Shown: positions 1 to 64,000 of the stretch, piece by piece
Numbering within the stretch: position 1 is the stretch's first letter
Layout of the letters: each line of letters begins with the position of its first letter
NCBI GenBank assembly: GCA_964187785.1
Contig: OZ076409.1
Location: 22,694,001 to 22,758,000 of the forward strand
Direction of reading: 5' to 3'
DNA from: Amphiscolops sp. MND2022
Lineage: Eukaryota
Length of the DNA stretch: 64,000 nucleotides
Program-made: the position numbers and the translations under genes
Notes under the pieces: model-generated
Told to the model about the DNA's origin: nothing
What the model saw: only the letters and a program-made list of their open reading frames with translations
The model's database searches: none

Positions 1-472
1 AAAAACTTCGTTGATTCACGCAACGAACTTACAAAACTGCAGGGTCTTTTCGGCACAAGCGGTGAATCCTATGTAATATACTGTACTGCAAGCCGTGGTG
101 TCGAGTCCTCTCACAATTCCTCCGAGGGCACTCCTTTTTGCGTCTATGAAAAGCTGCTGTCAAAATTTTCAAAACATCACTCCGACGTGCAATATTGCAA
201 CAGGTTCCCGCAATCGAGGAGCTCTACACTCTGCTCGTCATTGTGAAACCAGTCACAATTGTCGTCCATGGCATCCCATGTCTTCTGATGTCGATTATTT
301 AAATTTTTCAACAGCTTGTCGTTTCTTAATCAGTTCAGCTCTTTAATCGCTTTTTCGTCTCCAGAGAAGAGAGTTATCAGAAGCGTGCAGCGGAACCTAT
401 CCTTCAAAGCCGCCGGAAGCGTGTCGTTTAGCCACTGAATCGCAGGTTTTGTGAACGTTTGCCCAAGGAGAC

Positions 473-669
473 TGTAGTAGAGTCTAGAATACTGAACTTA
501 ATTGCTGAGAAAACAGAAGTGTGAAAATAATTAAAATACGTAATAATAACAACCTGCCAAATTTAGCCAAAGTGGCAAATTAACATCAATTGCCATAACA
601 TCAGATTCCGTACTAATTCACAGTTGTTAACGAATTCTGTTCTTTCACTAAAGTTCGTTATCGTCAACA
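473..669 (+). repeat. 5' LTR of Gypsy element 1
   Basis: Starts TGTAGTAG and ends GTCAACA; direct repeat of 5644-5840. Confidence 0.96.
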
Positions 670-3600
670 TGGCGCTGCGAGCTACTGATGACGAATCTTC
701 TAATTCACCTGTACCAGGCCTGAAATACTTCTAGCAAGAGGCCGAGAAAGAACCCTCTTACGACTGGGAGCAGTGGCAGCAATTATTGGAAGTTGCAGTA
801 CTAGCTCGACACTCAATTTCTGTAACCGAAATCACCAGGACTGCGGATGAACAAACCCTCGTGTTCCAGCACTGATGGGAAACCTGGAAGAAAATGCGGC
901 TGCAAGAAAGATAGTAAGCTTACTTTTCATTTCTCTTGGCAAAAATGGCAGAAAAATGATCATGGACAAATTCCCTCAAATTAACATCCTGCTTATTCAG
1001 TTACCCCAATTCTTGCAACATTGAAATGAGTGCTTCCAAACGCGAAGAAATAAAACTATGGATAGACATAACTTTTTGTCAAGAAAGCAAAAGCCGAACG
1101 AATCCCTTCGCCAGTTTCGGAATGCTTTAAATGGATTGGCGGCTAGATGTAATTTTGGCAATCAGACAGAAGGTCTAGTCTATGACATTTCCGTTCTCAA
1201 CATGTCAACTAAATTGGTTCAAGAAAAGCCCTGCACAGAGCCAAAAGCTACTCCAGCAGAGGCTCTCCAATTCGCAATTGCTTTTGAAGATGGGCTAAAG
1301 AGACAGAAGACATCTGCATACATCGGACAAGAGCCCAAAATAAAAGAAGAACCAGTCTGTGCAGTCAGCGAAAGCAGCTTCAATACAAGAGAGTGTTGGA
1401 GATTTGGCGCCAGAAATTTTACAATGGAACATCTAAAGTTCTGCAAAGGGCCAAATGCGATGTGTAATTACTGCGGCAGAAAAGGACATTTAGAGAAAGT
1501 CTGTAATCAGAAGAAGAAAGACAAACTTCAACAAAATGGCAAATTCAAAGCAAATGGCAGCAGTGAGCAAACAAACCGCCGTGTACAATTAGTCGATCAG
1601 GAGGATGAAGACGATGAAAACATAATGGCTCTAAATGTAAAAGGAGACGAAAACACGAAACCATTTTACATGGAAGGACTCATCAATGGAAACAAATTCA
1701 AAACAATGATCGATTCAAGATCACCTCTCACAATTTTTGCGCTAGATGAAATAAAGCAGATCATGAAAAGAGAAACCCTTCCCGTGCGCGAGATGATAGA
1801 AGGAGAGAAGTATGTGGACTTTAATGGAAAACCATTAAATCCACTGGGATATGTGTTCTGCGAACTACAAGTGGGCAATCAGTACATTAGGGAAGCGAGA
1901 ATTCTAATTGCCAAAAAGGGAACAAAGTCCATTATCGGTGGAGAGTGGCCCTCTACGTTGAGATACAGAATTACGCCAGTGAATGAAGGTGAGTTAGAAG
2001 TTAATTCAGTAGAAAAAGACGAGGAAATAAGGGCGGAAGCAAAGCAACTAAGTAACGAATTTCCAGAGTTGTTCAAAAGAAACGGACGAATAAAAAATCA
2101 CCAAGTAAAAATCAATCTGAAATCAGACGCAAAAACTTCTCAGCAAAAAGGAAGGGAAATTCCAATACAACTACAAAATGCGGTAGATGCGGAAATAAAA
2201 CGATTACTGAAAGACGGTCATATCGCGAAAATAAACGAAATCAAAAATGGTGTCTTTATACAACCAACCGTAATAACGGTAAAGAAAGTTCGTTCAGTGA
2301 AAATTGCATTAGACGCTAGAGCGCTAAGCCAAGCGATTGATAAAGATAAATACCAAATGCTAAATCTAGACATTTTACTAGATACGGTAGCAGAAAAACT
2401 TGATAATGAGAATGGATACGCATGGTATTCGTCTGTAGATATGACCTATGCATACGGTCAAGTTCCTTTACATCCATTAACAGCAAAACACTGCAATTTT
2501 TATATTAGTGGAGGCGAATCCACAGGAACATACAGATTTTGCAACAGGTTTTTACGGTCGGACGGTTATGCCGACAGAATTCCAAAAAGTAATGGATTTA
2601 CTAATAGCTAAATTTAGAGAAGTATTTGTTTTTATTGACGACATTTTAATAGTACCCAAGGGAACTAATAGCGAACAATTAGATAAAGTGCGGGAAATAC
2701 TAAAAGTGATGAATGAAGCGAAATTACAATTAAAGGCGGGAGAATGCAAATTTGCAAAACAAGAAATAGAGTGGTTGGGGTTCAAATTGTCAAGCAGAGG
2801 CATTTCGCCAATTAACACAAAGGTACAAGGGATTTCTGATAAACTCAGACCAACCAATTTGAAAGAACTGAGGTCGTTTTTAGGCGCGGTAAATCAATTT
2901 AACAGATTTGTTCCAGACTTAGCTACTATTTGTTTTCCCTTCAGACCAATTTTAAAAAAAGACGCAGAATGGAATTGGAACGAAAAGCATGAATCGGCGT
3001 TCAAAAAAGTAAACGAAGAAGTGAAAAAAATTGCGGAATTAACACATTTCAAAAAGAAAAAACCACTGCAAATAATCTGCAATGCGACTAAACAAGGGCT
3101 AGGAGCGGTCCTCCAACAAAAGGAAGACATGGGCTGGAAGCCAATTTCGTACGTCTCAAGGTTTTTCACGGAACTTGAAGCGAAGTACTCAATTAACGAA
3201 TTAGAATTACTCGCAGTAGTTTGGGCAATTGGTCCTTTTAAAAATTACGTCTACGGTGAAAAGTTCGGTGTAGGGTCAGACCACAAAGCCTTATAGAGTG
3301 TACTAAAAGCGAATAAAGGAAACAAAACTTTCTCAATCAGGCTAACCAGATGGGTAGACAGACTACTTCCATTTGATTTTTCAGAACTACACGCACCGGG
3401 TAGAACGATAGGATTAGCCGATTACCTTTCACGACACCCTTCCGAATACTGTGGATCAACAGTAAAAGCAAAAGAAATGTTCAATACCTGGTTTACAATA
3501 AACGTAGTAGACGAAATCGTTCCGCCATTGAGTAGAAAGTTGGCCAATAAAAATGAACCAATCAGAATTATGATTGAAGGCAAAAGAAACTGAAGCGTGA

Positions 3601-5305
3601 ACGAGAGTGTGCTGACAGTTCATACGCCTACGCAGTCGAGTGTTATTAGTAAACAAAACTCAAAAGTGCCAATTAGCAGTAAAATGTCAGAAGAAAAAGA
3701 CTTGTCAAAACCTAAAATCAGCCAGAAATATGTACAAGCAAACTATGAGAATGACCGCAACATTCAGAAGATCATCCGTTTATTCAAAGATAAAAATGCG
3801 GCAGTAATCTCTCGTTTACCTTCCCCCCTGGAGAGAGAAATTCAATTCATTTAGCCTCGAAAAATTTATTATACATGGACCAACGGCTGGTAATCCCTAA
3901 AGACATGCGTGAAAACGTACTAAGGGCCATACACTTCGGGCACGCCGGCAGAGATGCCATGTTACGGGAGGCATCCGACGTGTGGTGGCCCGGGATCCAC
4001 CGCGAGAACGTAGAAAAGGCAAGAAATTGCGCCGAATGCCAAAAAGCAGGTAAGAACCTTAAATGTATAAATAGTCAAAACGAATTTGGAAAAATACCTG
4101 AGGCACAAAGCCCAATTGATGAGATTTAATTAGATTTCGCATGACCATTTCAAAATGCACATAAACAGAAGAGATACTTGCTAGTTTTGGTAGAAAATAA
4201 TTCAGGATGGCCAGCCGCAATGTTTTTACCTAACCCATCGGCAGATAAAGTCGTAGAATTTTTATTAGAATACATAGCAACTAACGGAATCCCAAAAAGG
4301 ATTAGAACAGATCCGGGGACAGTATTCAAGGGAGAAAAAATTCAGCAATTTTGTAAAGAAAGATTTATTCAACACATAATCTGTCCCATCCGAGACCATC
4401 GGGGTAAAGGAAAGGTAGAAAGAAAGATCAGAACATTGAACGAAAGACTTAGAACAAATAGAAAAATAGTAGTCCAAAAGGATACATCAGGATTGTCAAA
4501 CAAATTATTTGCAGTGAAAACCGAAGAAGGGGTGGACAGCACATCGGCTCATGAAAGACAAATGGGTAGAAATTCGAACACACTAAAGTCGGCTATGATC
4601 AGAAAGTGTTTTTTAAAGAAAGATCATCACTTTCAGATCAATCCGGAAGACTTCAGTGAGGAGGCTGACTCAACATTTCTTGTCCGAGAAAGAGTAAAGG
4701 GGACGAAACTTGAAGGAAACTTCAAAAAGATAAAAAGCCAAATAATCAACCAAAGCGAAATTATCATAACTGTGTTACCCAAATCAGGTAAACAAACAAT
4801 CTATTCAAAGCGCGATTTGGCCAAATTGGCACAAGGTGCAAACACCACCAAGAAAGCGACTGTTAAAAAGAAGCCAAAAATCCAAGAAAAGCAGCAAAGC
4901 CAATACAATCATTTTGGCGGGAATCGACAAGCAGCTCAGAAATGGGACAAATTCTAAAAACGCCACAAATAGAACAACAAACAGAAGAAGAAAACACCAC
5001 ACAAGAAGCAGCAGAAAGAGAAGAAAACCCCGAGCAAACAATCCAAATCAAAGTGTCAAAAAGCGAAATAGGTGAAGAACCAGAAAAAGAAGAAATGATG
5101 GACAAACAAGAAACAAAGAAGATACCCATAAAGGGAAACATAAAATGGGAAAAGGACAAAAATCCAACCCGAAGCTCAACAAGAAACCACAAAAAAAACA
5201 AACTGGCTGGGTAACAACATAATGGTGACTAAAGTGGAACCAGATACCAGTGCAGAAGAAAGCCTACCAAGTGTGTTTGAAATAGCACCAACCGAAACCA
5301 AATAG
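669..5305 (+). pseudogene. gag-pol polyprotein of Gypsy element 1, broken by stops and frameshifts
   Basis: ORF pieces 1058-2611, 2508-3296, 3597-3854, 3875-4129, 4178-4957. Motifs: CCHC knuckle CNYCGRKGHLEKVC; protease site mutated to IDSRS; RT VDMTYAYGQ and FIDD; RNase H with DAS changed to NAT plus YSINELELLAVVWA; integrase HFGH...CAEC and RTDPG...VER. Confidence 0.95.
670..682 (+). promoter_or_regulatory. Primer binding site, complementary to a tRNA 3' end (probably tRNA-Ser)
   Basis: TGGCGCTGCGAGC immediately follows the LTR. Its reverse complement GCTCGCAGCG-CCA resembles the 3' ends of metazoan tRNA-Ser. Confidence 0.75.
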
Positions 5306-5632
5306 ACAAGAAAAACAATACAAAACATTGTTCTGTTGCTATTATAAATTGTTGAGTTAATACAAAACCCCAAGTACTAACCACTCCAATTGAATTAACC
5401 CCAGCAGTATCCCGTACGTTGCCTCACGTTTGTTACATTTGTGTTGTAGAAACACAGCTGATTTTAGTTATTATTGTTATTGTATTCAATAAAGTTAATC
5501 ACTGAGTAACACTGTAAAATATTACTGCGAACTTATTCGCTAAAACAGAAACGAATCATAACCCAACAAAATCCGCGAAGTAAATTGATAACAATTTGGA
5601 AGTCATAACAATCCCCCCATCCTTACCCAACC

Positions 5633-5643
5633 AAAGAGGGAAG
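5633..5643 (+). promoter_or_regulatory. Polypurine tract of Gypsy element 1
   Basis: AAAGAGGGAAG abuts the 3' LTR. Confidence 0.85.
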
Positions 5644-5840
5644 TGTAGTAGAGTCTAGAATACTGAACCTAATTGCTGAGAAAACAGAAGTGTGAAAATA
5701 ATTAAATTACGTAATAATAACAACCTGCCAAACTTAGCCAAAGTGGCAAATTAACATCAATTGCCATAACATCAGATTCCGTACTAATTCACAGTTGTTA
5801 CCGAATTCTCTTCTTTCACTAAAGTTCGTTATCGTCAACA
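5644..5840 (+). repeat. 3' LTR of Gypsy element 1
   Basis: Direct repeat of 473-669. Confidence 0.96.
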
Positions 5841-6741
5841 GAGAGTCTGTCAAACCTACAATAACGGAAGAAGTAGGTGAAAGACTGAGCGCAATCATCT
5901 CCACATTTCAGACCTTGTCCCTCTTCAATAGCCACGCGGACGCATTCTGGATGTATACATTGGCAATGATGGGGTCCCACGAGTAGACAATCGTCCAGTT
6001 ACAAAGCTAACCCGACTACTACCAATTGACATCGAAACGATTAGGTCGACCATTGAAACTGCCTATTGGAAGACTAGCTGTACCATGTCTTTTTGTGTTG
6101 CTCGTTGTTTGCGTTTAGAGAGCTCCCGTGCCTTTACTTCACTCACTCTAGCACCTATGTACTTGAAAGAGTTCCTCTTCATTGAAGTTTGAACTTACCT
6201 GCAGTCGTCCTAAGGTCGGTTTCTTTTGGCATGTTGATTGTTACATTCTTGCATTCATTTTTGTTCTTGAAAAGACAACCAATCGACAGTTCTACAATTC
6301 ATCTTTCCTCTCCATACGAGTGCAGAGTTTTCAAAAGGCAGCGACAATCACGAGTTTTTTTGCAAGTTCCTCCAACTTCTGACGCTGAAAATTGGAATGT
6401 GGCAAACTTTCTTTTCTTTTTCCCACTAACACAAACGTATACAAACACGAGCTTTTTCGAAAAAACCTTTTTTCTGGACTTCTATTGAACTTTCTAAAAA
6501 TTTATTAGTTTATCAATAGAAAACAACGCAAAGAAAATCACCACATCACAACATTTTTTCGGAACAGTTCTGAAGTCCATCAAAATGACATATTAAGATC
6601 TCAAACTTCAGAGTTCCAAACACTGACAGCTTGCTTTTCCATGAACGACACTGGAGCTTGAGCTGTTGCAACAAAAGACTGACTCCCAACTCGATAAGGC
6701 ATCTACAATTGCAGGAGAGCGTCAGGTTGACAAGGTTGACA

Positions 6742-6809
6742 TGACAATTGTTATCTAGAATTATGCTTTGACTTCGAAGTCAAAGCATAATTCTAGATAA
6801 CAATTGTCA
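6742..6809. repeat. Perfect spacerless palindrome with 34-bp arms
   Basis: TGACAATTGTTATCTAGAATTATGCTTTGACTTC is followed directly by its exact reverse complement. Confidence 0.95.
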
Positions 6810-8262
6810 GAGAACAACAGAATCCGAAAAAGTCCTACAATCTGATGTTGAATCACACGTCTCATGCAACCTAGAATGTGCTTATGGCATTTGGAAAAAG
6901 TTTGAAATTTAAGACCATCATAATAGCTGATAGTACTCGTTGTTTTATGTCTACTAGATTCTTTTTAGTCCCCTTTACAAAACGTGCTTGACTCTCACAT
7001 TGGCAAGCTTTTCCTCGTATATTCAAAGACATCGCAATGAAAAATCCAATTTTTACAGATGTTACGCCTAAGCGAAAGTTTTAAAGATACGCCCTTGGCG
7101 TGGTTTACAGTTTTACCGTATGTTGGGACTACAGTAAGCTACCAAAATTTACGCACAGCAATTTCGTTTTGTTCAAATTGGGAAAAAACAAGACGCTATG
7201 TTTAAAGTTCATTTTGACGAAACCTTTAAACAGGTCAGATTGGAACAACTAAATAATTTTCCAAAAAGAATTGTTGTCCTTTACCATGCTCTCCATGAAG
7301 CCCAGGTTTACTCAATGGGAAACAAATGTTGCATTGGTTTGAAACATCAAAATGGCACCAGAGTTAACGTTCCTTTTTGAATTTAGCAGACTTTTTCCAA
7401 CGATGAGTAGTGATTTTTTAAAGTTATTGGCATGATTCTGACAACTCTGTCAGAACCAACTTACTTGCCCTCGTTTTGTGACAAAGGCCGTTGAGACTTA
7501 ATTCACATCTAACTTGCCGAGTATTATTCGCAAAGACTCTAAACTTGACGATCTCAACTGTCAATTTCTTCTCTTAGCTTTCGGAGTATTTGGAGGTCAA
7601 ATTACAGTTTTCAATGTTTCCGCACTGTTTTGGCATTGGTTATACAAAGGACACCAGGGGTATCCGTTTTGCGCTACGTTTGAGATAATGTCAATTAAAA
7701 ATATGCAGCTTTTTGAGGGATTTATTCGAAAAAAAATCATCATTTTGCATTTTTGATGTTTTCAGTTTGAGAAAAGTGTTTTTCAAGCCCAGAGAGCGCC
7801 TGTCTATTTTCTCACTCCCTCAAATATCTGAGAATTTCAAAACAGTCATCCTGTGTCAAAAGAGTCAACAGAGACTTTGAACATTTTGAGCCTTAAACGG
7901 GGCGCCGACTTGAGACGTTCTGTTTTGTTCTGTTGAAAAACTTCTGCTGGTCCCAATTTGTTCGTTCCTGCTTCAACAAACGAAATGCATGACAAGATAT
8001 GCATGTCAATGACAATTACACTCTTGATCAATTCCTACAGAATTTCTCTGAACTTTTTTGCGCGAAGTCAGGAGTATGAAGAAAAGCGATCTTTCAGGAA
8101 TTGCTGAGAAGATAATTTTGATGTAATCCAGGTTGAACATTTTTTTCTGGAACTAAACACCCAGTGAATGAGAGTAAGTAAAGAGGCATATTCTAGTGCT
8201 TCTTGATCTTTAATAGTTAAGTGGGAAACCAAAAAATGTGACCTCATAGGGTGTATTTTATT

Positions 8263-8601
8263 GAGCTCCAGACATCTGAGGTCATAACAAAAAAATTTTG
8301 CGAAGGTTCGACATAGTCGTTGAACAAATGTTTCTTTTTAATGAAAATTCCAATGCTCTGGAATATCGAAAAGTGAAGCTTATAAATTTTGAAACTCTTT
8401 TCAATTGCCGTAGCAAATCATTTGAACTATTCGTTAAGACAATCAAAACGTTCCTATTACTGTCAGAAATTTTAGTTCAGGATCAACAAATTTCTTTTCT
8501 GAGACAGTAACGGACAGTTAAGTCCAAACAGTTCAAAATCTGATAAGGCATGTGGGAAACTGTCTTCTATTTGTTCACATAACCTCAAATGTCTGGAGCT
8601 C
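8263..8601. repeat. Degenerate inverted repeat pair, probable old MITE
   Basis: GAGCTCCAGACATCTGAGGT near 8263 is inverted relative to ACCTCAAATGTCTGGAGCTC ending near 8601. True termini are not resolved. Confidence 0.45.
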
Positions 8602-9204
8602 AAATTAATTGACGCCCTCAAATTGCAATTGAATCTTACCTGGTGAATCGAAAATAAGTTGGTGTATTAAATGGAAGCTTGAAATTTTCAAATATTTGCT
8701 TAATTTTGTGCTTCGCAAAGTGCATGCCAAGAAAGAAGCCGAAGTGTGCCATTTAGAGCTCAAACAGCGTGATAAAATTAAAGCTTTTGATCCAAAATAG
8801 AACTGACGCTCAGTTTTTGTACGCCATACCTTTACTTACCATATACAGAAATGTTTTGAACTTTTCGAACCGAGACTTGAAAATTTATGACAATTTGAGG
8901 TCTTTAAAGTTTCAGCAAGTTACAATTTTCTTTTTTTTTCAAATGTTTCGAGGCATGTTGGCAATACCGAGCCTTATGAAGTTTTCAAACTCATCAAATT
9001 AGAATTGAACTGCCGAGCACAAAAGTATAATACTTTACAGTAGATGCTTGACTGAATAACTTTTTACAGTATATGTTCACAATTGTTCACATTTATATGT
9101 GTATAATACCACCAGGGGTGTTCAAAATTATATTTAAATTATATTTTGACCTGAAAATAAATTATTTAATTACTGAAAGGAAAAAATAAATTATTTCAAT
9201 TATT

Positions 9205-10713
9205 TTATTCGTCGTCGAGGTTATCATTTTTATCCCCATGTTTAGTAACAAGTACATTTACAAGTTTTAAGTTCCAAAAGTTTGAGTTCGCTTTCAAAAA
9301 CATCTGGTTTTCCAGATTTGTCGGCTCCAACTTCTTCCTGTGGTCATTGTAAACGTACTTCACTTGACTGAAAAGACGTTCCACGTGGTCAGATGTTGAT
9401 GGGACCCATTTCAATTCCATGATTTTTTGAAGTTTCGGTTGTTTAGCGGCCAACACTGATTCTGCAAAGTCTTCGCTTTCCAAAACAGCCACTGAATCAT
9501 CTGAGGAAGGGAAACCAGAAAGTTCGTTCATAACTCGCTGGTCAACTTCGCCATTTTTTTCGATAAACTTTGCAATTGCATTTTCGAACTTTGGACATAA
9601 ACTGATCGGATTATCTTCCAATCCCAAATATTGACAGAGCATTGAATGTCGTGACAAAATTTCTTCAAAAAGAGTTCTAACTTGGAACAAATTAATTGAT
9701 TCAGATTGTATCTTTTTGGACACAGAATCAAACTTTTTCAGTTCCTGGTGAATCTTCTTCATTTCAATTTCTTCTAAAGGAGAAAGCAGAAAAATTACTA
9801 ACTCCGGGTCAGATTTGTCAATATGAGGAATGAGTTCAAAATATCGACTGACCAATGCAAATGAAGACCACCATCTTGTATCGTTTCTCACCACTGGTCG
9901 TAGCTTTGTACTCTGTCTCAATTTTCCCGACTGCTTTTGTGAACATAATTTTTTCATCAAATTGTTGATTTTCCGGAGTAGAGGTTCAAAATTCTCCAAA
10001 TATTTTTTCACTGCTAGATTAAGACGATGAGAATTGCAACCGATCATTGGCTTCTGTAAGATATTCGCAATTCGTTTGTTCAGTGGCTCATTATCGCAAA
10101 CTAGAAAAATTACGTCTTCGGTAGACTTGTTGAAGAGTGAGAGGGTATAAGTGATAAATTCAACATGATTTTCAGCATTAAAATTGGTTTCGTCTAAAAG
10201 CGGTGAAAACGCCAATAACACTGTTTGCCTAACACCTTCTAACTGATAAACTGCAAAAATAGCCAAATAATGAGTAGAGGTAGACATATCTGTCCAACCG
10301 TCGAGGAGTAAACCGATACGGCATGGTAATACTTTGGTAATCTCCTTTTCAACCTCAGAAGTTACAAGTGACATGTATTTCATGAATGTATTTCGAGAAA
10401 TGCGCTTCAAGTTTGAATAAAAGCGGTTCAAAGGATCAGTCGTAAATGAAAAGGGGAAACCATTCATAATTACCCATTCTAGCCAACCAAAAATGTTTTT
10501 GGCTTTTGGGTCAATGAAAACATTCAAAACACTTTGACGGGAGGAATTTATTTCTATTTCGAAGTTCTTGTGCTTAGTGCGAATATGCGTCATAAGGTTC
10601 TCATAACCAGCCTCACATTTTCGTTTAGTTCCACATTTGCAAGTGTATTCAGAAGTGTTCGGTTTGCGGGTAAAATAAAACAACGCGACTTCTTTATTAC
10701 TCAATGGAGCCAT
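9205..10713 (-). CDS. hAT-family transposase, 502 aa from the ATG at 10713
   Basis: BED-like CKC...H...H finger; catalytic D in LLLDGWTD; second D in LVCDNE; CxxH motif GCNSHRLNLAV; TRW motif; catalytic E in SDHVERLFS in the C-terminal hAT region. No stops or introns. Confidence 0.95.
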   Translation of the reverse strand: MAPLSNKEVALFYFTRKPNTSEYTCKCGTKRKCEAGYENLMTHIRTKHKNFEIEINSSRQSVLNVFIDPKAKNIFGWLEWVIMNGFPFSFTTDPLNRFYSNLKRISRNTFMKYMSLVTSEVEKEITKVLPCRIGLLLDGWTDMSTSTHYLAIFAVYQLEGVRQTVLLAFSPLLDETNFNAENHVEFITYTLSLFNKSTEDVIFLVCDNEPLNKRIANILQKPMIGCNSHRLNLAVKKYLENFEPLLRKINNLMKKLCSQKQSGKLRQSTKLRPVVRNDTRWWSSFALVSRYFELIPHIDKSDPELVIFLLSPLEEIEMKKIHQELKKFDSVSKKIQSESINLFQVRTLFEEILSRHSMLCQYLGLEDNPISLCPKFENAIAKFIEKNGEVDQRVMNELSGFPSSDDSVAVLESEDFAESVLAAKQPKLQKIMELKWVPSTSDHVERLFSQVKYVYNDHRKKLEPTNLENQMFLKANSNFWNLKLVNVLVTKHGDKNDNLDDE

Positions 10714-10738
10714 GATAAAATTGAGACGCAACACAAAA

Positions 10739-10862
10739 GTGGCAACGCAAATAGCACGGAGAGGTGTGGCAACGCAAATAGCCGGCCGAAGCTAAATCAA
10801 GCATGCGATATCACTCTGTAAGTGGCCGGTCAAAGCTAAATCAACCATGCAATATCACTCTG
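10739..10862. repeat. Subterminal direct repeats at the 5' end of the hAT element
   Basis: GTGGCAACGCAAATAGC occurs twice and AAGCTAAATCAA(G/C)CATGC(G/A)ATATCACTCTG occurs twice, upstream of the transposase ORF. Confidence 0.8.
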
Positions 10863-11075
10863 CTCATCTCTGATTGGTTCGTGAGTGTATACGCGCCACG
10901 GTGAGCCGAGCAAACAATCTCATCTCCCTATCGATCAAAAATAAATAATTAAATATTTTGGGGGCTGAAAATTAAATAATTTAATTTATTTATTTACAAT
11001 TATTTTAAAATAAATAATTTATTGAACACCCCTGAATACCACCCACTTATATTTATATAGTGGTGAACTCTAGTG

Positions 11076-11145
11076 ATGTCTTCAAACAATGTCTCAGGGG
11101 GACTTTCAGCGTGCCCCAGCTGTGGAGGGGGTTTTACTCCGACAG
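11076..11145 (+). CDS. TRIM-NHL coding exon 1 (start codon, first CxxC of RING)
   Basis: MSSNNVSGGLSACPSCGGGFTPT. Joins the next exon in phase 1 via CAG|GAAGGG. Possible upstream acceptor TATAG at 11060. Confidence 0.7.
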
Positions 11146-14100
11146 GAAGGGCTTTCAATTACTATTTTGTACACGTAAAAAATTCTGTTTTTTTTAAAAA
11201 AAATTTATTCCTAGTTATTCGAGAGCTTCAAAAATTGAATAATGAATCTGGCAAAATCTGTTTCAGAAGTGAAGTACGTTTACTCTTTCTTTTATCTTCT
11301 CGGTCGCAGTTGAGTTTTCTTGAGAAAAATGCAGAGCTTTACCATCTCCAATGAGAAGATTTGCTCTCGCAAAAATTCACAGAAATAAATTTCATACCTG
11401 CAAGTCATTTCATATAGACTGACATAATGTGAATTCAATTTTTGCATAGCTGTAATTGTTATTGAAAAGCTCGCTCCTTTTCTGTAGGTGCCAGTCAGCC
11501 CCTTATCATTTCTTGTGGTGACACTTTTTGCAGACGATGCGTGCAGGACTTGACAGATAGCAACGGAGTCCTAGTATGTCCCTGTTGTGGCGAAATCAAC
11601 GACGAAGAGGTCGAATACAGCGTGAACAGATTGGCGCTCTCTCTTCTCACTAACAACAGTAACAACAACAACAGCTCATTGACAGGTGCCAACGTGAACA
11701 CCTCTAAATATTCTTCGTCCGAGTGCAGAAGTCGGCATACATCGGACAACACTTCGGTCAGTAAATACTGAGTAGGATTTAGAAACGTTTCAATTCAATA
11801 TTGAAAGAAAATGATTCTCATTCCGTTCTACAGCTATGTGAAGATTGTTTGAGGAGTGTTTTTATAAGAAAGTCTGATTGAAACAATTTTTGAAACAAGA
11901 GACACGGTGGCATTGCGATATTCTCGGATACAGTTACAAGAAGCTTTTTAAGAAAAATCGAACACTTTGGATAAACCGCATTTTCATTGTTATATACATG
12001 GAAACATCATTTTATAGTTCAGTTTGGATACAGAAGTTTGGAAACCGTTAATTCGAACCCGTCCATCTGGACCTTTCACGCTTCCGAAAAATTTTTTTAT
12101 AACAGAAAACGTCAAAAAATTATAATAGAAGAAAAGGCATGAAGCTATTGTATGGATCAGTTTTACGAATTTTTTTCTTGCGGTTGAAATTTATTTTTGT
12201 ATTCGAATTATACTAGCATACCTGTAGTAGATGCGTCAGACTTGTTTATAAGTTGTCATAAATACCAGCTTGAATGATAGCTTGAAATGCATCAGCATTA
12301 ATCATTTTGCTAGACAGCCTACATTGAAAACAGTTTAGAAAAAACACTAAATTCACATTCATCAAAACAATTTTCAATCCTCAATTCTTTTGTTATTACT
12401 CTGAGTCCATCGTTAACAATACCTGAAACATTCATCCAAAAATTGAAATTTTGGAAACTTCAAATGTATAAACTCTTGCAGGATTTTATCTGGATTTGTT
12501 TTACTTTTACATGCTGCTGAGATGTCACAACTTTACTGCCCATTTAACGCAGTATCACTTTAGTAGAGAGTGGTACAAAACATCCGATTTTAAATCGAGA
12601 CAAAACATCCAATTTTGAGAATGAGACTCAATAGCCCAATTAGAAAATCAGACAAAAGTCGATTATTTATTCATACTTCATTACCAATTCTTAAACAAAG
12701 CTAATTAGCTCAAATGGTAGATTACTAATACTAAAAACCACATCTCTGTTTTTCTGTTTAAAGTGTATTCAGATAATTTTATTTCAAAATTACACTGAAG
12801 GCTATTTTTACATTTTCATTTTTTTTCAAATTGACTGAATTGCCTTGCCCGGGTTTCCCGACCAGGCCGATCATAATCTGACCATATTATGGCACCATAG
12901 AAATCATACAAAGTTCCTTACTATGATCTTGCCATGATCGGCCTGGAATCATATATGGTCCAGAGTATGATCGGCCTGGAATCATATATGTTCCAGAGTA
13001 TGATCGGCCTGGAATCATATATGGTCCAGAGTATGGTCAGCCTGGAATCATAAATTTTTGTTCCAAACGTGTGTTGACGTGATATGCAACCCAAACAAAA
13101 GTTTTCAAATATTGAGAACAGCCAGCTTTATAGGCTAATGCAGCCACATTCGACCTTTTGTATCTGCGAACGATACATTGCAGGTCAGAACTCCGTTAAG
13201 CTCTAAGCGGAGTTAAAGACAAACTATAGTAACTCAATTTGTTCTCAGCCACTCCTTAGTTAACAACTAACTCTTTTGTTATAGCAGTACCCCAGTGTGA
13301 TTTTCGATTATTTCGAGAAAAATTACCAATAATTCAGCAAAAGCTGCCAAACGTTGATGATTGCTACCTTGTTTTCAATTTGGTGATTGTATTGGACCTT
13401 TGGTTGTGGAATATCGTGTAACTTCATCAATGTATGTTAATTGACTTCATTTTCCTAATTTTTTTATGGCTCCAGGCTGACCATACTCTGTGCCATAAAG
13501 ATTTATGGTTCAAGGCTGATCATAGACTGAACCATATATGGCCCAGAATATGGTCAGACTGGAACCATAAACTTTGCTTTTTAAATGGTTCCAGGCTGAT
13601 CATAGACTGGACCATATATGCATATTCTGGACATGTCCAGAATATGGTCAGCCTGGAACCATAAAACTTTATGGTCCAGAGTGTGATCAGCCTGGAATCA
13701 TACTGTGAGTATGATGGCAGAGCATGATTGACCTGTTTTTGTATGGGAGGGAAACCCGGGTGTATTCAAAACCGACTATTTTGTACTGTGTTAGAAATCT
13801 GCTTTTTTGTCTCGTTATTAATCGCCAATTTGTGCCGTTTTTAATCCTGAATCGGTGATTTTAAGAAGGAGACAAAACAGCCTATTTCTAAAACAGTACA
13901 AAATAGCTGATTTTGAATACAGGACAAATCAGTCAATTTGAAAAAAAACAAGCCGGGAACGGCCCAAGTCGGCGCCATATCTAAGGCTCAAAAATAGCTA
14001 AAAGACTTCAAAGTGTCAAGTACTCTCTTCTACAGTACCGGAACGAGGAAAAAAATCCATTTTTTTCGAATTTTTTCGAATTTTCCGGTAAGTCGCATAG

Positions 14101-17100
14101 TGCATCCATTCTGTTGCAAAAAAGAAAAAAAATCGAAGGGGACCCTTTGGAGACATTAAAAAAATTTGCTAAAAAAATCTCACAAAGTCGAAACAAGCCG
14201 GGAACGGCCCAAGTCGGCGCCATATCTAAGGCTCAAAAATAGTAAAAAGGACTTCAATGTGTCAAGCTTTCTCTTCTACAGTGCCCGCGTGAAGAAAAAA
14301 TTGACAAAAATTCCGAAATTTTTTTATCGAAATTTTTTTCAAAATTTTTTGGTCTCCTGTAAGTCGCATAGTGCCGAAAAAGGTAGAAGGGGGCCTTTGG
14401 GAGTTTTTGAAATCCAGTCTTTTGCAAAATAGGAAACAAATGAAGGGGGGACCCTTTGGAGACATTTAAAAATGTCTCACCAAGCCGAAACAAGCCGGGA
14501 ACGGCCCAAGTTGGCGCTATACCTAAGACTCAAAACTAGCAAAAGGACTTCAAAGTGTCAAGTATTCTTTTCTACAGTACCCGCATGAAGAAAAAATTGA
14601 AAAAAATTCCAATTTTTTTTGTCCCCGGGAAGTCGCATAGTGGCAAAAATTGTAATAGGGGACCTCAAAAAAGCTTATTTAACCTCTATCTCAAGTGCCA
14701 GTAGAAGTAGTGTGGCATTTATTGTTAGTTCAAGTCAGCTTATAAAGCTTATAAAATCTTTCACTTCGTTGGTCTAAAAACGGTACAAATTGGCTATTTT
14801 ATCCTGTTTTAGAAATAGGCTTTTTTGTCTCATTCCTAAAATCACCTATTCGTCCCGTTCAAAATTGGTTGTTTTGTCCTGCATCCCAGCAGTCACGTTG
14901 CAGACTGCATACTACCGTCATCCTCGACGTGCTATTTGAAAAACGTTAGTAATTCTTCAGATGAGTAGTTGAAAAGCCATCTACCGTAAAAACAGCGCGA
15001 TCGTGTCGTTAGCGGAGTGGGAATTTTTTTTAGATCGAGAATAATTTCCAATGAACTTGCAGTGTAGGAAACTGCAGTTTAATACTACCAAAAAATCTCC
15101 ACCAGTATTTCTTTGAATTATCTAGGTTTTTTGAACTTGCAGCATGTAAAAAGCCTGCCGCATTTAAAAAGTTACGGCTGTCTCGAGTAGAGCGATTAAA
15201 TCAGGATTTCGAAGGAGTTATCCCTAGGTTACAGGAATCACAAATCTTGCAAAATTCTTCCGAAATTCTTGCCAACTTTGCATTTCTTACAAGAATCTTA
15301 CAAGTTTGTACAAGAATCGCAAATTTTGCAAAGTTGTTACAATGTCGAACATTTCTTACAAGATTCTGATAATATTTTTGCAAAAATTGCATTTTTGCGT
15401 CAAAAATTCTTACAAAAGTTGCAATGTGTAATTTCGACTAAAAATTCGTTCAAGACGGTAACATTCGTTCAATTCTGTGTCTTTTTTGAATAACCTGTTT
15501 TAAAGGTCTGGTTTTAAAAGTCATCTCAAACAGGGTTACCTTAATGACCCGGGTAGCATTAAGGACGCTTTTCGGCACCGCGTTTCCTGAAGCCGCTTGT
15601 AGGTAGGATTTTGATTTATGGATTTTGGGTTAGATTAGAAGAAATTTTAGATGAAAATGGTCCAGATTTGGAAGATTGTCAAAATTTTTTAGATGGAAAT
15701 GGTCCAGATTTGAATGTATTTTTGAATGAACACTGTATTTTACTGGAATAACGTCTAAAATAACCGTAATTTGGTGGAGTGACCTCTAAAATTACTGTTT
15801 TTGTTGGGTAATGTCTAAAATCACTTCATTTTGGGAATAACGTCTAAAATCACTCTTTTTGCGGTATAACGTCTAAAATCACTGAATTTTGGTAGAATAA
15901 GAACCAAAAACGCTGTATTTTACTGGATTAACGTCTAAAATAACCGTATTTTGGTGGAGTGACCTCTAAAATTACTGTTTTTGTTGGGTAATGTCTAAAA
16001 TCACTTCATTTTGGGAATAACGTCTAAAATCACTCTTTTTGCAAAATAACGTCTAAAATCACTGAATTTTGGTAGAATAAGACCTAAAAACGCTGTATTT
16101 TACTGGATTAACGTCTAAAATAACCGTATTTTGGTGGAGTGACCTCTAAAAGTACTGTTTTTGTTGGGTAATGTCTAAAATCACTTCATTTTGGGAATAA
16201 CGTCTAAAATCACTCTTTTTGCGGAATAACGTCTAAAATCACTGAATTTTGGTAGAATAAGAACCAAAAACGCTGTATTTTACTGGATTAACGTCTAAAA
16301 TAACCGTATTTTGGTGGAGTGACCTCTAAAAGTACTGTTTTTGTTGGGTAATGTCTAAAATCACTTCATTTTGGGAATAACGTCTAAAATCACTCTTTTT
16401 GCGGAATAACGTCTAAAATCACTGAATTTTGGTAGAATAAGAACCAAAAACGCTTTATTTTACTGGATTAACGTCTAAAATAACCGTATTTTGGTGGAGT
16501 GACCTCTAAAATTACTGTTTTTGTTGGGTAATGTCTAAAATCTTGTGTTGGTTTCCACTAATCTTCAATTTGCGCCATAAATTTCAAGAAAAAATTGTTT
16601 GCCGAAGAAATGACGTCCTAATTTGATGGACCTCAAAACAGATCAAACATTCATCATAGGTTTTCTTTGAATTCCATCCATTTACAGGTGCTTTTCAATG
16701 GTTTTTACTCTTTGGTGGGCCTGTTGGTTTCCACTGTTCCCCAGTTTGCCCCATTGAACCCGAAAAAGATTTTTTTTCCTGAAAAAATGGCGTGTTTTTT
16801 ATGGAACTCAAAATAGATCAAACTTTCATTATAGTGCTTGCTTTTAATTCCATTTTTCTAAAGGAATTTTTCAATGAGTTTTGTTTTTTTTTGGTGGACC
16901 TGCTGGTTTCGACTGTTCCCCAGTTTGCCCCATAAGTTTCAAAAAAATTGTTTGCCGAAAAAATGACATGTTTTACTATGGATCTCAAAACAGATCAAAC
17001 TCTCATTTTAGTGTTGTCTTTGAGTTCCAGCTTTTTTAATGGTGCTTTTCATTAAGTTTGGATTTTGCGCCTCTGCTGCTTCCCAGTGTTCCTCAATTTG

Positions 17101-20100
17101 CCTCAACTAGCCCAAAAAGAACTGTTTGCCAAAAAAATACGTGTTTTTTGATGGACCTCAAAACGGATCAAACATACTTTACAGTGTTTCCTTTGAATTC
17201 CCCTTAAGGTGCCGTTTCAAACGGTTTGCTTCATGGTGGATCTGCTTGTTTCGACTGCTCAGTTTGCCTCGTGGAACCCAAGAAAGAATTGTTTTCCGAA
17301 GAAATGACGCGTTTTCTGGAAATTATTTCGACATCGACGTTTTTCTGACTCAAATTTTTTTTATTCAGCTACTTGTTTCATATGAAATATATTTAATTTT
17401 GATGTGGTTATGTAATTGAAGTTTTTCACAGCTGTTTTAGATCGTGATTTCAGAACTTGAGACTAGGGAATTTGAAGTGAAAAGATCTAAAATATCCTAA
17501 AATTCTTTCAAATTAAGGAATTCCTTCCTTTCTGAGAAGGGAGAGTTGTTCCTGTAGAACAGTTTAGCTTTATAATGGGCGTTTGTAACATTTATCGATC
17601 GTTTTTTTTCTGCTGTCGTTCGAAGTTTTTTGACGCACGAAATGCAATTTTGGTAAGAAATTTGTCAGATTTATGCATTTTTTGTAACATTCTGAGCAGA
17701 AAAATGCCATTCTTGTAAGAATTTTGCAAGAGTTGTGATTTTTGTAACCTAGGGATTCAATGACTCACTTTGATTTTCAAAAAAACTCCAAGAATTTGGA
17801 ATAACTCTCATTTTTAGTTTTTTCTAAATTTCACCTCGAGTAATGAACATGAGCTTCATTAAAGCAATGAATTAAAGTAGTCTGCTTTTTTAAATTCATA
17901 GCTGGTTCCTCTAATTGTTCTGAACAAAATTATTTTCTTCTTTGAGCTTTCGAAAATACATTTTTAAAATCAGAAAATCAATAGCAATTAGGTTTCATGG
18001 AGATAGTCCAACAAAATGGGCTCGACTATCAATGCGAGTACTTTTAACCATTTTGTGCAAATCAATTCGCTTTTGAAAATTCCGAGAACTTCTAAATAAT
18101 TAATGACATTATCAGTTGGGTTGTTCAACAATCGATTGTAATAAATTCATGTCACATGTTGTGAGCAGGCTTTCAAGAGGAATTGCTCTAGCTTATGATA
18201 GGAATCATTTCTCTTTCTAGCTCTAGCCAGAAGTGGCCCTTCCTATTGGCCCCTCCCATTAATGCAGAACTCAATATCTTCCCCGTCTACTAATCAAACT
18301 CCGCCCTCAACTTGTCTTTCAATCAATTCACATCTAGTTTGAAGAAACGCCCTCTTGGCTGGCGGCGGTTGAAAATATTCGATAAAAACTTTGCGTTCCT
18401 TCTCAACAAGAGGGTGTTTTGAAAGCTGGGTTCATTTGCGCTGCTTAATTTAATTAAAGAAACAAGATGTGGCATTAAGTTTTTTGTCAGTTTTTGTAAA
18501 ACATAAGGTGATGGAAAATAGCATTCATTCGAAAATGCCACAAAAGAAAACAAGCAGAAAAAAAATGAAAATCCTGATACATCTAACGGAAGGAAAATTT
18601 GAAGAACGTGTTGAGATACGATATACGAGAAAAATCAAATCTCTTGAAATAAGTGAAATAAGATTTCAGCATTCCGTAAAAGATATACGAAAGTAATGTT
18701 GAAATATTTTTCCTAGGAGGGTCCACCCTTGAAGTTTTTGATGTTTTGCGACAGAATGGATGGTGAAAAATCCCATCCCAAAGGGCTCCCCTTTCAGTTT
18801 TTTCGGAGTGTGAGACTTTAATTTTTTAACCAAAGGGTCCCCCTTCAATTTTTTCGATTTGTAACAGAATGGATAGAAAATCTCAAAGCGTCCCCCCTGG
18901 AGCGCTAATTCGGTTCAACGTTTGAATTTTTTGGGTGCTTTAGAAGAGAATATTCTGACACGTTTTTGAATACGGAGCTTATTTTTAGTCGGCGCTTCAT
19001 GAAGTGAAACGCGACTATTATAGTGACTTTTTTCAATTCACACGAACTGACTAAAAAAATAGTTCTTCAAAGTTCTACGAAATTTTATGGTGTCAAATTG
19101 AACGATTTGGCCTAGAAAAGATTTGGTTTTTCCTTTTTTTCCGCGCAAGATACAATACTAGGCCAGACTAAAGGGTCCGCCTTTAAATTTTTTTCGCCAT
19201 TGTGAGACTTTTCTTCGGGAAATATTTTTCCTAGGAGGGTCCACCCTTGAAGTTTTTGATGTTTTGCGACAGAATGGATGGTGAAAAATCCCATCCCAAA
19301 GGGCTCCCCTTTCAGTTTTTTCGGAGTGTGAGACTTTAATTTTTTAACCAAAGGGTCCCCCTTCAATTTTTTCGATTTGTAACAGAATGGATAGAAAATC
19401 TCAAAGCGTCCCCCCTGGAGCGCTAATTCGGTTCAACGTTTGAATTTTTTGGGTGCTTTAGAAGAGAATATTCTGACACGTTTTTGAATACGGAGCTTAT
19501 TTTTAGTCGGCGCTTCATGAAGTGAAAGGTGACTATTATAGTGACTTTTTTCAAATCCACACGAACTGACCAAATTAGTTCTACAAAGTACTACGAAACT
19601 TTATGGTGTCAAATTGAACAAGTTGGCCTAAGCAACTGAACCAAAAAAGTCTGATTTTTTCCCACGTAACATACAATACCGTCCGATATCCTTTCAGTTT
19701 TTTCGGCATTCTCACACTTTTTTCTATTTTTTAAAAAAAATACTTCAAAGGGTCCCCTCTCAACTTTTGTGATGTTTTGAGACAGAAATGTTGAAAAATC
19801 TCAAAGGGTACCCCTACTAGCGCCGGGTAAGGAAGAAAAAAAATTTGAAGAAAAATTGCCGAAAATTTTCCCGAAAATTTGTTTTGACAATTTTTACTTT
19901 TTTTGAGGTTTTCTCTAAGTCGAGTTTTGAGGGTAACCTCTTTGTTACTTTTTGATCCTGATTGTAGAAAAGACCTCGTTCCGTCTTTTTCGGCTCTTTG
20001 CGTCTTTCAGAAACGTTCATTCTGTCGGAGGGTACGATCACTCGCTTTTATATCAAAGTTCATCTTGAGGAAAAGTAGATATGCGAGATGAAACTTTTTT

Positions 20101-23100
20101 CGGCACTATAGGATTTTCCGAAAGAACTTTCAAAAATGAATTGTTGTGCTTCCTGTTCCAAAAAGAGCCTCAGGCGTATTTCTTGGTGTGGTTTTGGCAC
20201 TGAGACAATGATAAAAGCTTGCCGGTTGTTTGCCGGTAAAAGTTTACCGGTTGAAGAACTTCTAACGGGCGTCAACTTAGTTGTATTATTGTATTCCGAC
20301 TTGTTGTATTATTGCACATAACGTCACCAGAAGTGTCAAAACTGGAAATATTTGAAATGTTAGACAGCTTTGGGGTCAATTTGATGTCGTTTGTTAACAT
20401 AAAACTACAGATGTCTCTTCTGAAAAGCCTACTGGACACCGCGTTAAGTTGTTGTTGAATGTTTTTACCTTTTTAACCCACGAAAAAGCTCGAAACTTTC
20501 ACGAAATAACTGTAAAAAAACTCAAAATTTTTCTGGTTTTTTAAAGTCAATTTCAGGTTTTCTTTATGCGTGCAAGGTTGCAGAGACTATTTCATGTAGA
20601 AAGCGTATTTCAAACCCTCGTGAATATGGTTGGAGCTTATTGAATGTCAAATAACTCAGAAACAAAGTCGAAAACGAATTTTACGTTTTCAAGTAAAATT
20701 ATTCGAAGCTTGGGCAAATAAAGATGTCCGATATCTTTTCGAAACACTAGCTACTCGTTTCAAACTAGAGTCTATGGGTTTCTGATTGAAGAAAACGTTC
20801 GGAGAGGATCCAAAATTGGGTTTAAGTTGTCGCAATTTTAGAAAATTTTCAATTTTTGACACTTTTGTTTGACACTACTTCTTTCCCCTTTCTTCCCAAA
20901 TTGCGTTTTGGATACCCTTTGTTTCAACGTTCAGGTCAATGGAAGTTCTATTCTCTAAAATTTTCCTAGTCTGAACAAAATTTGAGATTAATTTGTCGTT
21001 CTTTTTTAGTCAGCGCTTCATGAAGTGAAACGCGACTATTATAGTGACTCTTTTTTTTCTATCCACACGAACTGACCAAAATAGTTCTACAAAAGTTCTA
21101 CAAAATATTATTGCATCAAAATGAACTATTTGGTCTAGCGAACTGAACCAAAAAGGTTTTTCCTGTTTTTCCGCGTAACATACCATACCGGGCGAGACCA
21201 AAGACCCTTTCATTTTTTTCGGCACTGCGAGACATTTTTTTCGGAATTTTTTTCTTCGGAATTTTTTTTCCTCAAAGGGTCCCCCCTGCATTTTTTTGAT
21301 GTTTTGCGACAGAATGGATGTTGAAAAATCCCAAAGGGTCCCCCCTTTCAGTTTTTTTTCGGCATTGTGAGATTTTTTCCCGAAAATGAAAATTTTTGTT
21401 TTATTCAATTTTTTCATGTTTTGCGACAGAATGGATGTTGAAAAACCTCAAAGGGCCCCCCCTTTCAGTTTTTCGGCATTGTGAGACGTTAGCGCGCCAG
21501 GGGCTCGCGGTAGCGAGCCCCGGCGCGCCACTCGGTCCATTTTTTTAGTATGTAATTTTTTCAAAAAAAAATTCGAAAAATTTTCGATTTTCGACTACTG
21601 TAAACGAATACTTGACACTTGGAAGTCTTTTTGCTATTTTTGAGCCTTGGATATGGCGCCGACTTGGGCCGGTCCCGGCTTGTTAAATCATATTTTGGAT
21701 TTTGGGGTGTTTTTGAGGCCACTTCCAGCAACAAGTTGCAATTGCAGTTATATCTTCCTAAACGCCTACTGGATACCGGGATTAGTCATTGCTGAGTTTT
21801 CAGGCCATCATATGAGAGATGTTTCAGCAGCTATTTTTAAAGCTTCATGGAGGTAGTCGTTCCAATGTCAATCCACGAAAACCTCATTTTAAAGTTTTAG
21901 ATGCTCGATGAGACATAATGAAAAATTAGAAAATCGAAAAGTATTTTCACTTTCATTGGTTGTTGTTGAAGAATTTCAATTTTCGTTGACTGCTTCTTTA
22001 ACGCTGCTTCCGTCGTTATTGGAAACTATATAATTCCCCGTTTCAGTTTTATTTAACCTTTAATGCCCTACTTTAAAAAACCATAACTTTTTTCAACTTC
22101 GCTAGTAGCCCATTTTCTTCAGCATTGTTCGTATTCAACAATTAGTTGGCACCAGATTGGGTTTGAACAGCACAAGGATTACTAAAATTGAATTGTTCTC
22201 CAAAGCTGAGAAATTTGGGGTTCTCCTGCAAAAAAGTTTGTACTTTTCCAAAACTCCCTTTTCGGCATTATCAAATTTTCTCAAAAGTCCTTGACCCATA
22301 AAGAAAGAAGCACCATACCCTTCCACAATAAGACCTTGTGCAAGAAAACCATATAATATGCTGTTGTTACTTCAAGCCCCAGCGCGTACCGGAGGTACCG
22401 GAAAAAAACCTAATTTCTGACGAATGGGCGGGCGTCGACAGGGGCTCACCTAACATAAATACCCAGTACCAGACCTACCAAACGCGCTTTAGTTCGATTG
22501 GTATGCGTAGTTGTGATATTAACAAACGCCCACGTCAATTAGGGTTAACAGTTTGGGAAAAATTTGGTTTTCCGCCAACTATCTTAGTTTTCTCAAAGCT
22601 ACTTCCGAACTCGTACTCGGGATAAAAGATTTTGTATGTTCCAAGCTATTTACTTGAATAATCTCGAACCCTTTATTTGTTACATATCATTTGAAGCAAA
22701 TCAATTCGGAAATTGTAAAAAAAAATGATATTTTAAAAGATTTTTTTGAAAGCGGGACTCAAAAGTATGTTTAGATAACGACTGCTTTTTCTGTGACGTG
22801 TCATGGCTTCCCAAAGTTTAATTGTTCCAGGATACTAGTGATACTGGGGTGTCACTGCGCCCTTTTTTACATATTGTTTTTACCTGCCATATGTATTGAC
22901 GCGGTCTAGAATAATATGAAAATCGTCATGCTCAGATTGACTGTAGTCACGATGAACCTTGCCAGTATTATGGAAAGAATCAGTATGATACCAAAGATTA
23001 GGATGAAGCAAGCAACTTTTCAAAAGATGTAGAACATTTCATGTTCTTTTTTTTCGCTCAATATTTCTCTTCATCTCAGCTTCATTATGTCAATGCAGGA

Positions 23101-26100
23101 TGAAAGTTGTTGGAGTTTATGATAAAAGTCTTCTGACGTTCTTTCATTTGAGAAGACTGAAAGAAACATTTCTGATTGTTTGATGATTAATGTGTTTCCT
23201 CAGCAACTTGAACTTTAAATGTGTCACTTGAGATTTCTGTTTCTATAGTTTCTTTAAAAACCGTTTCAATTCTAAATTTAAGCTTTTTCATTTCTGTAGT
23301 TTTGGTGTTGTTTTTTCCTGGTTATTCTTTGATAAGGACTCGAAACGAGTTCCTGAGAGGTAACCTCGCATCTTAAATTGGTAAAAGATAAAACACTCTA
23401 ATTGCTAAAGCTTGTAAGATTCCTTTGTGAGAAGTCTGTTTCTGACACCTTATTTTTTCTATCTAGCGATGATGAATCTGCCTGCCCCGAGCGTTTTATC
23501 ATTATCGCCGATCTTGTGTAGACATTGCAAAAATTGCCGAATCATAATCACCAACAATCAGACGAATGAAAGTGTGTAGGTTGTTCATGGGGCACCAATT
23601 GTAGAGTCTATGGATCCATTATTGTCTACGTGAATAATGACTTCAGCAGGAGAGCTAAAAAATTTTCCAATTATCAGCATATAAAAAATCACGGTTTTTA
23701 CCTTGATCAGAAAAAAAGCTGAAGAATAAAAAATAGCGGGCCCAAAACACTCCACTGGGGCATTAGTATTAACGTTGTTGAATCTTATGGTAATATAGAA
23801 ACAAGTAAGATAAATATTGTCTTTTCTGGGCATAGCGACAACTCATATCAAGCGATAACTCATATCAGGCGACAACTCATATCAATTCAAAAATGCGACA
23901 ACTCATATCAAGCGATAACTCATATCAATTAGGAAAAGGGACAACTCATATCAGGTTTGTCTATAGGTTACAAATACATGAATTGTAATAATACCTAATT
24001 GTACTACTTTATAATTAACTACAATTGGAAATTCCAAGGAATATTTGGACTTATTTTCCATACTCAAAATTATTTTCTCTGCAACCCTTTTGTATGAAGG
24101 TGTGATAAGAGAGTGATTATATCCATGACATGATATTTAGCATAAAATCTTGCTACTATTCCATTATTTCTAATAATTATTCATCAATTAAGTAATTTTC
24201 TCTAATATTCTAGTTAATTATTCACATTAAATGTTCCTATGTAGATTTTGATTTTCTGATATGAGTTTTGATTGATATGAGTTGTCGCTTGATATGAGTT
24301 GTCGCTTTTTAAAATTGATATGAGTTGTCGCCTGATATGAGTTGTCGCTTGATATGAGTTGTCGCCGTACGTCTTTTCTGATTTCTTGTGTAATAAAGTG
24401 TAGTGTGATTATTTGTGACGCCAAGCAATGATAGGGTGCTTAGTATGACACAGGAGTGGACGAACCTGAAAACTGGCTCGCTTCCGGAACAGATCCACTT
24501 TAGCACCTTAGCGTCAGGTCCTTTGTGAGAAGGTATCGCATCAAAGAGAAAATCTCTAACCGATCCTAGTCTAATATTGCTAAAAGTAGCAGGCATCTTA
24601 CTGCTATCCTCAAGACCACAGCTCGAACATGAATTAAAACCGAGCATAGGACAACCAGGGTAAATTTGAAGGTTCTTCGGTGAATTAGATCTAAAATAGT
24701 AGCTCACATCAATATATGCAAATACAGATAAAACAGCAACATAATTATGACTAAATTCTGTTTCAACAACACCTGTTTCATGCGCCGACTAAAAACATCC
24801 AAATGTTCAGCAGTTATTTTCCGCTTTTCTGTATAATTAAGAAGAAAGTTCTAATTAGACAAGTGCTTTCTCAGTAACCCCACCTCATTATCACAGTCTC
24901 CTGGGGCATGAAATTTAAATTCAAAGCTAAGGTTCAATATTATGTTTTACTAGTAACGAAGTGAGAATTTATGGATGCAAGATGAATCTCCTAAATCAAA
25001 ACCGTTCTTCATCATTGGTAAAGTCTGATGTTTGTTACTGAATGGATATATCAATGGTATGAACAACAACAGGACGTTCTTTCAAAAACAATTCACAAGA
25101 ATATGTGACTTCTCAATTTTCCTTCATCATTTGTTTCGCTGAGAAACTAGATATCCAAGGACGTTTTTTCAATATTCTGTTTAGTTTTCCAACTCGACAG
25201 AAGTAGCAGTGATAACAGATAGTCCGAAACTTTCTCTGCATCCAACTCCCATAAATGGCAATGTGGACCACAAACATTCGCCCTCTAGCAACGACGAGTG
25301 CAGTGGATGCAAGAAGGACTTTGGGTCAGCCACAGATGAGTTGGAGCATTGTCCCCACTGCGGACAAGCCGTGTGCCCAGTGTGCAAAGGTAGCTAATTT
25401 ATTCGGACTTCTATTTTTAAGGCGACCTAATGTTCGTAATACCAGTTAATTTTATCCCCCATTTCCCAATTTGAAAGTTTTTAAAAATATTTTCTGTCGC
25501 TGAAATTTTTCATTGATATTTGTACAAACACACGAGTAATGTTATGTAAGCTCTGCTAAGCGTTTGGAAAACAGAATCTACTGATGTGGGAGTCCTTTCA
25601 CGGCGGTGAATAGAACATGTTCTACAGTTTAATTTGACAACCTAGAATGAGGCGCTTGTTCTCAAATCAAAATCACATTCAGACAGAACGTATTCGGTCG
25701 TAACAGTTTTTTAGGTCTATCAGAGAAATCGGGCCCGACAAAAAGGAATATCAAACGGTTATACGTTGTCAGTTGAGACGTATTCGATCACTGGCTTCGC
25801 TAACAATACCAACTGAAGATTTGCTTTGAAAAAAATATATATTTGTCAACTTTATGACGTCCTTTTTTCGACAAAGTTGGCAAACCCAACAGTCCGAACT
25901 CTAATATATGCTTATTTTGTGATACTATGACACTAGAAAAATTCTTGTTAAAAATATGCTTCTCTTCGTCAGTTTTTGTTCAATCTCTGCAGAGGCCTCC
26001 AAATTCTCGTTTAATATATTCCTACTTCAATAATGCCATTTTCGCACCACTGCGCTTCAAGGATTTTAGCTTTGTGATACTACAGTAACAAACTTCCTTC

Positions 26101-29100
26101 CCTGCTGAAAAAACTGCAAACGTTATTCAACTGAAAAATTTCACTGAATCATTTTCCTGCCTTTAACGGTAGTTCTATTTGTAGAAAACCAAAATGAACG
26201 ACAGGTCTCAGAGCTGAGACTACTTACACAAAAAACGGTTAGGGTTACAAAACCAAAGACTGAAAATGAATCACAATAACCGTGCAAGGCAAGTACTGGG
26301 ACATTGATCGGCATAAGAAATCATTGTATAGTGACAATAACTATTAGGAAGTTATTAGGAATAATTTTCATGAAATTGTCAGACTCTGAACACTCTTTAC
26401 AAAGCTTTGAACGAAACCACCAATCTTTGGACAAGGTGAAAGGATCTCTCTTGAAAAACATTGAGGCTCAGAGAGAGGGACAAGGTTGTTGTCTTTGTTT
26501 TCAGGGGAGCACAAGATGTTGGTGCTGGAGAGACTGCACACGAGTAGAGCCAGAATACAGGAGAAGGTTGACGACATGCGCTTCTCGCAGCAGTACAAGA
26601 AGGAGACTATTGCGCAACTCAAACTACAAGGTTACATAATACATGGCATAAATACGAAAAAGGCCGTGGCTGTGATTTTAACAGCTCGGTGATATATATC
26701 ACCGAGCTGTTAAAATCACAGCCACGGCCTTTTTCGTTTGTATACCTTTTTCGGTGATAGGGAGTATAGTCACTCGGTAATAATGCAAAAACAATTTATA
26801 GTAGAAACCAATTGATTTCTCAATTGCGATTTGTTCCATTCGAATGTGAGCTTTGAATGAATTATATAAGTGTAGTTGGAGAAAAAAATTATACGAGTGT
26901 TAATAATTATCAACTTTTATTCAGGCGTTGCCAGACTCGGTTTAGTATCATTTCACCCCATGATCATTTCACCCCATATCATTTCACCTCATATCATTTC
27001 ACCCCATATCATTTCACCCCATATCATTTCACCCCACATTCATTTCACCCCACGTTCATTTCACCCCACGTTCATTTCACCCCAAATTCATTTCACCCCA
27101 CGTTCATTTCACCCCACACTTAAATTATCAAATGCATCTCAGATAAATGACTATTGCCACCCAATTTCAATCTTAGCGCTGATAGAAAAGTGTCTTGGTT
27201 CTAATTACCAATTAGATAAGCAAACGATGCTTGCTATGTGAACCACAAAATCGGAACCGAAAAGTTTCACTTATCGGAATTGTAATACTTCAGAACAAGG
27301 AGCTCAGAAAAGTCATTTTTTCTGTCAATCAAAGTTTACAACTATGGATGCTGCGAATCTTCAGCAAAAAAATCCTTTTCCGTTTTCCTACGGCAAAAAA
27401 TTTCCTACTGGCCAGAAACCTCAAAGCTAACTCAAAAACAGTAGGCATCAAAGTTTAATTGTTGATTAACGTGAGACGCTTTTGTATAATTACAATATGG
27501 TGTGAAATGAAAGTGGGGTGAAATGAACGTGGGGTGAAATGAATGTGGGGTGAAATGAATGTGGGGTAAAATGAACGTGGGGTGAAATGAATGTGGGGTG
27601 AAATGAATGTGGGGTGAAATGATATGGGGTGAAATGATTTGGGGTGAAATGAATGTAGGGTGGAATGAATGTGGGGTGAAATGATATGGGGTGAAATGAT
27701 TTTGGGGTGAAATGAACGCACACCGTCAGACTCAACTGTCCCTGAACTGATCAGAAATGTTGATTCTTGAGAAAGTATTTTGTCTGTTTCTTATAGATGT
27801 CATCATGATCAAATCATATTGCAGCACAGAAACAACCAAAGTTAATTAAGACCTGACAACGGTGAGAATTTTGAAAATCGTAGCCTTCGACAAGTCTTTT
27901 CAAGACAATGGTACTCACCCGTACGTGTTCTGATAAAATTCTTACTTCAAGGTCTGCTAAGGAAGGGTCAAGTCCTGTACCAGTGCTTAAAAGTGCCACT
28001 TTTAGCCTTACAAGAACTGGGTCAGTCCTTGCCTGTCCATGTGAATTCCTGCTGGCGCATTCTGGGGCTAGCCTGGGATGTACTGGAGCAGAATTAAACA
28101 AAAATGGTCTAAGAAATGAAAGTATCTATTAGAGAACGGCACTAAGTATTCAGTGTTCATGAATATAGGACTGCTTCCGTAGTCCTTCACAATCGAAAAC
28201 GGGACCAAACATTTTTTTCGGAGTATTGACTGGTAAAAAAACACAGTCGGCGGCGGCAGGGTATCTCTGTATTATGGTGCAATATGATCATATTTCACTT
28301 CTTGGTGGAATAAAATCACACGTCGAACTAAAATCACTCTATTATGGTGCAATAGGATCTAAAATCATTTGTTTGATGGTACAAGATCCAAAATCACTGC
28401 ATTCTAGTAGATTGATGTCACAACCCCACTGTTGTGCTGGCGCCATGGGGCAATTCCCAAGAAAACTAAAACCGCCAAACCCAATTTCCAGAAGATTATG
28501 AAATTTAGATGGTCAACAAGGACTATAAACAAGTCCCACAGCTTCTTACTTTAGCCATGTAACTTCATATTTGTTAACGTAATTTTATACTGAGATCAGT
28601 TTTACATTGTTATACATCTGAAGTATTAGATGCGTAAATTTCATTCATCATTACATACTAGTATGACTCATAATACTTGTTGACGCAGTGCAGTTTGTGA
28701 GAGATAATTTTATACTAATATACTGAATTGCAGACAAAGAGTATGCGGCATCATGAGGATTGACTACTGACGAGTATGCGGCATCATGCGGATTGACTAC
28801 TGACGAGTATGTGGCATCATGCGGATTGACTACTAATGAGTATGCGGCATCATGGGGATTGACTACTGGCGAGTATGCAGCATCATGCGGATCAAGGTCT
28901 GACGTATATACGTCAACATACGCTTTTTGCACAAGTGCCACTATACGTCACTATGCGGTTTGATAAGTGACGAGCATACGACACTATGCGGTTTTAGCTG
29001 CATCAGCTGTAGTTTGGAGCTCTTATCTCATTTGCTGCTAAGTAAAATCTGAAATACTTTTGTGCATTGTCTCATATCATTTTCTGGGGTCCTTTAGATT

Positions 29101-32100
29101 CTATAATTGTGATTTGAATGTCATGCAATATGGATTTGTTGGATATAAATAGAATGATGACATCCTGATGTAACTCTTTTTATAACTTTTTAAATGATGA
29201 TACCTGTGAAAAGGAGTGTCATACTTCTAATTTTGAGACCATCAGTGCAGTTTTGAAACCGATCATTTCAAAATTAACTTCAGTTGAAAGCAGTAACTCT
29301 CAAAAGAAACTTCCCAACTGCCATTTAAATCAATTTTCATCAACTTTGTTCGCCAATTGAACCTTGTTTCACCATAAAACTGCAGAGAAATTCAACTATT
29401 TCCTTTCAACAAAACCTGGTTTTCACTTGATTGAGATGGGAAACAGAAGAAATAGGAGGTCTAAAGAACTAGATAGCCCCACACCCGAGGGAAAACAAGC
29501 AACATTGAAGTAGAAACTCTCAATCAAGATCTGAAATGAACGAAAAGCAAAATAGGCAACTTTCGGGATCCGAAAAAGTACAGTCTATAGGAGTTCGCGC
29601 ATCAAATAGTAAAAATCCAGAATCAGAAGATGAAGATGATCCTCTCAAAGCCTCAGATATGAAAGAATCAAAGCATCCAGCCAAATCATTGTACCAAAAC
29701 GAACTGAACTTGGAAGACGAAAAAATAGCTCCAGAAGAGGATTATCACAAGTGACTAAAAGTCACTGGTAATTCCTAGATTAAAAACAAAAATTACTGTA
29801 CTCTTGAACGCCCAGCAACTGATAAAAAAATTTCGATGAAAAATTCGAAATGCGCGATAGCAAATGAGATCATTCAAAATGGCCGAACTGGCACGTACAG
29901 AAAATCGAAAAAAGGAATACAAAAAAAACAACAAAACACCTGCCACCCACAAGCACGATAGAGAACACCCCGCCATAGAAGTATCCCCGACATCGTCGTG
30001 CGGTGCCATCCCCCTCGGAAGACGTCACAGCTAACAGCAGAACCCGAAGAATGTCCCAAGAGATGAAGAAACTCAGAAGTTTGCATATTTTGCATGTGCC
30101 ACCTCGCAAGTCCAAGACTCGCTGACACTGACGCTTGATGTTTCCTTAGTCTGTTGTACCGTATTTGTGGTTTTTTCAGGTATTTGGCAATGCTTGATCC
30201 CTATTTGACTTATTTTAGGTGTTATTCCGATAATACAATGTACTTTAGCTATACACCTGTTTTTGGACCTCGGAGGTATGTAGGAAGTCGCAGGAACGTT
30301 AGGAACCCTAGTATATGTTTTTACAGGCTTGAGGGACGTCGCCTCAGAGCTCTAACTGAGGAGCTTCCTTTGATGCATGAAAAGTCCCCTTAGGAGACCA
30401 TTTTGGGATCTAAAACTAATATCTAGGTTGTAGTAAGACACTGGTCTCCTGTTCAAGCAATCTAGGCATTGTCCCACTTCTTTTGTCCCGCTGCTAGCTG
30501 GACGTCATATCTGTTTTTTTTTAAAAAAAAACCCTAGATCATTTTTTGTGGAATAAGATCTAAAATCACCGTTTTCTGATCTACTGGTGGAAAGTGGATG
30601 AAACAATATCGTAAATCGGAAGTGTGTTTACTAATAAATAAGATTTAACTCCAGCAGAACACGGCGGTTTTACTTACTGTTCAAAGTGTTAATTTAGATC
30701 TGTTTCCACTAGGAGATTACAGTGAAATCGGATCTCAATGTTTTCACCAAGTTGTCGCATTTTATCGGTTGAAATAAAAGTGCGGTTTCCGAGACCACGC
30801 ATTCAGAACATAAGTTGCGTTCATCAATACGAAAAGTGATGATACTGAAGTAGGACCTTGCCTCATATATTCACACCACTGCACTGCTTCTGTGAAAAGT
30901 GATTGGAAAAAAGGGCTGGCTTGGCAGAATATGGCAGTTGCAGAATTGCACGTACCGGCAAAAGTCTCTGACGATGACATTTTTGTCGTGGCCTAAACAA
31001 TGTTTTTCGAAGACAAACACCGCATCAAATCAAAGACTTGTCTCAGAGATAAAATATAAATGTTTTTCACAGACGAGTTCATTTGGTAATTTTAATTCTG
31101 AAATCCGATCACTTTCTGAAGAAATCTGAAAACTACTTATGACCATTTTTGACAGTTTGAGTCAAATTACACACGTAACAAATGTAGCAACATTTAAAAT
31201 TCAGTTTTGTAGCTCTGAGTCTTTTCAAAAATTTTTCATTTGAACGCTTTTGTCACAAAGCAAGACAACAAAAAAATGAAATCCAAATGAAACTTCTACT
31301 AAACAGGATTTTAATACATGGAGTAATAGATCAACCTTCATTTCAATTGAAACTCATTTAGGAGTTGATTTTTGTCAAAAACCTCAGCTAGAAGCACACC
31401 AGAGGATTCCCACAGACACAAGAATGAGCTCTTGAATTGGCAATTTTGAATATCATCATCGAGATTCTTGACTTTGATTGTGAAAAATGCTGATAATTGG
31501 TTGATATTACAGTCATCACAATTTTTTCACATGTTGCTAGATCGCCAAGCAAAAAACCAACAGAATCTCTTTCAAAACCTCAAATTCTAAGGAATTTTGT
31601 TCTGGCAATGTTTTATAGTTGAAAAATCCAGGACTTTGTTGCCATGTAATGAAAATTGAACTGTTGATGCCTTTTTTTGCGAGCTAGTGTATTACTCACT
31701 TTAATACTCAATAAAAAGGAGCTAACATTTTCTTCAGACTTTTGATGGGCGACAACTATTCAAGTTCAACCGATCTGATATAACTATTGATTAGCACGCC
31801 TGAGTTTGATTTTTCAACTGTCACAGTTCGGATCAATTTTAGAGGTTATTAAGCCGACAGTTAAAAACAAGCCGAGAACGGCCAAAGTCGGCGCCATATC
31901 TAAGGCTCAAAATTGAAAAGGGGGGACCCTTCGGGCTTTGTGAAACTCCAGCTGGTTGCAAAAAAAGAAAAAAATAGAAGGGGGGACCCTTTTAAAAATT
32001 TTTTAAAATGAGATTTTTGAACAGAGTCACAGTGCCGAAAAATGTAAAAGGGGGGCCCTTTGCGATTTTTTGATATCCATTGTGTTGCAAAATATCGAAA

Positions 32101-35100
32101 CAAATGAAGGGGGACCCTTTGGTGCAATCCAAAAAGTTTCAAAAAGTCTCATAGTGCCGAAAAAAAGTGGGGCTATGTGGGCATTCTTAGTGTGTTTTCG
32201 AGGTTCTGGACGTCTGTTTTGTTTTTTCTTTCCGTTTTGGACGCGCTTCTGAGGTTGGAGTTGTTGAGGTTTGACGTTGTTGAACAAATGAACAAAAAAG
32301 TGGACCTTACGCGTCTAAAAAAAACTACCCACTGTAAGAGTCGGGCACATTTTCTACTAAAATGCGCCGACTAAAAACATGCATGCGCTTTGGGCAGAGT
32401 GTCTTGTTTTCATCAAGCGGGATGAACTAGAATTGCGTAAACTAGAAATGACGTAGATGGAAACGAATTAAAAATCGTTCTATTTTGCGTTAGTTTTTGC
32501 TGCAAAGGCGTCCATATATTGAAAATTAAGTAAGTTTCTCAATTTTAACAGTTCAATTATGGCCAGTCAACTCAATTGCCTCCTAAGATGCTATTAAAGT
32601 TTGGAAAATGAGTCTGTTGATGCTCGGACATCATCTAGGCATCTTATTGACGCAGACAAAGTATTTAATTGCAATGACGACGCAGCAAAAACAGCGAGCA
32701 CTTTTTGTTGCAACAAAAGCAGCCATATCAAAACTACCAAAAAGATTTTTGTCGTATTTATTGTATTTAACGTTTCAGACCAGTTTCCTTCAGCAGAGGG
32801 ACCGCATTTTTTCAGATTTGGTGAATATGGATTTTGAAAAAAATCTTAAGCAATTATTTAACTCCAAAGAAAACAAACTTCTAGCGTCATAAATTGAAAT
32901 TGTGCTTCTTCCTTTTGAGCTCCAGTTTAATACATTGTAGAAAATCTTTTTTTTCTTTTAATTAATTAGCTCGAGGCATGTGCCTTTTCGTTAAAGACAA
33001 ATATCACGCAAAATCGTACGATTCTACCAATTTTACTAACTTTATTCGACGGATGTATTTGTTATTGTTCGTCGCTAGCTGGTATTTAGTTGGGAGAATT
33101 TTTTGTGGAACTGTGCGACTTTTTGAGAACCTTTTCAATTCACTGGTTTATCTGCTTTTCGTTTTTTCAAATTTTTTTCTGTTAGAAAAAACTCGTTTCT
33201 ATCTTTAGGGGTCCACTTTTCGCGTTATTCAACACAGTGAGGCTTTTTTCAAATTAAAAGAGTCTCTAATCGCTCAACTAGAGTGTCATTATTCTAATGG
33301 GGTCTGAAACCCTATTCTTTGTATAAAAGAACCGATATTTGAAACACAGGTTCGATGTTCATGGAATAACTATTAACACTCTTTCTTTTTGTACACGATG
33401 AAGCCTTTGAAGTTAGGGTGAAAAAACCTGAATTGATAATGGGCTTACTTTGTTTTGGAAAAATCCAGACCAAAACCAGTAAAAGCATTTGGTAAAAGAT
33501 TTTTTTTGACAATTGATGGAACTTCTGACTACGTATCATAATTGTGATGTCTTGCAAGTCGTTAATTTATCATTGCATGGTCTCGCGAGATTCTTGCAAG
33601 ACTGACATCGGCTCGCAAGAAACTTTCAAGAATAACATATTTTTGTAAGACACTTGCAAGACAACTGCAAGATTTCATTGTATATAGGGCCTCTGAATCC
33701 ATAGTTACTCAGTTTTGCTAACAGTATTCCATGGTCTAATGAATCAAAAGCTTTCTGTAGATCTATAAAACAGGAAATTCCACTTGATTTTTTATCAATT
33801 TCATTAGAGGTGAAATTGATAAAAAATCAAGTGGAATTTCCCGTTTTATTGATCTACAGAAAGCTTTTGATTCATTAGACCATGGAATACTGTTAGCAAA
33901 ACTGAGTAACTATGGATTCAGAGGCCCTATATTCAATATAATGGTTGACTATCTTTCAAACAGATCACAATATGTATATGCGAACGGGAATCGGAGTGAT
34001 ATTGCCAAAATAACAACTGGAGTACCACAAGGGTCAGTTCTAGGTCCCTTCTTGTTTCTCGTATATATCAACGATTTGCCCCAGATCCTTGGAAACGATA
34101 ACAAGATGGCACTTTTCGCTGATGACACATCCATAATCAAGTCTGGAAAAACGAATTGTAACATGCAAAACGACTTAGATAAAATTTGTGATTGGTTCAA
34201 TTATAATAAAATGTCACTGAACACCTCGAAATGTGAAACCATGTCATTTGGTAACAACTATCAAAATACGCTCACAGTTCAAAACGAAGCCATGCCACGA
34301 ATCACATGCTGTAAGTATTTGGGTGTGTTGATTGACTCGAAGTTGACTTACAGAGATCATATTATTTACGTTGTAAAGAAGCTCAATAAATTTTGCGGCC
34401 TGATATATAGAGTTCGGGATATCTATCCAATAAAATGTCTATTGTTGTTTTATAATGCGTATGCTAAGTCTGTAATTTGCTATGGACTATTGGTTTATGG
34501 AAGAGCGGCGAAAACGAACCTTACCAAAATTGAAATGGCACAGAGGAGAATTATCAGAGCTATTTTATTCAAAAAGAAGTTTGACAGCTTGCAAAACATT
34601 CTGCACCAAACCACTTTAAATACAGTTTTTGAATTGTTCATTCAGGATGTATTTCGAGAAATCTTTATTCAACTGAGATCTAATAGTACATCGAAACTTT
34701 CGAAACTCATTGCTGAATGGAAACAACGAAAAACGCGAGGATCGATAAAAGGCCTCTTGCCATTACCCTACAGCAGAACGAAAAGTAAATCGAAGTCAGT
34801 TGAGCATACACTCATCAAAGGCTACAACTGGTTATTGCAAACGGATTTAATGCCTGGTAATATCGAAACCATGACCCAAACGCAAATCAAAACGTACCTG
34901 AAAAATCTAAATAGGCTATATATTACAGATAGTAGTGAACTTTTTGCTTTGTTTTTCCAATGATAAGGTCAGTCGCTGAAATTGAATCACAGCCGAAAAA
35001 TATACTCTTCACATTAGTTGATCAATAAAGGATAAAAGCTTTATTGTGTGAGATAAAGATACTTCTGAAATAGGAAGGTTAGATATGAGTTGGACTGAAT

Positions 35101-38100
35101 TTGGTTCTCTCCTATACAGGGCAGAATCTCGAAGAGCTGATTATGCTCCTTTTTTGTCCTGCTTGAACGTTTATTTTAGTCTTTTCATAATTATGTTGGA
35201 TTACGTAATCGTTCAAGAAAAATAAACTTTCAACTTTCTTTCAATTTTTTCCAATTCGTCCAAACAATTGTCTAATGTCAAAGAAGAAGCCTTGTAGTAA
35301 CCTTGTGAATCCCTTTATGCGGGAAGAGACATCAGTTACAGATGCTGCTTGCTTGGAAATTTCCAACTTTGATATCAGTTTTTAGTCGGCGCTTCATGAA
35401 GTGAAACGCGACTATTATAGTGACCCTTTTTTATTCAATCCACACGAACTGACCAAAATAGTGCTTAAACGTTCTACAAAGTATGATGGTCCCGAATTGA
35501 ATCATTTGGCCTAGCGGATTGAACCAAAAAAAGTTCCTGTTTTTCCGCGTAACATACCGTACCGGAGAGACTAAAGGGTCCCCTTTCAGTTTTTTGGCAT
35601 CGTGAGACTTTTTTTCGAAAAAAATTCCCCAAAGGGTCCCCCCTTCAATTTTTTGACGTTTTGCAACAATGGATGTTGAAAAATTCGAAAGGGTCCCCCC
35701 TTTTAGCGCCAGCTCGGTCGTTTGGGTTTTTCGTGAGTTTGATAATCTTTTTGTGAGTTTGATACTTTAAGCTTTTTGAGACTTTCATGTCGTTTTGCTA
35801 TTTTTGAGCCTAAGATATGGCGCCGACTTATGCCGTTCACGGCTTGTTTCATTCAAACTTGATTTGTAAAACCTCGGAGCCTAATCTCAAAGAGCGAATC
35901 GATGGTGTGAAAACCTATAACTAGCATAGCCAGTTGAAACTGAACAGAATGTGAACAGTTTGAAACCTTGAGTTTTTAGACTCTGCCAATATCACAACTT
36001 GAGTGATTCAATTCAGTCATTCACGATGGAGCCGAGTTTTGTTACACGCACATGTGGTGGGTGTTTCAGTTAACTTTTCGTTGCGAAATTTTGCTTCTCA
36101 AGTTTTTTGAGTTCCGTGATATTACGAAAAAGGAATCCATTAAAGAAATTGTTATAACGCTAAAATTTGTCCAAAGGGACTTTTCGTGTGTTCGTGTTTT
36201 GCCTTTGTCAAAAACTGAGTTTCGACTTCGAGATTTCTTCATCTTTTGTTATTTTAGGGAACTTTTTAATAATGAAAGGCAAGGAGATTTTAGATATAGT
36301 GGACAGTAAAGAGCAGTATGGGAGATAAATGTTGTTAGTGAAAAACCTTCCTCACTGTAAAACTGAAAATAACGAACACTTCCAGAACAATAGGTTCTCA
36401 TCAAATTTGTTTGGTTGAAATATTTGAAACATAAAAGTCCATCATTCAAAATCTGCTCTTCTAAATTAATGGCTTAATCTTCATTAACCTGTAGCTGTTC
36501 TATAAAACCGTATATTAGCTAAGGATTAAATTACATGATATATTTAAATTCACAGGAGATGCGGAAATACAAAAAATCAAGGCAGCCATTGAAAAAGCGA
36601 AGATGTTGATAATTGAAGAAATGGACAAACGAAAGGAGTCGTTGATCAAAGAAGTTTCAACATACGTTGAGAACACGGTCAAAACATTAGACGCGCAACT
36701 TGTTCAATGCGCCACGGCACAAACGGATGTGGAGCATCGCTTGGTCAAAGTGTCGCCCATTTCGACGAAAGAAGAGAAAGCGGAAGGGGTTGAAAACGCG
36801 GCGGCTAACAATGATGATCTTTTGCAACTGTGTCAGACTCAGATCACGTACGGGAAGTGCTTGAAGATTCTGGAGAATTGTGTGAAAGATCAGCCGGAAG
36901 TCAAAGCAACTATGCTCAAGTTTTCAGACAACGCTGATTCAGTGAACCTGTTAAACACTGTGGTCAATTACGGCGCTTTGAAAGGTTAATGATTCTTTTA
37001 TTGCGCCAACAAGTCAATGTTTTTAAGTGCTATAGCGGCAAAACGTTTCTTTTTTGTGGAAATTTATGAATCATGCTAAAAATCATTTGAGATATAGTTC
37101 AAAAGGCCTAAACGGGAAGGAACACAAGGAATAAGAAAATATCCAAACTTGAAAAAGTACTTACTTGCTCTAAAACGAATGCGGTTTAGTAGACAACAAG
37201 ACATCTGCAGATCACTGGCACTTTGCATTTTAGGTTTTTTTTTGAAAAATATAGTGAGTAGCTAAATAAATTCGCGTTTATCCCTGAGGACATTTATTAC
37301 CATCCCTAAGGAACTCCAAAAACTGCATAAAACAGTGGCAAAAGGAAAAATTTCACACTTTTTGTTAACTTCAGCCTCTTTTGACAAAAATTCTAATGTA
37401 TTAACAACTACAAGAGTAAGTTACAAAAATGTTTCGTTGTTTAAAACTCGAACTCACAAAACATCCAGTACACATTCAAAAATTAAAAAAAAACGGACCC
37501 GTTTTTTTCAATTCATTTTTTTAAAAGAAGAGTTTTATAATTCTTTTAACCAAAGTACGCTGAGTAATTATTTGCTTGCTGTTTCAACCCGCTGGATCTG
37601 GCCCTGATACCTCAAAAATTATGTAGAAACTGCATAAAACGTACGAAAGTTTTTGCTATTTTTGTTTTTTTTTTTCGTCAAAAAATCTATTGTTCTTATA
37701 GAAAAATTTCCCTGAGCGCTCAATGCTGTATTTAGGAACGCTGTGCATACTCAATATACAAGAAAACATCCGTGAATTGTACACCAACTGCATGAAATAA
37801 TCAAAAATTTAGCAGTAAGAAAAAAATTAATTGCTAATTACGAAGGTGGGAATTCGAAAGAATTTAGGCTTTGCTAAGTTGGTGCGTTTTTCAGATATTT
37901 CTCCCCATGTCATAGTATGGTACCATTTTCGTAGCCAAGTGTATGAAGTTCGTGTTTTTATTTTCCGCCCATATTTCATATGGGAAAGGAAAATATTTAA
38001 ATCAAACGGGTTTTTTTTTTTTTTTTTTACAAAATTTGCCAAGATTTTATTTATATTTAAATTTAAGGGTGTTACCCATAGAATTCAACCCACATAAATT

Positions 38101-41100
38101 TAGCTTCGTGCGATATGTATTTGTAGAGATTTTTGAAGTTTTTTTAAAAAATGACGAAAATGACCCCTTAATGACAAAATGACCCCTTAATGACAAAAAT
38201 TCCCAAATTTCTCATTTTTAAACGTTTTTATGCAATTTTTGCCATTTTTTTGAGAGACACCGCGAATTAGAAAAATGGACAAGATGAATCGAAGCTTTCT
38301 TTTCTTCGAACTTCTCAGCGTTTTTATAGTGCATTAGTTATTCTTGAGCCTCATTTATGTAGTTGTAGAACAGTTCGGGGCGGAAAATATCCCGCTCCTC
38401 AGCGGGCGTCTTGTTTTAATACATATGCTACGAAACTATTTTGCTGGTAGTTGAATTCTGTGGAAGAACATCTTTAATTTAAGCATGAAATTGGGACATG
38501 GCAAATTAAGGTGAAAAACGCTGCGCATTTAGTAATTGTTTTCAAATGAAAACAAAACAAAACAATACGAAAACTCTTGTCGACGCACCGCTTAAAGCCT
38601 AAAAATCGCACAACCTCAAAGTCTCAAAAATGCTCACAGTGACTTCAGTTTTCATAAAAATCAGAGATCATAAAACTCCAAATGTGCACCCTGTGGCTTT
38701 AAAAGCACCTTTCTTTGACTGAAATCATCCAAAAATATCAATTTGGTTAAAGAAGCCCTCCTTTGTTGAACTTTTATTGCTGAACTTTTGGAAAAAAAGT
38801 CTCATAGTGCCGAAAAACCTCAATGGGAGACATTTTGATACTTTCCAGCCTTGTTGATGTTTCAAGTTAGTGGTCCTAGATATGAGATGGTCCTAGATAT
38901 ATTTCAGATTGGCTTCACGATGATATGAAGTCACCGAAGGAGATGAGCAAATGGAAAGAAAAAGTGGATTAGTCTCTGTGACTAATGACGAAAAACCAGA
39001 AAAATTTGCTTCTGTAAGAGTAATACTCGGCTACTAATAATTAGTTCAAAGGATGTTTGGTTTGATATTTGTTGTAGAGCGAGAATGGGAGCTTAAGATG
39101 ATGTTTACTCTTTCGTTTCAGGCTCAGCAGCTTTGGAGACTAACCTAAAAGCATCGGAGGGATATTTATCTAAGGCACTCAGCAGTCAGGGTATTCAGTC
39201 CAAGCGCTTGCACCGCTACAGAGCCGTAGTCGGAGGAACACCTCTCTTCTCCACTAACTTCCGGTTACAACATCCTGTTTTAATTAAACCCGAAATTTGT
39301 TTTAATGGTTATTTGTTTCCAATTTTTAGTCGGCACTTTATGAAATAAAACGCGCCTATTATAGGAACTTTCCGTCGTGCTTTTTTTCAATCTGTCCGAA
39401 AAGACCATTTGTAGCCGAATGACAAAATCCAAAAGTCTACAACAAAATTGTACAAATTGGCAAGTTGGTCGGAAGGATCTCCCCAGTGTTCGAAACCATG
39501 GCATCCTTGCCAAGATCCATGGCAAGTTCCTTGGCAGCCTTGTCAAGATTTTGCCATGATCTTGCCATGATCTTGACAAGCGTTCCATGTATCATGATTT
39601 GCGATGATCTTGACAAGGGTACCATGGTTAACCATGATTTAGCAAGATTAACGATGATCATGGCAAGCGTTCCATGGCTTCGCACACTGGGTCCCCATTC
39701 GTAATTTCACATACTTATTCGGAATAAAAGAAATTTGAGTGTTATTTTCGGAACTGTGCAACTTTTTCGAAAACATTTCTTTTGCTTTGTTAAATAATCC
39801 CTCTTTCGTTTTGTTAGATAATTTTGGACGAGAAGAATCGTTTTAAGCCCAAGGGGTCCCCGCTTTGGGTTTTTTTCAGCACTGTACGACTTTTTTCAGA
39901 TTTTTTTTTCACAAAAGAGTTCACTTTTCCTATAATTTTTTCCTCCAGATGAACTGCTTGCCCAACCATTTTGCTTTTTTGGGTTTCAAAAGATAAAACA
40001 TAAACTTGGTGTGTTCTTAGGCGTTTTATACTCTTTTTGATGAGTGATCGCGCTTCTTATACGTGATGATCATACATCGATATCCCGTGAATTCCCATGG
40101 ACACAGTTCCACGGTCTTTGGTCTAGCGAACCATGAATCATGGATGGATCATGTAGGAAATGAAAGCTTGAAAACCTGGACAGTTCTACCAGTCAACTTG
40201 AAGTTGAAAGAAGTTGAAACAACTCGGTTTGTTTGCAGGTCTGCTGGTGAGTCAGGGGACTCCCACTTAGGGGTTAAGGGGGGAGGGGCCAATGCGAAGA
40301 GTGGGGACTACATGTGTGTGCTCAAGGACGACCGAGTGGCAGTGAGTTGCATGGAAGAGTCAGCAGTGTTTGTGTATGACAAGAGTCTAGAGAACAAGGA
40401 CACAATCAAGATAGAGCAGAGCACCTCCCTGAAGGTATGAAAAATCCCCTATCGAAACTTCATTACATTATCTCCCCTAATACTAATAATGATAATCTTT
40501 TCGCAGGTAAAGAACTCCATTGAACATTTTATGAAGGAGTGCTTTTTCCTAATTGATGATTTGCTGCTTGAGGCTTCGTTTTTGGAAAAGTTCTAATTTC
40601 GAATATTTTACTTCATCATTAAATTTTTCTTCATTATAAAATTTGAAGATTCATGGTTATCAAAGGTTGTGCAAATTGACGCTCTGAAATGTTCAATAAT
40701 TTCGGAACAATGGTCTTCATTTTCAGGATGCTTGGATGCAGGAACTATTCAAGTTATACTTCCGTCATTTCAATTTCGTCTTCAAGTTTTTGTGAATGAT
40801 TCCATTTAAGTGAAAGATGGTTTCAAGATCAGAGCAGAAAGTGCAAAGTTGTGATGTACGTTTCAAGCGATTAAATCACGTGATGATATTGCAGTCCCTG
40901 ATTGTAACTGATTGAATGTTTTACATGTTTCTGTAGAATGTCAAGGATTTTATTACGATTTTACAAAATTCTGAGCAAAACTTTCACGCTAGAAAGTTCT
41001 ATTGAATGAATGATACTCTTGTATCATATTTTCATCCATGTTCCATGCATGAATTTTTACACGTTTCTATAGAATGATAAGCATTTCATCATGATTTTAT

Positions 41101-44100
41101 AAGTTTCTGACCGAAACTTTGATGCTGGAGATTTGTCTTTTGTATCATACTTTCATCCATGTTCCATGAATTTTCACATGTTTCCGTAGAATGCTTAGCA
41201 TTTTATTATGATTTTGACTGAATCTTTCATGCTTGAGACATGTCTGTTGTATCTTACATCCATGTTCCAGGGTATCGCCAGCACTAACTCTAAATTAGTC
41301 TTGCTTCTTCGCAACACCCTGGAACTCTACTCCCTGGACAATCTAAGAGTGAGTGGCAAGTTTCTGGGTAGCAGTGAACTAGTGAACCCTATCTCCCTCA
41401 CAGCCTCTACTAACAAGATCTTTGTGTACGACCAAGACAGAGACCGCTCTTTCCACTACATCGCCATTTTCGACTCCTCTGGCAAATATTGCTCTAAGAA
41501 GTTCATAGCTGAGGCCCGATGTGATCTCAGCGCCACCATCTCCGCTTCAAAAGTAGGTTTCTCCTTTTCACCGCCAGGGGGCCACTAATTTTCTATTCTT
41601 CCAAAGTGAAGTTTTTCAGCCACTTTTAGGAAACCTTAAAAATATGGCATATTTATTTCATTTGACCTTGCTGTGCTTGGTTTGATCTACACTGTACTGT
41701 TAACAATTGTTATGTCTCGCAAGTTTATACTGATAGAATTATAAAAAAAGTTGTTGTTATTCAACGTCAAATACCAAGCTACCAAAAAAGCGCATATTCA
41801 AAAATCTGTAGACATCGATGAACGGCGTCGTGGAAATCCAAGAATCACTTCTGAAATCATGACTTGTTGTTATTTTTGATACATTAAACAATCGAGAATT
41901 CGAACTCATAAGTACTCAAAACGTACTAACGAACTCAAACGTACTAATCAAAAAAATCTTTCTCGGAATTTTGACATTTAGCAGTGAAAAGTCACCATCA
42001 CAATTATTAGTGGTGGTGATTTCTCGCAATGTTTTGAAATTGACAAAATCGCAGTTTTTAGTGGCGAACTATTTTTTCCGACAGAAAATTACCTGAAATA
42101 AATTTTTCAAGAAACTTCGTAAAAAATCTTTAGATGTTCAAGGAAGAAGCAGCCTGCATTTGACGGCATCATGTAAAATGTTACAACAGCCAATTTTAAT
42201 TAAGGTACGCAACCGGTATAGTCTCTAAGAAATATATAAAGAAAAAATCGAACAGAAAAGATCTCACAAAAAGCCTCAATAAAGTGCGTGGAAATTTTAC
42301 ACATACACGACCACCTTTTAACGCAAATTGTTTATTCAATTTTCAGGAACCCACGTTTGTGTTATTTTTGGGTCCCTTTATCCCAAAGCATTGCCATTAG
42401 TCGCATATTCGTTGATATCCTAAAGCAGTTAAGTATTCATTAGTAGTAGTTTATTCTTAATCACGATCAAAATAGTAGGATTCTCTGACTTTTCAAAAAA
42501 GATACAAACTAATCACCAATTTGTTTGTTTTAGTAAAAGTTGACATTTCAATAGATTTTTTGTAACTCAAATATTTTACACAGGACCATTGATCGGGCGA
42601 TTAACGCTCGGTTAGGTTAGTCCATTCATCGAAACCTGCTATTTCGTGATAAAAAGTTACAATAGTAGAATAACAAACCAGGAACCGCATAAGTCGGCGC
42701 CATATCTAAGACTCAAAAATGGCCAAAAGACTTCAAAATGTCAAGCATTCTTTTACAGTACACGAAAAACCCAAAAATTGGACCAAATTGGCGCGCCGGG
42801 GACCAAAGCTGGCGCGCTAAAAGGGGGGACCCTTTTGGAATTTTCAATATTTCTGTCGCAAAACATCCAAAACATTGAAGGGAGACCCTTTGGGGACAAT
42901 AAAAATTTTTTGAGAAAAAGTCTCAACGCCGAAAAAACTGAGAGGGGGACCCGTTGGGATTTTTCAACATCCTTTCTGCAAAATATCAAAAAAAGAAAGG
43001 AAAACCTTTGGCGAAAAAAAAAATTCGAAAAAAAAGTCTCACAACGCCGAAAAAAAACTGGAAGGAGGGACACTTTAGTCTCGCCCGCTATTGTATGGTA
43101 AGCGGGAAAAAAAGGAAAAACCTTTTTGGTCCTGTTCCTTGGGCCAAATGCTCCATTTTGACAACATAAAATTTCGTAGAACTTTTAGGAACTAATTTGG
43201 TCGGTTCGTGTGGATTGAAAAAACTGATAATTAAATTGTCGCGTTTCACTTCATGAAGCGTCGACTAAAAATTGAGTGGTCGTTTTTTCCGTCCTCCTGT
43301 TTCTAAGTTTCAAAAACAAAAAAAAAGTTCTATCAAATTCAAATGGCAAAATAAGAAAATAGGTTCACAGCAGATGTCTTGGAGATATTTCAACTTGTCA
43401 TTTCAATGAAGTTTTGGAGTGAAAAGTGCCCGAAAACGCACAAGACTTGCATCCAAAATAGCCTAAAAACTGCAAATATTTCAATCAGTGGCCATTTAAA
43501 GGAGTTCCGAGTTGAACTACGAATCAGTAAGCTATACAGTACTGATTCGTACAGTAAGCAATACAGTAAAAATTATGTGAATTTTGACGATGTTTCAAAT
43601 ATTCATCCAAAACTCAATATATTATTACCAAGCTTTACGACGGCCTGGTTGACAACTTGTAAAGTATCTTGCTTTTCAAAATATAGGTGATTCCACTCAA
43701 TGCGTAGCAGTTCAAATCAACCTTATTTTTATTCAAACGCTTGTTGCTAAACACTTGCCTAGAAAATCCTCTGCATTTCCAGCCTTATTGACAAGAAGCT
43801 AATAAAAAATAACTTCTTTCGCTTGATAAGGATGAAATTGGCGTAAAGGATCACCAAGCAGGAAAACCTTTTTGGCTTTGGTTAATAAAAAACTTGCAAG
43901 ATCGGATCTCTGTCGAACTACATTTTCTCTCAAAGTGGCCAATAAAGGTGGTTGTTACCGCCTATAAATAGGACGATGATATCATAAAGATCTTTTTTAG
44001 GTAAATGAAAACGTGTTCTATTTTTGCTCCAGGCCGTGATAAAACGTTGACTTTAGCAAAATCGAGCCCTTTTCCTTGGCCATCCGAAATTGAAATTTTT

Positions 44101-47100
44101 CTGGTTTTTGAAACTTTGAATAGACGATATCCCATCCTTCTTCAATGAAAAACTCGGCTAGAGTTATTTTGAACAAGTTTCTGAAGTCGGTGAAGCAATT
44201 ACTGCATCTTTAAGTTTGTACTTATTCTGTTTCACAAACATGAAGTAACTTTGAAATTTCAAACGATGACTATAGAAATCAACTTAGCTGTCTCGATGAG
44301 TAATAGCGTTGTTGATCTGCTAAACCAATTAAAAAGTCCTAATCGTTGCGTCCACGATAATTTTCTCAAGCAAAAGTATCGCAACCATATGCAATATAAG
44401 TAAATTGATGTTGGAACTTCGAAACAATATAATGTCACTTTTTCTACTCTAAAAAAACTCTTCAATAGCCAGAGTTAACTGAAATAATTGCACGAGAATC
44501 TTCCAAGCTTTCACTTTCTTCAATACGTGAGTAGCAAAGTCGACCGTTTGGTTCTCTACTTGGTTTGGTCTTTTTTGATAGAAGTTAACTCTGGTTACTT
44601 TTACATACAGGAAATGCCCCAGGATTGACGTTTATAGTTAAATTCACTATGACCATAAAAGCGCCTTGATATATAAAACAAGTTGATACAACTTACACTT
44701 CTGATTTGTAAACATACACCAAAATATGTAAAAGTATATATAGGAAGCATACATTCAAGCAAAATTAAGGCATAGATTTATTTGTTGTTTATTAATTAGC
44801 GATGTTCTCAAATAATCCCCGTGGATTAGCGATGTTGTCAAATAATCAACGTGGATCCTAGAAACACCCACGTAGCCCAAATATTGCGTTCACAACCAAC
44901 TAAGTACAGTAAACAAATTGTAAAGTCCAAATATACACTGACTTTTAAAAAATGATCAAAAATGACCCAAAAGAAAAAAGATTTTAAATTTGTTTGGCTC
45001 CAATTTTTGTCTAGATTGCTCATTTGTGTCAAAATATGTCGAAGGGGAGGAAAACTGACACTCAAATGCAGTTCCACACACTTTTACAGCATTTTGAAAC
45101 TAGGTAAACTGACCATTTTTTTTCTTCAATTTTCCTGACCATAGTTTGAGACGCCAACTANNNNNNNNNNNNNNNNNNNNNNNNNNNNNNNNNNNNNNNN
45201 NNNNNNNNNNNNNNNNNNNNNNNNNNNNNNNNNNNNNNNNNNNNNNNNNNNNNNNNNNNNNNNNNNNNNNNNNNNNNNNNNNNNNNNNNNNNNNNNNNNN
45301 NNNNNNNNNNNNNNNNNNNNNNNNNNNNNNNNNNNNNNNNNNNNNNNNNNNNNNNNNNNNGCATATGTGGTACAAATGTGGCAGTTTAGGTGGGTATGAA
45401 TAACAATCAGCTACTGAGAATTCATTTTTGAAGAAATATCAGCAGTTTTCCTAAAAAGTCACAAGAGTGTTTGTTCCTGGCTACGTTGATAAGTGTCTGA
45501 TTATTATATGGCACCACACAAATGATCTTCTATGACTTTACTTTTATCAATCAGGTCTCTTTTACTATCCAAACTAGGGTTAACTTGGAATCATAAACTG
45601 TCATGGGCGTCACATTCCTCAGTCTGGAATCATAAATTCCCCCGGGTTGCCTTGGAATGCAATTTTTACAAGAACTTTTAATGAAGATGAACTTGCAGTA
45701 TGTGAAGCCGAGGGTAGAATCAGCAATTGAGCCACGTTACCTACAAAGAAAATTTTGGACAGTCTAAACTCCGTAGATTCTTGAGCAGAGTTAGAACTGT
45801 TTAAAAAACCAAGTCACTCTTTCATCATGTTTTGTGTTTAGTTTCATTAGTCGTCATTATAGTAACATTTGCGCTTCTTACTACTTCAATCATTAATATA
45901 TCAGCAAAAGACTCATAAAACAGTTTATTGAAAGGCTTCCTTGGGTTTTGTGGTAAAAAGAAGCTATTTTGAGTTCAACAACGTAACAAACAGCTCCTCA
46001 AGATGCTTTTGTAAACAGAAATAATAATTTTCGAAATTTGGATAAATTGAGCCCAAAAGTGTCGAGTTTTTGGAAATTTACATTTTTTGCAAATTTTTGT
46101 TTATTGACTTTTTCCATATTTTAGAAAATTTTGTCATTATAATTAGACAAATTAGGCAATCGTTTTTAAAAAAAACTGCAGAGTGAACTGCGAAGACATG
46201 AAAGTCGCTTTCAAGAAACATTATAGCTAATTAGAAGTTGAAAATGAAGTTCTACAAGTTCCAATCAAAGGTAAAAGACATTTCAAAAATTACTTTTGCA
46301 TATATCAGGACATAGTAAATTGGGTTACGCTAAACTTTGTTGAAAAGTATCCGGAAAAAATTGCAAAATTTCAAAATATTCGCGTTTTCGAAATCTTGAT
46401 TTTGGACGAGAGGAGACCTTTCGACGTTTTTGTTTCTAAAAGTTAGAGTAAGTGTTTGATCCAGTGTAAAAACTCTTGCAACTCTCGATAAGAATCTTGG
46501 ATATTCCTGGATTTCTTGGTGAAAATCTTGCCAAGATTCTTACCAAGGAATCCACGAATTTGTAAGATCTTGCAAGATCGTGCCAAGTAATTCAAGAGAT
46601 GAACTGACAAAAGTGAATGAAAACAAACAAAAACCGCAACTGCAGCTTGATCAGCGTACCTTTTATGCCGCAGGTTTTTGCGCTACCAACGAGGGTTTAT
46701 TTGACATAGCCTCCTCTCGTTGTTTGATTTAATAGACGCTGATAATGACGTTTACACCAACATTTTGGCCGCTCATTTGCTTCCTCATATGTTTCGGGGA
46801 GAACTTTTGCAGCAAGACAATGCTCCACCATATATAATAAATCGGCAGAAACTTCCACATGGTTTCTCGAAAACGGTGTCGACGTTCTTGAAAACTGGCC
46901 CCAAACTCGCCAGATCTCAATATTATCAAAAATATGTTGTCTATTCTAAAAGGCAGAGTTGCGAAGAGACAGCTCAAAACTTTGGAGGACTTGGAAACTT
47001 TTGCGCTTGAAGAATTTTACGCAAATCCTGACGAATATGCACAAAAACTTTTCAAGTCGATAAAAAATCGGTTAATTATTACTAAAAATAACCGGGGAGG

Positions 47101-49258
47101 TTTCAACCGATATTAAAAGCTTCAGTGTTTTACCTAGTTTGATAATATTATTTCAATATTTTCACGTGGTTATTCAATTCAATGTTTTTAATTCAATCCC
47201 ATTTCTTTTTCACAAACATATGTTCCGTTTCTTTATCACAGTAATGTAGGTGGTAGTGCGAATAACAGCAAAGTACTTGTAAACAAAATGGCTGTTTGTT
47301 TTACAACTTATTCATTCTCTTGACACTTTTGATAAGACTCTTACCAAGATTCCTATCAAGAATTTCAAGAGGGTTGTGTGAAGCAAGAATAAACAAGATC
47401 TTATCAAGAGTTTCAAGAGTAAACGGGAATATGTAAGAATATGCAAGATCTTGGCAAGAGTTTCAAGAGTTTCTACACTGGGGAGGAATGTCACAAGGTG
47501 TGAATATTTTGAAAAATAGTTTCATGATTTAAATTCATATTTTTTCTTTCAGCCCAAAATGAACGATGACGTGCTTCTTCTGGTTGGAAGCAGCAAAAGT
47601 GTGTACCTGAAAGTGTTCAATGGCAACTGTGAACAACTCTGGGAGTTCAACCTGGATGAGCCCAAGATCCAGGGTCGCAAATGGAGGCAGGTTCTTCTAA
47701 TCATTGATTTTGGCGGGACATACAGTTTTGTAGAAAAAACCTTCGTTTCATGTGTGTTTGTTCGAAAAATTTTCCGACTTGAAATAAGGTTCTGAATTTT
47801 TGCTACAATACTAATTGTACGATGTTGGAAAAAAATTCTAGCTCATAAAAACTCAATAGAAAATCAGAAGTAGTCTGAACCACATTTGAAATACCAACCT
47901 GAAACTTTATCGTAGCCGTAGATCCTTCAAACTGTCTTCCTAAAAAACTCTCGACTGTTATCTACAAAAATTTGATCGTGCATTTTTGATTTCCGAAGAA
48001 ACTATTCAACATTCCTGCATATTTGGGTTCTCGATATGAGGAATCTTGCAGTTAATACCATGACTGAAGTTACTTTGCATTAAAATGACGGTAAATTCGA
48101 TGGCGTCTCATCTGCATGGAAAATTTTCAAGAAAATTCATTTTCCCAATTCGGTTGGTTTGGACGTCTAATAAGTAAATTTAGTTCTGTTTTATTGAGTC
48201 GACTTATTGGATAAGTTACAAGTTTTCAAAAGCCCTTGAAAGGAGTTTTCATTTGCTTATATTCGGATTTACGTCCTAAACAGGTGAGGATTTATTAGAA
48301 TTATCGTCAGAATTTCGGAAGCCAGAATACGTTATCATAATTTTTCGCACAATTTTGCATACAAAATTTTTTCAGCAGGTTGAAGCATTTTGATTTTGAA
48401 AACGAGTAGAAATAGTCGTTTTTGGGTGAAAAGAGCCTTTATATTAAGTCTCGGCTGCTCCTAACAAAGGTATAGTGTTTTTTTATAATCTTAGAAATTT
48501 GTCCATCGTGATAAGATACGATCTTGGAATAATGTAATATCTTAGTAAGATCTTAATAAGAATGATTGGTTGCCAAGATGTAGTAAAAATTTGGCAAGAT
48601 CTTGCCAAGATAACCAAGATCCTAGTAAGAGGGTCAACCCGGGTACTATCTCCACATAACGAATTTTTGATGAATCTCTCAAGCAACTTGATAAAAGTTG
48701 AATGTAACAGGAAAGTTTAATGCATGAAAGTTTCTCTGAATTGTTCAGAAAGTCATGAAAAAATTGTCGGCAACTTTAAAGTGCATGTAAAAAATTAATG
48801 CAACTCCAAAAAGGACATGGAACCATATGATTACTTGCCTGGAAAGTATAGTTTGCATGGATTTCATGGAAAGTGTTGTTGTCATGATTTCATGTATACA
48901 ATCGCAAAGAATCGGGTTGATCATATACATGGTTACACGTATAGAAACTTGCTTGAAACTCTCATGAATCTGGATCCAGGAAGACACACTATTCGAGTTT
49001 TTTAATTAAAAACTTTTAAATCAAAATAAGGGAAAGTCTGTTTTTAGACCGCAGGACACCACTGTGGATAATGAAGGAAACTTCTTGGTACTCGACAGCA
49101 GCGGGAGAAAGGTGTTGATTTTCAACAAGGAGGGCAAGTACTGCAGTCAGTTTGACCCCTTCTCCATAAGGTCAGGTCAATGCTCCAGACTGGCTGTCAA
49201 CTCAGAAGGTCACGTGATTTTAATGGAAGCCTCAAGAGGACGGATATCACTATATTAA
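11076..49258 (+). CDS. TRIM-NHL protein gene (RING, B-box, coiled coil, 6 NHL repeats; NHL-1/Abba-like), 10 coding exons, ~687 aa
   Basis: join(11076-11145, 11488-11756, 25185-25389, 26505-26630, 36556-36984, 39122-39263, 40239-40434, 41271-41552, 47553-47686, 49048-49258) = 2064 nt. Every junction is phase-compatible, there is no internal stop, and domains are in canonical TRIM-NHL order. Confidence 0.85.
11488..11756 (+). CDS. TRIM-NHL exon 2 (remainder of RING, Asn/Ser-rich linker)
   Basis: Acceptor CCTTTTCTGTAG; PLIISCGDTFCRRC...CPCC; donor GTCAGT, phase 0. Confidence 0.88.
12848..13760. mobile_element. Non-autonomous TIR element with CCC...GGG termini and 2-bp TSD (CMC/EnSpm-like), nested in an older palindromic repeat
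   Basis: 12-bp TIR CCCGGGTTTCCC / GGGAAACCCGGG with TG on both flanks; internal ~33-bp repeats in both orientations. Host inverted arms near 12820 and 13920-13947. Confidence 0.8.
13947..14780 (-). mobile_element. Helentron-type (HINE) non-autonomous element cluster with three stacked 3' termini
   Basis: The terminal sequence AACAAGCCGGGAACGGCCCAAGT(C/T)GGCGC recurs at ~13947, ~14192 and ~14489. Confidence 0.75.
15731..16542. repeat. 180-bp higher-order tandem repeat (~4.5 copies) of six ~30-bp subunits
   Basis: Sequence recurs exactly every 180 nt. Subunits of 31/29/29/29/31/31 nt share a TAACGTCTAAAATCAC-like core. Confidence 0.95.
16545..17315. repeat. Older diverged ~170-178-bp tandem repeat (~4.5 copies)
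   Basis: A TGGTTTCCACTGTTCCCCAGTTTGCCCCAT-like motif recurs near 16550, 16726, 16904, 17076 and 17246. Confidence 0.8.
18701..19815 (+). mobile_element. Head-to-tail HINE array with 518-bp period
   Basis: 18701-19005 is essentially identical to 19219-19523. The HINE 5' end TTTTTAGTCGGCGC occurs at ~18982 and ~19500. Confidence 0.8.
21002..21684 (+). mobile_element. Complete Helentron-associated non-autonomous element (HINE/DINE-like)
   Basis: 5' T-run plus AGTCAGCGC; 3' GCGCCGACT plus hairpin GCCGG-TC-CCGGC plus TTGTT; no TSD. Internal GC-rich hairpin near 21492-21528. Confidence 0.8.
23833..24367. mobile_element. Foldback-type MITE with inverted arrays of a 17-bp unit
   Basis: GCGACAACTCATATCA(A/G) repeated at 23835-23953 and inverted at 24257-24367, around an AT-rich core. 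Confidence 0.8.
25185..25389 (+). CDS. TRIM-NHL exon 3 (B-box-like zinc finger)
   Basis: Acceptor TTCTGTTTAG, phase 0; CSGC...HCPHCGQAVCPVCK; donor AAG|GTAGCT, phase 1. Confidence 0.85.
26383..26484 (+). CDS. Candidate alternative exon 4a, paralogous to exon 4b
   Basis: TTGTCAG acceptor and CAAG|GTTGTT donor; 102 nt, phase 1 to phase 1. Encodes DSEHSLQSFERNHQS...AQREGQG, with the same EH-x5-ER-x-H-x-S pattern as exon 4b. Confidence 0.55.
26505..26630 (+). CDS. TRIM-NHL exon 4b (end of B-box, start of coiled coil)
   Basis: Acceptor TTTGTTTTCAG; GEHKMLVLERLHTS...AQLKLQG; phase 1 to phase 1. Confidence 0.85.
26654..26737. repeat. Perfect spacerless palindrome with 42-bp arms
   Basis: ACGAAAAAGGCCGTGGCTGTGATTTTAACAGCTCGGTGATAT followed by its exact reverse complement. 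Confidence 0.95.
26939..27724. mobile_element. Mutator/Foldback-like non-autonomous element with inverted 15-bp minisatellite arms
   Basis: TCATTTCACCCCA-based arrays at 26948-27118, inverted at 27498-27716. GGT...ACC termini; 9-bp TSD GCCAGACTC / GTCAGACTC. Confidence 0.8.
28739..28892. repeat. 33-bp minisatellite (~4.7 copies)
   Basis: GAGTATGCGGCATCATGCGGATTGACTACTGAC in tandem. Confidence 0.92.
29108..29749 (+). mobile_element. Probable solo or partial LTR containing a decayed gag-leader ORF
   Basis: Decayed coding segment MGNRRNRRSKELDSP...SEDEDDPLKASDMKE...EEDYH ends at ATCACA, paralleling the DEDHD/CGACA LTR end of Gypsy element 2. Left boundary (TGTGAT at 29108) is uncertain and no TSD was found. 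Confidence 0.45.
31866..32377 (-). mobile_element. Complete HINE-like element
   Basis: AACAAGCCGAGAACGGCCAAAGTCGGCGC at the left and GCGCCGACTAAAAA at the right. Confidence 0.8.
33677..35245 (+). mobile_element. 5'-truncated non-LTR retrotransposon (CR1/L2 group) with a 5' inverted duplication
   Basis: RT ORF runs to a stop at 34963; the 3' UTR ends AATAAA plus short CTTTCAA-type repeats. 33677-33803 is the reverse complement of 33811-33937. Confidence 0.9.
33803..34963 (+). pseudogene. LINE reverse transcriptase, C-terminal part (open frame, N-terminally truncated)
   Basis: [28 protein letters not shown], LFADD and KYLGVLID motifs. Confidence 0.93.
35379..35848 (+). mobile_element. Complete HINE-like element
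   Basis: TTTTTAGTCGGCGC ... GCGCCGACT-TAT-GCCGT-TC-ACGGC-TTGTT. Confidence 0.82.
36556..36984 (+). CDS. TRIM-NHL exon 5 (coiled coil)
   Basis: Acceptor ATTCACAG; helical DAEIQKIKAAIEKAKMLIIEEMDKRKESLIKEV...YGALK; donor AAG|GTTAAT; phase 1 to phase 1. Confidence 0.88.
39122..39263 (+). CDS. TRIM-NHL exon 6 (linker into the NHL domain)
   Basis: Acceptor CTTTCGTTTCAG, phase 1. The phase-2 donor CCG|GTTACA was chosen because it matches the next exon, so the exact donor is less certain. Confidence 0.7.
39482..39691. mobile_element. 210-bp MITE with CCC...GGG termini and TC TSD
   Basis: CCCAGTGTTCGAAACCATGG versus CCATGGCTTCGCACACTGGG; TC on both flanks; internal CTTG(A/C)CA(A/T)GAT repeats. Confidence 0.88.
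40239..40434 (+). CDS. TRIM-NHL exon 7 (NHL blade 1)
   Basis: Acceptor TTTGTTTGCAG; DYMCVLKDDRVAVSCMEESAVFVYD; donor AAG|GTATGA, phase 0. Confidence 0.85.
40920..41270 (+). repeat. Three diverged ~100-135-bp tandem copies of the intron 3' end before exon 8
   Basis: Each unit has CATGTTTC..TAGAATG and ends CATCCATGTTCCA; only the last copy ends in CAG. Confidence 0.8.
41271..41552 (+). CDS. TRIM-NHL exon 8 (NHL blades 2-3)
   Basis: Acceptor TGTTCCAG; ELVNPISLTASTNKIFVYD...IAIFDSSGKY; donor GTAGGT, phase 0. Confidence 0.88.
42672..43271 (-). mobile_element. Complete HINE-like element
   Basis: AACAAACCAGGAACCGCATAAGTCGGCGC ... GCGTCGACTAAAAA; internal sequence shared with the 21002 and 35379 copies. 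Confidence 0.8.
45161..45360. other. Assembly gap (200 N)
   Basis: Run of N within TRIM-NHL intron 8. Confidence 1.
46460..47482. mobile_element. CCC...GGG-type TIR element (GA TSD) enclosing a Tc1 fragment
   Basis: TCCAGTGTAAAAACTCTTG versus CAAGAGTTTCTACACTGGG; GA on both flanks; CAAGA(T/A)TCTT subterminal repeats. Confidence 0.75.
46720..47246 (+). pseudogene. Tc1/mariner transposase C-terminal remnant with right TIR
   Basis: YTNILAAHLLP...LLQQDNAPP; frameshifted WFLENGVDVLENWP/SPDLNII; end NRGGFNRY-stop at 47116; probable TIR end ...CACAGTAATG followed by TA. Confidence 0.85.
47553..47686 (+). CDS. TRIM-NHL exon 9 (NHL blade 4)
   Basis: Acceptor TTTTTCTTTCAG, phase 0; DVLLLVGSSKSVYLKVFNGNCEQLWEF. 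Ends at a GC donor (47687) or alternatively a GT donor (47691). Confidence 0.8.
49048..49258 (+). CDS. TRIM-NHL exon 10 (NHL blades 5-6, stop)
   Basis: PQDTTVDNEGNFLVLDSSGRKVLIFNKEGKY and RLAVNSEGHVILMEASRGRISLY-stop match the NHL consensus. Confidence 0.9.
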
Positions 49259-49467
49259 AAAGCATTCTTTTCATCGATTTTATTTCCAATCATTATACTC
49301 ACTTCTTTGTAATGATTTTAGTTTTTGCTACCTGAACGAGCTTCGAAAAAATTTGTAAATATTGTATTTTTACAGTTTTTTCTCTCAAAAGATATGATTC
49401 AGCTACGAAGAAAATTACAAGCTGCATTGAACTACAAGTTGCTGCATTGAGCTACAAGTTCATAGTG

Positions 49468-51875
49468 GAATTTTGATTGACTATATCTTCACTGATCGGT
49501 CACTTGAGTGTTTGAAAACTGTTATTTTTGAGACCCCTATTAAATCTAAACATTTAGCTACGGTTCTGATCTGCAACAAAACATCGAAGAAAAAACCCAA
49601 TTTATCCTTTAAAAATTATTTTCGAAAGAACATTTTGACAAAGATGTTTTTCGTGCTAAACTGAGAGAGCTCAATTGGAACCTTTTGTATACAATGAAGT
49701 CACCAGATGAAATGATGTTTCTTTTTCACTCAATGCTATCAAAAATCATTAATCAATGCGCTCCTCCCAAAACAGTCTTCATCAGGAAAAATAACCTGAA
49801 CGTTAAATTGAAGAGCGATGCAATAATCAAGAAAATGTTTGCTTCTACAACTTCGGAGAATGAGAAATGGAAAATAATAAACGATATTAGGAATTCAACA
49901 AATTCGAACACTTACATTCACAGACTAAAAATTTCTTTCGGTGAAATAGTGACGAATAATAAAAAAATGGCGGATTCAATGAACTATAGATTTTCTAGAT
50001 TGGGAGATTATTTCGGAAAGAATCAACCTCAGAATTATTGCAAGAGAAATGAAAACAATTTTTATTTTCGCTTCATAACCTCACAGGAAGGCAGAACTCA
50101 AATTATGAATCTCAGCGTTCATAAACTACTCGGTCCTTCTTCAATTCCAGCCTGGGCGCTTCGTGATGGATGTTCGGAATTGGTAGAGCCATTAACAATG
50201 ATTTTCAATTCATTTATTAGTCAATCTAGTTTTCCAACATTATTCAAGAAAACGATCGTGACACCTGTGTACAAAAAAGATGATCCTGAAAATCCTGACA
50301 ATTATCGACCCATATCCATAACGAGGGCAATATCTAAAGTTTTCGAAAAACTACTTCATAACCAAAATGAAACCTATGTGAATGGAAAAAAGCTATATAC
50401 TCCAACACAATTCGGTTTTAGGAAGAACTTTTCATCAATTGACGCTCTGTTGTACTGCACGGAAAAATTTTGATGCTACCTTGATGAAAATTTATTCGTT
50501 GCAGCGGTAATGCTAGACTTATCTAAAGCCTTCGACAGCATAAATCACGAAATACTGACCCATAAACTCAATTTATTGGGATTTTCCTCATCGGCCTGTA
50601 ATTTGATAAATTTTTTCTCGGATCAACGCATACAAAAAACTGTAGTTAACAATTATGAATCAGATTGGATTGAATTACATCAGGGTGTCCCACAAGGAAC
50701 AATACTTGGTCCACTACTTTTCAATCTCTACATTAATGATCTAAGGACGAATATTCCAGAAAATTGCGAAATAATCCAATACGCTGATGACACCATGCTC
50801 TTTACCGCCGATTCCAATCTAGACACTGCTTGTTCTAATATTGAAAAGGGCATTGAAAAAACTACTGAGTATTTCCAATCGCATTTTTTTGAAGTGAATG
50901 CTGACAAAACTGACCTGCTCATACTGAATAAACCCATCCACAACACCCTAACGGAAAAAAAGTCCATCAAAGTCTCAAATGAATCTATCATCCCATCATC
51001 AAATATTAAATATCTAGGTGTCATTTTAGACAGAAATCTTACCTTCCAGGATGAAGTCAAATCGATACTTCAGAAGATGGCATTTGGTATCAAGACAATA
51101 AATAGTATAAAAAACTGTCTTCCCATAAATACCCGGTTACTTTTAATGAAGGCAATTATCGTTACCCATATCCATTATCCTGCAGTACTCCTCAGTGGAA
51201 TATCATCCTCCTTGCTTATTTCCCTGGAAAAGCAATTAAGTTGGGGAGTGAAAATTTGTTTCAATCGAAGAAAATATGACCGCTCATCTGACCTCAAGTT
51301 TGATCATGGAATCTTACCGGTTAAGTTTCTTCTTGATCAAATTGCCATCTGTTTTCTCTGGAGAATTTTCCATAATATGAAGCCGGCGTACTTTTCAATT
51401 ACTTACCCTACTAACAGTTTTTGTATAAACAAAAGAACTTCATTAGCTTTTTAATCGTTTTTACAGATGTGTTTTCCTCCAAAAATGCTTTTTTGAAACC
51501 AGCAGTGATTTGCTCAAGAAATTTCATACCTTTTTCCGTGATACGTATAAACAAGAGCCTCCGGACAATTATAACTCCTATAAAAAACATGTGAAGTCCT
51601 ACTTAATGAAACAATTTGAAAAAGATAATTCAGTTGCAGCCTATGGAAAGGTTTCTTGGACAGACTTTAGATTTAGTTAATTATGTGTTAATTATGATCT
51701 TATGTGACTGTCTGTACGAAATTCTTAAAATTTGTAATACGCTACCCTTAAAAAGTTTATGTTGCAATTTAATAGCATACACTTTTTGGGAATTATAGTG
51801 TTTTTTTTTGAACTGCAAATGGCACATCATAGCCTCTTCTCGTCTCATTTTTTTCACAATCAAATCTGCCTAAAA
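49468..51875 (+). mobile_element. Decayed 5'-truncated non-LTR retrotransposon (CR1/L2 group)
   Basis: End of APE domain (LIDYIFTD); PVYKKDD...[43 protein letters not shown]. In-frame TGA at 50471 and frameshifts. Confidence 0.93.
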
Positions 51876-52470
51876 TGAACACAGACTTATTCTACAAAAG
51901 GCTACCATTAGTTTACACAAGCCCAGTGATTTTCAATTTTCTCGAAATTTCAGCTAGGAATTGTTTTTGAAGCTGTTCAACAAATTAAATTTTTTTCTGA
52001 CTAAACGGTCCCCCTTTTTGAGAAACTTTCTTCCAGTTTTTAAACAGAGTTAGCTTTCGATCCAAAGTGTCTAGAGATGGCCAAAGGGAACCTCTTAACA
52101 CTGTAACAATAAACCATTTTAAAAAACTGAATGTGAGGTTCCTTTTTTTGGCTTCTTTGTGTTTTGCGACTGAGCCACCTTTTGAAACAATTTGGTCCAT
52201 TTTTTTTCAAAGTTGGCATCAGATCTTAGGAGCTTCCTTTGGTCAGCAAAGGGCCGCGCAACTAATTTTGGAAAAAAATCCACTAAATGGTCTCATTTTC
52301 AATTTGTTGAAAAGTTCTCAGATATCAAAAAAAAATTCAAGACCGAATGATCACCCTTTCCATTTTTCCGGCATTGTAATACTTTTTAATTGTATTTGAA
52401 TTCCACCAGGGCAAGAGTTCATTTCAGAAGGGAGTCGAACTTCTGCATCCCATCAAATTTAAATGCCGTG

Positions 52471-54060
52471 TGTCGCAGGCTGCCTCCTGCGATGGTAATC
52501 AATACCAAGTTGCAGTCAGCGATCTGGATAACACTCCCCTAACTCCTGGAGTGTTGCCAATCTAGGCCGCGTGGACCATCAGTCCACGTTAAAAAGACTC
52601 TTATAAACTTTTAGCTCTTACAAGCTGGCCTAATACAATTTTATGCCGTTATGGACCGTAGGTCCGCTTGCCTTATTGCGACGTATATTCGCGTTGACAT
52701 TTTGGTATTTAACTTACAAGGTTTCAATATGATTTTAGTCTAGTTATCGATTTTGTGATGCATACATTTACACATGTATTTACGTACATATATACGCATA
52801 CCCAATGTTAACCAGAATAGCTTGATGCTTTAAGTTTGCGAAAGAACGTGATAAGATATTGCATAAAAGCAACTGGAAAGTTGGAAGGAAACGCGTTCGA
52901 ATTGTCCGCCACGTTGGTCAATTTGGACGCGTAGTCCGCTAATTATTCAACCATAGTACAGTGCTATAGTATTCTTTTTAGTCTCACTTAGTTATTTTGG
53001 ACTCACATGCTGGTCCGTTGCATGTAAATCATTTTTACTACAATGTAAACAAATTGATGTGAAGTGAATGTAATTGGGACTTGAAAGGCATGCCGCCTTT
53101 ACGCCCCCTCACTAGATCAACCCTTTCGCGACCCAAACAGTTCCTTTTTATATCCAAATGATGTAATGATGACGTATGATCCGCAAGGACATTATCCCTA
53201 GATTTGATACTTTTTTTAGAAGCTTGACACCAGGAAAAGTGCTTGTCATTCTCTCCAAAGTTTTTATACGAGGGTCACGTAGACCACAGGATGATGATCA
53301 TTATTGCTTACACACACCTGAGTATACTCACCTCTGATAAGCACGCTCTACGAATTGTATATGTGGAATTTAGACCTATAGTCCCAATCAACCAATTGAA
53401 CCTACCAGGAGAATAATACTGTTTGTTCACTATAGTTTTCAGTTCAAATCGTTATAAACTACATACGGCGATAAACTGTTGTCCAAAAATATTTCTTCAA
53501 TGCCCACAACTAGAAAATAGAAAGCAAAGGAAAGACGTTCTAGACAAGTGGACCTAAAGTCTAACTTAGAAATTGCAGACGTAATGTTGGGTTCCTATTC
53601 AAGGAAAAGCATTTCAGGAGATAGAAATGACCAAGTGGACTTCGGGCCCGACAGATCTAGACAAGACATAATTCAAAATAGCGAAGATTTCAGGTCACTT
53701 CTAAATCCAAATAGTAGAGAAACGAGTGAATCTACCATTGAAACCATGAGACTAGTAATTTCTGAAGTTTCCAAGAAAATTGATGAATTGAAAAGAGACT
53801 TAAACACTCAATTAGTGGAAACTCTTAATTCAGAAAATAGCGAGAAAGTCTTTCCGAATATCCAAAAAGACCAGTCAGAATTCTGTGTTTCAGGAAGAAG
53901 TGGACCATAGGTCCTGTAGACTTAGCAGGACCGCAAAAAGAGAAAAGAGCTGGGAATGCTTGGAAAACTAACTCAAAGCTTATTTCGGCCAACAGTAGTG
54001 AGCGTGACTCCGTTAGGGGAATCTCAAATGTTTCACAATCAAGTGATGAAGACCACGACA
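52471..54060 (+). repeat. 5' LTR of Gypsy element 2 (~1590 bp)
   Basis: Inverted termini TGTCG...CGACA; followed by AGGTGACAGGAG (a TGGTGACAGGAG-type PBS with first base changed); homologous to 62606 onward. Confidence 0.8.
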
Positions 54061-55150
54061 AGGTGACAGGAGCCAACCCTACAACTCGTACGGTTCCTGA
54101 TTTATTACTGGAAGTCCCATGCACTCCCGCATTGAACAACAAAATCCCCCACAAGGTCATTCTAAGGAGAATATCCCGTTGACCCCAGAGACCAGCGCCA
54201 ACGACAACTCTGATCCTATCAGGCGCCTTGCAGACGTGCTAGTCTGAATGAACAGCAAATCATCAGCACAAACACGGATGGTACACCCGGTCAGCACCAC
54301 AACACTTCTGATGCCAAATCAGAAAAAGTCAAACTCTTTGAAGACCTCTTTCATACCATGATAAAAATGCAGCCAGAAATGACGGAAATGATGAAAATAA
54401 ACCATTTTCATTCCCTATTAAGAAGAAATGTCCTATAAACGTTTCGTGATATTAGCACTGCTAATAGACAAACTTGTGGAAGATGTACTGGCGGTCTCCC
54501 GACGAAAGTACGCCAAACCATATTCCCAGGCAACTGCCAAGCACAAATGGCACAAATTGGTGTTTGTTCCAAACACTATGAAACTACCGGTTATTCTTGA
54601 GGAATTAAATCTGGGTGCGGAAAAGGCGTTCGGTGAAAACGCCCAGGCGATGATTGACAGCCTTTTATGCGCCAAATTGCTGCCAAAACTCAAAAGGTCA
54701 GTCAACATGGCACGACTGGAGAACGCCTCTTACGAGGAAATTGTTACCCATTTGGAGCGAGAACTAGAGCTCAATGGACTTGAGGGAGGTGACGACATTC
54801 CAGTACCCACAATGTCCACTGCCCCTACAGCAACACGACCGTGAACTGGTCTTCTTTCTTCGGGCATCACCTGCAGTTATTGCAAAAAACACGGGCATGT
54901 CAAGGACGACTGCCGAAATTTCAAAAGAAAGAAGGAACAGAAACGCAACGAAGGGGAGGATACCAAAAAGGGAAATCCAAAATGTCTGACTTGCGACAAA
55001 AACGAACCACCCGTTGAAAAAGCACCGGAGCCCACCTCAAACCCAAAAACCTCAAACTGGAGGACGCAAAACAAGACGTCGCATCCCCCAACCAAAATGA
55101 TACCAACAACAAGCAATTCACTTCTATTTTAAAAAACCCAAAAAACAAAC
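53500..55150 (+). pseudogene. gag of Gypsy element 2, beginning inside the LTR
   Basis: ATG at 53500 (MPTTRK*KAKERRSRQ...); capsid-like KHKWHKLVF...LERELELNGLE; knuckle CSYCKKHGHVKDDC; A-rich possible frameshift site near 55130-55147. Confidence 0.8.
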
Positions 55151-57890
55151 TTTGCCACGACTCCAATTTACTGAAAAACTACCTGTCAGACAGTATCTAA
55201 TATCTGACCCTTCTACTGTATTTCATTCTGAATATTACTCTTCACTTCAGGAAACCTCCTTAGCTGTCTGGCAGCAGCAAATGAGAACCACTCCTGCTCA
55301 ATCTCATACTCCGGACCACAGGTCCAACGGACTTGACTCGACTACAACCTCTATTTGTACCTTCCGGTATTAGATGAAAACAACCCCTTTTATACAGACT
55401 ACGGTGTAGACCCCTACTGGGACATTCAACTTTACAATCAACATGAGATACACTTTTATGGAGATTTCAACAAGGAAGACGCAGACATAGAACCCGACTG
55501 TCCCGTGACTGATAGGGCTTTAAATGACGTCTTGATCAAAGAACTACTCGACCCTTGGCAAACAAAAACTACTCCTTGTGCTTCACCAGCACAAGATGAG
55601 CCAGAAGATGAATTCCCCAACCTTAGACCACAAGTCTCTTTGACTACAGCAGTTGAAGCACGATTTGTGATCACCCTGGTCACAAGAAATAGAGAACCAG
55701 ACTATGTACCGCTGACAACCAATCTTGACCTCAAATATAAGCGACGAATGCTCTATTTTCCAATCCCTTTTGGCGAACTTACATTAGATGGATTTGTAGA
55801 CACGGGAGCTCTATCTAGCGCTATCCCTGACGCTGATCTACGTAAAATCCGATTATTAGCCCTCAGTCATTGTCAAAAAGGGCCCAGCACCCAATTTCAA
55901 AATAATGGTAGCAAATGGGCAGTTGGAAACTTCGACGAGCACTGTCGAACTGAGATTTGAGGTTGGCGACATAGAGTTTCATCACGAAATTTTTTTGTAA
56001 TGGAGAAACTAACGAGTCCGTTGATTGATCTTTCATTCCTACAACGAAACAACACCATATTGGACATGCGACAGGGAGTAATAAATTTCCCGTTTTTCTC
56101 CATGCAACTGAAAACAGCAGATCATAAGTACACCAACGTCATGTATCCTACCTGTACCCAATCCCCGTGTAGGATATCACAATTCTCCCTAACAACTAGT
56201 CACGTTGACCTCACAAAGGTGTGAATTGGCACTGTAGAATCTCTGTAGAATTGGCACTTCTGCAACGTTGCAGGATAATAACAACTCTCCCATTTTCAAA
56301 ATATGCGTGGCGATTTGTGCCCAAAAGAAACCTAATGGCAAATTACGACTACTAGTCGACCTTCGGAAGATTAACAATCTCATCTCAGATGATTATATCA
56401 ACAACAATCATCCCGTCAGTACGCTGACTGATGCCGCTCTACATATGGCAGGCAAAAAACGCTTTTGCAAAATGGATTGCTCACCGCAATGGCGGACCAA
56501 AGGCCGATAGAGATGCTGGCGTTCATTTTTGCCAGCAAAACCTTTGAATATCTGATTGTTATCAGCCTTTTCAAACTTTATGCGCGATTACCTTGATAGC
56601 GTTATCAAGACTGATCAATTCGCACAAAAAGTCGACGACGCAAACGACGCTTAACAACTCATCAAGAACCTACAGGCCACTTTCCAATGCATCCGAGATG
56701 CAGGTTTGAAGCTTATCATGCACAAATGCCATTTTGGTGCAACGGAAATCGATTGCCTGGGTCGGGCCGTTTATCCGGTTGGTTTGCGGCCGCAACGACC
56801 ACGAGTCTGAAAATTCTCGAAAACACCGAATTTCCAACTTCTAAGAAAACACTTCAACAATACCTGGGATTTCTCAACTATTTTTGAAACTAACTCCTTA
56901 GGTTTTCAGAAAAACTGACTGACTCCGTTCCTCAAACTCCTGAAAAATGATGAAAACTTCCTGATAACACTGGAACTGTTGTAAAAATTCACCGAGATAA
57001 ACAAGGCCCTTGACCGTTGTTGCGAATTAGCGCTTAAACAACCTCTACCAATAAAGCAAAAAGCCCTCATGACTGATGCCAGCTTCATGGCTGCTGGGTA
57101 TGCAGTCCTGATTGAGGATGACCCACAAGAAAAGTACACTTCAACGAGGAAAACCTTTGCTCCGGTAGCCTACGGCTCAAAGACCATCAGTCCCGCACAG
57201 TTAAAAATGTCCATTTATGCAAAAAATATCTTAGCAAAATTCATTGCCTTCAAGGAATTGGGACATATCTTCCGGGGGACCCCAAGACCGGTGACAAAAG
57301 TAACAGATTACAAATCAGTTACACGTTTTTTTTTCAAACAAAAATCATTCCACCGACGCTTTGGAATGCATGCGACTATGTAATCCAATTCAACTTTACT
57401 ATTGCACATATTCCGGGCAAGAACAACACGGCAGCTGATTATTTATCACGCCCAGAAGTCTCTCCGAAATAAAAATTGATACTTCCAATTAGAGAAGATA
57501 TCCCCACAACGCCAATTGAACTACACGTTCAATCAGCGGGGGTCAATGAAGAGGAACAAATCTTCAAATCTTCTACTCTGAAGATGATGACGAAACAGAA
57601 GAACAAATCTGGCAACGAAAGAAACAGGTACGGGAAAGCCCTACCCACCAACTACCGGATATTTCGTTTGAAAAATTCAGCACTCATAATGGCAATTAAT
57701 ACAAAATTTCAACCTGTTAAAAACTAGCCAACACAGTAGCTATGGAACAAAATAACGATGTCATTTTACAGCAACTCAAACTCAAAATACAGAAAGAAGA
57801 ATATTCAGAAACGATTTTGATACAAGGTACCAGATACCAACACTACCTACGTGAATTCGACTGGATGTCCATTCAAAATGAAATAATTAT
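55150..57890 (+). pseudogene. pol remnant of Gypsy element 2 (protease, RT, RNase H; truncated before integrase core)
   Basis: LDGFVDTGALSSAI; KPNGKLRLLVDLRKIN; FCKMDCS; LQQYLGFLNYF; MTDASFMAAGYAVLIE; AHIPGKNNTAADYLSR. Confidence 0.92.
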
Positions 57891-58145
57891 GTATGAATAT
57901 TAAATTGCAAAGTCTGTTTCTTGTTATCTGTCCTCAAGGACATGTATTTTACTTGGGACTATTCCGACTTCTTTTTTGAAATAAATACTCGTCGACAAAG
58001 CAATTTAGTGACGTACAATACAAAGGCCACAAATAACAACTGCAAAGTCAATGGCAAACATCAAACAACGGATACAACATGTAAATACAACAAGTCTACA
58101 TGGTACAAAGTTACAACTATGGGGCTAAATGTACACTATGTACAA

Positions 58146-61100
58146 TTAGTCTTTACTGGTGCACTGACGAACGTTTTTGGCACTCTGGCTAATTTCATCC
58201 TCCGACAATAGTTGAGTAGGCCGCGCATGCTTCTTGGAGAAGCGAAGCGTACTGAGGGAATGCTGAACGTCATTTTCGCTAGCAGATTTCTCCTTTCTAG
58301 CCCTGCATTGGAACTTGTTCCCTGGATCAAGTTTATATAAGATCTCTGTTCGCCCGAAGTAGTCCAATCCCAACAAAGGGTCATATGTGTCGCTTAGGGC
58401 ACGCCTACTGAATGTGGATTCAAGTTCGAGTGAGTCCGAAATGGAGGCATCGCTAGTAACAGTCTCAATGGAGTTCACCACGTTGCTGAAGAACAATTGG
58501 ACCGGCAGTACAACATCGACTAGCTTGCTGGTGAGGTCATCGGTGTTGACACAACCGATTTTAACAGCTGGCAAAGTGCGGAATGTTCCATTTAGACAGA
58601 GGCAAGCGAGCTAAAAGCCTTGCAAAAGTAATGGTTGAGAATGTATTGTCGACTCTTCCATGATGAACTTCACAGTGTCAAGAATTAGAAAGATTGGTTG
58701 GTCAAACTCAGAAAAATTGACCCTGAGTTTATCCACGAACGACAAATATTCCTCCTGCGCCTGTGAATGCTGATCCGCAGTGAAGTAGCCCCGCAGACTG
58801 AAGGTAGTGAACAACTTGCTGTTACACCGGGTAACATGCGCAAGCGGCAGCTTCAAAAGCATTTCGAGGTCGAAGCTTCCCAGTCCTTGGGTAATCAGCG
58901 TTGTGAAGTCAAAATGACTTCTGGTCTCTTTGAAGAGGTGCGTGACGTGGCTTCTTGCCAGTCTGCCTTACTCCTTCTCGTCTTGGCCTGGCTGTCAGTT
59001 CTCAAATTGATAGATTCTCTCCTTTCGTCTCGTGTTTCTCCACCTCCGCCTTCAGTTTGCACGCGTGGTCCAATTTGGACTCAATCTTCAACCGATTGAG
59101 GAAGACAGTGAAACTTAGGGCAGTGGCAACAGAGATTTCGAGGTCGAGAATCCCGTCGATGTCGTCTTCGGAAGGCGGAGATTTTGGCATGACCACCCTC
59201 TTAGCCAGCTTGCGGAGATATAGAAATAAATGTCTATAGGTGTGAAAGCCTCTGTATCGGCGTCCTTGGAGGCTAAGAGTATCTGAACAAAGTAACTTGC
59301 GCGTTGCACACCTTTTTTTGCTGGTAAACAAAGTTACCCCAAAGTTCTGAGTCCTACTGAAGGTACCAATTCTAGTAGTCAGAATTTGAATAACGTGTTG
59401 AAAGATTTTACCATTATGAACAACTGTGACCGAGACTATGGAAAAAGAAAAAGCAACCACTAGTTTATAATATCTCAAATCACTAACAGTCACGGACCAA
59501 CTTGTAGAATGGTTCCAAATGACACGTAAAGAAGTCATCGAGGATTATCGATCACTTGAGACTTTGTGGCTAAAACGAAAGAGCTTGTTGCAGAAACTTG
59601 GAAAACGACCATAGGTATGTTGGACGAAAGGAACCCTACCTATTTTCTCACTCCTTGCTTTTGCTGTTGGACGGCGTGGGTAGTCAGAAAAGAAGTGATT
59701 GACTTCCAGTGGGCAATCAACTGTTGGCAAAAGGTTGGTATAGAAGGGATGTCAAGTTTGCTCGACTTTATAGCCTGAACGTGGAAGGCGAAATTGAGTA
59801 CCAGAACTAAATATAGGTAGACTGGAAGAAGAGAAATACTAACTTTGACAAGTTCAAGAATAAACAACGTCCCCTCCATTTGCACACTGCCCCCCCAGAG
59901 AGATGCCCAGATACTGGAGGACCAAAAAGACGTCTTTTCGGCCGAATATACCGTGGCTGTCCTTGTGCATCAACTTCCTGATGGCAATCTTGTCAAAAGT
60001 GGTGAGTCGTTGGACCCCAAGTCTGGACAAAGCAGAGTTATCAATCAATTGTACCAGGTTGAAGGAAGCCCCAGAACAACACACTAATTTTGCTTCCGGC
60101 GAAATAGCAGCGTGTAAAACGAGTGTAAAACGAGTGTAAAACGAGTGTAAAACGAGTGTAAAACGAGTCTGAGAAGCAGTCTCCAAATCCATCGCGGCGT
60201 AAAAGTCATCCTTGGTATTAGTCCGATAGGCCATTGGACCTCCACGGGTACCTTCCTCCTCATAGTCAGTTTTGCCAATGTTTTCTTCCTGTAGTGTAGG
60301 TTGCAGTTCAGTGGTTGGTCCAGGGGTTCTCATTGTAAGAACAATCGTTGCATCAGTCTCAGTGTTTGTCTCGTTGATGCTTCTTGGGGTTCAACTGGAG
60401 GAGTGCTGGTCTCTAAAAACGTGACGACGGGTACGTCCTCCGCAGTTTCATCAGCTACCTCAGGGTCACTCAATCCGGGAATGACGTGTGCAGGGTCACT
60501 CACGCTGGCCTTGCCTCGTTCAGAAAGTTCATCATCATCCTCAACGGTGATAGTGACCTTTGCTCCTAGCAACTCCATTTTGTGCGTGAAATACGCCCAA
60601 CAACTCTCTGTATCGCTGATAGAAGACAGTTCAATGACGAGCTGCTTGTCTGTGGTACTCTTGGGCGTTTCGACGTCAGGAACTTGAACATTTTGCTGAG
60701 GATCAACGTCCACATTTCGCCTGATTCATGATTTGGTTGGCCGCTCATTTCTTTGCCTAAACGGAAAGAAACAAATTCAAGCGATCCACTTCCACTATCT
60801 AAGTTTATTATCTGTTCATACCTATGGTTGAAAATTTCGCAATGGAGGAAGTGAAAACATAGTCAATGGGAAGCCATGATCAAGATCAAAATTGACTAAA
60901 AATTTTAAAAGAACTACTTTTATGTTTGTCAAAATTGGCAAACAAAACTTGTATGTCGAGTTTCAACTACTGGACTTAGATGCTGACGTCTGCAAATTGG
61001 GAAGATTGCTGTTGAATTGGAATTGGGGATCTGGGGTAGGCTGCGGGACACATTTGAACTCAGTTCGAAGTAGGTCGGACAGACTCACAGTCCGAATATT

Positions 61101-61174
61101 GGAAATCTGCGGGAGTTGCTGCAACTGTGACAAAAGTTGCAAAAGGTTGATCTGTTGCGATCCACAGAGCTAAT
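58146..61174 (-). pseudogene. Antisense multi-exon accessory gene(s) inside Gypsy element 2, unknown function
   Basis: Chain of minus-strand ORFs 60748-60330, 60333-59854, 59885-59640, 59320-59002, 58862-58146 (the last with one internal stop). GT-AG introns 59843-59775 and 59651-59570; strong acceptors at 61175, 60757 and 59321. Confidence 0.6.
60112..60168. repeat. 11-bp tandem repeat (5 copies)
   Basis: GTGTAAAACGA x5 within the antisense ORF. Confidence 0.95.
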
Positions 61175-62085
61175 CTGCATCAGGAGAAATAAAATAGGTG
61201 ATTCGAATGAGGAAAGAAACGAGGAAACTAATGAATGCAAATGCTGCGCTGTTGACTGTGATTGTTATCAAACTGGTTTAAGACGCTCGATGTCAAAATA
61301 ACTGCAAGTACCAGTTACTTATACCTACTTATTACTATCATACTCGACTTTTGAGACGGTTAATTATACAATTATCATGTTTTTAAATCATTTCACATTA
61401 AAAGACTTCTTGGCTTGATGCAAGTTGTTTTATTATGTCCGTGGTTATAAATCCTTTCATCTATCTTTCATCGTGATTTTTGGTGTTACAGAATCTGCCA
61501 GTGTTGTATACTCAAATTTGATTCTAGTATCAACTTGACCATTGTTACCATCGTTCATTTTTCATCAAATTCCAACATTCTAATTTTTTACTCCAAACTG
61601 CTTCAGTCCTTTGCTATCAAGTATTTCAATTTTTCACGCAGATGTTTCATTCAGAAAATTCATTCATTCATTGGCAGAATTTGATTCGGTGGTTAGTCAA
61701 AGCTGGTCTCGCGGACCGGTGGTCTTTGAAGGATATTGTTGACGGCAGATTAGTGTTAGTAAACATCTTTATAACCAATTAATAACACTATCGCTGTTGA
61801 TGAAGCCGCTTGAAAGTTCCTCAAAGGCTACGTGACTAGCGAGTGGTTTCTTATCAAAAGAAAAGAGAATTCCGATTGACTTTCCGAAAAAAAGGAAGTT
61901 TCAAGAAAACTTCGAAAAGTTTGTTTTCGGTTTCTCCGGCTGTGTTTCCCGCGGAAATTGTAATTTTTGACTTGGGGTCTCCTAGCCTGAAGCTGGCATT
62001 CATCTTAGTTCCTGTTTGCCAAACAGTCGACCCTTTAATCTACAAAACTGCCGAGAAGTTCTTCTTGAAAAAATTTCAATTAGAA

Positions 62086-62700
62086 ATGTCTCTACATTTC
62101 TCTGTAGAGGATTCAATTAACCCATTGGTTAGCCTATCATAAGTCTCCTCAGAAGAAGATATGGGGATAGATGATCCCCCATCTGTTATCGAAGTGGACA
62201 ATTCAGACAGTGACATTGAAGTAATAGCGTGTTGTATAGAAGTACCGACCTCAAGACCACTGGGCGTTGCTGGACGCTGCATGACAACCGAGTTATCAGA
62301 AGATGAAGACGAATTTTCCCTGTTCAAAGGATTGTACGGCTCATCGATTAGGGAGGTTTCAGAAAATCCACAAATAAGGCGCGTAGCTATTACTACTAGC
62401 GGGATTTGGGGAAAATCCGGATCAAATCTCTCAAGGAAGTTGCATAGTATGCGGCCAATTGGCTGATACCATAAGAGAAAATTTACGTTCGATTATCTGG
62501 AAAGAACCCACATGGCGGGAGAGACATACTTTGTCCGCCTCAGAAGGAGAAAGGCGTTCCAAGCAGGGATGCAAACAGGTTCTTTTGTTCTCGTACCCAG
62601 GGGAGTGTCACAGGCTGCCTCCTGCGATGGTAATCAATACCAAGTTGCAGTCAGCGATCTGGATAACACGCCCCTACCTCCTGGAATGTTGCCACTCTAG
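62086..62700 (+). pseudogene. Extra sense ORF (~204 codons, two internal stops) crossing the PPT into the 3' LTR
   Basis: ATG 62086, ORF 62161-62466 and ORF 62512-62700 are all in one frame. Acidic N-half, basic C-half. Confidence 0.55.
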
Positions 62701-63809
62701 GCCGCGTGGACCATCAGTCCACGTTGAAAAGACTCTTATAAACTTTTAGCTCTTATAAGCCGGCCTAATACAATTTTATACCTTTATGGACCGTAGGTCC
62801 GCTTGTCTAATTGCGACGTATATTCGCGTTGACATTTTGGTATTTAATTTACAAGGTTTCAATATGATTTTAATCTAGTTATCGATTTTGTGATGCATAC
62901 ATTTATACATATGTTTACGTACATATATACGCATACCCAATGTAAACCAGAATAGATTGATGCTCTACGTTTGCGATAGAACGTGGTAAAATTTTGCATA
63001 GAAGGCACTGGAAAGTTCACGGGGAAACGCGTTTGAATCGTCCGGGCCGTTTTGGTCAATTCGGACAAGTAGTCCGCTAATTTAGCATCCAATCACAGTA
63101 CAGTGCTATAGTATTCATTTTTGTCTCACCTAGTTATTTTGGACTGCATGTCCGTTACATGTAAATCATATTCACTGCAATGTAAACAAATTGATGTGAA
63201 GTGATTGTAATTGGGACTTGAATGGCATGCCGCTTTTACGCCCCCCTCACTAGCTCAACCCTTTCGCGACCCAAACTGTTTCTATTTATAACCAAATGAT
63301 GTAATGATGACGTATGATCCGCAAGGACATTTCCCCTAGATTTGATCCTTTTTTCAGAAGCTTGACACCAGGAAAAGTGCTTGTCACTCTCTCCCAAGTA
63401 TTTATATGAGGGTCAGGTAGACCACAGGATGATGATCATTTTTGACGCTCTAGACTAGTGGACCTACTGTCTGACTTAGAAAATGTAGACGTAATGTTGG
63501 GTTTCTATTCTAGAAATGAATTAGAAAGCAATTCAGGAGATAAAAATGACGTAGTGGACTTCGAGTCCGACAGACCTAGACAAGACATAGTTCAAAAAAG
63601 CGAAGATTTCAAGTTACTTCTAAATTCAAGTAGTAGAGAAACGAGTGAATCTACCATTGAAACCATGAGACTAGTAAATTCTGAAGTTTCCAAGAAAATT
63701 GATGAATTAAAAAGGGACTTAAACACTTAATTAGTGGAAACTCTAAATTCAGTAATTAGTGAGAAAGTCTTTCCGAATATCCAGAATACTATGACCCGTC
63801 AGAATTCTG
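62606..63809 (+). repeat. 3' LTR of Gypsy element 2 (internal ~240-bp deletion, truncated at right)
   Basis: Aligns to 52471-~53885 (6 mismatches in the first ~130 bp, more further on), lacking ~53300-53535. Followed by a HINE-family fragment at ~63815-63912. Confidence 0.9.
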
Positions 63810-64000
63810 TTGTTGTGAAACTGTCTTCGGCATTGTGAAACCTTTTTGCGGAAACAAACTTCCCAAAAGGCCCCCTTCATTTTTTTGGAGTTTTGCGACA
63901 GAATGGATGTTGTTTACATGCGTTTCGGTCAGAAAGTTGCCCCAGTGGTTTAGTGTCAAATCATTCGGTATGCACATCTCAAAGTTCATGAATTCACAAT

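Follow-up and report, generated by a model that had tools for sequence, protein, structure and literature searches.

A tandem exon pair that is probably spliced one exon at a time at the B-box/coiled-coil junction of an acoel TRIM-NHL gene

Introduction

Steric exclusion between neighboring exons is, as a splicing mechanism, well-known textbook knowledge. In Caenorhabditis elegans, five validated or proposed clusters have an intervening intron that is too short, and all of their exons are multiples of three nucleotides (3n) in length; the examples are egl-15 5B/5A (14 nt), let-2 9/10 (30 nt), bet-2 3a/3b, gly-5 9b/9c, and gly-6 8a/8b (PMC4165533). Among human clusters, 57 (9%) are described as showing potential steric interference, with less than 50 bp between donor and branch point (PMC5740500). 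Exons 18a and 18b of TCF3 (E12/E47) are mutually exclusive duplicates, and the choice between them alters a dimerization region (PMC6795145).

Here, we describe an exon, 4b, and a candidate exon, 4a, lying 20 nt apart in a 64,000-nt stretch of the genome of Amphiscolops sp. (the window). As in the C. elegans clusters, the spacer is shorter than the minimal intron of the species and the exons are 3n in length, so that frame alone cannot exclude joint inclusion. However, those clusters are supported by RNA, whereas the pair described here is known from DNA alone; the phylum and the gene family are also different, and 4a and 4b are unequal in length, with 10 of 32 aligned residues shared. The likeness to the human clusters, as that survey presents them, lies in a donor too near the downstream branch point and in exons that encode the same structural element. 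Unlike those clusters, the 4a/4b spacer is free of A ahead of its final AG, and the branch point would sit upstream of the donor, within the first exon. TCF3 differs in being a bHLH factor, with exons that are 74% identical and with exclusion that depends on hnRNP H1/PTBP1 and intronic elements rather than on spacer length (PMC6795145). What it would have in common with 4a/4b is a pair of mutually exclusive, duplicated exons altering a dimerization region, which in our case is a predicted one. Exons 4a and 4b of OGDH are reportedly a further case for comparison.

The host gene shares the RING, long helix, and NHL propeller, and putatively the B-box, of the TRIM-NHL proteins, a family that includes Thin/Abba, TRIM32, Mei-P26, Brat, TRIM71, and TRIM2/3 and for which dimerization through antiparallel helices has been modeled (PMC9070667). 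In the literature searched (most subscription papers and supplements lay outside its scope), we found no TRIM gene with a pair of alternative exons where the B-box meets the coil, and nothing on acoel introns bearing on this pair, or on this gene. If our reading is correct, it would add a steric either/or exon pair for an early-branching bilaterian lineage and also one in the TRIM gene family, where the literature searched had none at this position. It would also mean that the dimer helix of a TRIM protein exists in two natural versions whose pairing could be compared.

Results

The host gene and its product

The closest named relatives of the host gene are two proteins of Convolutriloba macropyga, P0003 (712 aa) and P0002 (268 aa). 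Spliced alignment to P0003 gave a plus-strand gene with ten coding exons, from 11076 to 49258. The predicted isoform with exon 4b (687 aa) is identical to P0003 at 416 of 685 aligned residues. The features outside the exon pair are as follows; the start of exon 3 was placed by hand, from phase and acceptor.

11076..11145, + strand: exon 1, coding part, with the ATG and the first two RING cysteines (spliced alignment to P0003; open frame)
11146..11487, + strand: intron 1, phase 1, with apparent GA-AG ends; L035 lacks it (spliced alignment)
11488..11756, + strand: exon 2, remaining RING and linker (spliced alignment to P0003)
25185..25389, + strand: exon 3, six B-box cysteines, with a phase-1 donor at 25389/25390; start less certain (phase and acceptor)
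36556..36984, + strand: exon 5, remaining coiled-coil region (spliced alignment to P0003)
39122..39263, + strand: exon 6 (spliced alignment to P0003)
40239..40434, + strand: exon 7, start of the NHL propeller (spliced alignment to P0003)
41271..41552, + strand: exon 8, NHL propeller (spliced alignment to P0003)
47553..47686, + strand: exon 9, NHL propeller, with a GC donor (spliced alignment to P0003)
49048..49258, + strand: exon 10, NHL repeat and stop codon (spliced alignment to P0003)

By its predicted domain order, the host gene is a RING/B-box/coiled-coil/NHL (TRIM-NHL) gene of the ubiquitin-ligase type. Two RING models, zf-RING_UBOX and zf-RING_5, score above the cut-off on the orthologue in L035, a 1031-nt contig from another relative, and below it on exon 2 of the window alone. 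The B-box pattern of six Cys and one His is conserved in three species; the Pfam B-box models match it weakly (E 0.14-0.33), and Atlas leads to B-box clusters at 0.85-0.88. For the coil, the structural model of P0003 has one 110-residue helix at residues 197-306 with a pLDDT of 61-86, a range also found over about 161-300, within a model of low overall confidence (mean pLDDT 43.6); exon 4b would encode roughly the first 40-43 residues of this modeled helix. In the NHL propeller, PF01436 scores above the cut-off on exon 10 and Atlas gives 0.96; search matches include TRIM71, TRIM2/3, Brat, and Thin, and the best folds are the NHL domains of Thin and Mei-P26. From what is described for the family (PMC9070667), a long helix of the P0003 type would be the dimer helix. 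E3 ligase activity, dimerization, and NHL ligand binding would be expected of the product purely on family knowledge.

As a reference for splicing, we used the 1.07-Gb genome that holds the window (G000), in which 8 stretches with myosin genes and 31 with kinesin genes yielded 233 intron calls. We kept 109 nonredundant, well-anchored introns, on which the coding and splice models were trained, and dropped 124 calls that were weakly anchored or redundant. None of the 109 has GA-AG ends (103 begin with GT and 6 with GC). The GA donor of intron 1 was chosen because the RING loop aligns collinearly to the orthologue with no other donor; given the control introns, it must be either a rare site or a base error. 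A GA donor is possible as well in L003, a distant paralogue described below. Donors in the control introns most commonly start with GTT (40/109), followed by GTA (37).

Anatomy of the exon pair

Between exons 3 and 5, the window contains the following features:

26383..26484, + strand: candidate exon 4a (phase 1-1, 102 nt), encoding the His of the B-box and a shorter, diverged coil start; weak acceptor
26467..26471, + strand: putative branch-point motif within exon 4a that would serve the acceptor of 4b (A at 26470, position -35)
26485..26504, + strand: 20-nt spacer, in which the 4a donor overlaps the 4b pyrimidine tract and the sole A is that of the final AG
26505..26630, + strand: exon 4b (phase 1-1, 126 nt), encoding the conserved His of the B-box and roughly 40 residues at the start of the long helix; acceptor very strong

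The original prediction described two exons of 102 and 126 nt with phases 1-1, AG/GT ends, and a 20-nt spacer, GTTGTTGTCTTTGTTTTCAG, and our coordinates agree with it in every respect. Each exon was said to supply the last His of the B-box, and each indeed does so after the six cysteines of exon 3, although an extra residue ahead of EH in 4a gives C-x4-H compared with C-x3-H in 4b. Both exons also carry the motifs proposed to be shared, EH-x5-ER-x-H-x-S and AQxxxQG, but the A of the latter varies among 4b orthologues. The distance from the B-box His to a conserved Arg is 65 residues with 4b and 65 in P0003, versus 56 with 4a and 98 with both exons.

Either exon alone would give a product with a single terminal stop, of 679 aa with 4a and 687 aa with 4b. 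Because both lengths are 3n, exclusion cannot be enforced by frame alone: joining 4a to 4b would give a product of 721 aa, and skipping both would give one of 645 aa. Retention of the spacer, as had been claimed, shifts the frame, and a premature stop follows 54 nt into exon 5, 375 nt ahead of the next junction. Exon 4a is single-copy in the genome, both as DNA and as protein, and no third copy of exon 4 was found in introns 3 or 4.

Exon 4a has the properties of an exon

Judged by its coding and splice features, 4a is exon-like and not a product of chance. In the predicted frame, it scores 13.5 or 14.4 bits for coding likeness, and the other two frames are negative. Of 1474 stop-free intron frames, no more than 0.2% do as well, and among 48 pieces of real exons its score falls at the 25th-33rd percentile. 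This signal is confined between the AG and the GT of 4a, and the frame changes at 26505. Compared with 1442 overlapping phase-1-1 AG..GT open segments from 181.5 kb of introns, which served as pseudo-exon controls, 4a ranks first both on coding score (next 10.1) and on likeness to three 4b orthologues (20.3, next 14.3). It also ranked first in a blind scan for hidden exons across all nine introns of the host gene. A single candidate outscored it in 150 kb of control introns (1 of the 39 control introns with a candidate), and this one may well be a genuine myosin VI exon that escaped the aligner. Finally, when neutral decay to the observed 38.5% nucleotide identity was simulated, with substitutions only, without indels, and with a codon pairing picked on protein similarity, frame, sites, and coding score were kept in 0 of 20,000 runs.

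The relationship between the two exons is less pronounced. Likeness to 4b is matched by 6 of 9757 unrelated coding windows and by 98-211 of 20,000 shuffles, so homology of 4a and 4b is supported but modest. The residues that they share (10 of 32 aligned) point to a modest similarity that is in part generic coil composition, and their DNA similarity is not significant, with 835 of 3000 shuffles as good.

Other features of 4a are those of a poor exon. Its acceptor is weak: among real sites it ranks at the 12th percentile, and an equal score is reached by 16% of the AGs in introns. Its donor is middling (32nd percentile), and the acceptor of 4b lies at the 99th percentile. The total exon score of 4a, 16.1, is below that of all 19 control exons of 60-160 nt, the lowest of which reaches 20.0 when scored in-sample. 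GC3 is 0.42 in 4a versus 0.64-0.82 in 4b. Donor-like GTs as good as that of 4a occur 15-30 nt upstream of 3 of the 109 real acceptors. One myosin gene yielded a 17-nt intron call that we rejected as an aligner artifact, a false donor having arisen in this manner, and a 42-nt call was discarded since it lay in an unaligned region.

The spacer compared with introns of this genome

The shortest well-anchored control intron is 84 nt and the median is 806 nt (n = 109, myosin and kinesin genes only); the shortest credible call among all 233 is 68 nt, and L035 has an intron of 56 nt. This floor rests on two gene families, and rare micro-introns may exist outside the sample. The spacer is free of A except for its final AG, as are only 3 of the 109 control acceptors over positions -20 to -3. 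A standard lariat thus cannot form inside the spacer, and the branch point of 4b must lie in 4a or upstream of it; A26470 is a candidate. No clear branch-point consensus was found in the 109 introns, where the best enrichment was 1.6-fold. Being far shorter than 68 nt and lacking a branch-point A, the spacer makes joining of 4a to 4b unlikely.

A search for RNA structure across 4a and 4b was negative (z 0.17), and docking-selector repeats of a convincing kind were likewise not found. A 102-nt near-perfect palindrome at 26645-26746 (two 51-nt arms, 94%) starts 14 nt past the 4b donor, and no second copy of it was found in the genome. It could conceivably affect use of the 4b donor.

Exon 4b is conserved in relatives

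Comparison with the relatives identifies 4b as the conserved form. In P0003, the B-box runs directly into 4b and then into exon 5, corresponding to the exon 3-4b-5 join. L035 has the B-box and 4b fused into a single exon, and the donor that follows 4b is found there at the corresponding position. The residues of 4b are identical at 34 of 41 positions in P0003 and 36 of 41 in L035. L035 has no intron where 4a would lie and nothing 4a-like in its 1031 nt. Likewise, 4a is absent from both C. macropyga protein models, which contain only 4b and whose names carry no isoform suffix.

At four-fold sites, the window and L035 are identical at 10 of 36 positions. Synonymous sites are thus saturated and can neither date the pair nor tell a gain here from a loss in the relatives. 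Since L035 is without intron 1 as well, its structure would be accounted for by precise intron loss by way of a 4b message. The gene in L035 (220-865) is compact, without introns 1 and 3 of the window, and one of its introns measures 56 nt against 13.4 kb at that place in the window. P0002 and P0003 correspond to two near-identical loci on one contig; one C. macropyga model stops just past the 4b donor, leaving only RING, B-box, and a short coil.

We found no close paralogue of the host gene in the genome. Its distant paralogues have no intron at this place and so cannot date the pair. Three of them, L003 (C12), L038 (C5), and L039 (C8), have a similar six-ligand B-box and a coil; of the two His in the shared motif, only the first is present in them. 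Protein searches with exon 5 (for longer proteins) and with the 4b frame returned no matches; P0003 exists and was nevertheless missed by them, so these blanks mean little.

Discussion

A sterically exclusive pair and its alternatives

Two possible scenarios were originally put forward for this locus, namely, mutually exclusive splicing of 4a and 4b or an exceptional 20-nt intron between them. The former is still the best available reading: 4a is exon-like, the spacer is under the intron floor, and a product with both exons is 33 residues too long compared with the orthologue. What did not hold is the expectation that 4a would be conserved, as it is absent from L035, the one relative examined as DNA. 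The latter scenario, with a 721-aa protein that includes both exons, would agree with the GT-AG ends of the spacer and with joining in frame. Yet the spacer has no internal adenosine and falls far under the 68-84 nt of this genome; moreover, the His-to-Arg distance would be 98 residues versus 65 in the orthologue, which joins exon 3 directly to 4b. We thus disfavor it and rank it among the least likely explanations. Just as improbable is a role in tuning the level of the gene, in which the 4a acceptor would mainly yield a degraded transcript of 4a, spacer, and 4b. The stop 375 nt ahead of the next junction and the weak 4a donor would fit, but the coding bias of 4a, the register of its His, and its in-phase donor would be left unexplained.

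The main rival is that 4a once worked and has recently become silent, or is used at the level of noise, so that the gene makes 4b protein only. This is unlikely but deserves to be taken seriously, given the weak acceptor, the low total exon score, the absence of 4a in relatives, and a GC3 below that of 4b. Against it, frame, phase, sites, and coding bias are intact; neutral decay never kept these features, which means that any silencing must be recent. As for the weak acceptor, those of exons 3 and 5 score weakly too, and TTGTCAG ends well-anchored kinesin introns in this genome. It is much less probable that 4a is an alternative first exon, with an internal promoter and an in-frame ATG at 26371, 12 nt upstream of the 4a acceptor, spliced to exon 5 to give a coil and NHL protein without RING or B-box. 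In that case, there would be no reason for the acceptor phase to fit the exon 3 donor or for the B-box His, pointless without the cysteines, to be in register, and the 30-nt bin with the ATG is not coding-like, a comparison of little power. Less probable again is that 4a has never been an exon and is an intronic look-alike with no relation to 4b. The pairwise shuffles alone (p 0.013-0.019) and the tendency of GT-rich acceptor tracts to produce false donors would speak for it, whereas 4a tops the 1442 pseudo-exons on two largely independent scores, is the best hidden exon in the nine introns of the gene by blind scan, and is not a repeat.

Taking these points together, we consider it probable that 4a and 4b are a sterically enforced mutually exclusive pair in which 4a is the minor form. 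The two exons are likely old tandem duplicates that are spliced one at a time, since the spacer, which has no internal adenosine, is likely too short to be removed as an intron. The default path would be exon 3-4b-5 because the 4b acceptor is very strong. In some cells, the weak 4a acceptor would be chosen, and 4a would then be joined to exon 5. The two choices may compete physically, given that the 4a donor lies on the 4b pyrimidine tract and that 4a contains the likely 4b branch point. Should the 4a acceptor at times be paired with the 4b donor, the resulting leaky transcripts would carry the premature stop and be removed by nonsense-mediated decay. In the 4a protein, the start of the dimer helix would be resequenced, with 9 residues fewer between the His and the conserved Arg.

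A more elaborate version of this mutually exclusive splicing is rather doubtful as a whole, and we put it forward tentatively. A TRIM-NHL ligase might switch the first third of its dimer helix by means of an either/or exon, with exclusion built from overlapping signals (the 4a donor being the 4b tract and 4a containing the 4b branch point). With 9 residues fewer in this region and about 70% of it resequenced, the 4a protein might pair differently, forming no or weak a/b heterodimers or holding the RING and B-box in a shifted position, and the switch might have been lost in a relative in one step, by precise intron loss. If true, such a switch would be a natural test of how coil sequence sets partner choice in TRIM proteins.

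Repeats and mobile-element-like frames in the window

 Just upstream of exon 1, on the minus strand, there is an open frame of 528 codons (9208-10791), which resembles a hAT-type transposase. Two further open frames, at 33788-34960 inside intron 4 and at 49613-51451 just past the stop codon, are presumably reverse-transcriptase-like (LINE-type), and those at 1025-4954 and 54400-57500 are, we assume, Gypsy-like. Intron 4 also contains two arrays of units of about 15 nt (26940-27120 and 27500-27720), which lie in opposite orientation about 400 nt apart and resemble the ends of foldback elements.

Follow-up and report, generated by a model that had tools for sequence, protein, structure and literature searches.

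Can an LTR retrotransposon keep a spliced gene of its own on its antisense strand, and what could such a gene do for it? The question is raised by one locus in the window (the whole stretch of 64,000 nucleotides that was analysed), where a first-pass annotation had joined minus-strand reading frames through short introns. Comparison with related copies supports the existence of an LTR retroelement lineage with its own intron-bearing antisense accessory gene. Our preferred reading, to which we assign a probability of about 0.5, is that this five-exon gene derives from a hAT transposase and encodes a nuclease-dead DNA-binding regulator that would act in trans to aid expression of the element.

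The element in the window is a decayed Ty3/Gypsy LTR retrotransposon on the plus strand. Its 5' LTR (TG...CA, about 1.6 kb) spans 52471..54060, with ends set by homology to a young copy that has identical LTRs of 1,745 nt, a primer-binding site starting with TGG, a polypurine tract and a 5-bp target duplication. The decayed primer-binding site (54061..54074) agrees with that of the young copy in position and sequence. The gag ORF starts inside the 5' LTR; its broken remnant (53500..55132), identified by comparison with a relative's gag ORF, contains a CCHC knuckle. The pol remnant (55101..57887) consists of protease, a partly deleted reverse transcriptase and RNase H, and Pfam matches in the two remnants are to zf-CCHC and RT_RNaseH. 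About 1.5 kb has been lost at 57887/57895, where relatives retain the integrase. In these relatives gag carries a CCHC motif and pol is ordered PR-RT-RH-IN, which supports the earlier assignment to Gypsy. A dUTPase match in this family is weak (E 0.0048). An AT-rich spacer (57895..58145, without assigned strand) lies between the integrase end and the antisense stop, and is retained by non-autonomous copies. Of 41 such spacers, 26 have poly(A) hexamers in sense and 22 in antisense; no shuffled sequences served as control and two of the spacers were parsed wrongly, so that this count was set aside. On the right, the polypurine tract (62596..62605) is followed by the 3' LTR (62606..63810), which has an internal deletion and a truncated right end. 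The LTR pair is 90.2% identical over 847 nt and 86.9% identical over 367 nt.

The same strand also holds the remnant of a second accessory frame, ORFx (62076..62700), where a window ORF (62143-62466) matches the family alignment by eye. In relatives ORFx is a conserved sense ORF of about 290 aa that ends about 90 nt inside the 3' LTR. It has no match in Pfam or the PDB, and no transmembrane segment was found in it (best hydropathy 0.9-1.4). Judged by its sequence, ORFx would not make this an env-bearing retroelement, which is recognised by a sense ORF with a transmembrane segment.

The minus-strand exons proposed between the pol remnant and the 3' LTR are real, and the earlier observation is confirmed in part. 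In the direction of the gene, an upstream region that travels with it (60919..61300, delimited by a boundary between mosaic copies) probably holds a 5' exon and the promoter. It is followed by a predicted 5' intron (60757..60918), the donor of which has decayed here (among the 35 aligned copies GT in 33, GTTGGT in 32); in relatives this intron also holds an alternative in-frame start, a case of start-codon compensation. The remnant of coding exon 1 (60167..60756, ATG at 60748) encodes an acidic N-terminus rich in Ser, Thr and Pro. Next to it, a deletion of more than 1 kb near 60110-60165 has removed intron 1 along with the zinc finger; at this gap relative to other copies stands an 11-mer in five tandem copies (60112..60166, no strand). 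Only the 3' half of exon 2 is left (59844..60109; the whole exon has 486 nt in relatives), and the region of its predicted three-strand sheet is mostly missing. Then come intron 2 (59775..59843, 69 nt), exon 3 (59640..59774, 135 nt, the length seen in 32 of 35 copies), intron 3 (59570..59639, 70 nt, absent from one distant subfamily), exon 4 (59488..59569, 82 nt, as in 33 of 35 copies), intron 4 (59283..59487, 205 nt; 69-211 nt in relatives) and a broken last coding exon (58146..59282, 1,145 nt in most relatives) for the helical region. Because of five stops in frame and two indels that shift it, the window's minus-strand ORFs form no open gene; together with the large deletion, these lesions break the open linkage that had been proposed. 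The antisense gene of the window copy is a pseudogene.

An alignment of 35 copies, the window copy included, tells which of the splice sites listed earlier are shared. The intron 59843-59775 holds up (GT in 32/35, AG in 33/35), and so does the acceptor at 60757 (AG in 33/35). The second intron, read as 59651-59570, had the right acceptor (AG in 34/35) and the wrong donor: the true donor is 59639 (GT in 33/35), which shortens the intron from 82 to 70 nt. The GT at 59651 is near-invariant too (34/35), yet we read it as coding: it makes up the first two positions of a Val codon, the third position of which varies freely, and the sequence that follows is coding-like. The acceptor at 59321 fails (AG in 2/35); the real last acceptor is 59283 (AG in 34/35), with a partner donor at 59487 (GT in 33/35) that had not been listed. 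Nor is the acceptor at 61175 conserved (AG in 7/35).

Is the gene a property of the family? Its absence from other copies would have spoken for a one-off nested insertion or chimera without function for the element, and the broken state of the window copy would fit such an event. What we found is the reverse. Matches to the gene were scored at about 370 places in the genome; three last-exon queries, mutually only about 32% identical, scored 150, 107 and 117 matches. Of 47 loci reached by way of the gene, 46 (39/40 and 7/7) have a sense integrase opposite it. Among the 35 copies the gene has five coding exons of fixed length, introns of variable length and a product of about 1,220-1,330 aa; exons are 64-71% identical and almost without gaps, introns 40-46%, and seven copies read uninterruptedly through all five exons. 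Introns 1 and 2 recur in the same place and phase, around a 486-nt exon 2, in four of seven distant loci; in the other three, which are broken copies, the automated search ended at intron 2. All four introns were found in one of the seven, and intron 4 is present in the subfamily that lacks intron 3. Hence intron positions are kept between subfamilies that are only 32% identical.

The reading frame is conserved as well. The loci were picked for diversity and long frames rather than at random. Two pairs allowed dS to be measured (about 800 codons) and have a dN/dS of 0.037; in the other 13 pairs dS is saturated. This codon comparison shows the gene to be under strong purifying selection. Distances in the gene and in the integrase are correlated (Spearman 0.81, 0 of 2,000 permutations, 41 loci); since kin share labels, the correlation indicates co-descent only. 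Family-wide presence, conserved splice sites and dN/dS together refute the one-off insertion, which we consider negligible as an explanation. The clade is abundant and has very young copies (LTRs 99.3-100% identical). Scans of JGI metagenomes and IMG/VR gave no confirmed relative, and last-exon searches at longer lengths returned no full-length homologues, which is weak evidence.

Comparison of copies further shows that the gene and about 450 nt upstream of it are swapped as a cassette among near-identical backbones. In copies that agree to about 95% on both flanks, the identity of this segment is 52-74%, and at four-fold sites of such mosaic copies the integrases are 0.07-0.11 apart and the genes 0.65-0.67. 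The cassette boundary, about 450 nt upstream of the start, lends indirect support to the idea that the gene has its own promoter. Non-autonomous copies with LTRs 99.9-100% identical lack both the RT-integrase part and the gene body, and they retain the upstream region corresponding to 60919..61300. That the gene is lost along with pol in such recent copies supports action in trans. Their breakpoints vary, which rules out an origin of these deleted copies as spliced subgenomic RNAs.

The encoded protein begins with an acidic, disordered part of about 450 aa. After it come a C2H2 finger of BED-like pattern, predicted strands resembling those of RNase H and, at the end, a helical region, a layout in agreement with the acidic low-complexity N-terminus and helical C-terminal region described initially. 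Of 109 sequences, 95% or more keep W492, C512, C515, H532 and H538, and a basic stretch precedes the finger. The pattern lines up by eye with local BED fingers, though the profile comparison (E 0.23) does no better than its reversed control, and there is no Pfam match to zf-BED. No clear transmembrane segment was seen (best 19-residue hydropathy 1.5-1.65). The conserved finger, the basic stretch, the acidic N-terminus and the lack of a clear transmembrane segment point to a predicted role as a nuclear DNA binder. A complex prediction for the exon-2 and last-exon regions, made from single sequences in place of alignments, scored 0.00 and speaks neither for nor against a contact between them.

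The first-pass annotation had also suggested an uncharacterised protein family. The gene is indeed real; that the family is wholly new is questionable, because it may be a remote derivative of hAT transposases. We think that this descent is probable. Among 48,161 chains compared with the last-exon model, Hermes comes out on top: 86 positions align (Hermes 426-567) at rmsd 3.9, with a Z of 5.7 that is tied with XerD and an ADP/ATP carrier at 5.0. The exon-2 model has Hermes as its 31st match (81 positions aligned from Hermes 149, rmsd 3.9, Z 3.1), and outside the top 50 in a wide search. Model quality is low for both exons (mean pLDDT 45 and 51). The two matches are colinear with the exon order, and exon 2 is predicted to fold as helix-3 strands-helix-strand. 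Atlas leads, at 0.80-0.81, are PF05699 (0.81), the C-terminal dimerisation domain of hAT transposases, and a GTF2IRD2-like family, where scores below 0.9 count as leads only; exon 2 gave no lead.

One could also argue that the gene is real and selected, and that its product is a lineage-specific zinc-finger protein of some other, non-hAT origin. Every profile test against hAT was negative: no PF05699 Pfam match in 72 members, and a profile-profile probability below 1% in three regions, no better than reversed controls, against 12 hAT ORFs of the same genome, a set in which the Tip100/Buster type is represented by one ORF. A PDB sequence search gave no match, and Foldseek (pdb, viral) none at E 0.001. 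The fold matches, too, are within the range usual for unrelated helical bundles. Against this alternative, Hermes is retrieved with each of two exons that were modelled on their own, and in the right order; the succession of finger, helices, three strands and helical stretch fits hAT; and the Atlas leads indicate two hAT-related families. We regard a non-hAT origin as unlikely. No inverted repeats at the gene region are among the window's 25 longest. If the protein does descend from hAT, it appears to be catalytically dead. With positions assigned by eye, neither strand 1 nor strand 4 of exon 2 has an invariant Asp, and CxxH is missing from the exon (its invariant residues are E26, E28, S85 and G86); in distant members no acidic residue is conserved beyond the last long helix. 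The DDE triad and CxxH of active hAT transposases thus seem to be absent.

How could such a gene have arisen under our preferred hAT-derived reading? A hAT element or transposase gene would have inserted backwards into an ancestral element. That introns survive on the antisense strand of a retroelement is established logic: the sense RNA that is packaged does not undergo splicing at antisense sites, and so they persist. The gene would then be transcribed from its own promoter, between the gene and ORFx, and spliced, a step that we find very probable. Catalytic residues would have been lost, the finger and scaffold kept and a long acidic region gained, a course of events that we find fairly likely. 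Finally, the protein would bind element DNA and recruit host factors through its acidic region, raising transcription or countering silencing as VANC does for Mutator elements. This last step is argued by analogy and we propose it tentatively.

The same features can be read as a targeting or nuclear-entry factor, the finger of which would sit on chromosomal DNA and tether the integration complex. A transposase scaffold that has lost catalysis might still attach to DNA ends or target sites, absence from non-autonomous copies fits action in trans, and nuclear-import roles have been proposed for plant antisense ORFs in the available text of PMC7264820. Very different cassettes beside near-identical integrases are a poor fit to a tight protein partnership, however, and we consider this role improbable. 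Alternatively, the protein may restrain the element or rival hATs as a repressor or dominant-negative; elements that carry it would then persist because they do less harm to the host. Among retroviral antisense proteins, HBZ is an example of a regulator that works in the nucleus (PMC11963269, available part), and at least 150 hAT dimerisation-domain matches exist in the same genome. Yet the clade is abundant and has very young copies, and the protein differs so much from local hATs that no similarity to them can be detected, which makes restraint quite improbable. In the most far-reaching form of the regulator reading, an antisense-domesticated transposase with introns would have become a nuclease-dead regulator, the ancient alleles of which would be traded as a cassette from one element backbone to another in an arms race with silencing by the host. 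We hold this full scenario to be conceivable, at a little short of even odds.

Antisense accessory ORFs of LTR retrotransposons have been described mostly in plants, with no known origin or function. The present family makes both testable through its hundreds of copies, its deep diversity, its young members and its natural deletions and swaps. It is also a clear natural case in which introns have survived even though the element replicates through RNA; one of them was gained or lost over time. Standard ORF-based annotation misses this family of genes of about 1,250 aa, with hundreds of instances in the genome. If the hAT origin is true, a transposase was domesticated by another mobile element and not by the host.

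According to the available parts of PMC7264820 and PMC11963269, antisense ORFs between pol and the 3' LTR occur in elements of plants and fungi: in maize Grande (gene23), rice RIRE2, Silene Retand (TRP28), bean PvRetro13 and Botrytis Boty. The Grande ORF has its own promoter; the function of these ORFs is unknown, and a nuclear or DNA-binding role has been proposed. The review among these sources, in the same limits, reports no similarity to other transposable elements and urges a search for spliced antisense transcripts; the word 'intron' is absent from the available text of the Retand survey. Our family resembles them in its Ty3/Gypsy host element, in position and orientation and in its presence in most copies. 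It differs in its gene of about 1,250 aa with four or five conserved introns and a C2H2 finger, in cassette exchange and in a host that is probably not a plant; the protein has no Pfam match to TRP28 (PF04195) or SMC.

Invertebrate Gypsy elements with non-env cargo are known from bdelloids (ORF3s) and planarians (Burro). In the portions available, their extras are enzymes, env-like or polyprotein domains (PMC5408684, PMC6431247), bdelloid elements also carry dUTPase, for which our family's match is weak, and an antisense intron-containing gene is not described. The accessible literature, which includes few subscription papers and leaves Repbase aside, likewise held no animal Gypsy element with a multi-intron or hAT-derived antisense gene.

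With hAT proteins and their derivatives (Hermes, ZBED, GTF2IRD2/FAM200) the family shares the BED-like W..CxxC..H..H finger, the predicted strand/helix order and the weak Hermes fold matches. Hermes BED domains bind subterminal DNA separately from catalysis (PMC10368747, in part). Unlike hAT, the family shows no significant sequence similarity, has by eye Glu and Ser at the first two catalytic positions, lacks CxxH and a conserved third acidic residue, and carries the long acidic N-terminus; it is also carried by an LTR element, and lies neither within inverted repeats nor in a locus of the host.

VANC, encoded by Arabidopsis VANDAL elements of the Mutator class, is a fast-diverging, sequence-specific anti-silencing regulator acting in trans (PMC5735166, in part). 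It belongs to a different element class and its fold is MAIN-like (PMC13547354, as far as available), and in our family neither tandem target arrays nor co-segregation of protein and target was seen. Copies with cassettes 52-74% identical have the same ORFx and LTR and, conversely, one cassette is found beside differing ORFx and LTR; owing to this mixing, there is no one-to-one pairing of protein and LTR of the kind that a strict VANC model predicts. Like VANC, nevertheless, the antisense gene is a fast-diverging accessory gene of a transposable element, and by this analogy VANC is the functional model that we favour.

The minus-strand, intron-containing gene between the integrase and the 3' LTR (about 58146-60756 in the window), which the first-pass annotation had attributed to a Gypsy lineage, is indeed a trait of an element family. 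It occurs at about 370 places in this genome of 1.07 Gb, a lower bound summed over three queries. With the window's last exon as query, 150 scored matches came up here at 44–100% identity, many with open frames of 380–430 codons. Searched with a profile, 1.84 billion representatives yielded 578 proteins at E 0.001; the ten that were looked up are all unnamed. Two of the 578, which share about 32% identity with the first group and with one another, produced 107 and 117 more matches in this genome when used as queries. Three others had no match in it at strict cut-offs and may come from other organisms. We fetched 47 loci, picked for long frames and diversity. Next to the 3' end of the gene, 39 of 40 have an integrase in sense orientation, the exception being a truncated locus, as do all seven distant loci; LTR pairs of two distant elements are 99.5% and 99.3% identical.

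The host element in the window (52471-63810) is decayed. Identity between its LTRs is 90.2% across 847 nt and 86.9% across 367 nt. Compared to relatives, the element is missing about 0.7 kb from RT, about 1.5 kb from the integrase and over 1 kb from the antisense gene. A young relative has an identical pair of 1,745-nt TG...CA LTRs, a primer-binding site (PBS), a polypurine tract and a 5-bp target duplication. Because its gag carries a CCHC knuckle and its pol runs from protease through a weak dUTPase-like stretch to RT, RNase H and integrase, we assign the window element and its relatives to Ty3/Gypsy. In one locus (L136:2460-5801) the dUTPase-like match between protease and RT has an E of 0.0048, too weak to pass the cut-off. 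The gag ORF begins about 600 nt within the 5' LTR and crosses the PBS (window 53500-54060 and 63444-63810); hence each LTR contains coding sequence at both ends. Upstream of the element lie an NHL-repeat ORF (49010-49258, plus strand) and a two-part RT ORF of non-LTR type (49613-51454, plus strand). Elsewhere the window holds a 180-nt tandem repeat (15729-16568), 16-nt arrays in inverted arrangement (26932-27715) and a 132-nt hairpin (33672-33942).

A second conserved accessory ORF, ORFx (remnant at 62076-62700, plus strand; L081:7443-8369 and L110:6692-7696 in fetched loci), encodes about 290 residues in sense, with an acidic first half and invariant CxxCG and CDG motifs. It ends about 90 nt within the 3' LTR, is 28–61% identical across subfamilies and has no match in Pfam or PDB.

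We aligned 35 copies of the antisense gene; seven distant loci stayed out, as did six partial or rearranged copies, and 12 of those set aside belong to the fetched 47. All eight coding splice sites show GT or AG in 30–34 copies. Most copies have exons 2–5 of 486, 135, 82 and 1,145 nt, and intron lengths vary (69–211 nt for intron 4). Among the sites proposed at first pass, 59843, 59775, 59570 and 60757 were right, and 59651, 59321 and 61175 differ from the conserved ones. Between six subfamily representatives, identity is 64–71% in exons and 40–46% in introns, where gaps are also commoner. Introns 1 and 2 share place and phase in four of the seven distant loci, and all four introns do in one. 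One distant subfamily (loci L104 and L109) lacks intron 3 and keeps intron 4, with exons 3 and 4 fused into 217 nt, an intron gain or loss within the antisense gene of a retroelement. An additional 5' intron is likely, because its donor GTTGGT is found in 32 of 35 copies and because an in-frame ATG just before that donor occurs in all nine copies (two subfamilies) without a downstream ATG and in none of the other 26. An alternative in-frame start within this intron is conserved into distant families, and two N-termini are therefore possible. Short near-invariant blocks in the predicted 5' intron (window 60800-60920 and homologues), retained by deleted copies, are candidate cis signals on either strand.

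The coding exons are stop-free in 7 of the 35 copies, with products of 1,226–1,331 residues. The dN/dS is far below one: the two pairs whose dS could be measured both give 0.037 (about 800 codons), the other 13 being saturated (pS 0.80–0.88, pN 0.13–0.32), and 0.07–0.20 in the N-terminal part (three measurable pairs). The window copy is interrupted by five in-frame stops and two frameshifts; its dN/dS of 0.42 against its nearest relative is as expected following decay. Judged from sequence, this is a real, ancient, selected, intron-containing accessory gene.

Gene and integrase distances correlate across 41 loci (Spearman 0.81). In one group, however, pairs that are 7–11% apart at integrase four-fold sites are 65–67% apart in the antisense gene. 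In 250-nt windows, identity falls from about 95% to 47–74% from the gene's stop to about 450 nt upstream of its start and recovers beyond. Within this group the gene has thus been exchanged between element backbones as a cassette. ORFx with the first part of the LTR forms a third exchanged module. Strict pairing of cassette and LTR types is absent, which speaks against a simple lock-and-key model of the two.

In 16 non-autonomous copies (10 examined) the two flanks are adjacent: they lack the gene body and the greater part of RT-integrase and keep both flanks. Two have LTRs 99.9–100% identical and are 99.2% alike, and were therefore copied recently with help in trans. L047, L048, L049, L023 and L025-L030 are such derivatives of the window's subfamily; some derivatives are very young, whereas the observed full-length copies of that subfamily are decayed.

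The protein begins with about 400–490 acidic, Ser/Thr/Pro-rich residues, followed by a basic stretch and a W..CxxC..H..H finger conserved in at least 95% of 109 sequences. Exon 2 is predicted to fold as helix, three strands, helix, strand, and the last exon as helical. No Pfam family exceeded its cut-off. We put the probability of a hAT transposase origin at roughly 0.7. The motifs suggest a hAT transposase, and Atlas leads were PF05699 and GTF2IRD2-like clusters (0.80–0.81). Hermes, a hAT transposase of known structure, stood at the top of 48,161 chains for the last exon (Z 5.7, rmsd 3.9, 86 aligned, residues 426–567) and 31st for exon 2 (Z 3.1, rmsd 3.9, 81 aligned, from residue 149), on poor models (pLDDT 45 and 51) and with Z values within the chance range. 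Taking its catalytic triad to be D180, D248 and E572, both matches sit at expected positions. On the other side, a wide structure search with exon 2 left Hermes outside the top 50, and profile comparison with 12 hAT ORFs of this genome was negative in every test. The genome itself carries long open hAT transposase ORFs, Ac-like and one Tip100-like (L111-L115, L132). If the protein derives from hAT, the enzyme would be dead, because exon 2, with positions assigned by eye, has an invariant Glu in strand 1, Ser-Gly at the strand-4 Asp position and no CxxH.

The sense genomic RNA of an LTR retroelement is the form that is packaged and reverse-transcribed. Antisense introns are not recognised on it and therefore persist; the introns of this gene would likewise survive replication, the packaged RNA being unspliced at them. 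The promoter likely lies in the gap of about 1 kb between the gene and ORFx, which stand head to head, because that stretch travels with the gene. That mobile non-autonomous copies have lost the gene points to a product acting in trans, and the finger together with the acidic stretch suggests a transcription regulator bound to DNA. We would favour a role in activation or anti-silencing, given that selection operates on an expanding, selfish clade whose alleles diverge and are exchanged.

The arrangement is already known in kind; the protein family is new. Plant and fungal Gypsy elements are described as carrying antisense ORFs of unknown origin and function (PMC7264820, PMC11963269), at the same position as the gene here. 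Our literature search, with subscription papers and repeat databases outside its scope, returned no LTR element with a multi-intron or hAT-derived antisense gene. The animal Gypsy cargo described in passages of PMC5408684 and PMC6431247 is of other kinds. As a functional analogue we propose VANC (PMC5735166, PMC13547354), which the antisense-gene protein may resemble in role.
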